The notes under the pieces are model-generated. The model was not told where the DNA came from. It worked only from the letters and a program-made list of their open reading frames with translations, and ran no database searches. 64,000 bases of DNA from an uncultured virus (IMG/VR IMGVR_UViG_3300021478_000027) (Duplodnaviria; Heunggongvirae; Uroviricota; Caudoviricetes), in IMG/VR virus record IMGVR_UViG_3300021478_000027; one strand, written 5' to 3'. The position numbers and the translations under genes are program-made. This document shows, one piece after another, positions 1-64,000 of the stretch; position 1 is the first letter of the stretch, and the number at the start of each line of letters is the position of its first letter.

Positions 1-460
1 CCTTGCAGAAAAGGTTGAGTGCTTAAAGCGAGGAGCGATCAGGATATCCGGCTCAATAAGCTGGATCGTCGTGTAGTCCTCCCCGCCATCGCGCATGTCG
101 TCGCGGACCCAGAGTTCGTGCATTGGAAAAAGTTCAATGGCGATCGTCGGCCCCAGCGTCGCCATGTTGGGATCGTTGGATAGCTGGACGATGCCGCCGG
201 GTTGCGGCTGCGTCATGTTTTGCAGACTGGTATTCAAAACGGCAGTGGACAAAACCTGGTGCATGAAGCTAGTGGGTTGGCTGCTCGCATTGTCCTTGTT
301 GGATGACCCAAGAATGCGCTTGTAGAGTTTTTCGGGTTCCGGCAGGCCACGGATACGCCGCCAGACCTGGTGCTTGTTCAGCCAGATCGTCTCAACAAAG
401 GCTTCCTGGTCGTGCAAATCGTTGACCGATTCATCGAGCACGCCAAACTGATGCGGCAAG
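1..460. repeat. Imperfect terminal direct repeat (copy 1)
   Basis: Aligns to 63540-64000 with 28 substitutions and a 1-nt deletion near position 17 (hand count). Confidence 0.95.
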
Positions 461-891
461 ACGAGGCGCGCGCCGCGGTAATGAAACGCGCTGTCCGAGC
501 CAATGCCAGCAAGTTGCTTGATCAGACACGAGCCGTATTTCAGCGCCTCGGCGACAGCATGCCCAAACGTCATGTCGATATTGTGCCGTTCCCATTCACG
601 AGAGACATGGCGGGCGACAACCGACCCTTGCTCCTGGATGTTCTTTGGGTAGCGGTTCTCGAAATCGAGGGCAAAGCGCAAGCCGCTCGGGCTGAAGAGA
701 TGTGAGGCTAGGCGATCGATGTGGCCATAGAGCATATTGGCGAGCGCCAATCCGCCAGCAGGGCGACCCGTCTCACACCATTGATAGTATTGCCGGTAAG
801 CGGCTTCGCGCTGACCGCGACTGACGCGGCACGCCTCAATAATTTCCGTCGAAAACGGGACGAGATCCTTGATGGTGGTCGGGATTCTCAT
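1..891 (-). CDS. Portal protein, 5' part (continues in the 62737-64000 copy; about 564 aa when joined)
   Basis: Hand translation from ATG at 891: MRIPTTIKDLVPF...HIDRLASHLFSPSGLRF...ALKYGSCLIK...LVLPHQFGV. It joins in frame to the ORF 62737..63999. The LASHLFSP motif resembles T7/P22-type portals, and the gene lies just downstream of the terminase. It is absent from the ORF track because it runs off the edge. Confidence 0.75.
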   Translation of the reverse strand, partial: MRIPTTIKDLVPFSTEIIEACRVSRGQREAAYRQYYQWCETGRPAGGLALANMLYGHIDRLASHLFSPSGLRFALDFENRYPKNIQEQGSVVARHVSREWERHNIDMTFGHAVAEALKYGSCLIKQLAGIGSDSAFHYRGARLVLPHQFGVLDESVNDLHDQEAFVETIWLNKHQVWRRIRGLPEPEKLYKRILGSSNKDNASSQPTSFMHQVLSTAVLNTSLQNMTQPQPGGIVQLSNDPNMATLGPTIAIELFPMHELWVRDDMRDGGEDYTTIQLIEPDILIAPRFKHSTFSAR

Positions 892-897
892 CGGGCG

Positions 898-1452
898 TTA
901 ACGGTGAGGGCCAAGTCTCCCGGCGCCAACGACGGCTTGCACCTGCTGTTGGTGTTGCGAGGTAATGGCTTGGCGGGCACGCTCTCCTGCATAGGCCCCA
1001 ATACCATGCGTTGTCGCCGCCGCAAAGGCTTGTGCGGTAACGGTATGCTGATGCCCTGTTTGCGGCGCTTGCGCCATTACCGCCGAGACTGGGTTGGGTG
1101 GTGGTGGCACGGCGGCGATCTCGCCTTCCTTCAAGCCGGTTCGGAGATTGGTGATCCTCGTGTGATCGTAGTCGGAGGCCGACCCGCCGCCGGCTTCAGC
1201 CATCATCTGCGTGCGGAGCGCGGAGGCATCTTCCATGCCGTAGTACACGTCGTCGGCGGCTTTGGCCTTTGCCGATAGGCCGTGAACGGCTGGGGCTGAA
1301 GGGACAAAGACCTCTTCGGGAGGGTCGGTTGAAACCCACGAGCCACAGAGCGGACAGCGATCGGGCGGTGGATCGTCTAATAAAACCTGCAAGTCTCTAA
1401 ACGTCCCACGACAGTCCGGACACTTCCAAGATCGGTATTTAGCCATCACCAT
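898..1452 (-). CDS. Zinc-ribbon (FmdB-like) protein between terminase and portal
   Basis: YRSWKCPDC...CPLCG, two CxxC pairs at the N-terminus. Confidence 0.6.
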   Translation of the reverse strand: MVMAKYRSWKCPDCRGTFRDLQVLLDDPPPDRCPLCGSWVSTDPPEEVFVPSAPAVHGLSAKAKAADDVYYGMEDASALRTQMMAEAGGGSASDYDHTRITNLRTGLKEGEIAAVPPPPNPVSAVMAQAPQTGHQHTVTAQAFAAATTHGIGAYAGERARQAITSQHQQQVQAVVGAGRLGPHR

Positions 1453-3392
1453 CTCCGCGTCGAGAAGACTTGCCGCCTCGGTGAGCCAATCCCCGATCGC
1501 CAGTTCTGCCGCAACGCCTCTGTAGCAGCCCGATGCCGCATCCCCTCCTTATCCTTAAAGAAGGATTGCATCGTATATTTGTTAACCAGAGCATATTGGT
1601 CAAGGATCGACGCGGAAAGGCGGGCCTTCTCGGCTTCGCGCGTGCGGTTGCTGGCAATAAGGCCGCGTCGCATTTTCTCGTCCCATGCGCGGATGCCAAG
1701 CGCCGCGGCGAACGAGCGGTCATCGCGCTTCTTCCCCGGCGCACCGATCGTGTCGCCTTCGCGGGTGATCGTCCGCATCTCCTCAATCAGCTCGATCGAG
1801 TGCGGGATGAAGGTTTCCGAGTTCAGATAACCACGCTCGGCTTCAAGAATTTGGATTTTGCGCTGGGTGGAGGTCACCCATTGATAATTATGGCCCGATC
1901 CCATCGAATCCGAGCGTTGGAAGACATAGTTGCGGGCATTTGCCGTGATATTGGCGAGACCCTTCTTCTCGAACTCGGCACGCAGATAGCCCTGCTGAAT
2001 CAATTGCCGGGTCTGCTGGTATTGCCGCCAAACCTCCTCGCCGGGCCCGTTCAACTCGCAGATGGTCATCACGGTAGAATCGGGTTCCTTGCCGTAATAG
2101 CCGACGAGGCCCCAGAGCAGCCAGGCGAATTGATGCGGGCGGATCGTCGCCGTCGCGTACTCGGCGACCTGCTCGATGCAGTCGGCGTAACAGCGCAGCA
2201 CCTGGGCGCAGGAATTATTGTTGTCCTCGTTGTGCCCAAATGCCGGGTCGCCCGCGACAATGTAGACGCCGCTCGTCACCGGCTCTTCCCAGATACGCAA
2301 TTCGATCTCGCGCAGGAAGCGGGACGGTTGGAAGTCGCATTCGGTCAACTTGTTGATGCCGGCGATGAACTTGTAGGTCTGCGCCTTGGGACCGGAGGAG
2401 ATGCGAACCGAGTTGGCGGTTAGAACCTCAGTATCAAAAAAGCTGGCGCCCGATTGCTGGAAAGCTTCGTCCTCGGTCCAGGGCTGTTCCTGGATGAGGT
2501 TGGAGTCCTCGGCGTCGCCCTCCTCCATATCCTGCGTCGGGTCGGACTTCTTGCGATACCACGCCAATTGCTCGGCAGTGATCTCCCAATCGTAGCGTTC
2601 TTTGACGGCGGCGATCCGCTTTAGTTCGGACGGGGTTGGCTGGTACTGACCGTATTTATAAAATTCGAGCGTGTTTTCGCGGATGATCTGGTTGTCCTTT
2701 GCCCACCAGCCGAGGAAGAGCGTGCGTTTGGCATCGTCGTCCTGCGCCTCCAGCCACATGTCATGCCAGGAATTGAACCCACGCGCGGTGGATTCCCACA
2801 AATAGAGGCGTTCGGGATAGGTCTCCGACAGAGACTGGCGAAAGGAGGTCAGCCCTTCGTCGTTATTCCACGAGCACAGTTCCGAGCAATGGCAAAAGTT
2901 AAGACCGACCGACCGACCCAGACCACCGGCTGACCGGCTCTGCTTGACGCCCGCCGCCATAAAGAGGATCTGCGAGTCATTTTCGAGAATCAACGCGTCG
3001 CGGTTGTTGTCGCGAATGCGCGGAAAGGCGAGCGATGACGGCAAGTTCGAGATGATGTTGATGATCTCGCGGCGGGCGGCGGCGGTGTTGTAGGCCGTGT
3101 CGAAGACGAAGGCGCCTTGCAGGCCGGGGTTCACGCCGAGCCAGAAGAGAGAGAGCGCGCGACTGATCGTGGAGACGCCGAGCTGGCGGGATTTCAGCGT
3201 GTAGAGTTCGTGCTGGCCTTCGAGGAGCGCGTCGAAGATCGCTTCGAGAAACCAGCTTTGGGCGCGGTAGATGTGGTCGCCAAGGCAGGTGTGTCCACCG
3301 AGTTCCTTGGAATTGATATAAACGGAGGAGACAAACTCCCGGAACCCGCGGCGGAAGGCATCGACCCGCTGTGGCGACCAACCGTCGCTCAT
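1446..3392 (-). CDS. terL: Terminase large subunit
   Basis: Walker A-like LKSRQLGVST, Walker B-like FCHCSE, coupling motif WESTARG, RNase H-like IVAGDPAFG and C-terminal RDDRSFA; 648 aa. Confidence 0.92.
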   Translation of the reverse strand: MSDGWSPQRVDAFRRGFREFVSSVYINSKELGGHTCLGDHIYRAQSWFLEAIFDALLEGQHELYTLKSRQLGVSTISRALSLFWLGVNPGLQGAFVFDTAYNTAAARREIINIISNLPSSLAFPRIRDNNRDALILENDSQILFMAAGVKQSRSAGGLGRSVGLNFCHCSELCSWNNDEGLTSFRQSLSETYPERLYLWESTARGFNSWHDMWLEAQDDDAKRTLFLGWWAKDNQIIRENTLEFYKYGQYQPTPSELKRIAAVKERYDWEITAEQLAWYRKKSDPTQDMEEGDAEDSNLIQEQPWTEDEAFQQSGASFFDTEVLTANSVRISSGPKAQTYKFIAGINKLTECDFQPSRFLREIELRIWEEPVTSGVYIVAGDPAFGHNEDNNNSCAQVLRCYADCIEQVAEYATATIRPHQFAWLLWGLVGYYGKEPDSTVMTICELNGPGEEVWRQYQQTRQLIQQGYLRAEFEKKGLANITANARNYVFQRSDSMGSGHNYQWVTSTQRKIQILEAERGYLNSETFIPHSIELIEEMRTITREGDTIGAPGKKRDDRSFAAALGIRAWDEKMRRGLIASNRTREAEKARLSASILDQYALVNKYTMQSFFKDKEGMRHRAATEALRQNWRSGIGSPRRQVFSTRRW

Positions 3393-3649
3393 CGCATCCG
3401 CAGTCCGCTCTGCCGCTGTTGCAATTCTTGCATGTACTGCGCGACCGCCGTATCGACGCGAATTTTGAGCGAACCCCAGAAGTGCTCAGCGCTGGGCGTG
3501 CCTTCGATGGTCAACACCTCGATGGTGCCGGCCAGTTGCCCGTTCTCGTCCAGCGGCGGAACGATGAGTACGGCGCCTGAGAACTCTTGCGCCTTCACGC
3601 CTTCGATGCGATCGGCCATCGCGCGGAACAGATCAGCTGGGCTTGCCAC
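3389..3649 (-). CDS. Hypothetical protein
   Basis: Probable GTG start at 3649; overlaps its neighbours in the operon. Confidence 0.5.
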   Translation of the reverse strand: MASPADLFRAMADRIEGVKAQEFSGAVLIVPPLDENGQLAGTIEVLTIEGTPSAEHFWGSLKIRVDTAVAQYMQELQQRQSGLRMR

Positions 3650-3860
3650 GTTTCCCTCTCTGCGTATAACCGTCGAGCGTCGCATGCAGCGCCTGCCCGA
3701 TCGACGGCGCGTTCCAGATGCTGTCGGCTTGTTCTGGCGTGACCGGGTGCGCCGATGTTTTGCCACTCTGGTACGCGACGGTCATCGTGCCCTTTTCAGG
3801 GTCATACGATATCGCGTCGATGTACGAGCTGTAGACGCGCTTGACGAGTGGTTCAGCCAC
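3633..3860 (-). CDS. KTSC domain protein
   Basis: VYSSYIDAISYDPEKGTMTVAYQSG...VTPEQADSIWNAPSIGQ matches the KTSC pattern. Confidence 0.75.
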   Translation of the reverse strand: MAEPLVKRVYSSYIDAISYDPEKGTMTVAYQSGKTSAHPVTPEQADSIWNAPSIGQALHATLDGYTQRGKRGKPS

Positions 3861-4097
3861 CGAACTTCCTCCCGATCTTGAGGTAATCCCTGATCGCGTC
3901 GTCCTCCGCCACCTCGCTCGCGGCGCGGCCGGCTTCCGTAATCACGTAGTTAACTTCGTCCACCTTACGCATAAAGCCGCGCCGGGTCAGCGCAAGGATC
4001 GGTTCCTTCCACCGCCCGATCGCGATCATCGACGACCCCTCCACGGCGATCATCAGCACCGTGCGCTCGTCGTCGGACAGCGGGACGATGGCTTCGC

Positions 4098-5000
4098 TCA
4101 TACCCCAAACCCCACAGGTTCGATCCGGTTCATCGTCAGCGCGAGACGCGTCTGCGACCAGCCGCTGGCACATGTCATGATCTGCTGCTCAAGGGCGCGG
4201 CCCGCTTCGGCACTCATTCTCTCATTGTGCCCGTGTTCCATCAACCGGCGCATCACATTGGTCCAGTTGTAGACCATGTGAAAAGCGCCCTTTTCGCTCA
4301 GTTGCAACCTCTCGGCGTCGGTTTGCGCGGCGAGTTGCTGGCCCATCACGCCCGTGTTGTCGGGGGACGGGTTCCACTCGTATGTGTGGAGAGGGATGTC
4401 AATATAATATAAGCCGCGTTCAAAGAGGGCCATGATCGGCAGCACCATGTCTTGGCTTTCGATGTTGCCGAGGGGCCCGTACTTTTCGTAAAGATCGCGC
4501 GCCCAGGCGCTGCTCGCGCTCGAGCCGATCAGGTACTGGATGCACTCGGCGGGAGCGATAAACCGGGAGCAACAATCCGGGAACGAGCTTTGGCCGTTCT
4601 GACCGGCGCCAACATAGGTCACCTTTGTGCCGATGTAGGAGGGGTTGAACTTTTCGAACGCTTCCAGCGTCTTCTCGGCCCGTTGCGGGTGATTGTAGTC
4701 GTCCGCCGAGCAGGAGATGATCAGGTCACTGCGGGCATGCTCGTGGAGCCAGTTGAACTGAACGTTGAGACCAGCCATCCCCTTCAAGTCGGTATGCGGG
4801 CAACGGACGAGCTTGACGGACTTCTTGCCGGTGTATTTGACGAACAGGGTGTTGACAATCTCGTAGCTGCCGTCGTCCGACCCCTGGTCGGAAACCAGCA
4901 CGTCGATATCGTCAATTGTCTGCTCCAGAATTGACTGTACGCAGCGTTCGACCCATTGCGCTTTGTTGCGCAGCGGAACCTGGAATGTGACTTTGCTCAC
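4098..5000 (-). CDS. Glycosyltransferase family 2 (GT-A), paralog of 53660..54580
   Basis: VTFQVPLRNK...SILEQT...VSDQGSDDGS...CSADD; probable GTG start at 5000. Confidence 0.85.
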   Translation of the reverse strand: MSKVTFQVPLRNKAQWVERCVQSILEQTIDDIDVLVSDQGSDDGSYEIVNTLFVKYTGKKSVKLVRCPHTDLKGMAGLNVQFNWLHEHARSDLIISCSADDYNHPQRAEKTLEAFEKFNPSYIGTKVTYVGAGQNGQSSFPDCCSRFIAPAECIQYLIGSSASSAWARDLYEKYGPLGNIESQDMVLPIMALFERGLYYIDIPLHTYEWNPSPDNTGVMGQQLAAQTDAERLQLSEKGAFHMVYNWTNVMRRLMEHGHNERMSAEAGRALEQQIMTCASGWSQTRLALTMNRIEPVGFGV

Positions 5001-5241
5001 TCTTCCGCCGCCTCGTACAGCAACCCTTCGGGCGTACACGGCGCGCCGAGGTTGCGCATCTCATAGCAAGCGACATGGCGGTTGGTCTGCCGCGCCACGT
5101 CATGACCGCAGCAGTAATACGCCGGCTCCCGGGCGCCGTTAAACAAGTGCTCTGCAACCTCGCGCCGAAACTCCTCTTGCGCCTCGCCAGTCGTAATGTC
5201 GCGCTCGTACATGTGCTTGCAGCGCTTGCAGGCCGGCACGC

Positions 5242-5796
5242 TCATTTTACCGCCTTCAGCACGATCTTGTATTCCTTGACGATGTTGAGGTTGACCAGCG
5301 CCATCTTCTCGAACACGGCCGGCTGATCCACCAGCTCGGGGAAGCGCGGGTCCACCACCCGCTCGACCGAGACCATCTCGAAATCCACGTCCCACATGTC
5401 GGCGAGACAGGTGTTTGCCGCCTTGTTCTCGCGGAAATAGGCATTGTTCCGCTTGCTTAAGAGGCTTAGCGAAGCCGGCGTGATCGCACGCACATGCGTC
5501 GGATCGTTGACAAAATCCTCGTGGAAAGGGTTGGGGCAGTTTATACGGACGAGGGCGTCAGGCGCGCAGACGCGGTAGAGTTCGCTGATTAAGTAATGAT
5601 ATTCTTCAACAAGCTCTCCCATGTGCTCTAAAGAATGATTAAACAACACCTCATCAACAGGATCATCATCGTCATCGGCAAAGCCCCAAAATTCTTTATC
5701 CAATTCCCAAACCACATCAGGCTTACATTGAGGATCGCTATCGACGTTCACCCAGCCGTCGAGTTTCTGGTAGCCGCACCCGGCATTGATTTTCAT
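5242..5796 (-). CDS. Class I SAM-dependent methyltransferase
   Basis: MKINAGCG...GWVNVD...HSLEH...ELYRVC...DPTHVR. Confidence 0.8.
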   Translation of the reverse strand: MKINAGCGYQKLDGWVNVDSDPQCKPDVVWELDKEFWGFADDDDDPVDEVLFNHSLEHMGELVEEYHYLISELYRVCAPDALVRINCPNPFHEDFVNDPTHVRAITPASLSLLSKRNNAYFRENKAANTCLADMWDVDFEMVSVERVVDPRFPELVDQPAVFEKMALVNLNIVKEYKIVLKAVK

Positions 5797-6812
5797 TGCT
5801 CTACCCACTCCGCATGCCCTTCGGCGACAAACCGCTCGAAATTCTCGTGGTTCTCCAACCAAAACTGCTCGGCAATCGCCGACAGCCCCTCGGGCGGGTC
5901 GTCATAGTCCGACCCCTTGATAAACTTCAGCTTCCCGCCGCGAAACGGCGGCAAGTGATCAAACCGCCAGACGACCCAAAGCTGCTGCTTGTCGGGCATC
6001 GCATAGGTCATCATCGACAACTTGACACCACCGCGGGCCTTGGCGTCGGCCTCGCCCTGCTTCAAATCGCGGTTCCCACAAACCAAAATCAGCGGCATGT
6101 CATTCACCCTCCCAGCCGGGCATGATCATAACAAGTACGGCGATATCCCCCGTCAGATGGCCAGCCACAACTAGCCACCTTTTTACATCCAGGTTCGTCG
6201 CAGATATTCTCAAATTGCTCGGCGGCTCGGCACTGTGGGCAGACGCTCCAAACCTGATCGCTCTCAGGATCGCTAAAGCGGACAATCTCACCCTCGTTGC
6301 CGCACCATTCGCATTCGGTACAGCGGAACAGGATCATCCCCTTATCCTTCCCAGGCAAATTGCCCGATGGTCCAGCCCGTGCGGGCATCTCAGGTCGGCG
6401 CAGATCGAGCAGCGGAAAATGGTCGGCATCGTCCTACTCGGCTCGTTGCCCGTCTGCATCCGCGCGAACACGCAGCGCCGGCAGCCGCACGCCGCCAACC
6501 ACGCATCATCGGCGCCGTGCATCAACCCGTATCCGCCACGCTAGAAGCTGCTGGTTGTGCTTCGGACAAATGGCTTGGTCCACCAGCTTGCCGGCGCCTT
6601 GGCTATAGCGTTTCACGTGAAACATTTTCACCATAACCACTCCTCCACCCCTATCGTCACGCGGAATGGCGACGGTTTACCTTGCTCTCGCTCAATGATG
6701 CGACGTAGCGGCCCCCACGCTTCAGGCGTATCCGTCTCGGCGATAGCCGCATTGAGCATTCTCAGGAATGACTCGCGACTGATGAGGGCCTGCCACTTAA
6801 CCAATTCAGCCA

Positions 6813-7430
6813 TCACCGCACCCCTATACCCATCGCGAGCAGATAGTGGCTCATCGGGAAGAACCCGCTGTGCAGCACCTCGTCATTCATCGACAGAACC
6901 AGAACGCACCTAAAGTATTGCTCCATTAGCCGCTTCAGGTCGCCGCCGGTCATGCAGGCGACGTGACCAAGCTGGCTCATCTCCGAGGCGTATTGCTGCG
7001 ATTCCAGCGATGGAATGCCGATGATGGCGCGCCCGTCCGCTCGCAGCGACGCGCAGACGTTGCGCAACACCGCATGGCTGTCGGCGATGTGCTCGAACAC
7101 GTCGAGCATGTAGATCGCTTCGTAGGGCCGGACGGGCAGGGGACCGTCCGTAATATCCCACTGCAACGCCCCGCTCTCCTCGCAGAAGCGTTCATCAAAG
7201 TCGTAGAGCCACAGCGCCCCAACAGCCTCTTTGACCAACCGTCCCGCAAAGCCATCGCCGCAACCAATCTCGGCCACCATCTCCACACCATCGAGAAGGC
7301 GGGCGACTTGCTTATACCGGCTCAGCGTGAACAGCAGCGTCTTCGGGTCGTCGCGCCAGCGCTGTGACGACATCGACCCCAGCGTCACAAGCGGTGTCGC
7401 GAAGCAGCGATCGTACTGGCGCTCGGTCAT
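6813..7430 (-). CDS. Class I SAM-dependent methyltransferase
   Basis: VAEIGCGDG motif I, LDVFEHI, LRADGRAIIGIP. Confidence 0.85.
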   Translation of the reverse strand: MTERQYDRCFATPLVTLGSMSSQRWRDDPKTLLFTLSRYKQVARLLDGVEMVAEIGCGDGFAGRLVKEAVGALWLYDFDERFCEESGALQWDITDGPLPVRPYEAIYMLDVFEHIADSHAVLRNVCASLRADGRAIIGIPSLESQQYASEMSQLGHVACMTGGDLKRLMEQYFRCVLVLSMNDEVLHSGFFPMSHYLLAMGIGVR

Positions 7431-7808
7431 TCCTTGCCTCCAGACGCGCGACCACGCGCCTCACCCTGCAGGTCGGCAGCGATCACATCAGAGCGGCCCT
7501 GCGCCTTCACCGCTTCCAATGTCTGATCCATCTTGGAATTGGTGTTTTCCTCCAACAACTTCATGTCCTTGCTGACTTCAAGAATAGAGTGCTTGGCACT
7601 CTGCGCTTCGCGCTTGGCCCGACTGGTCTCCACCGTGTTGTAGAGCAACACGCCAAACGCGCCCAACCCGATCATGTCGCTGAGCCAATCAGTCACAACG
7701 GGTGCCGCCAGTCGATCCAGCGATGCACCAGGGTCAGCACCAAGACACCGAACACACCGGCCATGGGGACCACGAACACCCAGAACGACGGCGTGTCCAT
7801 CGCCGCCA

Positions 7809-9161
7809 TCAGTCCGCTAAGCATGTCAGCTCCTCCCTCACCCGCGAGATCACGTCGCTCCATTGCTCGCCCAAAGACCGGCGCCAAAGCCGATGGTTCG
7901 GATACCAGATCGTGTCCTCACGCCCATGCTGCCAGCGCCAATCGCACCCCCGATCATTGAGCAGCAGCCAGGTCTTGCACCCCGCCGCGCCGGCCAAATG
8001 CGCCGCCGCCGTGTCCACGCTGATCAACAAATCCAACTGCTCGATCTCACGCAGGGTGTCCCGCATGTCGATGAGACCCGGCGACAGGTCGCGGATCAAC
8101 CCGTGCACGCCCAGCTTGTTCATCTCGTCCATGCCGCGCGGCCCTACCTGCAACGACACAAACTCAAGCCCCGGCACTTCAGTCAGCGGCAGCAAATCGA
8201 CAAGCGCGATGCTCCGTGACTCATCGTTGTCGTGGTTCGGGTCGCCCGCCCAGACCAGACCCACGCGCCAAACCGGACTCTCAGATGTATCGCCGGTTAA
8301 AATCCGCGGCAAATACGCCGCCTCCGTTGCCTTCAACCCCAGCGCCGGAAGATTCATAAGAGGTGCCCATGCGTCCACGCCACTTCCCGGCAGCGCACAG
8401 GGCATCGCCTCAACCTCCATGTCAGGCCACCCCCCGCGGCAGAGGCTCACCAGCTCCCGCTGTATCTGCAAAATCACCCGGTCGGCGCGACCGATTGCGG
8501 TATCCAGATACCGCAACATCTGAATGCTGTCGCCCAACCCCTGCTCGCTCCTCAACAGCAGCGTCCCCGTCCGCTCACCACGCCAGCGCGGGTAGGGAAA
8601 ATCATCCATCTCCGGCATCTTTAGCGGGATGCGCACCTCGAACTCCCGCCACCCCTCCTCCCACTGGCCGTTAAAGAACAAGGCAAAGGCCAACGCGAGG
8701 TGCGCGAGATTACGCTCGACAAGAGGCGTGACAGGAGCCAAATGCGCGCCGAGGCGGGCTTGCTGCAAGCTCTCCTCATCCTTACCGAGCGTGCAGAGAA
8801 CATGGCTCAAGTTCGTATGCGCCAAGCCAAAGGTCGGATTGGCCTCGATCGCTTCATACAAAACACGGCACGCCTCGTCCGTCCTCCCTGCCAGATGCAG
8901 GTTCCACCCCAACGCCGTCAACGTCATCGAGTCGCCCGGCTTTAGCGCGTTGGCTTTGGCCAACGCCGCCGCCGCCGCCGCCCACCACTTCGGCTGCCCC
9001 TTCAGACTATGGACCGAGAAACCCTCGCAGATCGCCCCATACAAATACCAGGCCCGCGCGTTCTGCGAGTCATCCCGCAACGCCGGAATCAGGAGCTGAT
9101 AGGCGAGACCAGCGTTGCCCGCCTTCACCGCGGCCTCGGCTTGGGCGAGAAAATCAGTCAC
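7809..9161 (-). CDS. TPR-repeat protein with C-terminal GT9-like (GT-B) glycosyltransferase domain
   Basis: N-terminal TPR-like helices (AWYLYG, ALGWNL, AHTNLS); EQGLGDSIQMLRY; VGLVWAGDP; LDLLISVDTAAAHLAGAAG; DWRW. Confidence 0.82.
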   Translation of the reverse strand: MTDFLAQAEAAVKAGNAGLAYQLLIPALRDDSQNARAWYLYGAICEGFSVHSLKGQPKWWAAAAAALAKANALKPGDSMTLTALGWNLHLAGRTDEACRVLYEAIEANPTFGLAHTNLSHVLCTLGKDEESLQQARLGAHLAPVTPLVERNLAHLALAFALFFNGQWEEGWREFEVRIPLKMPEMDDFPYPRWRGERTGTLLLRSEQGLGDSIQMLRYLDTAIGRADRVILQIQRELVSLCRGGWPDMEVEAMPCALPGSGVDAWAPLMNLPALGLKATEAAYLPRILTGDTSESPVWRVGLVWAGDPNHDNDESRSIALVDLLPLTEVPGLEFVSLQVGPRGMDEMNKLGVHGLIRDLSPGLIDMRDTLREIEQLDLLISVDTAAAHLAGAAGCKTWLLLNDRGCDWRWQHGREDTIWYPNHRLWRRSLGEQWSDVISRVREELTCLAD

Positions 9162-9797
9162 TTCAGCGCCTCGTCAATCATGGCGCGCCAATGGTCAGAT
9201 GGTTTAGCGATTCGATAGGCTTCATCACAGCCGCACGCCGAATAAGCAGCATGAGTCATCGCCTCAGTCGGCTCCCGCATCGCGGCAATCATCGCGATAG
9301 TGGCGGCTTCTTCCATTCCGTCACAAAAACCGTCAAACGGAATCGTGTAATCGTCCATAACCTTACATAAAACCGCCTTCACCCGTTCAACCATCTCACT
9401 CATCACGCTCCCCCAGCAACACCGCGATCTTCTCCAGCGCGTCCTCGGCCAAACGCGCCGCATTCACATCACCCGGCCGCAGCGCAATCTTCCGCAGCGC
9501 CGCCCGCGCCGCATCAATCGCCGCCCGCTCCCGCGTCCGCAACGGCCTCGTCAACCCATCAGCAACAGCCATCCGGTTCCTCCCGCGCCAAAACAAAGTG
9601 CGTCCGGCGACGATCGTAGACGCACGGTTCAGGCTTGAACGGCGCCGCAGAGCCGTGCATCACCACCCCCCAACCACCACCCCACTCGGCATTGGCAAAA
9701 GCCAGCAACTCCTCATCCTCACAATCCCCCTCGGCGCACACCTCCATCCACCGATCGCCCCAATGCGGGCGCACCACCTCGACCCGCCGCAGCGCGC

Positions 9798-9917
9798 TCA
9801 CTGCTCGATCATCCCGATCGCCGCAATCACCACCGCCGAGATCGCGCACATCGCCATCAAAAACACCGACAAACCACGCGAATAGCGAACCGGCACGTCA
9901 GGAGGAAGGTGAGGCAT
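9798..9917 (-). CDS. Small putative membrane protein (39 aa) directly after pentamer array C
   Basis: Hand translation MPHLPPDVPVRYSRGLSVFLMAMCAISAVVIAAIGMIEQ; one hydrophobic segment. Confidence 0.4.
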   Translation of the reverse strand: MPHLPPDVPVRYSRGLSVFLMAMCAISAVVIAAIGMIEQ

Positions 9918-9930
9918 CAGTTTCAATTCC

Positions 9931-10035
9931 TTGCCTTGCCTTGCCAAGCCTTGCTCTACCAAGCCTAGCCGTACCGCGCCAAGACCAGCCCCGACGCGCC
10001 GTGCCTGGCCGAATCATGCCCAGACACACCCTGCC
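9931..10035 (-). ncRNA. Pentamer array C (21 GGY-NN units), candidate guide RNA
   Basis: Minus strand: GGCAG GGTGT GTCTG GGCAT GATTC GGCCA GGCAC GGCGC GTCGG GGCTG GTCTT GGCGC GGTAC GGCTA GGCTT GGTAG AGCAA GGCTT GGCAA GGCAA GGCAA. Intergenic, starting 3 nt after a TAA stop. The periodicity is directly visible; RNA function is inferred. Confidence 0.75.
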
Positions 10036-10038
10036 GTG

Positions 10039-10569
10039 TTAAACCTTCTTCCCCCCGAATAACTCAAGCGTCCTCGCTATCGGCAACTGCCCCGTCATCT
10101 CCGTGTTCACCGCACCAGCAATGCGATCAACCGACCGCGGCTTGCCAATCACTTCCATCAACTTCAGCGCAGACACGGTGGCGTTGGCGCGCACCTTCTC
10201 GGCATCAGGCAGCGCATCCCAGTCGGCTACCGCCATCACCCGATCAACCCCTCGGCGCGCCATGCGACGCATCCGTCCAAAGATGCCCAACCCGCTGTTG
10301 GTCAACTCAACGTCCGTCGCTCGCCGGATGCCAATGTTGTTCAGCGGGTCAGTCACAATCTTGTATTCGCGCAAGCAGATATGCCGAGCTGAATGTAGAA
10401 TATGCCTCGCTTCAGCCTGCACATCCTGGCCAATCAGCTCATTCAGTTCTCGGTATCGGATCAACTCTCCAACCGACATTCGCTTGATGCGGTCGACCAG
10501 AACCGTCGTCTCAATCGCCCGAGAAAACGGATAGGACCGACCCTCAACAACCTGAGATCTCGTTTCCAT
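10039..10569 (-). CDS. Accessory protein of the RAMP/pentamer locus (176 aa, possible winged-helix)
   Basis: ATG at 10569 with upstream GGAG. METRSQ...GELIRYRELNELIGQD...ARHICLREYKIV...NNIGIR. The ORF-track extension to 10716 only translates array B. Confidence 0.65.
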   Translation of the reverse strand: METRSQVVEGRSYPFSRAIETTVLVDRIKRMSVGELIRYRELNELIGQDVQAEARHILHSARHICLREYKIVTDPLNNIGIRRATDVELTNSGLGIFGRMRRMARRGVDRVMAVADWDALPDAEKVRANATVSALKLMEVIGKPRSVDRIAGAVNTEMTGQLPIARTLELFGGKKV

Positions 10570-10584
10570 TGCTGTAACTCCGTA

Positions 10585-10684
10585 AAACCTTGCCTTGCGT
10601 TGCCGGGACAAGCCAAACCTTGCCGAGCCACGCCGCGCACTACCGCGCGGAGCCACGCTAAGACGAGCGCTGCCCGGCCACGCC
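10585..10684 (-). ncRNA. Pentamer array B (20 GGY-NN units), candidate guide RNA
   Basis: Minus strand: GGCGT GGCCG GGCAG CGCTC GTCTT AGCGT GGCTC CGCGC GGTAG TGCGC GGCGT GGCTC GGCAA GGTTT GGCTT GTCCC GGCAA CGCAA GGCAA GGTTT. Starts 3 nt after the RAMP gene stop. Confidence 0.75.
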
Positions 10685-10687
10685 GCG

Positions 10688-11293
10688 TTAAGCCGCCTTC
10701 CCCAATTGCTCCTCAATCACAACAAACTCATTCACTTTAAACCGCCCGTAAAACCCCCGGTTTCTCGGCCTAAATCGCCCAATCCCAACAAACTGCCCAA
10801 ACCGCTCAAGCACAAACTCAAACACAGTTGTTCCAGTCGCCGGCCACGTCTGCAACACCGTGTCATCAAAAATTATAAAGTTAAATTCAGCCTTCCAACC
10901 GTCCTGAATAACCGGAAAATACTTATGTACCCGCTTAGAACCTCCTGCGCGACCATCAGCAGGAACAAACAAGCGCTCGCAACTCACATCCTCGGCCTGA
11001 ATCCCAAGCATCGCCGGCTCAAGAGCCATCACGCCAGCCTCGAAATGCTTGGTGTACGTCGCCTTGCCCTTTCCGGGTATACCAAGCGACAGAAACTTAG
11101 CCGTCTCCGCCAAACCGTTTTTGAATGACATTGGCGGAATAAAAACCTCCCCCTTCTGGTTTACATGAAGTCGGTTCCGCCACGTTCGCTTTTCATAATC
11201 CTCAAACCCTTCGCCCTGAAGTTTCTCAACTTCATAAGAACGACCTTGCGAATACGGCGACACACCCTCTACAGAAGCGACAACTGTTTTCAT
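10688..11293 (-). CDS. Stand-alone Cas7/RAMP-like RNA-binding protein (Vipr-like)
   Basis: Beta1 VVASVEGVSPYSQG; VFIPPMSFKNGLAETA (compare the Cas7 IPgSSxKG motif); C-terminal Gly-rich loop GQFVGIGRFRPRNRGFYGRFKV; 201 aa; RBS GAGGAG; flanked by pentamer arrays. Confidence 0.75.
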   Translation of the reverse strand: MKTVVASVEGVSPYSQGRSYEVEKLQGEGFEDYEKRTWRNRLHVNQKGEVFIPPMSFKNGLAETAKFLSLGIPGKGKATYTKHFEAGVMALEPAMLGIQAEDVSCERLFVPADGRAGGSKRVHKYFPVIQDGWKAEFNFIIFDDTVLQTWPATGTTVFEFVLERFGQFVGIGRFRPRNRGFYGRFKVNEFVVIEEQLGKAA

Positions 11294-11309
11294 CTATGAA
11301 CTCCTCGTT

Positions 11310-11394
11310 AAACCCTGCCTTGCGATGCCCTGCCGAACCAAGCCATACCGAACTAAGCCCAGCCCTGCTACGCCATGCCCTACTAAACCGCGCC
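11310..11394 (-). ncRNA. Pentamer array A (17 GGY-NN units), candidate guide RNA
   Basis: Minus strand: GGCGC GGTTT AGTAG GGCAT GGCGT AGCAG GGCTG GGCTT AGTTC GGTAT GGCTT GGTTC GGCAG GGCAT CGCAA GGCAG GGTTT. Ends just before the RAMP gene RBS. Confidence 0.75.
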
Positions 11395-11404
11395 GAGAAA
11401 AACC

Positions 11405-11674
11405 TTACCGACTCACTCCACCATATCCCCCATACCCACGCCCATAGTCCCGGCTCACACCACCCCCATCTCCATACGACGGAGCCGGCGTGTACCGATA
11501 CTCCTGAACCGACGACCCAGGAGACACAAACACCCCACCACTCCCGTCCCGGTTGCTCCGGTACTCCGTCACGCTATGCCCCGGATCGATGATCACACCG
11601 TCCCTCAAACCCTGCGCATAGGCCGAAACCGCCCAAACCGCCGAAAACGCCAGCAATCCCAACAGCTTAACCAT
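11405..11674 (-). CDS. Small secreted Gly/Tyr-rich protein
   Basis: Signal-peptide-like MVKLLGLLAFSAVWAVSAYA-Q; internal repeat PGHSVTEYR/PGSSVQEYR. Confidence 0.55.
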   Translation of the reverse strand: MVKLLGLLAFSAVWAVSAYAQGLRDGVIIDPGHSVTEYRSNRDGSGGVFVSPGSSVQEYRYTPAPSYGDGGGVSRDYGRGYGGYGGVSR

Positions 11675-11965
11675 GTTTTCCTCCTCCGCAGCGACTCACT
11701 ATATATAGGGCGCTCTCGCGCCCCCCTCACTCCTCCACCAGCGCCGAGATGTCCCACGGTCGGTCCCGCAACGCTCGCGCCGGAAAGGGGACCCGGGCAG
11801 GGCGAGGCGCCTTCTCTTCCAACGGCAGCATGTCAGCCGCCAACAACACCTCATCCATCCGGCGCCAGTGATCCAGCGCCAACCGACGCCAGTGATCCAG
11901 CGGCTTGATCTCAGCCATCACCCAACTCCTCATGCTGTTTATATATAGGGCGCCATGCGAGACGC

Positions 11966-12151
11966 TCATTCCGTCAGCCCCCCAACCATCCGACGCCGCT
12001 CCAACTCAACCGCTCCACGCGCCCCTAACTCCCGCTCAATCAATAACCGCAACCACTCCCCAACACTCCGATGATCCTCCGCCGCCGCGTCAAACAATCG
12101 GCGCCGCAAATCCCCACTCAACCGCAAACTAAACGTGCCCTTCTCCATCAC
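11966..12151 (-). CDS. Ribbon-helix-helix (Arc-like) DNA-binding protein
   Basis: TFSLRLSGDLRRRLFDAAAEDHRSVGEWLRLLIEREL. Confidence 0.7.
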   Translation of the reverse strand: MMEKGTFSLRLSGDLRRRLFDAAAEDHRSVGEWLRLLIERELGARGAVELERRRMVGGLTE

Positions 12152-12469
12152 AGACCCTCAAGCAACGCCCATGACGACGGCTCAAAACGATCCTTATCCC
12201 CACCCTCTCCCGGATACCGAACCCCACACGGGTCATACTCAGCCACACAACCCCCATCCTTTGTCCATAATTCATAAATAGAACGATAAGGACTGTGAGC
12301 CTCACCACTGCCACGCGACGATATCACAAAGATCAACTCGACTATCTTCGCCATCAATCCATTACCCACTCTATCGCCATTATCACCAATACCCACGACA
12401 ATACCGACAAACCAATGATCACCAATGCCCGAATACCTACCGGATACTTCTCGGATGGCGGGCAATCCA

Positions 12470-12742
12470 TCACTCCCCAATCCTTTCAACTAACTCAGCA
12501 ATAACCGAGCGCGATTCTTCCACATTCACAAGCAAATCCTTCAATCTCTTAACAAAAGAAACATCCAAACCAACAACCTCATACGTCGTTACCCGCAATC
12601 CACACCCTTCACACCTACGGCGGCGGCGAACACGACGGTCACGATCATTACCAGTAACACTCGCACGACTGTCTAATACTCGCATTATCCCGCCACACAC
12701 ACACAAAAACCCGGTAGATGCTTCAGTCGTTCGATGTCCCAT
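12470..12742 (-). CDS. NrdR-like N-terminal zinc-ribbon protein
   Basis: CVCGG..RVLDSR...VRRRRRCEGCGLRVTTYE; no ATP-cone follows. Confidence 0.7.
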   Translation of the reverse strand: MGHRTTEASTGFLCVCGGIMRVLDSRASVTGNDRDRRVRRRRRCEGCGLRVTTYEVVGLDVSFVKRLKDLLVNVEESRSVIAELVERIGE

Positions 12743-13060
12743 ACCAACTCCTATACTCCTAAATGTACGACGATGCAACACAATGTCGTACGGTTTTCGC
12801 AAAATTTTTATCCGGGCGTAACGATGGGGGTACTTCGCATCCGCCGCGGCCGGTCCCGACGGCCTCCCCCGAAACTTGGCCTAGAAACGCTACGACGCAG
12901 GTGCGTTGCATACGAACAAACCATGCACATCGCGTGCAACCGCCTTAGTATGGCGGTAACACCATAACAATATCAATGGATTAACACGTCAAAGTGTAAC
13001 GTCAGTATAACCGACGCATTGAATTGACCATGCTCGACGCATTGCATAGCCTCGCTGGCC

Positions 13061-13489
13061 ATGCCTAACCCATTGCAATTACCGCCAGGTCTAGACCCCG
13101 TTACAGCTGGTCGGCTTGGCCTATGGCTACTTGGAAAGAGATCGCACCTCCGTGCACAGCATCGCGACTACCATAGGTCACGGGTTCCACATGGTACGCG
13201 ATGGTTAAGCAGACGCTTTACCAAGCTTGTTTGCCGTTGGGGTATTCACGACTATCCCGGTTGGATACGAGCATTTTCAGAGATACTTGGAGTCAAGCCG
13301 GGTCGGGGTAAGGTTCTTTTGTACTCACCTGATGAGCAAGTGAGCTATCGGCATTTGGTAAGGATGCTGGAATACGGATTAGAGGTGCGAGCGGACTGGG
13401 ACGAGTTGATTGCCGATCTTGAAGCGCACATAGCGTCTCGCCCTCCGCCTAAACGACGCGGCATCAGAGGTGGCGGTAAAACCGGCTGA
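13061..13489 (+). CDS. Hypothetical protein (first + strand gene after the strand switch)
   Basis: 142-aa ORF with a basic C-terminal tail; function not recognised. Confidence 0.45.
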   Translation: MPNPLQLPPGLDPVTAGRLGLWLLGKRSHLRAQHRDYHRSRVPHGTRWLSRRFTKLVCRWGIHDYPGWIRAFSEILGVKPGRGKVLLYSPDEQVSYRHLVRMLEYGLEVRADWDELIADLEAHIASRPPPKRRGIRGGGKTG

Positions 13490-13533
13490 CCCCCTCATTA
13501 TCTAAAATTTGATACGATTCGCAAATTAGCGTA

Positions 13534-13562
13534 TTGACCCTATAAGAACGTAGCATTATGTT
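13534..13562 (+). promoter_or_regulatory. Sigma70-like promoter of the small early-gene cluster
   Basis: TTGACC-N17-TATGTT upstream of an RBS and ATG at 13588. Confidence 0.6.
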
Positions 13563-13587
13563 ACGTATATCAGATGGGAGAGACGAG

Positions 13588-13722
13588 ATGACGCAAACCG
13601 AAATCATCATTCGCCGCATGAAGCAGCTGGACGATTGGTACACCGACGGTTGGCTGACCACGGAAGAGTATGAGGCTCGGATGTCGGCTTACCGCATGAT
13701 GCTAATGGCAACTGATTGCTAA
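13588..13722 (+). CDS. Small early protein (44 aa, SHOCT-like)
   Basis: Hand translation MTQTEIIIRRMKQLDDWYTDGWLTTEEYEARMSAYRMMLMATDC; RBS GGGAGAG. Confidence 0.5.
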   Translation: MTQTEIIIRRMKQLDDWYTDGWLTTEEYEARMSAYRMMLMATDC

Positions 13723-13750
13723 ACGAGCGGCAGCTGGAGGAGCACAGACA

Positions 13751-13978
13751 ATGACCACCATAGCGAAAAATCGGATCGAAAAGTTTCTACCAAAGGTAAC
13801 GGGTGGCAAGTTCTATTCGCTTAGTAATCACTTCATAGGTGAAGAAGCGACGGCTGAGCAAATTGTGTCGTTTGTGCGTTTCTGGACCGACCACGGGTTA
13901 GGGAAGATGACCTTAGATGGAACGCATGGGCGTTACCGTTTGCACTCAAACGAATGGGCAGAGTTTGAAGTGATATAG
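13751..13978 (+). CDS. Hypothetical early protein
   Basis: Strong RBS GGAGGAG; 75 aa. Confidence 0.6.
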   Translation: MTTIAKNRIEKFLPKVTGGKFYSLSNHFIGEEATAEQIVSFVRFWTDHGLGKMTLDGTHGRYRLHSNEWAEFEVI

Positions 13979-14032
13979 CTTAATTAAACGCCGCGCGACA
14001 GGCGCGCGGCATAGCTAACGGAGCCTAGAACC

Positions 14033-14128
14033 ATGAATAGATTTTACCTCAAACGGCAAGGTGGATTGATGTTCTGGCGGATCGGCCGGTTAGGCGGATC
14101 GTTCTACCTCGCAACGCGCGCGGCATAG
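14033..14128 (+). CDS. Small early peptide (31 aa)
   Basis: MNRFYLKRQGGLMFWRIGRLGGSFYLATRAA, following repeat copy 1. Confidence 0.5.
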   Translation: MNRFYLKRQGGLMFWRIGRLGGSFYLATRAA

Positions 14129-14173
14129 GCCGTAGCGATTGGCGCGCGCGGCATAGCTAAGGGAGCGAGTGAG

Positions 14174-14497
14174 ATGAGCGTTGCATCGGTTAATGGGCGG
14201 AACAGAGAGCGGCGTTTAACGAGCGCCTTGCAGACCGATCCGCAGCATCTTGAGAAGCGCCGGATTGCGCTTGCGGGGAAGCGGGCAGCCCAACCGAAAT
14301 CCGCGCTCCCGCTGCATGTTCTTTACATGCGAGCATGGCGCAAAGCAGGGAAACCTGCCGATTTTCCAAGCTGCGCAGACTGGATTAAAAACGATGGCAA
14401 ATGGCTGGATCGTCAATTAGACAACGCCAGCGCTATCGTCAAGTCATGGCCTAAGAAGAAAAAGGATTATATGCTTTCTCAATTTGAAGGCGATTAA
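14174..14497 (+). CDS. Hypothetical early protein
   Basis: Follows repeat copy 2 and its RBS. Confidence 0.6.
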   Translation: MSVASVNGRNRERRLTSALQTDPQHLEKRRIALAGKRAAQPKSALPLHVLYMRAWRKAGKPADFPSCADWIKNDGKWLDRQLDNASAIVKSWPKKKKDYMLSQFEGD

Positions 14498-14540
14498 CCC
14501 GCCACGCGATAGGCGCGCGGCATAGCTAGGGAGCGAGACA

Positions 14541-14978
14541 ATGGCAAAGATCAGCGCACACGGTAGGGAGATTGGCACTGTGTATTTCACGGTGAAGGCA
14601 AAGCGTTATATGAGTGACGGAACGGTTCTGGTCAATCAAGGTTTCGGCTGGAAACTTGGTCCGAAACTCAAACCTGGCGTAACGCCACAGGAGGCTTACG
14701 ATCGGCAGGTTGCGCACCAACGTGAAGAATTGTCACGGCGTCCCCGCACGTTAGCTTATCGCAAGGAACTGCACGCGCTTGCTGGCATGTCGAAACGGTG
14801 GAAGCTGCACATGGCTGTTGAGTTGATGCCGGATGATCCCGATGGTGTGTGGTCAGAAGCATGCGATGGCTACGGCGACAACTGCTCGGCGGATATCGAT
14901 GAAGTTGCACACCTCTGCATGCTTTACAAAAACGCAGTCGCTGAAACCGCGCGGTTACGCGAGACGGTAGCTGCCTAA
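14541..14978 (+). CDS. Hypothetical early protein
   Basis: Follows repeat copy 3 and its RBS. Confidence 0.65.
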   Translation: MAKISAHGREIGTVYFTVKAKRYMSDGTVLVNQGFGWKLGPKLKPGVTPQEAYDRQVAHQREELSRRPRTLAYRKELHALAGMSKRWKLHMAVELMPDDPDGVWSEACDGYGDNCSADIDEVAHLCMLYKNAVAETARLRETVAA

Positions 14979-15763
14979 CTACGAGTCCTGCTCAATCGCC
15001 GCGTGACAACAGCAAGAACGCGCGGCGACTAGCAGTACCAGTCTGCAAAACGTGGGAGAGAGACGAATGCGTAAATTTCCTCTGATCGAGCTAGCTTATC
15101 GCCGCACCATCGGTGCCGGCATCGTCGTGAACCTAACGGGCTACTTTGGCGCAAACTTTCGCGTCATGCGCGGCAGCGACGACAAGCGATATCTATGCGT
15201 CATTGCATGGTATCCACGCACTCGCAAGCTACTCGGCTACAAGCAAGCATCGTGCCGCATCTGATCACTTGCAAACGTGGGAGAGAAAAGATGAACCTAG
15301 ACACTTTCGACATGATCGGTTGCATTAAAAAACTTGGCGTGAGCGATGACGATGCATGGGCGTTGCGGCGCATCGCTATGCAGTTGCAGCGCTGGCATGA
15401 GCTGGCTGGCGCGACAAGCACGCGATGAAGGAAACACTTAGGGCCATACATCGGCCGTCGCTACAAAGGCAACAAGAGCGGCGGCCTATTGTGTGACTAA
15501 GAGAAACGGAGGGTATGACCATGACTCCGCGCGAGAGGGCAGACGATATTGAGCGAAAGCTTCCTCACCATCTCAGGTTTGTCGCCCCCATTAATCGGAA
15601 TGCATTTTTGGATGCTCTTGAGATCGGCATCACCGAGCACGTCCGCGCGCTGCTGGCGGAAACGCCGGAGACGATGGAGTTGCTTACCTACGGGCCCCTA
15701 GATGAAGAAGACGCTAGGTGGACCCTCGCCGCCCTCCGCAGAAAGGCCCTTGGAGAATGACCG

Positions 15764-16003
15764 ATGACTGATCCCGAATTGCTCGAAATGTCGGGCCGCG
15801 CCTTATTTGGCACGGACTGGCATCGCGGGCTGGCGCGTGCTCTGTCGGTCAACGACAGCTCCGTGCGGAATTGGATGCATGGTCGCAACGCAGTGCCTCC
15901 GGGCATATGGGATGATCTCGCGGCACTGTTAACAGAGCGGCAGGGCAAGATCACCGAGACGATTGCCACGCTAGCCGCATCTCGCGCGCGCCAGAGCGCA
16001 TGA
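15764..16003 (+). CDS. Helix-turn-helix protein
   Basis: GRALFGTDWHRGLARALSVNDSSVRNWMHGRNAVP. Confidence 0.7.
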   Translation: MTDPELLEMSGRALFGTDWHRGLARALSVNDSSVRNWMHGRNAVPPGIWDDLAALLTERQGKITETIATLAASRARQSA

Positions 16004-16316
16004 AAGCTTGTGGCTGGTACTACCCTACCAGCCACCATGCTCCCCGCGCTGTACGGCGCTCGCAGCGGCACTAGCGTCGATTTGGATATAGGAGAATAGG
16101 AATGATAGATCACAAAGCAGCGGCGCGGCGCGTCGCGCGACAGCTTGGTGCGACATTAGCATACCGCCGCACGGCGCATGCACAACACGTCGACATCTAT
16201 TTACCGAAAGGTATGGAGTTTGATGGGAATGAAGGATTAGACGCGCTCCACCACGAATGCGAGCTAGACGAAGATATCTGGCCCGGCGTGTTGGCTGACT
16301 TAGTGGTTTGCGCTGC

Positions 16317-16586
16317 ATGACGCCCACCGAGCTTCGCGCGACCTTGGCACAGCTGCGACTGCGCCAGGTCGCGCTCGCGCGTGAGCTTGGCGTGCATCGC
16401 GTGACGGTGGCGCGCTGGGTCGCCGGCAAGGTCGAGGTTCCGCGCCATGTCGCGGCGTGGCTCGCGCTATACGCGCGGTCGGCGGGCCCGCCCCCATCGC
16501 GCGAGGAACCGACTCGGCGGTTCCCGGTTGACGGTACGGTGGGGGTAATCAAGGTAAGCGATGCTCAAAGCAAAACCACTGCGTAA
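16317..16586 (+). CDS. Helix-turn-helix (XRE-like) protein
   Basis: MTPTELRATLAQLRLRQVALARELGVHRVTVARWVAGKVEVP. Confidence 0.7.
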   Translation: MTPTELRATLAQLRLRQVALARELGVHRVTVARWVAGKVEVPRHVAAWLALYARSAGPPPSREEPTRRFPVDGTVGVIKVSDAQSKTTA

Positions 16587-17448
16587 CCCCCAATCTCTCA
16601 GCATCGGGATATCCCCAACTTCCCCACTTACCGCAAGTCCCGCACCAGTGGTCGAGGCCAACGCGCTCTGGTTTAGGAATTTCCGCGTCACAAGTATTTT
16701 CTGATATAGGCTCAACATCATCATCTACTAACAACTCAATTCCATGCATAGTATCGACAAAACAATATTTGATATTTTTAATCTGTGAAATAATCCTCGG
16801 AAACAAATCAACCCAACGCGCCGACTTATAATAATATCCATGATGATAATCACCGTTATAATCATACCCACCTTCATAACACAACATATGCTCCCCCACC
16901 TCACAAAAAGCTAACCGATTATCCCCCTCAGCATAAAACCACAGACCTTTATAGATTTTTGCAAGATACCTTTCAAACGGTCTTATTGAATACCTCGATA
17001 CAGGTTTCCCCTCATCGTTACCATATCCCGGTTTAATAGTCGGCACCCAAATATGTGAAATACCTTTTCGCCGATATCCTAAAATGCGTCTCTTAAGTTC
17101 ATCTACATCAATCGGCGTATGCTGAATCTCGATAACCAGCATTTTCCCATTCGGCGCCCATATTGCTACATCGGCTCGCTGATCTCCGACAGGATATTCC
17201 AACTCAGCTCGCAACCCACGCTCGCGCGCCGCCTCACAAAACAGTTTCTTCGCCGTCAAATGTGCGACTGTCTCCCCCACCGAATACGCGCACACAGGCG
17301 ATCCTGGCTTATGCGCAAAGTGTGCGATCTTTATCGAGCCAGCCTTTAAGATCACATCGGCTTGACAGCCGGGACACTTGAACGCCTGTCGGCGCTCTAA
17401 TTGCCGATCTGCCTCGACGCGCTCGCCGTTCACCCACGCAATGAGCAT
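16549..17448 (-). CDS. CoiA-like protein (Zn finger + PD-(D/E)XK nuclease)
   Basis: FKCPGC..VILKAGSIKIAHFAH...GETVAHLTAK...QRADV...VIEIQHTPI. Confidence 0.8.
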   Translation of the reverse strand: MLIAWVNGERVEADRQLERRQAFKCPGCQADVILKAGSIKIAHFAHKPGSPVCAYSVGETVAHLTAKKLFCEAARERGLRAELEYPVGDQRADVAIWAPNGKMLVIEIQHTPIDVDELKRRILGYRRKGISHIWVPTIKPGYGNDEGKPVSRYSIRPFERYLAKIYKGLWFYAEGDNRLAFCEVGEHMLCYEGGYDYNGDYHHGYYYKSARWVDLFPRIISQIKNIKYCFVDTMHGIELLVDDDVEPISENTCDAEIPKPERVGLDHWCGTCGKWGSWGYPDAERLGVTQWFCFEHRLP

Positions 17449-17459
17449 CCCATTCTCCG

Positions 17460-17770
17460 TTCAGGGTAGAACAGGGTAGCTTTTCGTACCCTGATCGCGA
17501 AAAACCTAGGCTGGCCCTTATTAAAACAGCTTACTCATAGTAAACAGGGTAAATAAGGTCGTACACACAAGGATCGCCGTATCGTGTCGTAAAAGCGATA
17601 GCGCGTGGCGATCCCGCCCAGAAGTTTTAGAAACGAAAATATGCTGTTTTCCCCGCTTACTCTGAGCGCCATTGATATTAAAGGGTTTTTCAGCCCCTTT
17701 TTGCGCAGGGTGCTCAGGGTTGCACATGGTAAAAACGGACCGCACCAAGCAATCAGTGTAAACAGGGTAA
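17460..17770. other. Candidate replication origin with CAGGGT iterons
   Basis: CAGGGT at 17462, 17472, 17545, 17706, 17715 and 17763, plus one inverted copy near 17488, in an AT-richer gap directly downstream of the primase-helicase gene. Confidence 0.45.
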
Positions 17771-17776
17771 AAATTC

Positions 17777-20266
17777 CTAACATTCCTCAGGGACGTCATC
17801 CCCCCAATCGACAGGCAGCTTTGTCGCAACTTCAAACGCCAAACGCGCCGTCGTTATATCTCCGAGGGCATAGCACATTTTGCTATACCCAAGGACCGCG
17901 CGTGCTTCACGATGGCCTGTGCCAGTATCGGTGAGATGTTCGCCGACGATCATTCCGCGTTTAGGGCGCGTCGGCTCATTTCCCATGCGGCGCATGAACC
18001 TTCCGAAATGAACTCTATTGAGCGGTCGGCGGTCGTGTTTGCTGGCGGCAAATTCCAGATAGGATGCGTAAAGCAACTCGGTCGAAACAACCTCGTCCCA
18101 TTGGTGCAAATCCGCTTCCAATCCCAAACGCGAGCGATAGACATATTCGCGCTGCAAGACATCCAGCCACCATTCCTCAGCGGTCGGCAGCGACATGATG
18201 CGCTGATCGTTCAACCCGTCCGTTTGCGGGATGGCGCGCGGGTTGTAATCGCTCAGATCCATATCAAGCAGATCGCCTAGCATCGCTTCGTAGCCGCCGT
18301 TTTCCATCTCGCGGGTGATCGCAGCAAAATAGGCGTGGTCGTTCAGGTGTTCTTCGCTGAGGATCAAAACAAAGAAGCGCCGCGAGTCCAGTGACGCCGG
18401 CACCACCCAATCCTCGTTGGAGGCCATCATCAGGTGAATGAAGTTCCGCATTTGCACAGGCGCTTGGTATTTCGCCTCGATGGTCAGGTAGGGTTCGGTG
18501 ATAAGCGACTTCAAAACGCCGACATGCTGCTTGTCGCCAGCCCAAAAGGCTTCGTCGGCAAACAAAAAAACCAAGTCGCGCAGATGGCCGTTAAACGACC
18601 CTATCAGGTGCTTGGCGGTCGATACGGTCATGCTGTGCTGGCCGAGTATGTGCATGAGCGCACGCGCTAACGTGCCTTTGCCCGCACCTTGCGGACCTTT
18701 CAGCACAACAGCGACTTCGCCTTGTAGCTCGGGGTGCTGGACGAGGCGCGCCATCCAGCCCATCAAGAAATTGTAATGCTCTTGGTTGCCTCGACAGATG
18801 ACCTCGCCAATGTGCTCTTGCATGAGCCGCCATGACCCGGTGCTAGGCTTGACGGCGAACCCCTGCCAAAGGTTCAGGGTGGATGGCGGCAGTGGCCCCC
18901 CGCGTGGGTCGAAAACGATATCGTTGTAGGTCTTGCGTTCGGGATGAGAGAGCCAGATATCGGCAAAGGTGCGAACGATGTCCTTGCCCTTCTTGTCCTT
19001 GCCGACGATTTTTGAGCGATTGAGCCACAGCCGCTTTAGGTCTTCAAAGGTTAGTCTCCGATAGCACCGTCTTCCGATGGTCTCGTCGACTGAGGGCTCG
19101 TAGACCAGCACCCGGCCTTCCTCGTTGACGACGAAATAGCGTTGGTTGAAGTGCTGGACGATCTCGACCACGGATTGACCGCTACCAGGCGCGCGGTCGG
19201 GTTGAGGTAAAGGAATGACGTTGTGATCTAATTGCTCGACTCTCTCCTCGCTTGATGCAGAGCGCAACTGAACAGCGCTATCACGCGTCCCGAACTTGGC
19301 TGCGGCGGAGCGCACCATTGCGCGAATAGCGGCTTCCTCGCGTTTCCAGTTCCACGCAACACCAGCATTGCCGGCAGCCGCCTCGGTCGCACTCAACACG
19401 GCATTAACGATCTCGTCCGCGTCGACACCTTGCGCGGCCAAGGACGCCGTTACCGACAGCTGCGTGGCGTGGATGCCGCCTTCGCCCGCCGCCAGATACG
19501 ACATGGCGGAGAGCCGGCTCTCGACATCGATGGGCGGCTTGAACGACGATAGCCGAGCCATCGCCAGAAACGGGTCGTTTGCAGCCACGCCAGCTGGCGC
19601 CGCGGTCGAAACCAGCAATGGCCTTTGCACATCGAGCATCTCCACGATGTCGCTAAACTCATAGCGCAGGGCGAAATCGGAGACCGGCAACAGGACAACC
19701 GGCTTCAGTTCTTCTGTTTTGCTGTGGTGGGTGCCGGGGAGGCGCATGACGCGGGCGATGTCGCAGCAAGTGGGGTCGCCTGCGAGGATGCCAGCGAGTT
19801 GCTTGAGCACGGCCACGATAGCGTCATCGTCCTGATCGCGGCTATCTGATTCCAGGTTGACGTTGAGTGCTTCTCGCAACAACCAGTAGCAATGAATCCC
19901 GCCGCCACTATCGACGAGCAGTGATGGGCGAAGGGGCAGAGAGAGTGCGGCTGCAACGGCTTCCTCCTTGGAGAAATCGGTTTTGTAGCAATCGATATCA
20001 CACCACAGCGCGGCCAGTTCGGCGCACTCGGCTCGGGTCCCGCCGGGGCGCCCCATGATCCTTGTGCAGCAGCCGAAGAACATGCCGCGCCCTGGCTGGT
20101 CCCAACGCTGGCATTCGTCGATGACGATTTGGGATTCGCGCGTTTTGCGTTGAGTGGGTCGCCCGCTCTTGTCGTTGGTAAAGGAGCGTAGTTCAACGTG
20201 TTGGGTGGTATTCTCGAAAAACTGCGCGAGGAAGGTTATTGTCGGGGAATAGTCGATGTCGGCCAC
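17777..20266 (-). CDS. Primase-helicase (RepB/AEP-like primase + SF3/DUF5906-type NTPase)
   Basis: LWCDID, VDSGGGIHCYWLL, RVMRLPGT primase motifs; Walker A GPQGAGKG; FADEA; MMASN. Confidence 0.88.
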   Translation of the reverse strand: MADIDYSPTITFLAQFFENTTQHVELRSFTNDKSGRPTQRKTRESQIVIDECQRWDQPGRGMFFGCCTRIMGRPGGTRAECAELAALWCDIDCYKTDFSKEEAVAAALSLPLRPSLLVDSGGGIHCYWLLREALNVNLESDSRDQDDDAIVAVLKQLAGILAGDPTCCDIARVMRLPGTHHSKTEELKPVVLLPVSDFALRYEFSDIVEMLDVQRPLLVSTAAPAGVAANDPFLAMARLSSFKPPIDVESRLSAMSYLAAGEGGIHATQLSVTASLAAQGVDADEIVNAVLSATEAAAGNAGVAWNWKREEAAIRAMVRSAAAKFGTRDSAVQLRSASSEERVEQLDHNVIPLPQPDRAPGSGQSVVEIVQHFNQRYFVVNEEGRVLVYEPSVDETIGRRCYRRLTFEDLKRLWLNRSKIVGKDKKGKDIVRTFADIWLSHPERKTYNDIVFDPRGGPLPPSTLNLWQGFAVKPSTGSWRLMQEHIGEVICRGNQEHYNFLMGWMARLVQHPELQGEVAVVLKGPQGAGKGTLARALMHILGQHSMTVSTAKHLIGSFNGHLRDLVFLFADEAFWAGDKQHVGVLKSLITEPYLTIEAKYQAPVQMRNFIHLMMASNEDWVVPASLDSRRFFVLILSEEHLNDHAYFAAITREMENGGYEAMLGDLLDMDLSDYNPRAIPQTDGLNDQRIMSLPTAEEWWLDVLQREYVYRSRLGLEADLHQWDEVVSTELLYASYLEFAASKHDRRPLNRVHFGRFMRRMGNEPTRPKRGMIVGEHLTDTGTGHREARAVLGYSKMCYALGDITTARLAFEVATKLPVDWGDDVPEEC

Positions 20267-20292
20267 ACGCTGTGCTCCCTTACACCAAAGAG

Positions 20293-21639
20293 TTAAAGAA
20301 GCGTTCCGGTTGATTGGCGTTTGTTTCGGTTTTTTTGCGCCACTGAATGACCGCCAGCACCTTGGTAATAAGCTAAACGCGCCTCGATATCGGTGATGTA
20401 TTCGGCTTCGCGTTCGATGAGGATGGCGTCAAAGCCTTCGGCGAGCGCCGCCACGCCGGCAGTGCCGCTGCCCGCGAATGGGTCTAACGTCAGTCCGCCC
20501 GGCGGCGTGACGAGGCGCATCAACCATCGGATCAGTGCGACCGGCTTGACAGTGGGATGCTTTGACCCCCAGCGGTCCTCGCTATCGGCTTTTGCTGAGA
20601 AAAAGAACCGCGCTGCAGAGCCGCTGTCGCCCCGAGCGAGCGCTGGCGCCTGCTCGCCAAAATCGCCATAAATACCGTTACTTTTCTTTGGAAGCTGCGG
20701 CCGGTCGTAGAGTTGTCCCGCGCTGTCGGGGAACGCCGCGAGCACTTCGTCGCTGTCGTCATGCGCCACATTCGCCGGCCAGCGGCCAAGGTTTGGATTG
20801 TGACCGCCCTCGGAGCCGTCTTGACGGTATCCGCCTAACCCTTTTCCGTAGATGCTGTTCTCAGTCGTGGAAAGCGATCCCGGAACTCGCTTTAATGTCC
20901 CGATCCGGCACCCATCAATATTGATGGCTCCCGTGCCGTGCAGCAGCACATTCTCGGCGACCGTGCCGATCAGTGGCTTGCGCGCGAGGACGATCGGCTC
21001 GAAGGCCGACTTGAGCGCCGTGCCCCAACCAACCCATGCTGCTGCCGCCGCCGTCGTAGGTGCTGTTATCGCGTAATCAAGATATTCCGGTGCTTCCCGC
21101 TCAGACGCATTGATGCCGTCCCCCCTGCCACGTCCATGCCCATTTCTGATGTCGCGGCGCTTAATGTGCGTGACCACCGCCCGCTCTGCGCCGGCGGCTT
21201 TGTCGATTGCCTTGCTGACATCGTGCGATTTTGGGAAGCCAGTGCCGTACAGCCAGCAGAGCGTGTCGCGGATTTCAAATCCGGCATCCTCGATCGCGCA
21301 CACCATGCGGTGATAGGTGCGCGTACCGCCAAAGGCAACGAGATGCGCGCCGGGTTTGAGAACGCGATAGACTTCGGCCCAGAACGCAGGATCGTGAACG
21401 ACTTCGCCCGTGTCCCATTTTTTGCCCATAAAGCCGCTGGACAAGCGCGCCATACCGTCAGCGCGCGCAGCGGCCCGGCGCTCGTTTGTCCCGGAGCCGT
21501 TGATCGAAGTCTTGCCGAAGCGTTTGACGATGGAGGTTAGGGAGTATGGCGGGTCGGTAATGCCCGAATCAATGCTGCTACTGTCAAGCGTCTTGATGAC
21601 TTCGCGGCAGTCGCCGGGCAGCAATCGCACCGTGCTCAT
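20293..21639 (-). CDS. DNA methyltransferase (N6-A/N4-C, beta class), orphan
   Basis: ITDPPY motif IV; HPTVKP; LDPFAGSGT motif I. Confidence 0.92.
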   Translation of the reverse strand: MSTVRLLPGDCREVIKTLDSSSIDSGITDPPYSLTSIVKRFGKTSINGSGTNERRAAARADGMARLSSGFMGKKWDTGEVVHDPAFWAEVYRVLKPGAHLVAFGGTRTYHRMVCAIEDAGFEIRDTLCWLYGTGFPKSHDVSKAIDKAAGAERAVVTHIKRRDIRNGHGRGRGDGINASEREAPEYLDYAITAPTTAAAAAWVGWGTALKSAFEPIVLARKPLIGTVAENVLLHGTGAINIDGCRIGTLKRVPGSLSTTENSIYGKGLGGYRQDGSEGGHNPNLGRWPANVAHDDSDEVLAAFPDSAGQLYDRPQLPKKSNGIYGDFGEQAPALARGDSGSAARFFFSAKADSEDRWGSKHPTVKPVALIRWLMRLVTPPGGLTLDPFAGSGTAGVAALAEGFDAILIEREAEYITDIEARLAYYQGAGGHSVAQKNRNKRQSTGTLL

Positions 21640-22246
21640 TTCTCCTGTTCCTTCTTTGCCCGCTGTCGCTCTTCCGCCTCACGCCAGAGCCGGGCGATCG
21701 GTTCGCCAGCGAGGTAGCGGCGGCGCATTTCGGCGATGGCTGCTAGCCACGACCCGTAGGAGTCTGCGTCTTCTTCTTCTTGAGTTAGGACGCGGCTCAT
21801 CAGCCACGCACTCGGCGCGTCTTGAAAACGTAAAAAGCGTTGAATAAATTGACAGTTGGCATTGAGCGCTCCATCGCACTGGGGCTAGCCGGGAGGCGGG
21901 TCGTTGGCAGCGATCCGCCTTCGCCATTCCAAGACTACTCTCGACTGGATCAAGGTCAATGGCGTCAGTCGTCGTACCCGTCGTCATTGCCGCCGATTGG
22001 ACCGTAGGAGGCGTCTTCCAGCGCGTCGGCGATGATGGCGACGAGGTCGTCTTCGTTGACCGGGCGGCGAGTTGCCATTTCGCGCAGTTTGATAGTGTCG
22101 AGCACTTTCCAGGCGTCGACCTCCCATTTGGTCATCGCTTGAGTCTCCTTCTGTCCTGAGAAGTTGTCCCGAATCACCCGCCGTTCGGGACCAGACGGCA
22201 GCGCAGCCAAAGGCGGGCAGGGGAACTCGCCTGGCCGGGGTCTCCT

Positions 22247-23002
22247 TTAGAACTTGGCGCCGCGGCGCACGGGCTCAGCCTTCTTGGCGCCTGCGCTGAC
22301 ATTGGCCGCGAGGGTGTCCTTATGTTGTTGGTAAGTCGCTGCCGCAAGTTTCGCTTTTGTACTAGGGGCCCGGTCGTCTTCAAAAGGAATATCGTCGTCC
22401 TCGCCTGCCTCCGTCGGGGGAGCCGCGATCGCTAACACGCTCTCGTCGGTCCAGTCGACAATCTTGAGTTCCGGTGTGTAGAGCTTGCCGTACTGCTTGT
22501 GGACGTAGCTGCTGCGCCCGAGGGTAACGACCGGCACTTGGCGGGGGTGTTGCTTCAACCCTTCGGTATAGGCCCCGCAGAGTTGCCCGAGATCGCGCTT
22601 ACCGCTTTCCGACGTGGTTGAGTAGATGTAGAGGTCGCCATCGGGCGACATCAACTGTAGTTCGTTGGTAAACGCCCACGGGTCGCGCGGCTTGCCGTCC
22701 GCGTCAGGTTCCCACAGGGCCTTGTCGTTGTCGCCGAGGGACGACCGCGACGGGACGGGGAGGCAGTCGATCAGCAGTTCCATTCGCTCGTCGGTCACCG
22801 CCTGGTTCTCCCAGCGCCGCCAGCCAAGGCGAAACCCTTGCATGTTCGCGGCAAACCGGGAGCCGAGGGCGAGTTCGAGCAGATCCTTGCCGAACAGCCA
22901 CTCGCCTTTGGAGAACTTGAGGAACTGCCCTTGCGGGGGTGCCGCGGCTGCCGCATAGGCGGCAAAGGGATCGCGTTGGTTCATTGTCGCTATATCGCTC
23001 AT
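22247..23002 (-). CDS. Putative ssDNA-binding/annealing protein
   Basis: Lies between exonuclease and primase; acidic EDDDIPF motif near the C-terminus. Confidence 0.5.
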   Translation of the reverse strand: MSDIATMNQRDPFAAYAAAAAPPQGQFLKFSKGEWLFGKDLLELALGSRFAANMQGFRLGWRRWENQAVTDERMELLIDCLPVPSRSSLGDNDKALWEPDADGKPRDPWAFTNELQLMSPDGDLYIYSTTSESGKRDLGQLCGAYTEGLKQHPRQVPVVTLGRSSYVHKQYGKLYTPELKIVDWTDESVLAIAAPPTEAGEDDDIPFEDDRAPSTKAKLAAATYQQHKDTLAANVSAGAKKAEPVRRGAKF

Positions 23003-23696
23003 CGCTTGTCACTTTCTCGCTTGCAGTTCAAGGCCAAAGCCTCGGGTTATTCCGGCTCAAACCGGAACTTCATTCGTCCTCAATCCTCGGGGAATAATCG
23101 GTCGAACTCCTCCTCGGTGGCACCGCTGATCAGGAACTCCCGTTGTCCCGGTGTCAGATTTGGGAACACATTTTGGATTAGTGCGCCGTTCCGCCAGCTG
23201 TCGATCTGTGGCTGAGTCACCGGAAGCTCCAACTCGGTTTCCACCCCGGTGAAGATGGATTTACGTTTGACTAACATGTTGCTCCTCCTTAACCATTATG
23301 CTTCACCATCTCCTCGCGAGGACGCAACTTCTTGCCGTCTAACCACCTCCAACATTTCGAGCAGGGCTCAGGACAAGGGTTCTCTGGATGCTTTTTACAG
23401 AAATGCCACAGCTTTCGTTTCTGTTTCATCGCGACCCTCTCCCGTGATAGGGGCAGCTCACCACCGCGCAGTAGGTTATTTGTCGCTATGCCGGAATCTT
23501 TATTTCACTGGCCAAAATCGGCCTTCAAGCGCGCCCCAATCGTCAGGTACACGGTTCAGGCGACGAATATCCTTGCCGGTTTCATCGCAGTTTGGGCATG
23601 GTCTGCTTGTGATGTACGAACCGTCCGAACAGGGTCCAATCGGCTTAAGCCAGCCTGTGCCGTCACATCGCATGCAGTCGGGAAGATTAGGTTTCA

Positions 23697-23938
23697 TCAC
23701 TTCACCTTCACGGTTAGCCGTTCCCCCGGGTCGCCTTCCTTGCGGTAAGGGTCGAGGTCCATCGCATCTGCAAATTCACAATTAGTAGCGCGGCGACACA
23801 GACGCCAGCGGTTACGCCGAAAATCGTATCCCGTGGGGCAGTCATCGAGATCGCATCGACGCGTGACGGCTTCCATCACTTCACCTTCACCGTCAGCCGT
23901 TCCCCTGGATCGCCTTCTTTGCGGTAAGGGTCGAGGTC
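23697..23938 (-). repeat. 63-bp direct repeat (23697-23759 / 23876-23938) duplicating the exonuclease 3' end
   Basis: Both copies encode DLDPYRKEGDPGERLTVKVK*; five synonymous differences. Confidence 0.9.
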
Positions 23939-24946
23939 GATCCCGGCGGCTTCTGCTGCGGCGATGTCGATCGATACCCGCCCCTTGGCACTCGACCACG
24001 CGACCGAGAATTCGTCGTTGTGGTAGCGCCTGATTTTGTGCGCGGTGAGGAATTCCTTGATTTGCTGCTTAGCCATAACGTGTTCTTTTTCAAACGCGTC
24101 AACCTGGATGTTGTACCAATGCTCCAGCTCGACGAGTTTGAAAAGCGCCTCGACTTCGACGGGGGCGAGCGCCGGCTTCTCGTCGGGCGGCATGTTGCTC
24201 ACGGTAACGTGAGCGCAAAGCGAGGCCCACGGGCAATAGCCGCATTCCCGTCCGCCGGCCATCTTGCCTTCGGGTCGCAGCGACAGGGCGTGGGGCGCGG
24301 TCATGATCTGGCGCGCACGATCCTGCGCAGCTTGGTAGATCGCCGGGTCGTACTTGACGGCGAACTCGGTCACCTCGTCGAGAAACGACGCGTCAACGTA
24401 AGCAATGAGCGTATAGTCGGGGGCATCGTTGGTGCAGCCGCGTAATAGCCCCATCTGCACATGTACCTGATACTCGTGTGCGGCCTTGGCTTCCTTGACC
24501 GAGACGCGTGGGTCGATTGACTTGATCTCGATGCCGAGGCACTCACTGGGGCCAATGTCGGGAATGCCGAGCCACGCGAGGCAGTCGCGCGGGGCATTGA
24601 CGATGAGCGCGTCGGAGGTCGCCGACAGATAACCGTCGACCAGTGTGCGCTGGTCGTTGCCCGCGTAGAGCAGTTCTACTGGGTATTGAATAAATGCGCG
24701 CAGCGCCGGCACCACCCAGTGCTGCTCGATCACGTTGCCACGCTCAAGCGCGCCGTAGCGCTCGACAAAACCGGGATCGTGCGGCACCTCGTTTTTGACG
24801 AACCAGGTGCGCCGCGCACAAAGACCAATTTCGCTCGCGCCCACGGTATTGCCGCGATCGTGGCCCGAGAACTCTTTCTGGCGCGATTCGGCGTAACGGC
24901 GGGTAAACTCTTTGAGAGAAATCATGTCAGCACCCGCTTGCAACAC
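23876..24946 (-). CDS. Cas4-like PD-(D/E)XK exonuclease
   Basis: GASEIGLCAR...ATSDAL...IEIKS...YQVHVQM...ECGYCPWASLC (1+3 Cys arrangement). Confidence 0.8.
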   Translation of the reverse strand: MLQAGADMISLKEFTRRYAESRQKEFSGHDRGNTVGASEIGLCARRTWFVKNEVPHDPGFVERYGALERGNVIEQHWVVPALRAFIQYPVELLYAGNDQRTLVDGYLSATSDALIVNAPRDCLAWLGIPDIGPSECLGIEIKSIDPRVSVKEAKAAHEYQVHVQMGLLRGCTNDAPDYTLIAYVDASFLDEVTEFAVKYDPAIYQAAQDRARQIMTAPHALSLRPEGKMAGGRECGYCPWASLCAHVTVSNMPPDEKPALAPVEVEALFKLVELEHWYNIQVDAFEKEHVMAKQQIKEFLTAHKIRRYHNDEFSVAWSSAKGRVSIDIAAAEAAGIDLDPYRKEGDPGERLTVKVK

Positions 24947-25848
24947 TGAAAGCAGTTGTCGGTGTCTTCCCCCGCCAGCGGGTCGTCAAAGACATGCATC
25001 CCGGCGCGGATGCGCAAGGTCTGGATGCGCCGGTCGATTAGCGAAAGCACGAGGGCCCGGTGTGCCGGATAGAGTTCGGCCACCAGCTGGGCGATCTCGA
25101 TCATCTCGTCGGGATCGCGGCACCTGTTGATCCATGCGCGCACATCGCCCAGACCCGGCTGTTCGGCAATCGCCTCGCGCCAGGCGGCGGCGACCGCGCG
25201 ATGGTAATGAGTGACCAGCTTGGCGCGGTCTTCAAGCGCCTTTTCGGCGACGGTAACCATTGGTTGTGTCCATCCCCTGCGATAGCCACCCTTTATCGAT
25301 GACACGAATACCGCTCTTGCGCAAGCTGTGTTCAAGCGCGCATGATGATTTTTTTTCGGGGTCATGGGAGCGCGAGCGATGCGCCATACCCACACCAAAC
25401 CATGTGACCGTTGTGCCGGCACCGGCCTCGTTATTCGCGACAAGCGCCGCACCGTTGACGGGCTGGTTGACCCGACCGACGTTATCGAGTGGCCGCAGCA
25501 ACTGTGCGACAAGTGCGGTGGAAGCGGCGCCGTGGGTTACGTACCGGCTCCGCAGGAATGAACGGCATTGCGCCACTGTGGATTTTAGCACTTATTGTGT
25601 TGGCGCTGTTGGCTATCGCCTTCGCGCTCAAAAGATGAAAATAGACATGAGGCAGCAGACATGAGCGACCGTTACGAAATCCGGCGCAGCAACCATGCGA
25701 GCCGGGGACGGCACTGGGAAGGCTACTGGCGCGTGTTTGACATGGACAACGCGCGCTACGTATCCATCGGATTCGAGTCGCTGGATGAAGTCGAGCGCTG
25801 CCGCAACGCGCTAATCCTTGACGACCGCCGCTGCCTGGAACCGACAAG

Positions 25849-26844
25849 ATGAAATTAATTCTGGCCCTCGCGTTCATACTTATCGCCACGACTGCCAATG
25901 CCGCCACCTCGATCCCGGTTAGCGGCGATCACAGCGGCGTTACCGATACCACCGCCATCACCAACGCCTGCAAAAAGGGACAAATACCCAGCCTCAACGG
26001 CGGGGTTTACTACGTCAGCCAGATCACCAATTGCCGGGTGATCCGGGGCGATGGCGGGCTGCCAGCATATTTTTGGTATGAAGGGGAAACTGATGTCACC
26101 ACAGTTATCGGAGTCGGTGGAGGACGCGGCGTTCTTACGTGCCCTGCCGGAACAGCCTGTCGCTACACAGGTTTTACCGTTAATCCTGGCCCCGGACAGG
26201 CTTGCGTCGTCATGGATGGCGTACACGGTTTGCAGCTTGACAGCTTCAACTGCATTGACCCCGCAGCTCAGGGAGGTGACTGCATTGATGCTCGTGCCCT
26301 CTCAGGCAATTACAACCAACTACTCAAAGTGATTGGCGGGGTGTTTATCCACTGTGGCGGCTGGGGGTTGAACGCGAGCGAGGGGGCCGGCCTCAACGAC
26401 AGCTTCGTGATTGGGGCAAACTTCTCCAACAATCAACTCGGCAACATCAACGTCGGCGCAGGCTTCGGCAACGTCTGGGCTAACAACAAGATTGAAGACA
26501 CTTATGCCTCTAACGGTATGGTTTTCAGCGGCCCACAAGGCACCAGCGGCGACAGCGTGATCGTCGGCAACGTCTTCGACCAGAACGGCATCGACATGCA
26601 GTTTACCAGTCCTGATTGGTACGGTGTGATCACGGGCAACATCTCCTGCACAAGCCCGAGCGCTCAGGGGATCATGTTCAGCATTGAAGGCTCGAACTTC
26701 ATCGCCGGTGGGATCAACACCGCATGCGGGCCCACCTACCGGGCGCTTGCCGGCTTTGCGCCGTTTCTTGACTTTGCTGATCCCGATCCAAAATACTTTG
26801 ATGCGACCAGCCAGACTATCGTCGGGCCGAGCGTTCACAATTAA
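25849..26844 (+). CDS. Secreted right-handed beta-helix (pectin-lyase-like) protein, moron-like
   Basis: Signal peptide MKLILALAFILIATTANA; DTTAITNA motif; repeated GN/NN strands. Confidence 0.65.
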   Translation: MKLILALAFILIATTANAATSIPVSGDHSGVTDTTAITNACKKGQIPSLNGGVYYVSQITNCRVIRGDGGLPAYFWYEGETDVTTVIGVGGGRGVLTCPAGTACRYTGFTVNPGPGQACVVMDGVHGLQLDSFNCIDPAAQGGDCIDARALSGNYNQLLKVIGGVFIHCGGWGLNASEGAGLNDSFVIGANFSNNQLGNINVGAGFGNVWANNKIEDTYASNGMVFSGPQGTSGDSVIVGNVFDQNGIDMQFTSPDWYGVITGNISCTSPSAQGIMFSIEGSNFIAGGINTACGPTYRALAGFAPFLDFADPDPKYFDATSQTIVGPSVHN

Positions 26845-27296
26845 TGCTGCGCGAGCGCCTTAGCGCGCAGCACGGCTCGCTCTGCCGGCGGAAGCTTGGC
26901 CTCGATTGTCGGCACGCCCCACACGTCTAAACGTTCACGCACGTCGTCAATGCTGCGACAGACTGTGACGGAGCAACCGGCTGCGACCAGCCATTGATGC
27001 ACGGCAATTTGCTCAGAGCTGAGCGAGCCTTTGCCGGCTTTCAACTCGATCCACAGGCATTTGCCGCGATTGATAATGAGGATATCGGGCACCCCGGCCT
27101 GCATACCCATGCCTTTGAGGATCGCGCCGCGCAGCTTGCCACCCCCGCCGTGCCCGATCGCTGTAAAAAACGTAGGGGCAGTTAAAACGCGCGCCAGATA
27201 GGTAGCAATGGCGATCTGGAGGGATTGCTCGGGATGGGCGCGAGGCTTGCTGCTCGAGGCTCGCTTGCGCGACATACGCGCAGGGAGAACGAACAT
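26841..27296 (-). CDS. VRR-NUC domain nuclease
   Basis: EQSLQ...GMQAGVPDILII...WIELKAGKGSLSSEQ. Confidence 0.85.
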   Translation of the reverse strand: MFVLPARMSRKRASSSKPRAHPEQSLQIAIATYLARVLTAPTFFTAIGHGGGGKLRGAILKGMGMQAGVPDILIINRGKCLWIELKAGKGSLSSEQIAVHQWLVAAGCSVTVCRSIDDVRERLDVWGVPTIEAKLPPAERAVLRAKALAQH

Positions 27297-27605
27297 TACA
27301 GGCCGCTTGCTTCATCGTCGTCATAGTAGACGACTCGATCAGTGCCGCGCTCAACGATCCGCTCTATTGTGTAACGCTCGTGGCCACAGTCCCTGTCAAG
27401 ATTGTTGGGCCACTTTCCCGTTTTTGCAGCCTCAAAGTAGAGCGCCCGATTGCAGTCGCAAGCGTAGTTGCCGTAAGCAAACATCCACTCGATTTGGTAA
27501 TCTGCGTTTCTGTCCTCATCCCACCCGGCCCAATCAGAGTCGTCATAGTAGACGTATCTCTCGCCGGTGGTATTGTCGCGGAGATGGATATCAATCTTCA
27601 TCACG

Positions 27606-27836
27606 CTATGCCTGCATCAAATATCGTATCTCGGCGCGTTTCAACTCGATCAGCGCTTCCCGCACTGGTTCGCGCACGGCACCGGGCAACCGTTCGAGAT
27701 AGCGGTCGTGAAAGGCACGGCGCCCTTTCTCCAGATCGCTGAGAAAACCGGGGCTGACCTCCATCAACCGCGCCAGTTCTTTTTGCTCCAGGCCGGCGGC
27801 GAGCCGCGCTTGGCGCAGCGTGATTGCGATATCCAT
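27606..27836 (-). CDS. XRE-family HTH regulator (Cro/CI-like), heading the replication operon
   Basis: LRQARLAAGLEQKELARLMEVSPGFLSDLEKGRR; ATG at 27836. Confidence 0.85.
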   Translation of the reverse strand: MDIAITLRQARLAAGLEQKELARLMEVSPGFLSDLEKGRRAFHDRYLERLPGAVREPVREALIELKRAEIRYLMQA

Positions 27837-27843
27837 AAGCGAG

Positions 27844-27914
27844 ATGGTGTCACAGAAAAAAACACGGGTCAACGCCAATTGGCGTATTGACTGTTCCGCT
27901 GATGAGCGTATAAT
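27844..27914. promoter_or_regulatory. Divergent promoter pair with central palindrome
   Basis: Plus strand TTGACT-N16-TATAAT (27887-27914); minus strand TTGACC-N17-CACCAT (27872-27844); CGCCAATTGGCG between the two -35 boxes. Confidence 0.65.
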
Positions 27915-27933
27915 GATGATTAGGGAGGCCCGC

Positions 27934-28436
27934 ATGGCAAAAGATGTCTCGCTCCAAGGGCATTACACTATCGTCTATTCACCGGACGATGAGGCAGAGA
28001 GCGGCAAAGGCTATTATGTCGATCGCTGGTGGACGCGTCGCGAAAGCAAGTTGTTCGCAACGTGGGCCGAAGCCGACGCATGGGCAGTGCTGCATGGCGG
28101 CGTCGATCGTCATAAGCAGCAAGTATGAGGAGAGAGGCCCATGATCAGCCGCGCCTTCTACTACTTCGGATCCGTGCAGATCGATTTTCGAGGCGAACGC
28201 GTCGAGGTCGAATATGACGCAACTCAGGGTGATGTCGATGAGTGGTGGTTCTCCCGGCCCGAATTGCGGGCGCTCGACCTGACGCTGGACGAGCAGGAAG
28301 AGATCGCCGAGCGCGTGTGGGAGGATGCGCAGCTATGATCTGGCTCACTGAGGCGGCGCGGCTTATCCTGACGATCGCTGCAATCGCGCTCACCGTCATT
28401 GCGCTTGCGGGCGCCTATATCATGATATTGTCGTGA
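27934..28436 (+). CDS. Three small hypothetical genes (27934-28128, 28141-28338, 28335-28436)
   Basis: Each has an RBS; they lie downstream of the TTGACT/TATAAT promoter. Confidence 0.5.
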
Positions 28437-28547
28437 TTGAACAAGCTTCGGCGGGTCTCCCACCTCGCCGGAGCAGCCTGCGGATGATGCGTCCGTCCCC
28501 ACGGCCTCTCCGCAGGCTGAACCGTCGCCCTTCGCAGAAAGGCTCCA

Positions 28548-28925
28548 TTACGTCAGCGGTGTTGGCGCGGTAGCCCTGACCTTGCTGATCAGGCCGTTGA
28601 GATAGGCGACCGCCCCCGGTTGTAGCGCGAGGTTTGCCACAAGTTCTTCCGAGGCGCACCCCGCGGTGATCCAGATCGCATAGGGTCCGGCGATTGGTGC
28701 TAGTGCCATCGCCTGGTTGCACAATCCCGCTACCACTGCTTGGTTATTCTGTGCGTTCTGCACCTGTGCCGGGGTGATCGGGCCAGCGCAAGCGCCGAGA
28801 ACCAGAGCAGCGGCGACAAGAGATGTGCGGGCCTGCCTGCCAAACCAACCCAGCCAGTGGCAGCCTATGTATGCTGGGCATGGGCCTCCAACTCTACCCG
28901 CTCGGGAGGCGTACGTTCTAATCAT
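28548..28925 (-). CDS. Putative lipoprotein (possible spanin-like)
   Basis: Hydrophobic stretch with lipobox LVAAALVLGAC, directly after the endolysin. Confidence 0.45.
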   Translation of the reverse strand: MIRTYASRAGRVGGPCPAYIGCHWLGWFGRQARTSLVAAALVLGACAGPITPAQVQNAQNNQAVVAGLCNQAMALAPIAGPYAIWITAGCASEELVANLALQPGAVAYLNGLISKVRATAPTPLT

Positions 28926-30122
28926 GGCTTCCCTCATACGCAGCGACGATCGCCGCCAAGGTTTTGGGCCCCCATTTTCCATCGACCACGATGTCGGCGC
29001 CGTCCACCTTGAGCCAATACTGGAGCGTTTCCAGCGCAGGCATGGCGCCGATGTCGGACATATCGGATACGGCGGGGACGACCGGTGGTGATGGCGTAGG
29101 TGTCACGGGCGCTGGCGTGGCGGGTTGAGCAACCGTGGCCAGTGCATCGAGGTAGAGCCACTTGGCCCGGTTGGCCGTCCACACGTCGACATAGTGCTGA
29201 TCAGGTCTCCCCTGCGCCGCGGCGCCATTTCCCTCGTTATCCCAGCCGACCATTCGGCCAGTGTCGGCGGGCGCCCGAAATGCGTCTGTAGGTAGTTCCA
29301 TCCCTGCGAGGCGTACTTAAGCCCGTAAAGGATACCGACCTTCGGGTCGTACATCTGCGCTGGATCGCCGACAAGTCCGAGTCCTGCCGCAGTGCTGTCG
29401 AGCACCTGCATCAAACCATACGAGGCAACGCCACTTGGCTCCTGCCGATGTGCATTTGGATCGAAGTTTGATTCCGTCTCGCAGAACGCCATGAATGAGC
29501 TGCGCTGAAACCAGTTGCCGAATTGCGCCGCGTTGACGACATCGAATGCCGCCAAGGCCGCGCTTTCTCCGTCTGTTAATCCAGCGTGACTGACGACCGG
29601 AATAGCGGCAGGCGGTGCGGGAAGTGGAGCGACGGTCGGCGTGGCCGTTGCGTCAGGATACCATGTCCCAGCGAATAGGCCGGTCTGCTGATCGACCGTG
29701 CAGCCTTGGATGTGGTCGCTGTCGCGGAAAGAGTGCGGCTGGTCAGGCAGCCCCCAATCGTAACCGCTAATGACGGCCCGGTCGGGTGTGGAAACCTGAG
29801 CTGCCAACCCGACACAGAACGTCCAGTCGCCGTCCCAGGACGCCTGACCATTAACCAGCTTGGCAAAGTCACATGCCAACCCGTAATGATGGACGCCCAC
29901 CTTGCTGAGCTGCGTCGCACCCTGTTGGAAAAGCTGCGTCTGTCTCTCCGAGCTGCGGTACGTCTCGGTGACAATCAACTCGATGCCGAGCGCTTTGCTC
30001 GCCGCCATAAAGGCGGCGACTTGGCCCCGAAACGTCGGCTCCAGCAAAGCCATGTCCCGGATAGGCTCAGCATTGTGAAACCGGGAATCGACCTGTAAGA
30101 CATCGGTATAGAAATTGCCCAT
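28918..30122 (-). pseudogene. Endolysin (M15-like peptidase + SLT transglycosylase) split by a 1-nt frameshift at 29240/29241
   Basis: VTETYRS.ERQ..LF...HHYGLACDF...DSDH (M15); TESNFDPNA...SYGLMQV (SLT). Adding one T restores SAGYNEGNG and joins ORF 28918..29301. Confidence 0.8.
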
Positions 30123-31207
30123 GCCTTAATTATGCTCTTTTAAGAGTGTATATGAAACTGTGCTTGTACCAAAACGCCAACCACCGAAAAAAGAATTAAG
30201 ATAACGCCGCCAGCCACCGTCCAGAGAAGGCTCTGAATGCGCTGAATGGACTTTTGATTTCGGTCGTCCATCAGGAACTGATCGGTACGAAGCTTGGCAA
30301 GCTCAAGTGTCAATTCGTTCCTGGCGGTGGAGAGTTCAGTTCGAGTACCCCGGACCTCGTCGCGCTGTGCCTCATAGCGCCGCCCGCACTCCTCGATATG
30401 CGACCTGAGCTGCATCGCCACGAGTTTCGCTCCGAACATTACTCCATCACCCATAACGATGCCCGAGCGAAATCGTTCAGGGCATGATACTAACGTAATA
30501 TTTTCAACAGCGTGCTCAATCATTGAGGGCATTTGGGGCGTAATTGATACATATGGTTGAAAAAAAGGGGCCTTAATGGCCCCTTCTATCAACCGCTTGA
30601 CACCATCATCCTTACGGTAGCGTAACAAACTGCAAAGCCGTCACGGTGATGGCGCCAGCCGTGACGGTGATCGTTAGAACGCCCGTCACGCCATTAGGCG
30701 TATACGTCGCCGTGGCAGGACCGGTCTGGTCCGCGGTGCCGGCGGCAGCTGAAAAGTCAAAGCCGACGCCATCGGCATTGGGGGCAACGGTAACGCCAGT
30801 CAGAGCCGGGTCGAGCGCCCAGGTAATGTCCGCCGGAACGATGGCGATTCCGTCCTGGTTTTCGACGCCAATTTCGACAGTGGCGCCTGCGGCGATCGTT
30901 TCGGAGGTGACGACGGTCGGCATGTGATGTCTCCTATGGTATCTGCGCAAGTTAACAAACTTTAGCGCCCTTACGTGCCGGTGGAGGTGATGGCGCTTCC
31001 GGCGACGAATCAAGCGCTTTTCCATTACGTAAATTATCACGAATACAATTCCCGCGAAAGATAGGGAAACTACCCTAGCGTTCAACGCGCGTATAAAACA
31101 ATCAGAATTAACACGATCACGATGACGACCCCTACGCCCAGCCAGTGGCTTTTTTTATGGGCGGCACTGATGAACCGTCCTTGGGCATTCCGGTCAGAGT
31201 CCATGGC

Positions 31208-31438
31208 TCACCTTAACATCGGCACCATGCCGCCTCCGCCCACAAGCATTGTCAGGAACCAGATGAGGCATAGGAGCGCGATGATCAGCAGCGCGATCTT
31301 GACTACCATCGGTGGGACGGGAATGCCAAGCTGACCCAGCACCCACAGGATGACCCAGCCGATCCCTACAAGGATGCAGAGAAAGACGAGGAACCAGAGG
31401 ATGTTGATCGCCAAGGTTAACATCGTTGCACCATGCAT
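31208..31438 (-). CDS. Small two-TM membrane protein
   Basis: Two long hydrophobic segments; lies in the lysis region. Confidence 0.55.
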   Translation of the reverse strand: MHGATMLTLAINILWFLVFLCILVGIGWVILWVLGQLGIPVPPMVVKIALLIIALLCLIWFLTMLVGGGGMVPMLR

Positions 31439-31608
31439 GAGTTTGGCACTCCCCGAAACTGTCGGAAATTACCTAGAACCATTGCGCTTCTCCAAAGCAG
31501 CAAGCGTTTTTTCGCAGACCGCGAGCCGCGCCTGGATGACAATGAGGTCGTTCCGCAACGATAAGATCATGGCGCGAAGGCGGGACAGGATGGCATTAGC
31601 CGATTCCT

Positions 31609-32028
31609 TCATTCTTGGCGTTCATTTGGCACACCCCCGATTGGCGACTGGTTTAGCGCTGGTGGTGAGGGAGCTGGGGTAGCGATCGGGGTTGGTTTCG
31701 GCGTTAGCGGTGACCCAGGATTTAACACGGGGTTGTCGTCCGCGGTCGTCGGAATGCTCGTCGCCAGCGACGCGCCCTGCGCGGCGATCGTCGCATCCTT
31801 GTCCTGGCTGCCTTTCGAGCTGCCGAAATAAAAACTCACCGCGACCGTCGCGAGGGCCACCGTCGCGCTAAACATCTGGGTTCGCAGCGTGTCGTTCCCC
31901 ATAACACAGGAAGCAACCAGCGCCCCGGCAAAAATCAGAAGTATCAAATACGATAGAGTTGGGACGACCCACCACGGCAAAAGAGGGCCAGGTGGTGGAA
32001 CAACAGGCGGCGGCACAGGGTCAGCCAT
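31609..32028 (-). CDS. Putative holin
   Basis: Two TM segments ending in VSFYFGSSKGSQDKD, a motif typical of phage holin-like proteins. Confidence 0.6.
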   Translation of the reverse strand: MADPVPPPVVPPPGPLLPWWVVPTLSYLILLIFAGALVASCVMGNDTLRTQMFSATVALATVAVSFYFGSSKGSQDKDATIAAQGASLATSIPTTADDNPVLNPGSPLTPKPTPIATPAPSPPALNQSPIGGVPNERQE

Positions 32029-32115
32029 GAATAGTCTTTACCACTTATCGCTTTTCGTGTATAGGCGATGGTGTGCCCGATTGTTCGGGTACGGGTACAC
32101 CTCAGATGACAACTT

Positions 32116-32145
32116 GCCCCGTCTCACAGCGGGGCTTTTTATTTT
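32116..32145 (+). terminator. Rho-independent terminator (+ strand)
   Basis: GCCCCG-loop-CGGGGC followed by TTTTTATTTT. Confidence 0.6.
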
Positions 32146-32445
32146 CGCAAAGTCCTCCGGTCCAGATGTGCCATGATCTCGCTGGTCGTTGGCCGCGTCT
32201 GCTCCAGAACCTTGATCCGGTCTAACAACAGGTCATGCTCGTGGCGGGCGTCATCGTGAAGCTGATCCAATTGCCGATTGATGTCGTCCCGGAGCTGCTT
32301 GAACTGGTCGTTAACCTTGCCCCGGAACTCTTCATGCTCGCGAATTGATAAGGATTTGTCGAAAGATCGAGCAATCAGCGCAATGGCTGAAATGAGAACG
32401 GCACCGATGGCGACAATGACGGACCAATCCGTGCTCATTTTTACC

Positions 32446-34494
32446 CTAGTTTGTCGTCCCGAACGTCCATTCGGCCAGAATCCGTTTGGTGCTCAACGTC
32501 GAATTTGCATATGCCTGTCCAAGGTCATTGTAAGACGTAAATTGACCCGCATTATTGAGGACCAAGTGAACTGGCGAGCCAACATTCGTAAATCCAGCTG
32601 CAACGCCCGAATTTGTGTTAAAGGGCTGACAAAGCAGCGGTACACCGCTAATCGCATTAACCGCGCCACTGACTGTGCTCGGATATGTCAGATCAACATG
32701 AACCGTGCATCCGTGCTGGGTCTTCAAGTATGTCGCAATGACGTTGCTGAACGTCAAGCTCGCGCCGGACGCATCGGCTGGCGTCCAATTCCACGGGCCG
32801 ATGCCAAAGTAATGCCCCTCGCCGTCTACGCCCCAGATGGCTTCAGTGCCCGTGCTTAATGGTGCTCCGGTTGACGACGGTGCCGCGTGTGCGTCCAAAG
32901 ACCAACCAAGAATGTGAATGCCGCCATCTGATGGCACCCACGAACCACCGACCGTGCGGTTCACGTCGGTATCGCAGACTGTGTAATCGATCTGTACGTC
33001 AGTCGGTGTGAAGAGAGCGCCGCCTGGCGCGGCGATCTGCAGGCAATCTCCCTGCGCCCCAATGCCATTAAGCTTGAACAATTGGATATTGGACATCGAT
33101 GTCTGTACTACGAAACCAAGGCGCATCCCATAAGTGCCGGCGGTGTTCCCGTCGTAGAGCCAGTGCAGACGCTCAAAGCGATCAGTGATAACCGCCGCGC
33201 CGCAGGGATTGCAAGACGTGTCACCGATGATACCGCCGCTGCCGCCGACGCCTGGCGATGTCGCGAAAAGGTCGTGGAACCAATCGTTTTCCAGCCCCCC
33301 GCCCCACGTATTAGTAACGCCAGTGCTTACTAAGATAAACGCCGGTCCTCCTATATTTCGATCAACGCCAAGCCAGCCGTATTCGGAATCAAGTATATTG
33401 TTTATCTTTAATCCAGTACTACAAATATTAGCGCAATCGATTCCAATACGCAGGAGGTTGATCGAAGCCGCCGGTCCTTGTAACGTCAGAGGAATCGTTG
33501 CACCTGCGCCTGTCCAGATAAACTGCGTGTTCAGCGACGGTGTGGTGCTGCTTGTTTGCTCGGGATATTGCGGTTCACCCTTTATCGTTACGCCATTGCA
33601 AGACGATAGCGTCGAAGGCGAACCATTGCCGATAGTGTGAGCGGCTGCCAACTGAAACGGAGAGGTCACAAACGGGATAAGAATAGGAACGTGACTGGAG
33701 CAGGCATAGGTAATAGCGCTACTGAGGGCGGCATCGGCATTGCTGCCGCCTTTCGCTCCCCACTGACGCAGATCAGCGCCCTGAACCGGGAACACGGCAT
33801 AAAAACTGTTCCCGTCGCCACTCGTCGTGTTGACGCAAGAGCCACCATCGTTTACCCGCGAGTTGGCGGCGCAGGTTCCCGTTTCAGGTTGATACCATAA
33901 GGGAGCAGCCCCCAGCCCAGCGCTGTAATCGTCCCGCCAGACGCCTTTTCCATATGTCGCGGTCAGGCTCGCCTGGAGGGTCGCTAGTGTTGCCACATGA
34001 GCCGATAACAATCCGCCATCAGCAACGGTCGTCCCGCCATTCCATATGACGACATCGCCTACCGTTGGCGCTGGGTTAGTCGGACCAATGACGTTGCCGT
34101 TACCGGCGCCAGGGAATGGATAATTCACACCATTTAGATTAATGTTAAGACCGAGTGGGGCAGCGCCACCAATGGAGTTGTAAGAAAACAACCCGCCCCC
34201 CAGAGCATTGGCCCCCAAACATAATTGGTGATAGCCACCAGGCGCATTGATCAGCGCATCGTTAATGCAGAATGGCGTCCCGGTATTGGTGATCCCCATC
34301 TCGGTCAGATAGCCTTGACCGTTCTTGTTCGATCCAGCCGAGCCCCCGCCATCGACCGCGACGGTGCATGTGCTGTTCTGGCAGCGAACCGTGTGTCCCG
34401 GCGTAAAAGAACCACTCGGGACAATTTGCCCTTGGTTCTGCGCCAACGCTGGCGAAGCAGCCAGCAAAAGTGCGCCCAGAAGCCACTTGAACAC
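32446..34494 (-). CDS. Tail spike/fibre with beta-helix depolymerase-like region
   Basis: DLRQWGAKGG..ADAALSSAI motif; Gly/Thr-rich; follows the ejection genes; N-terminus looks like a signal peptide. Confidence 0.65.
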   Translation of the reverse strand: MFKWLLGALLLAASPALAQNQGQIVPSGSFTPGHTVRCQNSTCTVAVDGGGSAGSNKNGQGYLTEMGITNTGTPFCINDALINAPGGYHQLCLGANALGGGLFSYNSIGGAAPLGLNINLNGVNYPFPGAGNGNVIGPTNPAPTVGDVVIWNGGTTVADGGLLSAHVATLATLQASLTATYGKGVWRDDYSAGLGAAPLWYQPETGTCAANSRVNDGGSCVNTTSGDGNSFYAVFPVQGADLRQWGAKGGSNADAALSSAITYACSSHVPILIPFVTSPFQLAAAHTIGNGSPSTLSSCNGVTIKGEPQYPEQTSSTTPSLNTQFIWTGAGATIPLTLQGPAASINLLRIGIDCANICSTGLKINNILDSEYGWLGVDRNIGGPAFILVSTGVTNTWGGGLENDWFHDLFATSPGVGGSGGIIGDTSCNPCGAAVITDRFERLHWLYDGNTAGTYGMRLGFVVQTSMSNIQLFKLNGIGAQGDCLQIAAPGGALFTPTDVQIDYTVCDTDVNRTVGGSWVPSDGGIHILGWSLDAHAAPSSTGAPLSTGTEAIWGVDGEGHYFGIGPWNWTPADASGASLTFSNVIATYLKTQHGCTVHVDLTYPSTVSGAVNAISGVPLLCQPFNTNSGVAAGFTNVGSPVHLVLNNAGQFTSYNDLGQAYANSTLSTKRILAEWTFGTTN

Positions 34495-34502
34495 GATACC
34501 CC

Positions 34503-34667
34503 CTATCGGCGGCTCTTCCGCTTGCTCCGCGTGGATGACCGCTTTGATTTCTTTGCGAAGTCCCGCAATTGGGATTCGCTCATGCCAGTCTCTGTCCGCT
34601 TGCCGGCACGTTTCCGCGCTAACTCGGCACTCATAAAGCGCCGCTGTGTTTCTGATGAACTAGGCAC
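34503..34667 (-). CDS. Small basic DUF3008-like protein
   Basis: PSSSETQRRFMSAELARKRAG...MSESQLRDFA. Confidence 0.5.
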   Translation of the reverse strand: MPSSSETQRRFMSAELARKRAGKRTETGMSESQLRDFAKKSKRSSTRSKRKSRR

Positions 34668-35187
34668 CAAAATGCTCCTTGGCAAATAGCTCTGCATATC
34701 GCTTCAGAAGCCATGTATTATATGAAGTTGTACAAATCACCAAATTTTCGTGTCTATTATCATCTTTCATCATATTAACGTGGTGAACGCACTCACCTTT
34801 TCTTATTCGTCTTCCCAACACTGTTTCAGCTATCACCACATGCTCAAGCCTCTGTTTACCTCTTTGATTGTACACCCTGTAGCCAGAGCTCTGCAAAAAA
34901 GAAGGGCCATCACGGAATTGAGTTTCAGCAAAACACGCCCGGCAACGCTTCCCTTGAGGATTACTCGTTAAATGAGGGCAATGCGTCGTACGGTACATCG
35001 ATTTCCCATCTATCTGCCCTACATAATGATTGTGTTGTCTTCTATAACGATTTACAGCCGTTTGAGGTAAATTATTCAGCTTTTGAATATGGCGTTTTTG
35101 CTGTAGCGATTTCATATCGAATCCCAAGAGCTTCTTTAGTTGTCTGGGTTTCATAATGGCCAAAACGTTTTCACTCTCTGCGGGCAT
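34660..35187 (-). CDS. HNH homing endonuclease
   Basis: LEHVVIAETVLGR...ECVHHVNMMKDDNRHENL; AT-richer than its flanks. Confidence 0.85.
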   Translation of the reverse strand: MPAESENVLAIMKPRQLKKLLGFDMKSLQQKRHIQKLNNLPQTAVNRYRRQHNHYVGQIDGKSMYRTTHCPHLTSNPQGKRCRACFAETQFRDGPSFLQSSGYRVYNQRGKQRLEHVVIAETVLGRRIRKGECVHHVNMMKDDNRHENLVICTTSYNTWLLKRYAELFAKEHFGA

Positions 35188-35704
35188 GGCGACCCCTCCA
35201 CCAGATCACGGCGAGCACAAAGAGACCGTACAGCCCCACGCCGACGAGCTGCGCCTGCGTCGGGTTGGCGATCACCATCAGCCACAGCACAAAGGCGCTT
35301 GATACGATCGCCAGGTCGGTTAGCGCGGCCAGCGCGACGAGGCTCTTCTGGCTCAGCGACTTCATCGAAAGGAACATCAGGCTGGTGAGCGCATGCGTCA
35401 GGTTAGGCTGCGGCGGTGGGGCCGGCGCTATCTCGGGAACATCGGTCTCCTCGACCGCCGTCAGCCGGGTGCTACGCATCGGCGTGATCCCCCCGGATCT
35501 CGCGTGCCCAATCCTTCATATTGCGTCCTCCGGCGTCTTCATCACTAACCTTAGCATTTAACTTCTCGTCCCCCAAATAGAGCGTGGTCGTGCTTTTGAG
35601 CACGTCGATGCGGATGTCGATTGCCGCCTTCATTTCCGGCGCATTGACCTCATCGATGAGGTCTTCGGCAAGTTGGAGGAGTTTCTGACGGAGAGGGTTT
35701 TCAC

Positions 35705-37513
35705 TCATTGGATGCCCAGTGCTGAATGTTGGGGTGATTGATAGCCTACCGCTGCGCCGATGGCCGGGATGGTTCGCTGAATGCCGGAGGAAACAGCTTC
35801 TCGGCTGCGATCAAAAGCGGACGGCTGCGTCTGCCGAAGTTTTTCCGCCGCCTCAAACATCTGTTTCACCGCTCTATTAGGACTGAACATATGTTCTCTC
35901 ATGCTCCTGAAAATTTGGAACCCCGCTGCCGACGCTAGCGCGCTAGGATCAAAATGCACCAGAGCATGAATCAGCTGATCACCAGAGGCGATATCCAAGA
36001 GCGTGCTTCCAAGGCCACCCTTTACATTTCGCCCTTGAACAATAGACCTGTGGACGACATCCTTTTCGATGGAGCGGACCTGACCGTAAGCGTTCTTGAG
36101 CGCTTGATATCCCGGACCTGTGGCTTTTTCGATAGTCGTGTCCAGCGCCTCACGCATTTTATTGGCCACCATCGCATCGATAGCCGCCGATCGTGATGCG
36201 TAATTTGGCGTAGCCTGCCGATAGAACGCCTGTAGTTTCCCGTTGAAATTTTTAATGGCTTCCTGCGCCTCTAACGGAGTATACGCTACTTTCGCAGCGT
36301 AGTTATCTGCCAATTGATTTGCGGCCCTGACGACATCACTATCGCTTTCAGCTAAAGTAGACTTCCCAAGTTTTCGCAATTCCTTGACAATAGGATTAAG
36401 ATCAACCCACAGGCCTTTGGTTTTTTTTAGAGCCTCTTGCTCGATTGCGGACATACGATCAAGGTTAGCTCTGGCGGCGTTTAATTCTTTTCTGGCCGCA
36501 GCCTGCCCCTCTATCGAGTTCATGCCGGACAATCGCATTTCAGCATCTCTAACTGCCAGACTTGCATCCATCGCTTTTGATTGAGCCTGCGCCAAGTCTC
36601 TCTGGAATGCCTGTGGAACAGGTGCGCCTACATTGGTTGCGGCAGACGCCGCTGTAGCTTTAGCGTTGTATTCCTCAAATATTTTCCGCTTTGTCTGATC
36701 TATGGACTCCGCGAACTGTGCAAGGCTCTGTGGAGCCTGTCCGACGATTTTGTCGGGTCTAGTCGGATCAGTAAGCTCCAGAGAACCTTTTCTATCGAGA
36801 ATGTGGTCTAATGCGCCTCGGAAACCGGCATAAGCATCATTCGCCTTGGTGACAGTCCCCTTCCCAGCCACGCCTGGCTTGATGTATTGCGTATAAACGT
36901 GCTTGATAAAATTTTCGGCAGCTTCCGGCGTCCCGAGAGAAAGGGCATGAGATAGCGCCCCAAACGCTCCACCACCTGCTCCGCCTTCAAGCCCGCCCCT
37001 GACAAGCTGTCCCGCCTTGCCTTTCGCGAAATCGCCTGAAGTCTCGGGGGTCGCGGCACCACTGATTGCGCCGCCCATCGCGCCTTGGACAATGCCAGAC
37101 CCAACCCGGCCCATCAGGCTAGCGCCACCCATCTCGGGCGCGATGATCGACAAGGGTGCGGTCAGAGCAACATCACCGGCAATCCCGCCGACTGTGCGGC
37201 CCCAGCCTTTGTTGTAACCCTCTTTCTCAAGCTGCTTCTCGCGCTGCTGCAACTGAACATCAACGGCCTTGGCCGCTTCCGGCTGGACCTGATTGGCCTT
37301 TTCTTGCTCAGCCGTGTACGCAATCGGTGGCGGATCGAGCGTCGCGTGTGCGCCAATCTGTCCAAGACCGTAAATCTTATCCATCAAGCCCGCGCCAAAG
37401 CCTTGGGCGAACGATGGCGGTTGATCTAACGGAACATTATCCGGCAATCGCTGTGCACTGCCGGCAGACGGCGCGTCGAGCTTCACATCGTCAGGGAGTT
37501 TTACGGCTGCCAT
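35705..37513 (-). CDS. Putative internal virion (ejection) protein
   Basis: 602 aa, helical, with an Ala/Gly-rich segment; podovirus ejectosome position. Confidence 0.55.
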   Translation of the reverse strand: MAAVKLPDDVKLDAPSAGSAQRLPDNVPLDQPPSFAQGFGAGLMDKIYGLGQIGAHATLDPPPIAYTAEQEKANQVQPEAAKAVDVQLQQREKQLEKEGYNKGWGRTVGGIAGDVALTAPLSIIAPEMGGASLMGRVGSGIVQGAMGGAISGAATPETSGDFAKGKAGQLVRGGLEGGAGGGAFGALSHALSLGTPEAAENFIKHVYTQYIKPGVAGKGTVTKANDAYAGFRGALDHILDRKGSLELTDPTRPDKIVGQAPQSLAQFAESIDQTKRKIFEEYNAKATAASAATNVGAPVPQAFQRDLAQAQSKAMDASLAVRDAEMRLSGMNSIEGQAAARKELNAARANLDRMSAIEQEALKKTKGLWVDLNPIVKELRKLGKSTLAESDSDVVRAANQLADNYAAKVAYTPLEAQEAIKNFNGKLQAFYRQATPNYASRSAAIDAMVANKMREALDTTIEKATGPGYQALKNAYGQVRSIEKDVVHRSIVQGRNVKGGLGSTLLDIASGDQLIHALVHFDPSALASAAGFQIFRSMREHMFSPNRAVKQMFEAAEKLRQTQPSAFDRSREAVSSGIQRTIPAIGAAVGYQSPQHSALGIQ

Positions 37514-39711
37514 TTAGAGCCATCCGGCGCCTGGTAAACGTCTTTGCCTTGATATGTCCCGATCTTCTTTGAGCCGGCAGGGATGCCGGGGGGCAATGCT
37601 TCGGTTGGCCCTCCTCCACCCTTGCCCGCTTTATCCGTAGTTTCCAGCGCTTCCTTCGTATGGTCAAACAGCTTCTCGCGAAACGTTCCTTGCCGCTTTT
37701 CATCCTGACCAGCGTACTGAAATTCCAAACCGCGCATCTGACCTAACATGAGGCGCCGCGCTGTCTGGATCACACCCTTGAGCTGTTCAGGTGAACTGGA
37801 CCGATCAAAGTCTGCTTGCAACTCAAGACGTTCCGCTCCCGTACCCGCGTTGTTGCCTAAAACAGCTTTAACAAGCTCGTCGGCTACAATCTTTTTAGCG
37901 ACATCGAAGTCCACCGGACCTTCATAGCCAAATTCTACGAGAACGCGGTTCTTAAGGGCATTAAGCTTTGGCGTATCCTTATTCTGCAAGGCATCGGCTA
38001 ACTGCTGCAAAACGTCGGTATGATCGATCGCCACATTAAGCGAGCGTATCGTATTTCCCTGCGCGCCTGACCCAAACGCCTGTTCCATCGCCCCCAATGC
38101 TCGGATGCGAGCAGCAGCCATAGCCACCGCTTCAAAGCCGGCCTCAGGATGCTCCTCCATAAATTTCTGCATGGCGATGGCAGGCGCTGAGCGCGGCTGG
38201 CTTGTTCCCCTTAATCTGACACTGCCGCCCGGAGGAACCTCCAGCGGTTCATTGGTACCGGCCATGAACCATGAGCCATCGGAAGATTGATAAGCCGCTA
38301 CATTTGTTCTAGTAACCTTACCGTCTGGTCCAACAATATCGATGTTCTTCGCTGCGGAGGGTTTAGAGAACGTGCCGGCTGCTTGGCGCTTGGCCTCTCC
38401 CTCATGCTGCAAGTGCTCTGCGGGTGTAACCGGGCGACCCTCTTTTTGTTCTAACTCCTTATCTTTCTGCTCCACAGAGGCGGCTATCTCTTTCTCTTCG
38501 CGGGCTTTCTTGGCATTGTCGTGTTGCGCCTCAGTAATCTGCGTCGTTAATTGCTGAACCCGCAGACTTTTCTCGATGTTTTCGACGCTCTTCGGATCGA
38601 GATGCTGCTGAAGCTGGTACGCAGTCGAAAGCGTCCCAAGCTCCGTGACCTTTTGATCGTAACTCTTGCGGGCGTCCTCCACGATGTCGCGCGCTTCACC
38701 ATGCAGCAACTCGATCAGCTTCAAGCCGTTGTCGTTGTGGTCCTTCCAGCGCTTGTAGGCGATGTCATAGGCCCGCACGTCGGCCTGGTTCGCTGCCTGC
38801 AACATCTCGCCAGCCGCGTTGATCGCAGCCGTATGGTTCTTTCCAAAGAACCCGCCGAGCATCGCCAGCCCGATGGCCGCGCCCGCCCACTGGTTCCAAT
38901 TCTCACGCATGTCCTGGGGCGGATGCTCGCTGCTCAACTCCCACTTGGCCATCGCCGCCCGTGCGACCTTGCGCAAGTCCTTCCCTTCTGCGAGCGCGTC
39001 GTCATACTCCTTGCTGCGCTTCTGAATGTCCTGCTGCCAGGTTTGCAAGTATGCGCTGGCACCCGCGTTAAAGGAACCAAGCGCGTTAGATCGCAGGTTT
39101 GTCTCCTCGCTTCCCGGCGAGCCGGCGGGACGCTCAAACGAACTGGTGAATACCCCGTATCCCTCCTGTTCGCTGATATTCGGGTTCATCAACTCCGCTT
39201 TGTGCTTTGCGGCAATCGCATCGCCCCCGTTAAATTCTGAAATGGAAAACTTCGCATCCGCCCGCGCAATGGCCACGGGGTCGTTCATATCGACTTTGTT
39301 ATTTTTTAGATAGTTTGCAAACTTTACGGCTCGCTCACCGTGATGCTGGGTAAGACCGATAGAAGTAGGATTGCCGTATTCGTCATAATCACCTGTTGCA
39401 TAAACATTCCAACCGGATTCCACACCAACGCGACGAGACGCTCCTTCAACCGCAGCCGGCGGATATCCCGCCGCGAGCCATTCGTCGCGCCACGCATCTT
39501 TGATCGGATTTGATTGACCGCCAATATCCTTAGGCATAGCGGCGATCTGCTCACCCGGGATTGAGTTGGGCAGAACCGCTGGATGACTAGAATTATTCGG
39601 CAATGGCAATGGCTGATCGCGGCTGATGTCCGAAGGCTGGAACGTCGCCCCGCTCGGCAGGGTAACGATAGACCCACCAGGCGGCGCTGGCTCGGCGACA
39701 AGTCCGTTCAT
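37501..39711 (-). CDS. Internal virion (ejection) protein with phage tail-lysozyme domain
   Basis: GYPPAAVEG...VESGWN...SIGLTQHHGER...FTSSFERP followed by long coiled-coil helices. Confidence 0.7.
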   Translation of the reverse strand: MNGLVAEPAPPGGSIVTLPSGATFQPSDISRDQPLPLPNNSSHPAVLPNSIPGEQIAAMPKDIGGQSNPIKDAWRDEWLAAGYPPAAVEGASRRVGVESGWNVYATGDYDEYGNPTSIGLTQHHGERAVKFANYLKNNKVDMNDPVAIARADAKFSISEFNGGDAIAAKHKAELMNPNISEQEGYGVFTSSFERPAGSPGSEETNLRSNALGSFNAGASAYLQTWQQDIQKRSKEYDDALAEGKDLRKVARAAMAKWELSSEHPPQDMRENWNQWAGAAIGLAMLGGFFGKNHTAAINAAGEMLQAANQADVRAYDIAYKRWKDHNDNGLKLIELLHGEARDIVEDARKSYDQKVTELGTLSTAYQLQQHLDPKSVENIEKSLRVQQLTTQITEAQHDNAKKAREEKEIAASVEQKDKELEQKEGRPVTPAEHLQHEGEAKRQAAGTFSKPSAAKNIDIVGPDGKVTRTNVAAYQSSDGSWFMAGTNEPLEVPPGGSVRLRGTSQPRSAPAIAMQKFMEEHPEAGFEAVAMAAARIRALGAMEQAFGSGAQGNTIRSLNVAIDHTDVLQQLADALQNKDTPKLNALKNRVLVEFGYEGPVDFDVAKKIVADELVKAVLGNNAGTGAERLELQADFDRSSSPEQLKGVIQTARRLMLGQMRGLEFQYAGQDEKRQGTFREKLFDHTKEALETTDKAGKGGGGPTEALPPGIPAGSKKIGTYQGKDVYQAPDGSKWQP

Positions 39712-40961
39712 TGAGCGATTGCCTTATCCACAGCACTGCCGATCGGCACGAGACCCTTTGCAAGATTGCCGATTGCCGCACTGAAATCGCTCTGCTGCTT
39801 CAACTGCGCGTTGAGCAACGTTTCGAGTTCTTGCTGCGAAATATGCGTCCAGTCCAGCCCCTGCGAGGCAAGCTGCGCGCCGATCAGCGCAATCTGACCA
39901 GCGGTCGCCCGATCAGCCTGCTCCAACTGCTGATGTTCAGCCGTGGAACCTGTGTAGCCAAGCTGGGCAAAATTCGACCGAATCCCAGCCTTGTCCGCCG
40001 CGTTCTTCGCATCAACAACTTGTTGCATTCCCGGCGGCAAGGTGCCGCTGAGTTGATACGCGCTCAGCGTTTTGCCCATCGATGCGGCTTGCTCTTGCGC
40101 GTTCTGCAACTGCGCCTGACCCGGCACTTGGCTCGGTTTGCCGAACATCGACAGCAAGGCCGGTGCGGCGCTCAGCAGCAATCCGGGGTTCTTCTTGGCG
40201 AAGTCGATGATTTTAGAACCAATATCTGCTGGAGCAGTCGCTTTAGCCGCCGTGGTCGCAGCATTGGTCGTGCCGACGCCGGGCTGAGCCGTCGCCGCAG
40301 TAGCTGGAGTACTGACCCCACCGCTCGGCGCCATCGCAACCTGCGTCGCGTCCGCCGCGGGCACCCCGCCGCCTGTCGCCGAAGCCAGTGGCGTTGCGGA
40401 TGTCGCCGGCATCGTCGTTGGCGCGGATACGCCAAAGCTCGCTGCACTTGGCCCAGATGGCGCGGCGATGGGCGCGCTCGTAACTGGCGCTGCACCCGCT
40501 GCCCCAATTTCGGGTAGCGACCCAGGTTGCATCTGATCGCCAAATGTGCTGGTCGGCGAGCCAACAACGCTAGGCGAGCCGCCAAACAGACTAGTTGCTG
40601 ATCCCGCCAGTTCGGAAGCGCCAAGGCCGGCACCAAGCGCCGCCGCCGCACCACCCGCCGCCGCCTCCCCACCAATGCCCGCACCTACAGCCGGGGCAAT
40701 CACGGAAACTTCCGGCAGGGCTATGCTCGCGCCAATGCCTCCTGCGAGTTCGGGGGCTAAAGCCGCCGCCGCAACCGGCGCTGCCGCTGCCGCGCCAACA
40801 TCAGCGGCACCTAATCCGCCGGCCAACAACGCGCCCGATATAGGGTCGTGGAATACTCCACGCACCCGCTCCGGCCTAACGACATAACCAAACGCCGCCG
40901 CCGCAAGAAGCGCTATGTCGAACCATGCAAAGTCGATCATGACCGCCGCTCCAATCGGCAC
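39708..40961 (-). CDS. Putative internal virion/pilot protein
   Basis: Ala/Gly-rich hydrophobic N-half and Gln-rich C-half. Confidence 0.55.
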   Translation of the reverse strand: MPIGAAVMIDFAWFDIALLAAAAFGYVVRPERVRGVFHDPISGALLAGGLGAADVGAAAAAPVAAAALAPELAGGIGASIALPEVSVIAPAVGAGIGGEAAAGGAAAALGAGLGASELAGSATSLFGGSPSVVGSPTSTFGDQMQPGSLPEIGAAGAAPVTSAPIAAPSGPSAASFGVSAPTTMPATSATPLASATGGGVPAADATQVAMAPSGGVSTPATAATAQPGVGTTNAATTAAKATAPADIGSKIIDFAKKNPGLLLSAAPALLSMFGKPSQVPGQAQLQNAQEQAASMGKTLSAYQLSGTLPPGMQQVVDAKNAADKAGIRSNFAQLGYTGSTAEHQQLEQADRATAGQIALIGAQLASQGLDWTHISQQELETLLNAQLKQQSDFSAAIGNLAKGLVPIGSAVDKAIAQ

Positions 40962-41392
40962 ACATCGCGCCCTAGCAGATGTTGCATCTTACCAGTTCGG
41001 TGGAATCCTAGCCATTCCAGCCAGCGAATGGACTTTGCCTCTTCCACAGCGACATCAACGAACAAATCGCCATAGACATCGGACCAGCGTTTGATCTGCG
41101 CGTGGCTTTGCTGCAAAAACAGTTTTTTATGCCGCTCCACGCGCTCGGTAGACGCGATCATCCAGCAAAAGCCGCCAACCGGCGTACGAGCCACCCCGCC
41201 CATCGCGATAGGGTCGCCATCGGCAAAGTAGGTAAAGCTCTCCGTCGAGTTATCCAGCGATGAACAGAGCATGTCGGCTGGCGAGGCATTCAGTTGCTCG
41301 GAGAGCGAAACCATCTCCTTCCGCCGCGCAGAAGACATCTGCGCCAGCAGCGGTTCGATGTGTTCATACTCGCCTGGCAACCGCGTCATCAT
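40937..41392 (-). CDS. GNAT-like protein (T7 gp13/DUF2833-like)
   Basis: PIAMGGV...CWMIAS...SIRWLEWLGF. Confidence 0.7.
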   Translation of the reverse strand: MMTRLPGEYEHIEPLLAQMSSARRKEMVSLSEQLNASPADMLCSSLDNSTESFTYFADGDPIAMGGVARTPVGGFCWMIASTERVERHKKLFLQQSHAQIKRWSDVYGDLFVDVAVEEAKSIRWLEWLGFHRTGKMQHLLGRDVCRLERRS

Positions 41393-42300
41393 TTTGTAAT
41401 GACCCAATCCACCCAATCACCGTTCAGTTCACCCGAGAGTTGCGACAGGGCACAGTCGCAGGACCACCCGCTGAGGATAAAGACGACCTTCTTGGTCCGC
41501 GCCCAATCGCGGCAAAATCGATACAGGTCCATGAGGTTCTGCGATCCTTCCCCTCGGATTTCGACGCCCATCCGCCGCTCACCAATCGGCTTCGCATGCC
41601 GCGACCAGCCAAACCGCTCGATCACAATCGACCGCCTCGATACCGGATCGATCTGCGTCATAGCCAGCAGCACGGCATCGACATTCTTGATGAACAGAAA
41701 GTCGTTGCTTGAGGACCACGTTGAGATCTGCCCCTTCATCGTCGGCGCGGTATAGAGACCCGGCCAATAGAAATTGCAGCGGTCCAGCAGCCACTCGCCC
41801 CACTCGTTCCAATCTTGCAACGTCATCCGGCTAATTTCCGCCGGCACCCGCGTAGAACGCACCGGAGCCGGTGCGTTAATTGGAAATTCCTGGGGGGTGG
41901 GCCTGTTTAGCGGCGGGCGACCCCGTGGGCGTGGGAGTACCTGTGGTTCCATCAGTTCAACCCCAAAATCTGAGCGGCCTGCTGGTGCATGTCAAAATGC
42001 AGGCGGACCCACGCATCTAGCTGGTCCTTGTTGCGGAAATCAACAGAGGATAGGTCGAAGTTTTCAATGTTCAGCACGCTCGCGAAGTCGTTGTGCGCTT
42101 GCTGATGGAGTTGCAGCCACCCCGTCACATTACTCACCGGGAACGGGTCCAGCGGATACAGGGTCAATTGCTGGTTAAATTTAACAAACGATTGCTGAAC
42201 AATTGCGAGATGCTGCGCTTGATTGCTGAACGACCACTCGAACACGGAGGGCAGGTTCCCCATGTCGGGCGTGTTGAGCAGTGTCGCCAGAGACATCGCA

Positions 42301-43317
42301 TTACCCCGAAAAATAGACCATCAGCCCAGCCAACCCGGTGTTGTTGGCGAGGTTCGTATCGGCAATAGCGGTCGTTGTCGCCGACCCGGCAATGAGGCAC
42401 GATCCCGTTGAACTGCTCGCCGGAATGTTGATCCACGGCACCGTCGTGATGCTCGTGAAGTTGGAATAAGAGCTGATCAACCCGATACCAATTCGGTTCG
42501 AGGCGCCGCTGGCGACCGGCAGGCTGATGGTCAGAACCCCCGTGGAGGATCCCTTGGCCGACAGCACAAGATTGAAGGACGCCACGACGAGATAGCCAAT
42601 CGTGAAATACTGCCCGCCCTGCGTGGCAAAGGTCATGCCCGTGGCGGCACCGCCCAGTGCCAGTGCCGGAGTCCACGCCTGCTCCGTGGACGAAACCCAA
42701 GTGCTAGCGCCCCGGTTAAGGACGGCACCCTGCGTGGAGCTGATGATCGTGTCGAGAATGCTTGTCAAGGAAAGCGGTATAGGTATGGCCGACCCGCCCG
42801 TAATGTTGCCCAGCAACCTGTTCTGTGCGATCGACGCCAGCGTTAGCGTACCGGTCGTGGTGATTGTTCCACCCGCCAACCCTGTCCCAGTGGCCACACT
42901 GGTCACGGTGCCGGCGGAAATCGATGAGGCGCTGCCGAGATGATATCCGCCCGAGCCAGTGTTCAGCGTCGGGTCATAGGTCAGAGTAAATGCGTTGTTT
43001 AGGACGATCTCGCCGCCGGTCAGCGCGACCGGTCCCGCCGCCGTGTCATTGTAGACCGGCAATGCCGCCGTCCCCGCAACAGCTGCCGTAACCGCACCCG
43101 AGTTTGACGCTGCCGCAATAGCGCTCACCCGGATCAGCGGCTGAAGAGCAAACGGCGGTGTCCCTGCTGTCGGCGTCGTATAAGGCGTCATCACCAGCGT
43201 ATTGGTGCCCGAGACCGTGCAGGGGATCGTGCCAAGCGAACCGGCAGCATTGAAATTGTCGTCAAGCCAACCGCTGACCCACTGGTTCAGGCTGCCGAAT
43301 TGATGCGCATAAGCCAT
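42301..43317 (-). CDS. Tail fibre/collar-like protein
   Basis: WLDDNFNA; GTVTSVATGTGLAGGTITTTGTL repeat; WTPAL..G C-terminal domain. Confidence 0.6.
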   Translation of the reverse strand: MAYAHQFGSLNQWVSGWLDDNFNAAGSLGTIPCTVSGTNTLVMTPYTTPTAGTPPFALQPLIRVSAIAAASNSGAVTAAVAGTAALPVYNDTAAGPVALTGGEIVLNNAFTLTYDPTLNTGSGGYHLGSASSISAGTVTSVATGTGLAGGTITTTGTLTLASIAQNRLLGNITGGSAIPIPLSLTSILDTIISSTQGAVLNRGASTWVSSTEQAWTPALALGGAATGMTFATQGGQYFTIGYLVVASFNLVLSAKGSSTGVLTISLPVASGASNRIGIGLISSYSNFTSITTVPWINIPASSSTGSCLIAGSATTTAIADTNLANNTGLAGLMVYFSG

Positions 43318-43324
43318 TTAGTAC

Positions 43325-45694
43325 CTACACGTTCGAGGCATAGTTTTGCTCGGACAGCATGACCGACATCATCGTCAAATCCGAGGCATTTGTCTGGATT
43401 GTAAACCCGGTCAACCTCCCGCTCTGCCCTACTGGATATGGACCAAATACCGTAAGCCCGGGCCCGCCAAAGAACCCCGGCTGTGCCGAATTGTTGACCC
43501 ACGAACCCGACGTGCCGCCGTTATTTGTCCACGTCCCATTGGGCGACGGCACCACGCTCACAACCGCATTGCCGGTCCCGTCTGCAAATTCATTGTCGAT
43601 AGTGATAGTGATCGGCTCGTCCAATGTAAAACTCTGGGCCATACCGCTAAGCGAACGACTGGTCTTGGTCATAAAATAGCCGGGATCAGAGAACAATTTC
43701 GACTGCGCAACCTTTGTAAATGCCGTTGACGGCCCTGCAAACAGTTCAAATATGTTTGTCCCGTCTGTTCCCCAAGCCGTCAGAACGGAATTAAGATCAC
43801 GGGTTGCAATATAGGCAAGGTTGCGTTCTTGCTGTGTCGTAAACAGCCGCCGACCATCCCACATCAACAGCTTGTTGACGAGCACCCCCGTGAACGTATC
43901 GATCACAGGAAGCAGGAGCATATAAACGGGGATGTTGAAGATCGACGCTACCGCCGAAGAGAAGTCCGCCGTCTGCCCAAAGATCGGTCCCGACGCATAG
44001 AACCCGTCGAGTGGGGTGCTAATTTTCTCGACCGCACCGCCGTTTGACACAAAAATACCGATCGTGTTTGCCATTACAATCTGGCGACTGAATACCTGCA
44101 CACTCGACTGCCACGGTGAGCCAAACTGTGGGTCCACGTTTTGGTTGGAAAACGTGGTGATCGGCGTCGCCACCGTCGTCGAGCTGCTGGACGATGCAGT
44201 CTGTACGTTCGACAGGTAGTTCATGCTGCTGTCGGCAATGAGATAAAGAAACCCGTTAGCCTGTTTGAGGCTGTGTATGCCAACGCGGATGAACGAATCA
44301 AACTGCTGAAACCCACCGCCACCATCACCAAAGTCAACCGGGCTTTGCGGTGCGCTATACAGCACGCGGTTCTTTGGCGGGGTATCCGATGTGGCAGCAC
44401 CATTAGCCACCCACACCCGCTGCTGATACGTCTCGACAGTCGTGCCGGATACCCCGAACGGCATGAGCTGCACCGTTATATTGGCCGCATTGTTGCCGCC
44501 CGTAAACGACGCCACGGCTCGCGTGTACCCATGCCCCATGTTCTGCATCAGAACGTTGGTTACCGATCCGCCCGCTATCTGAGCGATGGCAATCGCCCCC
44601 GTACCATCGCCGTCAATCTTTACAATCGGGACCGAAACGTACCCGCTACCACCATCGTGAATGGTGATGCCCGTGATTTGCCCGAAATTAACATTGCAGA
44701 ACCCCGAGAACCCGGTGCCGCCCGGTATAGCCGGCGTACCGGGAATGCCCGGATCACCTACCACGATCGTCGGCGGTGACGTATAGCCTTGGCCGGCATT
44801 GATGATCGCCACTGCCGTGATTGACCCATTCTGAATGGCGAGACTAGCCGAGGCCCCGGAGCCACCGCCGCCGGTAAAAATGGCGAAAGCACGACCCGTA
44901 TAGCCTGTTCCCGGATTGTTGATAATGACTTGGGAGACCCCGCCCTGAGTCTGCTGCGGCGCCTGATTGATCGGGTCCGCTATCGCCTGATTGTCGCTGC
45001 CGCCGCCTTGAACCGTGACCGCCACAATCGAATCAACGGTAAATCCCGACCCCGGATTGGTGACAAGAACCTGTTGAACCGAACCATTTTCAAGGATCGC
45101 CGTGAAGGCGCCAGTCGAGACAAAGCCTGTGTCCGCCTGAACAGTGAAGGTTGGATTTGACGTATAGTTACTGCCCCCATTATCGACAGAGACCAGAGGG
45201 CCGAAACTTCCTGCCGTAAACAGATTGGTGCCGTCCCACAACCAGTAGCCATTCTCCTGCGCCGCGGCGAGAATCAGGTACTGGCTGCCCCATTGGCTAA
45301 AACCTATCGTGGTCGAGGGATTCAGAATGGTCCCCGCGTTTCCTATCGTCGTTTGCATCCCGGTGTTCGCATCCACTTGCGTCAGCGAACCATTGGTCGT
45401 CAGAACCACGATGTACTGCGTGTCGAAGATGTTAAAGAACTGAAACCAGACAACCACGCCCGCCGCGAATGAGGTCAGATTGCCCCCGGTCCCCGGCAAT
45501 GTCCGCATGTTGCTTGGGCCGAATGGGATAAAACCGTCCATCCAAAACGCTTCACCGCGAGCAATCGCGGGCCGCGGCGGCTTTGTATTGAGCGTGCTGA
45601 ACTCCTCCCACACAAGCGGGAAGAAACCTGACGGAAAGCCGGAATTGTCGCCCTGTTCGCCAGGGGAATTAAGTTTGCTGTCGCCGCCGGCCAT
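43325..45694 (-). CDS. Tail nozzle (tail tubular protein B-like)
   Basis: 789 aa, beta-rich, YQQRVWVA...RVLYS; follows the adaptor genes. Confidence 0.65.
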   Translation of the reverse strand: MAGGDSKLNSPGEQGDNSGFPSGFFPLVWEEFSTLNTKPPRPAIARGEAFWMDGFIPFGPSNMRTLPGTGGNLTSFAAGVVVWFQFFNIFDTQYIVVLTTNGSLTQVDANTGMQTTIGNAGTILNPSTTIGFSQWGSQYLILAAAQENGYWLWDGTNLFTAGSFGPLVSVDNGGSNYTSNPTFTVQADTGFVSTGAFTAILENGSVQQVLVTNPGSGFTVDSIVAVTVQGGGSDNQAIADPINQAPQQTQGGVSQVIINNPGTGYTGRAFAIFTGGGGSGASASLAIQNGSITAVAIINAGQGYTSPPTIVVGDPGIPGTPAIPGGTGFSGFCNVNFGQITGITIHDGGSGYVSVPIVKIDGDGTGAIAIAQIAGGSVTNVLMQNMGHGYTRAVASFTGGNNAANITVQLMPFGVSGTTVETYQQRVWVANGAATSDTPPKNRVLYSAPQSPVDFGDGGGGFQQFDSFIRVGIHSLKQANGFLYLIADSSMNYLSNVQTASSSSSTTVATPITTFSNQNVDPQFGSPWQSSVQVFSRQIVMANTIGIFVSNGGAVEKISTPLDGFYASGPIFGQTADFSSAVASIFNIPVYMLLLPVIDTFTGVLVNKLLMWDGRRLFTTQQERNLAYIATRDLNSVLTAWGTDGTNIFELFAGPSTAFTKVAQSKLFSDPGYFMTKTSRSLSGMAQSFTLDEPITITIDNEFADGTGNAVVSVVPSPNGTWTNNGGTSGSWVNNSAQPGFFGGPGLTVFGPYPVGQSGRLTGFTIQTNASDLTMMSVMLSEQNYASNV

Positions 45695-46617
45695 TAGTAA
45701 CGGCCGTACGGGTTGATCATCCTGCCAGGACGTGCATACCCGCTGTAGCGATGGACCATATTATCGTAAAGGTCCAAGTAAAACTTGGCAGCGTTAAGGT
45801 TCTGGAGTTCGAGATAGCACATGTGCGCAGCGTAAAACGGTACCGTCTCAGTCCAAGGTCCAGGGATAGCCTCGTCGTCCTGATCGGTTACTAAGTCAGC
45901 AGGCAAGCAGAACGTATCCCATTCCATCTGATAGACAGTAGAGGGGATCGGGTACATATAGAGCGAGCCACCTTCGCCTTGCCCATACTGCGAGAAAATG
46001 GTGCTGACGTACAGGTATTGTTGCGGATACTGGCGTATCATCGCCTGATACGTCGTGAACGGATAACACGGAAGCGAGTAACGATAGTTGGCGAAAATGA
46101 AACTGACGCCGTGAACCGCGAAGATACCCTTGACCCCAGCGAACTGGCTCAACGGCACGTCCCTAAAGTTATAAATCTCCTGCTGCTGCGACGTGACGTT
46201 GATCGGGTTGGTACTCGCGACCGCTGTCGCCCCATGCCCAGTAGGGTCGGTAATCGTGACCTCGGGCTGGAAGTAGCCATCACCGCCATAAGAGACGCTG
46301 ATATTGCTGATCTGCCCGCCGATCTGCTGCGCTAAGGCGGTGGCCTGCTGGCCGCGCGGGTTCGGCAATGCACCGCTAGGGAAGTCCGGCGGGGTGATCG
46401 TCACGGTGGGGTTCGTGTAGCCGGTGCCAGGCGTCAACACTTGGATCGTAACGATCGACCCGGAGACGGGCGTCAGGATGCGGATGCACTGCGTCCGCAT
46501 CGCCACCTCACGGCGGGCGCGGTTGATGTAGCTGTCGATATCCCCGATATCGATAAATTTCTGCTTGGTGTCGCGAATAAAGCGTTGCACCTGTTTCCTG
46601 TATTCGTTCAGCATCAC
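45694..46617 (-). CDS. Head-tail adaptor-like protein, paralog 3
   Basis: YINRARREVA...QCIR; LYMYPIPS; EAIPGPWTETVPFYAA. Confidence 0.6.
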   Translation of the reverse strand: MMLNEYRKQVQRFIRDTKQKFIDIGDIDSYINRARREVAMRTQCIRILTPVSGSIVTIQVLTPGTGYTNPTVTITPPDFPSGALPNPRGQQATALAQQIGGQISNISVSYGGDGYFQPEVTITDPTGHGATAVASTNPINVTSQQQEIYNFRDVPLSQFAGVKGIFAVHGVSFIFANYRYSLPCYPFTTYQAMIRQYPQQYLYVSTIFSQYGQGEGGSLYMYPIPSTVYQMEWDTFCLPADLVTDQDDEAIPGPWTETVPFYAAHMCYLELQNLNAAKFYLDLYDNMVHRYSGYARPGRMINPYGRY

Positions 46618-47321
46618 GCATTCTCGCGGGGCGGAGTGATGCCGAGTCGGTTAGCTAGGAACGGATCTGGCGACTGCTGATAAATAAACGGCTCAACCGA
46701 TGGGGTTGCGCCGCCACGTGCCTTCTGCACGAACATCCCGTACAGCTTCATCATCTCCGCCGCGGCCTGCGTATTTTGTGCGGTCAGCAACGCGAAATAG
46801 GCCGCGTAGTACGGCACCGCATCGGTCCAAAGATAGGGCAGTGCTTCTGACGTATTATCGTCAATTAATGGGGAGGGGAAACAGACTGTATCGAGCGACA
46901 ACGTGTAGGGGCCATCCGGCAAATTAATCCAGAGTGTGCCGAGCGCACCTTGCCCGAATTGAGCAAAAACCTCGGGTGCCTTCGCTACCTGTTGATTACA
47001 GACATAGTAGACAAAGAACCACTCCCACGGGCGAGGCCGTACAAGAACAGCACCATTACCGAGCGCATAGTTAGCCATCCGAACATTCAAGACCCCCTGC
47101 ACGCCCTGCACGCCAGCAGGGAATGTGATGGAAGAAAACGGATACTCCTGCGTCGGGGCATTGACCGCCAACGTCGCGTAAACACGGATGCACTCGGCTT
47201 CGCCCGCAATCTGCCCCCGCGCCGTGTTGACGTAGGTCACGAGGTCGGCAAGGTTGTATTTCGCCTCTCCGACATCATTGAGCAGCAGCTGGGTCTGTTG
47301 GAGATAACTGTTCAGCATCAC
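46614..47321 (-). CDS. Head-tail adaptor-like protein, paralog 2
   Basis: YVNTARGQIAGEAECIR; EALPYLWTDAVPYYAA. Confidence 0.6.
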   Translation of the reverse strand: MMLNSYLQQTQLLLNDVGEAKYNLADLVTYVNTARGQIAGEAECIRVYATLAVNAPTQEYPFSSITFPAGVQGVQGVLNVRMANYALGNGAVLVRPRPWEWFFVYYVCNQQVAKAPEVFAQFGQGALGTLWINLPDGPYTLSLDTVCFPSPLIDDNTSEALPYLWTDAVPYYAAYFALLTAQNTQAAAEMMKLYGMFVQKARGGATPSVEPFIYQQSPDPFLANRLGITPPRENA

Positions 47322-48034
47322 CGACCCGCCTGCGCCTGGGCTTGCGGCGCTTCAGTCAACGACGTTTTCCCGGCCGCGTCTTTCGTTCCCATGTCGCCCG
47401 GAAGGTTACCCGGCAGCACGCTCGGCGACGACATCTGACGGGCGCGACGCATCAAGGCCGAATAGCGCGCCAGCATCTTGTCCGCGTCGCCCTGCCGCTG
47501 CATGTTCTGCATGCCCAACCACGCCGCGTAGAACGGCACAGCATCGGTCCAGGGATAGGGGATCGCCTCTACTGTCGTGTCATCGATCAGCGCGATCGGC
47601 GTGGCAACAACATCCAAAAGGGCGGCGGTATTGACGTTTGGCGTCGGATAAAACCACAGGTTACCTGCCTCGCCCTGGCCCAATTGCGCCATTGCCGTTG
47701 GCTGCCCCGTTACCGCCGAATTGAGGAGGTAGTAGTTGAAGTACCAAACCCAATTACGAATAGCCAAACGACTCGTACCAACGGCACCCATCCGAACCGA
47801 AATCACCGCGTTCGCCCCAGAAACCGCAGTCAACGAAATAGCGGAAAAGGGATACACAAAGGTGCCCGCCACGATCGGCAGCGTCGCCGACACGCGGATG
47901 CACTCGCCCTCGCCCGCAACCTGGTTGCGCGCCACGTTGATGTAAACGGTGGCGTTCGCAGACGAGATGAGCGGGATCGGCGAGTTCGGCGCCTGGATCA
48001 GCTCATTGAACTGCGTGAGATACGCTGCAAGCAA
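47318..48034 (-). CDS. Head-tail adaptor-like protein, paralog 1
   Basis: YINVARNQVAGEGECIR; LWFYPTP; EAIPYPWTDAVPFYAA. Confidence 0.6.
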   Translation of the reverse strand: MLAAYLTQFNELIQAPNSPIPLISSANATVYINVARNQVAGEGECIRVSATLPIVAGTFVYPFSAISLTAVSGANAVISVRMGAVGTSRLAIRNWVWYFNYYLLNSAVTGQPTAMAQLGQGEAGNLWFYPTPNVNTAALLDVVATPIALIDDTTVEAIPYPWTDAVPFYAAWLGMQNMQRQGDADKMLARYSALMRRARQMSSPSVLPGNLPGDMGTKDAAGKTSLTEAPQAQAQAGR

Positions 48035-48052
48035 CCGACCCTCCCATGAGGG

Positions 48053-49174
48053 TTACGTCGGCTGGATGTAGACAGTCGTATTCACGCCCCCCATCGTCGG
48101 CACGATCGACGCCAGCGTGGTACCCCCAAGCACCATGACTGTCGGTGTACCGAAGAACAGCCCACTATCCACCGGAACGATCGAGGTGATCGTCGTGCCC
48201 GTCAAGGTCGCAGTACCCTGCGCCGCCCGTGGAATAGGCGCCGTCAACTCACCCAGCGGATTGCGCCATGTCGCCGTCGCCGTGGGAATGCCGCCGAACG
48301 ATTGAACACCATTCTGACCAGCGGCAAAACCAGCGCCAATCGCCGCGATCGACGTACTCGCGATGGAAAACACCGGGACGACCGTAGCGACAGCGCCAGA
48401 CCCCGCGCCCGTGATCGCCAACGACGGCATCGTCGCAACTGCGGTGCCGCTATTGATGCAGATAACACCGCTCAGAAGTCCCGCGCCCGTCAGCGCAAGC
48501 GACGTAACTGAGCTGTACGTGACCGACCCGGCAATAAAGTTCGGGTCATACGGACTCGGAAGCATCAGCAATGGCGGCGCGCTCGGATATCCCGCACCTT
48601 GATTGACCATCGTGATCGTGCTGACTGAGTTGCTTGAGATCGACGCGACCGCAGTCGCGGCATAACCCGGAGGCGGCGGCGACGGGATAAAGCACAGCGG
48701 CGCTATCGTATAACCACCGCCGGCTACAATCGATGTCACGCTAGCGACAGTCGTATTGACGAGACCGCCAACGATTGCGTTCCAGGTCGATCCCCCGGTT
48801 GACGGCGTGACGCTGGTCGTCGCCTCCACATAAGTAGCCGTACCAGAATTGGTAACGATCGCGGCGACCGGGCACCCCGTCATATTCGCGACACGGTAGT
48901 TGAAGCCATCGCTCGTCGCGCGGCGCGAACCGACCAAGCCGGTGTTAAACCCTTCCCAACTCAACGTGACCGGGTTGAACCACTGGAGAAAGCCATACGA
49001 CCCAGCGTTCACCATAGTGCCGCCGGTCGGATTCGCAGGAACAGGCAGCGCCTGTCCCGGAGACAAAGTAACGGCATTCGTCGCCGGCTGAAACGTGACG
49101 TTTGCCAGGTAGGACGGATACAGTGCCTGCGGCGGCGGGAGGTTCTGCCCAGGACCAGCCAACCCTTGTGCCAT
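48053..49174 (-). CDS. Virion structural protein (possible capsid decoration)
   Basis: Ser/Thr/Gly-rich with GxGYxxxP repeats; next - strand gene after the capsid gene. Confidence 0.5.
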   Translation of the reverse strand: MAQGLAGPGQNLPPPQALYPSYLANVTFQPATNAVTLSPGQALPVPANPTGGTMVNAGSYGFLQWFNPVTLSWEGFNTGLVGSRRATSDGFNYRVANMTGCPVAAIVTNSGTATYVEATTSVTPSTGGSTWNAIVGGLVNTTVASVTSIVAGGGYTIAPLCFIPSPPPPGYAATAVASISSNSVSTITMVNQGAGYPSAPPLLMLPSPYDPNFIAGSVTYSSVTSLALTGAGLLSGVICINSGTAVATMPSLAITGAGSGAVATVVPVFSIASTSIAAIGAGFAAGQNGVQSFGGIPTATATWRNPLGELTAPIPRAAQGTATLTGTTITSIVPVDSGLFFGTPTVMVLGGTTLASIVPTMGGVNTTVYIQPT

Positions 49175-49238
49175 TTATGTTGCTCCTTACGCAACGAGCA
49201 TGGTATTGTGGTGACGTGACATGGAGGTAATTACCCCA

Positions 49239-49835
49239 ATGCCAAAAGCTGCTAATTTGCCTGCTAAAGATTGCGCCGTTTGCGGAACGGAGTTCATCCC
49301 AGCGCACAGTCGATCCCGATACTGCTCAAAGCAGTGCCTATGGAAGTCGAAGAACGATAGATACCGTCTCGCAAACCCCGAGAAGTACCTAGCGCATTCT
49401 CGCGCCTCATATGCAAAGCACCGAGAAAAGCGGCGAGCATACATGCGAGAGAGATACGCAAAAGACCCAGAAGCGTGGTACAGCCGCAACGAGCTATATC
49501 GCTTGAATACTAGAAACGAACGTCCTTGGTACATGTTGCTGCGATACGCCGAGAAACGAGCCGAGAAAAAGTCCGTCCCGTTCGACTTAACGGACGAATG
49601 GGCCGTATCTGCCTGGACCGGTGCATGCGCGGTATCTGGATTGTCGTTCGTCACTGGGCACAAAGGCCATGGCCCGCGACCACGTACGCCAAGTATAGAC
49701 CGCATCGAACCATCACTTGGATATGTACAATCCAACTGTCGATTCGTCATCCATGCCGTCAATGCCCTGAAGGGCGACGGAACGGAAGAAGAAATGATGG
49801 AAGTGGTGCGATCCATATTACTTCGTCATTCCTAG
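49239..49835 (+). CDS. HNH-type endonuclease with N-terminal Zn finger
   Basis: CAVCG...YCSKQC; PSIDRIEPSLGYVQSNCRFV...N..K. Confidence 0.8.
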   Translation: MPKAANLPAKDCAVCGTEFIPAHSRSRYCSKQCLWKSKNDRYRLANPEKYLAHSRASYAKHREKRRAYMRERYAKDPEAWYSRNELYRLNTRNERPWYMLLRYAEKRAEKKSVPFDLTDEWAVSAWTGACAVSGLSFVTGHKGHGPRPRTPSIDRIEPSLGYVQSNCRFVIHAVNALKGDGTEEEMMEVVRSILLRHS

Positions 49836-50878
49836 AATGTATTCCCGCCAATGCCGGTTATTATAGCGTTACTTGACGGCTTGCTGCTCACAACATTGTA
49901 CCCGAGTACGACAACCCCCTGCTGTCCGATCTGACCCAGCGGGACCAGCGAGTAGAACCCGCTAAAATCGAACGCCGCGTCTTCCGACAGGTACATCGAG
50001 GTGTATTTCGAGTTGATGAAATAGGCCGTGCCCTGCGGGCAGAAGTGATCGGCAAAAATCGGCACGCCTGCGACATTGAGGTTCGGGAACGCCGAGCGAA
50101 CCGGCGTCGCCATCGTGTACTCGTTGCCAGGCCGGGTAAAAATCTGCTCGACGCCCACAAAGCTGGTGTTCAGCGTCGCAAAGTCGCCGGGGGACATCAC
50201 GACCATCGTCGGCGACTCACCACCAGCCAGGTCAGTGATCTGAATCAGCGCCGCAGCCATCGCCGAGCGGCTGAACCCAGCCGTCGCGACCGTGCCCGTC
50301 CCCGAAACAATCGCCGTGCCAGCAATGACATTGCCCTTCCAGGACGTGTTGCCGGGCGATGTGCGGTTGATGCCGCCGTATGTCGCCACCGTCGCGCCGT
50401 TGTCGAAGCCATCAACGAAGCTATTCGGCAGCAGCGTGTTCGCCGTGTTGTTCGAGAACAGCAACCCGCCGACATTCTGGACGGTGACCGACCAAACGTC
50501 GTTCATCCGCGCCTTCAAGAGCGAAATCTCGCGATCCGTCGCCTGGATCACCGTCTCGCCAAACGGCAGCGGCACCGGCACAACCCAGTAACAGGTAGGG
50601 AACTGCGCGTTTTGCACACCGGGCGTCACGACAGGGCTATTAAATCCACCGCCATAGCCTGTAAATTGCCCCTGGACCATCGATTGGCCCTGAATTGGAA
50701 TTGTGATTTGAGATAAACCGCCAGCACTTTTCTGTGCAGCGCCAAGTAAATAGAATAATGTTGGCGTGGCGAAGTAAATTTGGACAAACAACCTTGGGAC
50801 GAAAGCCCTCCTTGTCGCCGCGGTGAGTTCGTTATATAACGAACCTGTAGGTACTGCACCCTGACCAGGAAGCGGCAT
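49832..50878 (-). CDS. Major capsid protein
   Basis: 348 aa directly after the scaffold; LYNELTAATRRAFVPRLFVQI; GVPIFADHFCPQGTAYFINSKY. Confidence 0.85.
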   Translation of the reverse strand: MPLPGQGAVPTGSLYNELTAATRRAFVPRLFVQIYFATPTLFYLLGAAQKSAGGLSQITIPIQGQSMVQGQFTGYGGGFNSPVVTPGVQNAQFPTCYWVVPVPLPFGETVIQATDREISLLKARMNDVWSVTVQNVGGLLFSNNTANTLLPNSFVDGFDNGATVATYGGINRTSPGNTSWKGNVIAGTAIVSGTGTVATAGFSRSAMAAALIQITDLAGGESPTMVVMSPGDFATLNTSFVGVEQIFTRPGNEYTMATPVRSAFPNLNVAGVPIFADHFCPQGTAYFINSKYTSMYLSEDAAFDFSGFYSLVPLGQIGQQGVVVLGYNVVSSKPSSNAIITGIGGNTF

Positions 50879-50897
50879 TTTATCAGTTCCCTCTTAC

Positions 50898-50926
50898 TTG
50901 ACAACGCCGCAGGGTAGGGGTATACC
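50898..50926 (+). promoter_or_regulatory. Sigma70-like promoter of the HNH gene
   Basis: TTGACA-N17-TATACC. Confidence 0.55.
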
Positions 50927-50954
50927 AGTAATTGCCAAACCACTGGAGAAACCC

Positions 50955-51752
50955 ATGCCCACGACCACACTCATTACTACAGAATGTGCCAATTGCGGCG
51001 GAACGTTCTCGGCTAGAGCAAAGGCGGGAGAAACAAAGCGCTATTGCTCTAAGGCGTGCATGATCGCTTACGAAGCAAAACATGGTAGGCCAGGCCGAGC
51101 GCGCTCTGAACGAATTAAGTTCACTTGCCAGAATTGCAGCAAGGAATTTCTGATGCTTCCCGGATTTCTTAATGCCTATCGCATTAAGCACGGGCGCGAC
51201 CCGCTGTATTGTTCGAGGCAATGCCACGGCATCGCACGGCGAACACATACCGCCGATAACGAACAGTTTTTCTCTTGCGAGCAATGCAGAAAGGAAGTTG
51301 CGCGGCGCCGATACCAACGTTCTACAGGCCACAACAAGTTTTATGCTCAGCAACGCTTTTGTAGCCCCGCCTGCAAGCACTCTTGGTTTGCCAGCCGCGC
51401 TGAACAACGATTTTTGAACGGCGAAATTGGGCGCCACGTAAAGCGGCACGGTTACGTCTGGCTGTCTTTGCCGGCCAATCTCAATGGCGGACAGAAAGGA
51501 GAAGTTCTTGAGCACCGCTACGTCATGGAGCAGCACCTTGGGCGGAAGCTTCTGCCTGAAGAGACGGTGCATCACGTCAACGGCGACAGACAGCACAACA
51601 AGATTGAAAACCTTGAGCTTTTTTCTAGCCGCCACGGTCCAGGACAGCGCGTAATTGACAAAATCGCTTTCGCGATCGAGATGCTTCGCCTGTACCCCGA
51701 CTTCGCCGCCGAGCAGGGCGTCAAATTGGTTGATGTCGAGCGCAGCGACTGA
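50955..51752 (+). CDS. HNH homing endonuclease with three Zn-finger repeats
   Basis: Three CxxC...(Y/F)CSxxC units; EHRYVMEQHLGRKL...VHHVNGDRQHNKIENL. Confidence 0.88.
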   Translation: MPTTTLITTECANCGGTFSARAKAGETKRYCSKACMIAYEAKHGRPGRARSERIKFTCQNCSKEFLMLPGFLNAYRIKHGRDPLYCSRQCHGIARRTHTADNEQFFSCEQCRKEVARRRYQRSTGHNKFYAQQRFCSPACKHSWFASRAEQRFLNGEIGRHVKRHGYVWLSLPANLNGGQKGEVLEHRYVMEQHLGRKLLPEETVHHVNGDRQHNKIENLELFSSRHGPGQRVIDKIAFAIEMLRLYPDFAAEQGVKLVDVERSD

Positions 51753-51754
51753 CA

Positions 51755-51934
51755 TCACTGCCCCTTCGGCCCTGTAGACTGGGCGTTAGGCGCGTGCTCA
51801 ACATTCTTCTCGGGAAGCGGTGCGCCAACGCGCTCGCCCTTGATGTTCGCGGCAGACTCCTTGCGCGTCCAAACGGTAAACGCCGGATCGGACGGCGTAG
51901 CTTTGGGGGGTGCGGGAGTGCGAAAGATCGACAT
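51755..51934 (-). CDS. Small protein (59 aa), paralog of 52503..52679
   Basis: Hand translation MSIFRTP...GERVGAPLPEKNVEHAPNAQSTGPKGQ. Confidence 0.5.
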   Translation of the reverse strand: MSIFRTPAPPKATPSDPAFTVWTRKESAANIKGERVGAPLPEKNVEHAPNAQSTGPKGQ

Positions 51935-52503
51935 CAGAGGCCCCGCGCTTCCTTGAGCGCGTTGGCGATGGCGGGACCAAGGAACTCGTCCTCGCGACCT
52001 TCAAACAATGGCTTCAGATCGGGCGCGTTCTTGACTTCCGGCGAGGCCCAATCCCAACGCGCACCGCCCGAAATCAGCGGCTCCGGCGGCGGGTTGATGC
52101 GTTCGTAAAGGGCAGCTGCCGCCTCATGGTCGGCGATGCCACGTTCTTCCATGAGTTTTTCGAGTTCGCCGAGACCTTCGTCGGTGTAGCCCTGTGCGCG
52201 GACCTTGGCGCGGCCTTCGGACCATTTCGTCTGAAGCTTCTGCTGCGCCTCAGCGGCCTCACGGGACTTCTTGTCCTCAACGAGCATGTTTTTCAGCTCG
52301 TCGAAGCCGCTGCGAAATTCCCCAAGCTGCTTGTCAACTTCGTCGCGAATCCTGACTTCAGGGCCGGCGCGATCGGGAGCCGCCAGCGCTACGGCTTTCT
52401 GAGCGAGCGCGCGGGCTTCCGGATGCTTCTCGACCTGGCCGAGAACGGTCTGGATCTGGCGGAGGTTCGCCAGCTCGTTTTCGTCAATCTCGACGGTCGG
52501 CAT
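51934..52503 (-). CDS. Putative capsid scaffolding protein
   Basis: Charged, helical, 189 aa, upstream of the capsid gene. Confidence 0.6.
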   Translation of the reverse strand: MPTVEIDENELANLRQIQTVLGQVEKHPEARALAQKAVALAAPDRAGPEVRIRDEVDKQLGEFRSGFDELKNMLVEDKKSREAAEAQQKLQTKWSEGRAKVRAQGYTDEGLGELEKLMEERGIADHEAAAALYERINPPPEPLISGGARWDWASPEVKNAPDLKPLFEGREDEFLGPAIANALKEARGL

Positions 52504-52679
52504 TAAGCCTTGCTCCCCGCATTAGGAACGTGCTGGATCGAATTGACCGGCGAGGACGAAGGGGTCGGGATGTGGCCGGTGCGCGCACCGATCTCGTTCT
52601 CCTTCATCGAAACGCGGACGATCTGCGCGTCCTGCTTCGGGAGCGACTTGGTGGAATCCTGAAAGATGTTTACGGGCAT
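52503..52679 (-). CDS. Small protein (58 aa)
   Basis: MPVNIFQD...GARTGHIP...NSIQHVPNAGSKA; RBS GAGG. Confidence 0.5.
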   Translation of the reverse strand: MPVNIFQDSTKSLPKQDAQIVRVSMKENEIGARTGHIPTPSSSPVNSIQHVPNAGSKA

Positions 52680-52690
52680 GCTGTTGTCCT

Positions 52691-53104
52691 CTATGCGGCC
52701 ATTGGCGGCGGCGGTGGCGGCGGGGCAGCGGGAGCACCGCCACCCATCTGGGCCGCTTGCGCGGCGGCGTTCTGCGGGGCCATTTGGCGCTGCTGCATCA
52801 GCATCTTCTGCGCCTCGGTCATCTGCATTCCGGGAGACACCGCGCCTTGGGGAACGTGCTTCGCCAACTTGTTGACGGCTTCGCGCAAGTCGCGAGAAAT
52901 GTCTGAGCCTATGGGAAATGCCATCATCAGTTGCTGGATGGCAGTGGCATGCACCGCCAGCTTCGCCAAAGCGGCGGCTTCGATTCCGCGATTTGGCGAG
53001 GGCGCTGACGCAGGGGACGGGCCCGTCGCCTGCCCCGGAGGCGGTGCCCCTGGAGCCGGTACCGGACCACCCTGCGGCGGCATGCTGGCGGGCATATCCG
53101 GCAC
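52691..53104 (-). CDS. Pro/Gln/Ala-rich head-module protein
   Basis: 137 aa with low-complexity ends and a helical core. Confidence 0.5.
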   Translation of the reverse strand: MPDMPASMPPQGGPVPAPGAPPPGQATGPSPASAPSPNRGIEAAALAKLAVHATAIQQLMMAFPIGSDISRDLREAVNKLAKHVPQGAVSPGMQMTEAQKMLMQQRQMAPQNAAAQAAQMGGGAPAAPPPPPPPMAA

Positions 53105-53290
53105 GGATTACTTCCGGCGGTGCTTGCGCCGACGATTGCGAGGCAGCATAGCCTTGCTCCATCTCAAGAGTTGCACACGTCCCCGCCACCCAAGGAGGAG
53201 AGACGGTCTGACGAGGACAAAATCCATATGGAGTAGAGACGGCTAGACACGGTACTAGGGAGTGATGTAAAAACGGTCAGGGATGCTCGG

Positions 53291-53488
53291 ATGATACAAT
53301 CGCGACGCAAGCTAGGAGCCAAGCAAGCGGCTCATGCACTTGGCGTCAGCCTAAAGACGCTGGCCACATGGAGGCGTCTAAAGCTTGGCCCGCCGTTTTT
53401 CAAAGTGAGTAGAAATCTTTGCCTATATGATGAAGAGGAGCTAGATCGCTGGCTCCAAAAAACGCGAGTGGACCCAAATGGGAGCTAA
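53291..53488 (+). CDS. AlpA/excisionase-like HTH protein
   Basis: AAHALGVSLKTLATWRRLKLGPPFFKV...LYDEEELDRWL. Confidence 0.8.
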   Translation: MIQSRRKLGAKQAAHALGVSLKTLATWRRLKLGPPFFKVSRNLCLYDEEELDRWLQKTRVDPNGS

Positions 53489-53659
53489 AGACTTCACTTC
53501 CGAAAAAGGGGCCAAGGAACTTTGCTCTAGAATCGTCGAATATTGGAAAAATCAGGGATTTTCAAAGGTCATGGCGGCACCGGTTCCGCTCAACACGGTG
53601 GCGCGCTGGTCAGACAACTGGGGCATAAAATCCAACATCGGGCTTAATGGGCCACCGGC

Positions 53660-54580
53660 ATGAAGGTCTCCTTCATCGTTCCCGCGCGGAATAAAGAGCA
53701 TTTTATCCGCAATACGGCGCAATCGGTTCTCTTACAAACCTACTCGCCGATGGAAATCGTCTTTAGCGACCAGGGGTCGACCGACGATACGCTCGGTATC
53801 CTGCTCGATATGGCCGAAACCTATAACGGCCCCAACACCGTCCGCGTTATCCAATGCCCCCATACCGAGCGAAAGGGTATGCCGGGGCTTAATGCTCACC
53901 TCAACTGGCTACACGGCCAGATCGATAGCGATATCGTCATCATGTGCTCGGCGGACGATCTGAACAATTCAAAGAGAGCAGAATTAACGGTAAAGGCATT
54001 CGAGGAACACGATCCGTCTTACGTCAATACCGGGGTCATCTACCTCAACCCAAACGACCCAGAAGACCTCCCAAAGGTCACTGCATTCCCCGACAAGTCG
54101 AGTCGCTGGCTCCAGCCTGCCGAAACAATCAAGCACCAGATCGGATCATCCGGCTCATCCGCGTGGGCACGCGACTTGTACGAAAAGCACGGACCGCTGG
54201 AAGGTTGCGAGCAGCAGGACATGATCCTGCCGATGATGGCGCTGATCGAGCGCGGCATCTATTACGTGGATGAGCCGCTGCACACCTACATCGCGCACGC
54301 CTCACTCGATAACACCGGGTTCATCGGCCAAATCAATGCCGCCGAGAACGAAGTACATAAGATGCAACTCGTCGAGCTGAACGATTTTATCAACGTCTAC
54401 AACTGGACAAACATCCTGCGGCGCTGGACCGAGCTGCCGGAGCAATTCGCCGCGCTCGCCAGCGATGACGCAGCCATGAACGCCCTCACGGAAAAGATCA
54501 GCAACTGTGCTGATGCGTGGTCCAACGTGCGCAACCACATGATCATCAACGATGTCTACCCGATAAAGATGAGGACGTAA
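53660..54580 (+). CDS. Glycosyltransferase family 2, paralog of 4098..5000
   Basis: VSFIVPARNK...FSDQGSTDDT...CPHT..KGMPGLN...CSADD...IGSSGSSAWARDLYEK. Confidence 0.85.
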   Translation: MKVSFIVPARNKEHFIRNTAQSVLLQTYSPMEIVFSDQGSTDDTLGILLDMAETYNGPNTVRVIQCPHTERKGMPGLNAHLNWLHGQIDSDIVIMCSADDLNNSKRAELTVKAFEEHDPSYVNTGVIYLNPNDPEDLPKVTAFPDKSSRWLQPAETIKHQIGSSGSSAWARDLYEKHGPLEGCEQQDMILPMMALIERGIYYVDEPLHTYIAHASLDNTGFIGQINAAENEVHKMQLVELNDFINVYNWTNILRRWTELPEQFAALASDDAAMNALTEKISNCADAWSNVRNHMIINDVYPIKMRT

Positions 54581-54767
54581 TGCGTGATCCCTTTAAGGCT
54601 GATATCCGCCCAGACAAGTGGATGGACTGGATTCGTATTACCGAAGAGCAATTCGGCACAGTTTTGCGATTATCCTCAATGGGTGAAAGTTTGCATCTGA
54701 CAGCTCGAACGGCTATGGAGCTGAAGGCTGTAATCGACGAATGGCTCACGCTTCCAATGCCGATGCA

Positions 54768-55808
54768 ATGAAGAAGTGGTGCTGCATCTGTCGCTTGGGT
54801 AGTATCGGAGATGATTTAATCGTCTCGTCAGTATTACCATTATTAAAACGCCAAGGGTACATGATCGAGGTCATGGCGCAGGAGCCGAGCCATGTGGTCT
54901 TTGAAAACAATCCGTACATCGATAAGCTCACTGTTCTCAAGAAACAGGACTTACCTGATAACAACGCCGACTGGCAAAAATACTTCGTCGGACGCTCCCA
55001 CGAGTACGATAAGTTCTATCACCTCAGCCACTCCATCGAGTCCCATGTCGCCTTCCACCCCGACAGCACCTGGTTCTGGTGGCCCGACACATACCGCCGC
55101 CAGTTAGCCAACAAGTCGTACCTCGCACTAACCCACGACATCTGCGAGCTACCGCACGAGTTTGCGCCTGAGTTCTTCCCCACGGAGGAAGAGCGCGACA
55201 AGGCGCTGGAGACGAAAGAGAAGATCGGCAAGCAGTTCATCGCTTGGGTGATTGCCGGCTCGCGGCTCGATAAGCTCTATCCGTACAGCGCGATGGCGGT
55301 GGCGCGACTGATCGTCGAGACGGGGCTGCCGGTCGTGATGATGGGTGGCACACCAAAGGAGTTCGAGGCGGCTCAGTCAATCATGGAGCATGTCGGGCGA
55401 CAAAACGGAACAACAGATGGGCTGCATCTCGCCATGAAGGCCGTTGAGGGTGAGAACCTGTGGCCGCTGCGGCGGTCGCTCACCTTCATTCAGTACGCCG
55501 ACCTGGTGATTTCGCCAGATACGGGGCTGGCTTGGGGCGTCGCATCGCGGCCAATGCCCAAGATCATGCTGCTCGGCCACGCCTCACCCTTCAACATCAC
55601 CCACGGCTGGGTTAATACAACCACGCTACACGCCGATCAGGAGCGGGTGCCATGCGCCCCGTGCCACCGACTCCACAACGACGCGTCTACCTGCGTCCCA
55701 AACAAGGAGAACAACGGCGCGGCTTGCATCTCGGACATCACCGTTGAAGATATCCTTAAGGCAGCAAAATCATGCTTAGTCCCGCCCCATACGACCCTAA
55801 ATGGCTAA
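54768..55808 (+). CDS. Glycosyltransferase family 9 (heptosyltransferase-like)
   Basis: RLGSIGDDLI...LK...NNPYID; ADLVISPDTGL; VPCAPCH...CISDITVEDI. Confidence 0.85.
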   Translation: MKKWCCICRLGSIGDDLIVSSVLPLLKRQGYMIEVMAQEPSHVVFENNPYIDKLTVLKKQDLPDNNADWQKYFVGRSHEYDKFYHLSHSIESHVAFHPDSTWFWWPDTYRRQLANKSYLALTHDICELPHEFAPEFFPTEEERDKALETKEKIGKQFIAWVIAGSRLDKLYPYSAMAVARLIVETGLPVVMMGGTPKEFEAAQSIMEHVGRQNGTTDGLHLAMKAVEGENLWPLRRSLTFIQYADLVISPDTGLAWGVASRPMPKIMLLGHASPFNITHGWVNTTTLHADQERVPCAPCHRLHNDASTCVPNKENNGAACISDITVEDILKAAKSCLVPPHTTLNG

Positions 55809-56037
55809 CCCATGAATGGGTTGACTCACCAACCAATTCGTACTGGACGCCAAAACCCAAGGAGCAAAGAATGTTTGGCGCAGAATACAAGCTCGTTGCC
55901 AATGCCACGGTCCTGACCGCAGACGACGTTCTGGAGCGAGAAATCCGCTCGCGCGAAAGCAACTCCGATGATGTATTGTTCCTGCTGAGGCGTCTCGATG
56001 AGGCGCGCGCGAAGGATGGGGCAGCGGAGACAGTCTG

Positions 56038-56433
56038 ATGGCAAATATTAGCGCTTATGCCGGCAAAGCGATGCTGGATTGGACATTGCTCGGCGCCACG
56101 CCGACGCGGCCCGCCAATAGCTATGTCGGCATCGGGTTGGCAGCACCGAACAGCACCAACGGCTCTGAAATCGCGACCGGATCGGGCATGACGCGGCAAA
56201 CCGTGGCATTTTCCGCCGCCGGATCGCCCGCCAATCTCGCCGGAAACAACGTTGCAATGACCTTTGGCCCCATTTCCGCCGCTGCCACGGTGATCGGCGT
56301 CCAGATTTGGGACACGGGAGCTGCTACGGTCGGCAATATGCTCTATTTTGCTTCGTTGACCACCTCACGCACCATGAACGGCGGCGATTTCCTATTATTC
56401 AGCGTCGGATCGCTCGCTGTCTCGTTAACTTAG
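56038..56433 (+). CDS. Small phage fibre/minor structural protein
   Basis: ISAYAGKAMLDW...P...GSEI.TGSG.TRQTVAF...IWD.A.T.GNMLY pattern seen in phage fibre subunits. Confidence 0.6.
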   Translation: MANISAYAGKAMLDWTLLGATPTRPANSYVGIGLAAPNSTNGSEIATGSGMTRQTVAFSAAGSPANLAGNNVAMTFGPISAAATVIGVQIWDTGAATVGNMLYFASLTTSRTMNGGDFLLFSVGSLAVSLT

Positions 56434-56451
56434 GCACGGGCAAATGCCGAC

Positions 56452-56670
56452 GTGCTTACAATAGAGAAATACGTCGATCTACGTTTGCGCTTCTTTGAAG
56501 GGAAGAACATCGACCTAGTCGGCGCGCGCATGGAAAAAATGGTTCATGACGCGGGTTACGTTTTCCGATGGCTTGAACTCGATACAAAGATCGCGCCGGA
56601 GTGGCGAGATGGCCGTGTCAACGTGCTAGTTAACAAGGCGCACGTCATCACGCGGATCACGGTAGGTTGA
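56452..56670 (+). CDS. Peptidase inhibitor I78/potato-inhibitor-like protein
   Basis: C-terminal EWRDGRVNVLVNKAHVITRITVG. Confidence 0.5.
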   Translation: MLTIEKYVDLRLRFFEGKNIDLVGARMEKMVHDAGYVFRWLELDTKIAPEWRDGRVNVLVNKAHVITRITVG

Positions 56671-56671
56671 C

Positions 56672-59600
56672 ATGACGATCTCACGGGTCGGGGCAGCCAC
56701 CGGAACGACCACTTGTACTGTGCCAACTCACAGTATCGGCGACCTTATTCTCATCGGCGCTTTCCGCCAGACAACCGCGACATCGCCGTCTTTGCCCGCT
56801 GGCTATACGAGTATTGCAAACGGCACAGCAACAAGTTGCGCGTACCGTTGCGGCTACAAGATCGCGACTGCAACGAACGACAGTTCGGGAACCTGGACAA
56901 ATGCGACCGCGATAACGTGCGTTGTTTATACGTCAGACCAAATCGCCGCTGGTGGCGCAATCAACATCGGCGGACACCTTGGGAGTAGTGCGGCCACCAA
57001 CCCGGTTAGCTATGGCGGCATTACGCTAAACTACACTGACGGCGCATCGTGGGTCTTTGCATTCAGCGGAAATCGGAGCCCCACTAATTCGGTCCAGACG
57101 CATCCTCCAACTGGGATGACGCTCATCGCGAGCAGCGACCTGGTAAACACCGTTGAAGTCTGCGCATTCGACACCAATGCGGGCGTTTCCAGTTGGTCGA
57201 CCCAGACCACGACGCTGTCGACCGCGACCGGGTGGGGAACCACGGTCGTTGAAATCTTTGAGACCAACTATGCGTCGGCGATCATCAATAGCGTCCAGCA
57301 CCGCTCGACCAGCTACAACAATGTCGCCGCCGTTAACGAGCCGCTCGAAAATTTCGCGGTCGCTTTGCCCGATGCGACCCAATCCGGGCAAGGTCTCGTT
57401 TGCGCGGTCGCTTATCCTAGCGGCGCGACGCCGAGCATCACAGACGACCAGGGCAATACCTGGCCGGCATCCGGCGCAGCGGGCACGGTCACCGCTGATG
57501 CTGGCGGCGGGGCGATGGCGATTCAGATTTTCCGCCTCGCCAGCGCCGCCGCAAATACGCGGATCGTAACGGTCGGTTTTGGCGGTAGCCCGCAGCAGCC
57601 AGTCAAAGTGTGGCTGGAGAAGCTTTACAATATCACCGGAACCGTTAACGGGTCCAAGACTGGAACGAGTTTAAATACGCTCGGCACGGTATCGCCGGGA
57701 TCGTTCACGCCAACCAACAACAACGCTAATGGCGGTAACCTGATCCTGGCCTACATGGTAGCCCAGGGAACGTCCAATAGCACTAACCCGACTGATATCG
57801 CCCCGGCGCGGGGGTATTTCCTTCAGGACGCCGACATCGGCTGGGTCAGCGGCAACGGTATCCCGAGCGCCTCGCAGGCGTTCCTGCAGACGACCGCTGC
57901 CGCGACTACGCCGATGTTCACGCTTCAGGGAAGCGGAACAGACACGTACATCGTCGCAGCGATTGCACTCTCGGTCGGGACGCAAGGCTCTGACGACAGT
58001 CGAACCAATGGACATATAGATCGGATTATCGAGTACGCCACTAATACAGCGGGGTCGCCGTGGAAGAATAAAACCCCGATGAGCGGCACGACCGGCCTGA
58101 TAATCGGTTTCGTCGCGGGCACACCAACGAATAATACGGTCACGTCTGACAACGGAACTAATACCTGGACTACGATTGAAGGGGCAGCCGGGTCACCATA
58201 TTTTAATTATTTTCAAGGCTTAACGGCTAGTTCTTCGAGAGAGGTGTCGCAGACATTCACCGGCAGCGGTAATGGCCAATTCGTTTTCTACGATCTATCT
58301 AACTTAGATACTGGAACTGCGCCGGTTACGGCTGGAGTTGGCTCTACAGCGGCAAATAACGTAGCGTCGATTGCAAATCAGCCGAGCATAACGCCGTCGT
58401 CAGCTAACGGCGTCGCGTTCGGTAACCTGCAAAATGGTTTGGGGCCGACGAACGGCATAACCTCACCATCTGGCGCTCTTTTTGACTGTCCGCTTTATCA
58501 GACCGGCCAATTTACGTTCACGCAATCTGGTACTACCGCAAACGTATCAGCAGTCGCCTGGGGCCAAGTCTACGGTGACGGTATTACAGGGGTAACCGGC
58601 TCGGGCGTGGCGAATGGTCAGTCGAATCAATCGGCCACATCAAGTTCTACCGGTAACCGAACCTTCAACATTAGCCAGACGCTGGGGACCACAACAGGTC
58701 ATACCACGTCAACCGACAGCTCTAGCGTAAATTGGGGTGAAGGACTCGCGCACGTCTTTACGACTAGCACTGCGGCGCTGAATTTTACATGGAACATCGC
58801 GAGTCAACCGGCATCGTCTGTGTCATCCACGGCGATTTGGTTCAAGGCTGCGGCGAGCACAACAAACTGGCAAGGCGCTGCGAATTTCACGGGTGCTGGT
58901 GCGTTCACGGCAAACGCCCAGCTTATCGAGGCATCGCAAGCGACATTTGCCGGGGCAGGGCTATTCACTGCTAACGCAACGGCGCAGTTCGCAGCACAGG
59001 CGACGTTTGGGGGCGCTGGCAGCTTTACTGCCACTGCGACGATGCAGTTCGCCGCACAAGCAACGTTTGCCGGGGCCGGTAGCTTTACTGCGACCGGCTT
59101 ACCCGTCGATTTCGGGTTTGCGAACTTCGCGGGGGCAGGCAGCTTTACTGCCAATGCTGGACCAGCTGTCCTCGCTGCGGCGGCGAACTTTGGCGGTGCG
59201 GGGCTTTTCACCGCCAATGCCCAACTGATCGAGGCTGCGCAGGCGACATTTGCCGGGGCCGGGTCATTCACGGCTAACGCTACGGCACTGTTTGCGGCGC
59301 AGGCCACATTTGCCGGCACAGGTGCCTTTACCGCCAATGCGACGACCCAAATCGCCGGTCAGCAGGGCGCGGCAAACTTTAATGGTGCGGGATTATTCAC
59401 CGCCAATGCCTCACAGCCGCAACGATCAGCGGCTGCTAACTTTGCCGGAGCAGGGCTCTTCACCGCCAACGCCACCGTGCAGATGGCGGCACAGGCGACA
59501 TTCGCAGGAACGGGCGGATTCACGGCCACTGCCGCATTGCGCATGCAGGCGACGGCCTCGTTTGCTGGCGCTGGTGCTTTTACCGCCAACGGCAATGTTC

Positions 59601-60136
59601 CACAGCATATCGCCGCGCAGGCCACATTTGCCGGGGCAGGATCGTTCACTGCCAATGCAACCACGCAGGGCGTCACCACATGGACAGGCGCAGCGGCGTT
59701 CGCCGGATCAGGCACATTCATTGCCTCAGCGACGGTCCTATCTGCCGCACTCCCCGTGCCAAACGGGCGGTGGCGGCCCGTCTTCGATACCAGCTACGTC
59801 CACACCGTCATCGCCGGTCCACCGCCACAATTCCTTACACCCTCATTGCGCGAGACCGGCTTCACGCTATACTTTATCTCGCCGGCGGCGGGCGATCTTC
59901 CCGCCGGCGCCGTGCTCATTCTGACGCGACCGGACGGATCGACAATAAGAGTGCCGGCGGCACGTTTTTATACCGGCATCAACGATCCGACATTCAGCAT
60001 TTACCTCACCCAAGGCACCTATGCCGCCTACGTGACTAGCACCGACCTCAATCAGCAGGGTACGTGGAGCATCGAAATCAAGGACGCAGCCAACAACAAC
60101 ATCAGCGGCATCGGATTTTTCAGCGTCGCCGCGTAA
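56672..60136 (+). CDS. Large Ser/Thr-rich fibre-like protein with 14 ~20-aa repeats
   Basis: 1154 aa; repeats AQATFAGAGSFTANA at about 58870-59740; C-terminal LTRPDGS...DLNQQGTW domain. Confidence 0.65.
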   Translation: MTISRVGAATGTTTCTVPTHSIGDLILIGAFRQTTATSPSLPAGYTSIANGTATSCAYRCGYKIATATNDSSGTWTNATAITCVVYTSDQIAAGGAINIGGHLGSSAATNPVSYGGITLNYTDGASWVFAFSGNRSPTNSVQTHPPTGMTLIASSDLVNTVEVCAFDTNAGVSSWSTQTTTLSTATGWGTTVVEIFETNYASAIINSVQHRSTSYNNVAAVNEPLENFAVALPDATQSGQGLVCAVAYPSGATPSITDDQGNTWPASGAAGTVTADAGGGAMAIQIFRLASAAANTRIVTVGFGGSPQQPVKVWLEKLYNITGTVNGSKTGTSLNTLGTVSPGSFTPTNNNANGGNLILAYMVAQGTSNSTNPTDIAPARGYFLQDADIGWVSGNGIPSASQAFLQTTAAATTPMFTLQGSGTDTYIVAAIALSVGTQGSDDSRTNGHIDRIIEYATNTAGSPWKNKTPMSGTTGLIIGFVAGTPTNNTVTSDNGTNTWTTIEGAAGSPYFNYFQGLTASSSREVSQTFTGSGNGQFVFYDLSNLDTGTAPVTAGVGSTAANNVASIANQPSITPSSANGVAFGNLQNGLGPTNGITSPSGALFDCPLYQTGQFTFTQSGTTANVSAVAWGQVYGDGITGVTGSGVANGQSNQSATSSSTGNRTFNISQTLGTTTGHTTSTDSSSVNWGEGLAHVFTTSTAALNFTWNIASQPASSVSSTAIWFKAAASTTNWQGAANFTGAGAFTANAQLIEASQATFAGAGLFTANATAQFAAQATFGGAGSFTATATMQFAAQATFAGAGSFTATGLPVDFGFANFAGAGSFTANAGPAVLAAAANFGGAGLFTANAQLIEAAQATFAGAGSFTANATALFAAQATFAGTGAFTANATTQIAGQQGAANFNGAGLFTANASQPQRSAAANFAGAGLFTANATVQMAAQATFAGTGGFTATAALRMQATASFAGAGAFTANGNVPQHIAAQATFAGAGSFTANATTQGVTTWTGAAAFAGSGTFIASATVLSAALPVPNGRWRPVFDTSYVHTVIAGPPPQFLTPSLRETGFTLYFISPAAGDLPAGAVLILTRPDGSTIRVPAARFYTGINDPTFSIYLTQGTYAAYVTSTDLNQQGTWSIEIKDAANNNISGIGFFSVAA

Positions 60137-60147
60137 GGAGAAACAAC

Positions 60148-60366
60148 ATGCCCAGCATCTTCGATGACCTTAATGCTGTTACCCGAAAAGTTTGTGCCCC
60201 AACGCTTGCCCGCCAAATTTTAACGAAATCGATTTTGATTAAAAACTTGGAGCGTGAGCATCCCCCGATTCCGCCAACATGGCGACAAAAATTCCATTGG
60301 TGGTTCCGTGAGAAAAGAATACGCCTTGGTGAAATTATCGCGGGACAACCATTTAACGAGGATTAG
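60148..60366 (+). CDS. 72-aa protein with a capsid-N-terminus-like segment
   Basis: RBS AAGGAG; MPSIFDDLNAVTRKVCAPTLARQI. Confidence 0.55.
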   Translation: MPSIFDDLNAVTRKVCAPTLARQILTKSILIKNLEREHPPIPPTWRQKFHWWFREKRIRLGEIIAGQPFNED

Positions 60367-60368
60367 AC

Positions 60369-61097
60369 ATGCACGATTATGTTTCGCCGAATTTCACAAC
60401 GATCCTGGACCCGAGCAAGGCGTTTCCGTATCGACTCAACGGATACCAACGCACGACTTATATCGGCGAGATCGAACGGGCCGACCCGCACAACTGGGAA
60501 TACGACGAGCGCTGGCCCCCAACGGGCTTCGTCAACAAGGACGAGGCCCATATCCTCTATCACCTGGCGCGGCAGTTTCGCGGCAAAGCTGCGCTGGAGA
60601 CGGGTTGCCACGTTGGGTTTTCCGCCTGGCATCTCCTAAAAGCCGGGGTCAATCTTTCGATCTGCGATCCTATTTTGTTTGTCCCGGAAATGCGGAAGGC
60701 CGTTGTCGAGGCGCTATCTGAGTTCGAAGGACAGTATCAGATGACCGGGTTCCCTAGCCCGCAAGCGGCGCTCGAACTCGGCGAGAATCATGGTCCATGG
60801 TCATTCGTCTTTATCGATGCAGTGCACCACACCCCACACCCAATCATAGATGCCGCTGCTGCCGCCACGCACTGCGCGGCTGATGCGATGATCGTCTTTC
60901 ACGACGCCATCATCCCCGCCGTGTTCGAGGGTGCAGGGTTTCTAAAGATTTGCGGCTGGCAGCTTAAGATCTACGACACATCGCAGATGCTGGCGGTCTG
61001 CTACCGCGGCAATGTCGAACTGGTCGATCACATTCCTGACGAGGCGATCCGCGCGCTGCCGATCCCGAATTATTTGGAACCGTACATTCCGCGCTAA
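60369..61097 (+). CDS. Class I SAM-dependent methyltransferase (Methyltransf_24-like)
   Basis: ALETGCHVGFSA; FVFIDAVH; IVFHD. Confidence 0.82.
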   Translation: MHDYVSPNFTTILDPSKAFPYRLNGYQRTTYIGEIERADPHNWEYDERWPPTGFVNKDEAHILYHLARQFRGKAALETGCHVGFSAWHLLKAGVNLSICDPILFVPEMRKAVVEALSEFEGQYQMTGFPSPQAALELGENHGPWSFVFIDAVHHTPHPIIDAAAAATHCAADAMIVFHDAIIPAVFEGAGFLKICGWQLKIYDTSQMLAVCYRGNVELVDHIPDEAIRALPIPNYLEPYIPR

Positions 61098-61103
61098 ATG
61101 AAT

Positions 61104-62438
61104 TTATTTGGTGAGATTCGTTACCTGCCCGCTTGTCAACGCGACCGTTGGCCAAAGAGAGACACGCTGGATCGTACCGTTCCACTGAAGAGTTCCATCA
61201 CCGCGCGACCCGATATTGACAGCGGTCATTCCTGACGCTCCCGTCAAAGCAACCGCGCCCTTTACGATTGTGCTCTGCGCCAAAACAGGTGCGACATTGA
61301 GCGTCCCGTTGAAAGCAAAATTCCCGACCGTGCCGCCTGTTCCGGCCGGTGTGTTTCCCGCGTTACCGGTGGACGCGATGCGATACAAACCAGAAGTGTT
61401 TGTGTTAGTCCCGTCGCTTACCCAGTAAAGCGCCTGATTGCTGGCAAAGGTGGCGGGCGCTGCCGGCGTGCCACTCGCGAAGTCCGTATAGGCGCTACCG
61501 ATAGAGGGCACCGTCGTCACCGCCACAACATCCGCCGCTCGCGTCACAGTCGCATTCGTCGTTTTAATCGGTGTCGTCGCAAAAGCGCCCAATTCAAGTT
61601 GCGGCCAGCCGATACGCAGCGTCACGTTGACGGGTTGGCCGGTGGTCGTGACGAACGCTAGCAGAAAGTTCACGGCGCCCGCCGTGGCGTCTGGAAGCGT
61701 ATACGCCTCGAAACACCGTTGCGACGTTAACGACGCAACTGTAGGGACAGAGCAAGTGCCAGCGCCTTGGCTTAAAAAGCCCAAACCTGCTGTAAGCGAT
61801 TGAATGACGGCCACAGTACTCGAAATATTTGTCAGATTACCGCCGACAAGTTTAATAAAAACCGATCCGGTCCAGACTTGATTTTGAGAAGCCGGCGATG
61901 CTGCCGCGTCGAACGACAAAACCCAGCTTCCGCTCGCATCGGGAGTTCCGACAACCTGAAGATCGATATAATTGATACCACTCTCGGTTCCGGTTCCGAT
62001 AACGTTTGTCGTAAGAGAATCCGCGACAGCAATAGTCCAGTTTGTCGGCAGCGTCCCCGGTGTGCCAGCAACGGCCCCGACCATCGTGTTGTTGCGGGTC
62101 GAATTGGTCCGCGCTTCTTCGACTGTCAGACCGACATTGGTAATTCGCGCGATATTGTTGGCGAACGAGGACCAATTACCGCTCGCATCGACGGCAGTAC
62201 CGACCGACGCGCGTGTTACCGTCAAACAGGTCGCAGCGCTGACGCAGGCGGGAGTGCCATTCTGATAGTATGACCCCGCAGAAAATATGTAATCCAGGCC
62301 AGGGCTGGTCGCGCCGCCCCGTGGATAAACCATAGCAACATCGGGGACGCCCGCCCCTAATCCCATGCTCTGCGCATAAGCTGCTGCTGGGGCTAGCAGC
62401 GCCAGCGCGATTACCAGCAGGCGGTCACGGCAGCGCAT
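61104..62438 (-). CDS. Head spike fibre-like protein
   Basis: TRAS.GT..DASG.....NNIAR...GLTVEEARTN; QLELGAFATTPIKT...VTRAAD; signal-peptide-like N-terminus. Confidence 0.65.
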   Translation of the reverse strand: MRCRDRLLVIALALLAPAAAYAQSMGLGAGVPDVAMVYPRGGATSPGLDYIFSAGSYYQNGTPACVSAATCLTVTRASVGTAVDASGNWSSFANNIARITNVGLTVEEARTNSTRNNTMVGAVAGTPGTLPTNWTIAVADSLTTNVIGTGTESGINYIDLQVVGTPDASGSWVLSFDAAASPASQNQVWTGSVFIKLVGGNLTNISSTVAVIQSLTAGLGFLSQGAGTCSVPTVASLTSQRCFEAYTLPDATAGAVNFLLAFVTTTGQPVNVTLRIGWPQLELGAFATTPIKTTNATVTRAADVVAVTTVPSIGSAYTDFASGTPAAPATFASNQALYWVSDGTNTNTSGLYRIASTGNAGNTPAGTGGTVGNFAFNGTLNVAPVLAQSTIVKGAVALTGASGMTAVNIGSRGDGTLQWNGTIQRVSLWPTVALTSGQVTNLTK

Positions 62439-62725
62439 GTCGTGTTCGTCGACATCAGTTTGGTTACAGCAAACGGCAAAATTTGCCCAGTCTGAACGTT
62501 AGCAATTGTCACGGCGGCTGTGTCCTGCGCACCGATGATCGCGATGTTGCAAGCCGACGCATCACCAATCTGCAATCCCCGCGTTGGTGTAAACGTGGCG
62601 GTATCGCTCTTGGTCAGCGCGCGAAACTGACTGCACTGATTAAGTGTCAGGCTGCCTTGAGCCGGCGTTTGCGCCAATGCAGCGGTTGGCAGCAGCAATA
62701 GTGTGATCAGTGCGATCGTTCGCAT
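62411..62725 (-). CDS. Head spike base protein (RcGTA Rcc01079-like)
   Basis: ALTKSD...TRGLQIG...VTIANVQTGQILPFAVTKLMSTNTT; signal-peptide-like N-terminus. Confidence 0.65.
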   Translation of the reverse strand: MRTIALITLLLLPTAALAQTPAQGSLTLNQCSQFRALTKSDTATFTPTRGLQIGDASACNIAIIGAQDTAAVTIANVQTGQILPFAVTKLMSTNTTCAAVTACW

Positions 62726-62736
62726 TGTCTCTCCCC

Positions 62737-64000
62737 TTAATGGCGTCCCCCACGCCCGTGCGTCAGAATCTCCGGGTGCTCCCGAATCATCTCGGCCTTC
62801 GCCTTCTCTCTCTCCTTCAGGCGTTCAAGTTTAATGTCCTTGTGCTCGAACGGCAGATCTTCGATCCCGTCTTCGGGCCCGAGGATGCCGGCCTTAATGC
62901 CGTAAGCGATCAGGTTCGTGTGGTCATCGTGGAAGATCGGCGAACTGCTGTGGCTATCCACGCTAACCCGGCGATCGTCGGGCAACTGATCCAATGTGAA
63001 GACGCTGTTCTCGTCTTCGGGATGTGTCCACGTCGCAGTGGCGTCTTTGGCCTGAAAAAGAGTTAGCGTCGCATCGGCGGCAGCGGCGCATTGGCGCTCG
63101 ACCAGCAACGAGCGATCCCGCAAGCGCGGGCTGGCGTTGCGTTGCAGCGTATCGGCATGAACGCCCGCCCGCACACCGGCTTCGCCTTGGCCGGAGAGAA
63201 TATTCGAAAAACCCGAGGCCCGGTCCATCAAGTTCAAAATTTCTTGGATAATCGGCAGCATCTGCTCGGGCATATGCGGGGTCAGGTCTTTAATCGTACT
63301 GCCTTGCGCGACCGAAACGGTTCCGGGAACGCGTGTCATCTGCGCGTAGATTTCATCGGTAATCGCATCGACGCCTTCAAAGCCGAGAACCTTATCGATC
63401 TGGAGCGCCATCAGCCGCTTCGTGTCGTCCAGATGCTCCGTCAGCCAGTTTTGCAGCATCATCAGATCGACCAACTCCGAGCGCCCCCAGAAGTAATTGG
63501 CGACAAAGTTGGGTTGCACGAGCTGATAGGGGCCCGTGTCCTTGCAGAAAAGGTTGCAGTGCTTAAAGCGAGGAGCGATCAGGATATCCGGCTCAATAAG
63601 CTGGATCGTCGTGTAGTCCTCCCCGCCATCGCGCATGTCGTCGCGGACCCAGAGTTCGTGCATCGGAAAGAGTTCGACGGCGATCGTCGGCCCCAGCGTG
63701 GCCATGTTGGGATCATTGGACAACTGGACGATGCCGCCGGGTTGCGGCTGCGTCATGTTTTGCAGACTGGTATTCAGAACGGCGGTGGACAAAACCTGAT
63801 GCATAAAGCTGGTGGGCTGACTGCTCGCATTGTCCTTGTTGGATGACCCGAGGATACGTTTGTAAAGTTTTTCGGGTTCGGGGAGATTGCGGATACGGCG
63901 CCAGACCTGGTGCTTGTTCAGCCAGATCGTCTCGACAAAGGCTTCCTGGTCGTGCAAATCGTTGACCGATTCATCGAGCACGCCAAACTGATGCGGCAAG
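62737..64000 (-). CDS. Portal protein, 3' part
   Basis: In frame with 1..891; YFWGRSEL, ILSGQGEAGVRAG. Confidence 0.75.
   Translation of the reverse strand, partial: LPHQFGVLDESVNDLHDQEAFVETIWLNKHQVWRRIRNLPEPEKLYKRILGSSNKDNASSQPTSFMHQVLSTAVLNTSLQNMTQPQPGGIVQLSNDPNMATLGPTIAVELFPMHELWVRDDMRDGGEDYTTIQLIEPDILIAPRFKHCNLFCKDTGPYQLVQPNFVANYFWGRSELVDLMMLQNWLTEHLDDTKRLMALQIDKVLGFEGVDAITDEIYAQMTRVPGTVSVAQGSTIKDLTPHMPEQMLPIIQEILNLMDRASGFSNILSGQGEAGVRAGVHADTLQRNASPRLRDRSLLVERQCAAAADATLTLFQAKDATATWTHPEDENSVFTLDQLPDDRRVSVDSHSSSPIFHDDHTNLIAYGIKAGILGPEDGIEDLPFEHKDIKLERLKEREKAKAEMIREHPEILTHGRGGRH
63540..64000. repeat. Imperfect terminal direct repeat (copy 2)
   Basis: About 94% identical to 1-460. Confidence 0.95.

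Follow-up and report, generated by a model that had tools for sequence, protein, structure and literature searches.

A phage VIPR locus with two guide arrays probably directed against a foreign allele of a virion ejection gene

Two of the three guide arrays identified in this uncultured phage, arrays B and C, probably silence a foreign allele of an ejection-protein gene, judging from their fit to the protein family of this gene. The reading that we favor, at slightly better than even probability, is that of a phage VIPR system, in which B and C are aimed at the ejection-protein gene of a related, unsampled phage or prophage in the same host. VIPR systems silence genes in a CRISPR-like manner and were reported in 2026 (10.64898/2026.04.26.720920). 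Their guides skip one nucleotide in every three, usually the wobble position, and for natural targets a cut-off of 80% was used, above which no self match was found (10.64898/2026.04.26.720920).

The window, i.e., the whole stretch of 64,000 nucleotides that was analyzed, represents a phage genome of approximately 63.5 kb with terminal redundancy; its last 50 bases recur at position 411. An array scan of the window revealed three minus-strand GGY/NN arrays in the vicinity of a Vipr gene. Array C (11310..11409) comprises 20 pentamer units, 15 of which contain an exact GGY, and its variable core consists of 13 units starting at 11394. It is followed by the vipr gene (10688..11293, 201 aa), which encodes a RAMP (Cas7-like) protein and lies between arrays C and B. 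Array B (10585..10694) overlaps the vipr stop codon and has 22 units, of which 14 are exact GGY and all carry a pyrimidine in the third position. The candidate vap accessory gene (10039..10569, 176 aa) separates it from array A (9931..10045; 23 units, 17 exact GGY). Within array B, 16 to 17 variable units (from 10684 or 10689, respectively, to 10605) precede a constant AA-AA-AA-TT end of four units, which is typical of the arrays in this clade. The 3′ boundary chosen in the preliminary description is therefore natural, but the array itself is longer than described there, with 22 units from 10694 to 10585.

The only sequence match of the Vipr protein in the PDB was the SUSP1 Vipr (E 0.033), and a profile of 18 clade sequences matched the same protein (36pp_D) with an E-value of 2.2e-7. 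Among the Foldseek results for the structural model (pLDDT 89.9), the top matches were Cas7/Csm3 folds (best E 4.5e-8, TM about 0.55). A stand-alone RAMP fold with thumb and G-loop was found, the latter aligning with SUSP1 residues 170-187. Of 21 other clade loci, 14 have GGY arrays and 15 have homologues of the vap candidate in the neighborhood of vipr. The vap candidate belongs to a virus-specific family with Atlas matches to unnamed viral clusters (0.95-0.96) and weak winged-helix likeness (TM 0.43 to winged-helix regulators), and no match was obtained in Pfam, PHROG and NCBIfam. Neither a CRISPR RNA family nor any other Rfam match was present within the window, and no cas genes and no integrase were found among the ORFs scanned, which are a subset of the ORFs of the window. 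With array B belonging to a set of three such arrays that flank vipr, the locus is, by its sequence features, a phage VIPR system of the published kind.

The arrays sit between the genes of one minus-strand operon. Each of them begins where the preceding gene has its stop codon (11405-11409, 10688-10694 and 10039-10045) and extends to the ribosome-binding site of the following gene, and thus the guides would need to be cut from a polycistronic mRNA. The promoter search yielded no candidate above chance and the terminator search none at all. Two available records, G001 and G002, are 100% identical across the VIPR locus and represent the same phage, and guide turnover is therefore not visible from them. 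Elsewhere in the window, several glycosyltransferase, methyltransferase and TPR genes (4098-9161 and 53660-55808) form a large sugar-modification accessory set for a phage of 63.5 kb. A 24-base unit is present in two copies at 11855-11902, within ORF 11727..11969. The minus-strand ORF 1446-3392 (648 aa) had no family match; by its motif it presumably resembles a large terminase.

Over all three arrays, 46 of the 65 units are exact GGY and the third position is a pyrimidine in 65 of 65. In SUSP1 Vipr, R138 and D177 read G2 and G1 and are essential, and R179 holds the pyrimidine, as stated in the accessible part of the report (10.64898/2026.04.26.720927). These two guanine-reading residues align with F126 and R173 of the Vipr analyzed here, F126 being invariant in the 18 clade sequences; the counterpart of R179 is retained as R175. 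The loose G1/G2 together with the fixed pyrimidine is consistent with R138 and D177 being replaced and R179 being kept.

The number of 20 to 23 units per array lies outside the 9-16 repeats of type II systems, and the 3′-ends of the arrays differ past the constant units. A conserved structured 3′ tail as in SUSP1-like type II systems was not found; folding z-scores of the arrays were 0.35, 0.09 and -1.06, pseudoknots being outside the method. At the ends of clade arrays (9931-9950, 10585-10604 and 11310-11329 in this phage, and in L003, L012, L015, L017 and L020) two to four near-constant units with AA or GA as NN were observed, and several clade arrays start with AAC. Neither the AA/GA end units nor the AAC starts fit the target, and the constant end units may be a processing or loading signal instead of a tail. 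In L007 (vipr at 8168), L008 and L010, six or seven short GGY arrays with repeated conserved spacers are located upstream of vipr, so that the Vipr clade comprises more than one array design. Triplets of the types GGT, AGT and GTC are abundant in arrays of L001 (near 5780-6220) and L013 (near 1815-1910). At the threshold used, no GGY array was found in L005, L011, L014, L016, L018, L021 and L022, and these loci may use other repeat words.

In the preliminary description, 16 NN dinucleotides of array B had been aligned with plus-strand triplets at 38968-39015, within the phage's own ejection-protein gene, under omission of every third base. The listed dinucleotides were confirmed by reading the minus strand from 10684, and recomputing the alignment reproduced identity in 9 of 16 dinucleotides and in 23 of 32 bases. 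The skip falls on the third codon position, with the alignment running from the last base of codon 248 (38968) to the first base of codon 233 (39015). This is the best skip-1 site for guide B in the window, followed by one with 20/32, and the control with other gap sizes that had been suggested gave at most 19, 20 and 20 of 32 for skips of 0, 2 and 3. For all three arrays, the best scores with skips of 0 and 2 were lower than with a skip of 1. Among 2,000 shuffles of the unit order, the control likewise suggested, 23 bases were reached in 0.4%, nine dinucleotides in 1.9% and both in 0.15%. With automatic trimming, the self match had a p-value of 0.010 (300 shuffles), and for the local score across all 22 units 102 of 3,000 shuffles were as good (p 0.034). 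The match is only suggestive, as graded before, since there were three arrays to choose from. In its longer form, the own-gene echo of guide B spans 38965..39015 (plus strand; codons 233-249) with 24/34 bases and the skip on the wobble position. As a base rate, none of 26 clade guides, taken from nine related records of 47-100% completeness that are mostly partial, had a skip-1 self match with p < 0.05, the lowest value being 0.077.

The matched gene (37501..39711, minus strand) encodes a protein of 736 aa with an N-terminal lysozyme-like domain. PF18013 was detected at residues 76-204 with 26 bits, which is below the cut-off of 28.2, and homologues of the protein carry this domain. The gene is the middle one of three genes that follow an internal virion protein gene (40937..41416, phrog_308, E 5.5e-22). 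Synteny and the sub-cut-off lysozyme-like stretch make a virion ejection role probable. The two closest relatives with DNA are the syntenic phages L068 and L070. The ejection genes of L068 are 55-72% identical to those of this phage, compared to 80-96% for most neighboring structural genes, and the ejection gene is mosaic among kin. Homologues with DNA were found in four metagenome loci; the search of viral contigs returned this phage only, that of genome contigs and annotated phages nothing, and an Atlas search with the core of the gene gave only leads below 0.9.

The seven mismatched units of the preliminary alignment were compared with this family. One of them is synonymous (Leu, TTG compared to CT in the guide) and shared with L068 and L070, and five of the six nonsynonymous units spell residues found among the first 19 homologues. 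A conditional test with 16 units and these 19 homologues gave six of seven units seen (P 0.028-0.156, depending on the null). With 17 units and 26 homologues, all eight units that differ from self match a homologue residue (P 0.002-0.056, depending on the null); the 17th unit and a 13-member subset of the homologues were picked after inspection of the data. On a family profile of 25 sequences, the best site of guide B is residue 233 with a score of 16.6, which was reached by 0-1 of 5,000 shuffles for B16 and B17, and the fit persists without self and its two closest kin. It is not independent of the self match, because the latter chose the family, and its p-value is to be discounted approximately thirtyfold for the genome-wide look (estimated from codon counts). 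The homologues P0004/P0009 and P0012/P0157 allow up to 29/34 bases for guide B, these values being amino-acid ceilings and not DNA matches, and P0158 is the only homologue with Thr at 243. In real DNA, guide B matches self with 24/34 bases and both L068 and L070 with 25/34, i.e., close kin match hardly better than self.

Guide C was not used in choosing the ejection gene, and no genome-wide look was needed for it. Its core C13 maps to residues 376-388, with a profile score of 15.6 at residue 376. Whether the profile included self or left out self, the two closest kin or P0011, 0-1 of 5,000 shuffles reached this score, compared to 0-2 for C14 with the same four profiles; the fit of C16, which covers the whole 5′-end, was weaker (45-70 of 5,000). 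Six of seven units in which guide C differs from self occur in homologues (P 0.005-0.15). For comparison, the highest score that any of 27 arrays from other clade loci attains on the ejection profile is 9.0, versus 16.6 for B and 15.6 for C. The own-gene echo of guide C is located at 38548..38586 (plus strand, codons 376-388) with 16/26 bases and the skip on the wobble position; L068 matches with 19/26 and L070 with 13/26, and the protein sequence of P0011 allows 21/26. Across L068, the best site of guide C lies in the ejection gene, in the same wobble phase and on the same strand as that of B (20/28). Both guides thus fit one gene on one strand and in one phase, with pairing to the coding strand. 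The best local match of guide C in its own genome (5243-5301) was at chance level (885 of 3,000 shuffles) and was rejected.

For guide A, a possible own-gene echo was found at 5290..5349 (plus strand, 24/40 bases, wobble phase) within the minus-strand ORF 5242..5796. The polarity is that of guides B and C, and 155 of 3,000 shuffles were as good (p = 0.052). Homologues of this ORF were not found in viral contigs, one distant phage match being obtained elsewhere, and the site is regarded as a lead only. A 24/38 match of guide A in the ejection gene of L070 was dropped, as guide A does not fit the family profile (724-2378 of 5,000 shuffles). Two 8-unit patterns of guide A yielded 15 and 10 matches in viral contigs, the best with 27/40.

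A search with the gapped pattern of guide B for near-perfect hits in homologues of the ejection gene had been suggested. The exact half-guides gave 17 and 27 matches in viral contigs with a best value of 25/32, and no translation of these sites resembles the family. Twelve units of guide B matched exactly nowhere in the metagenome contigs. No DNA target of at least 80% was found, the best being 25/34 (B) and 19/26 (C). The protein-level ceilings for the two guides come from different homologues, none of the 26 homologues allows 80% at both sites, and the sampled alleles all range between 60 and 77% across both. The earlier proposal that the target is the homologous gene of a related competitor is partly supported, in that guide B fits homologues where self differs and guide C points to the same gene, but not by a near-perfect DNA target. 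The real target is probably a relative or a satellite yet to be sampled, and the competing element need not be a phage, as a satellite may play this part.

In the favored reading, processing of the arrays probably yields vrRNAs, along which Vipr would polymerize with one subunit per GGY/NN unit. Each NN would pair with DNA and every third base would be skipped, as is known for SUSP1. Guides B and C would pair with the coding strand of the rival's ejection gene with the skip on the wobble position, as the family-level fit suggests, and the bound filaments would block transcription of the rival ejection cassette, resulting in non-infectious particles. Filament assembly, gapped pairing and transcriptional block are the VIPR mechanism of the literature. 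The phage's own allele, with a match of 62-71%, is below the 80% cut-off for natural targets and would probably escape.

The same mechanism and target gene are also compatible with a carrier other than a phage, namely a satellite or cryptic element that has its own ejection cassette and borrows the capsid of this phage, a possibility that we regard as real but rather unlikely. The SUSP1 satellite carries its own tape measure and baseplate genes, and 18 of 20 SUSP1 targets lie in a satellite (10.64898/2026.04.26.720920). Among the loci with homologues, L069 carries a compact minus-strand cassette (1913-8008) in which counterparts of all three ejection genes, two of them present as two ORFs each, are accompanied by a pair of scaffold-like genes and one small gene. 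IS110 and Mutator transposases flank this cassette, and L069 has no match to the capsid, terminase or tail genes of this phage. The cassette may be satellite-like or belong to a decayed prophage, the latter speaking against the satellite carrier. P0009 (29/34 for B) and P0158 are found on contigs of 211 kb and 676 kb, which are probably chromosomes, but P0012, with the same 29/34, is on a contig of 49 kb. Guide B matches L069 with only 19/32 bases, its gene being split in two ORFs, and in a homologue tree of 24 rows (omitting the fragments P0011, P0021, P0023, P0027 and P0028) L069 falls outside the 13-member clade of the best-fitting homologues (support 94/90).

Two further readings are less likely. 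That B and C are old guides, which matched an earlier allele (their own before a cassette swap, or that of a vanished rival) or which weakly dampen the phage's own late gene, is considered improbable. It would agree with the range of only 60-77% for the sampled alleles over both sites, with the mosaic ejection gene and with the 8 of 22 units of array B that lack an exact GGY, but degenerate triplets are usual in clade arrays and both vipr and vap are intact. Moreover, the differences between guide and self land on homologue residues and are not random, which decay would not yield, and no self match of at least 80% was found in the published survey (10.64898/2026.04.26.720920). Least probable is that the matches are due to chance and that the real targets are unrelated. 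The p-value of 0.034 for the whole-array self match of B, with three arrays available, and the fact that the ejection site of guide C (16/26) is not its best in the own genome would allow this. However, both guides map to a single gene with strand and phase in common, each at about 2e-4 compared to unit shuffles, and none of the 44 exact half-guide matches of B in viral contigs exceeds 25/32. The chance reading is largely refuted by the family-profile shuffles.

The favored phage VIPR system shares several features with those of SUSP1 and the Pseudomonas fulva prophage (type II). These are a Vipr of about 200 aa with RAMP fold, one accessory gene, flanking GGY/NN arrays, the 1-nt wobble skip and a self match below 80%; the targets, which lie in competing elements there, would probably do so here as well. 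It differs in the distant Vipr (profile E 2e-7), in 20-23 units instead of the published 9-16, and in arrays whose last units are constant AA and which lead directly into a ribosome-binding site, no folded tail being found. In addition, two guides point to the same virion ejection gene, whereas a recombinase or a lysis-lysogeny regulator is targeted there. In the SUSP1-F5 conflict, SUSP1 VIPR acts against F5 satellites, and solo vrRNAs are aimed at relatives, according to the accessible text (10.64898/2026.10.15.759431). That text also describes wobble-aligned guides, rivals with structural-gene homology to the carrier, as proposed here, and lower self-match scores than scores to other phages for the vrRNA-targeting guides. 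The targets named in it are a recombinase, REP elements, vipr and vrRNAs (10.64898/2026.10.15.759431), compared to a structural ejection gene, as indicated by family fit, in this study. Class 1 CRISPR systems (Cas7/Csm3 of types III and VII) share the fold with the Vipr analyzed here (TM about 0.55), but here no CRISPR RNA family and, among the scanned ORFs, no cas genes were found, and the code is a gapped pentamer code.

The system, its code, wobble skipping, the anti-phage and anti-satellite roles and the lower self-match are already published. The argument that wobble skipping resists synonymous escape, also put forward in the preliminary description, was made in the VIPR preprints (10.64898/2026.04.26.720920; in the accessible part also 10.64898/2026.10.15.759431). 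A search of the 2026 literature for VIPR in combination with ejection gave no related report. New in this study are two guides on one ejection gene, arrays that are longer and lack an evident folded tail, and the profile method. Compared to the targets given in the main texts of the reports, without their supplementary target tables, this would extend the target classes of VIPR to a virion ejection gene, which is hit twice. Guides below the 80% cut-off become assignable by protein-family-profile scoring, and a guide together with its own allele at 62-71% is a natural pair for measuring the mismatches that spare self. If a podovirus aims two of its three VIPR guides at a gene of a satellite's own ejection cassette, which seems possible but is not what we expect, DNA-delivery proteins would be a contested step between helper and parasite. 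If the assignment is true, decoding guides against a protein family would predict the sequence of a competitor yet to be sequenced.
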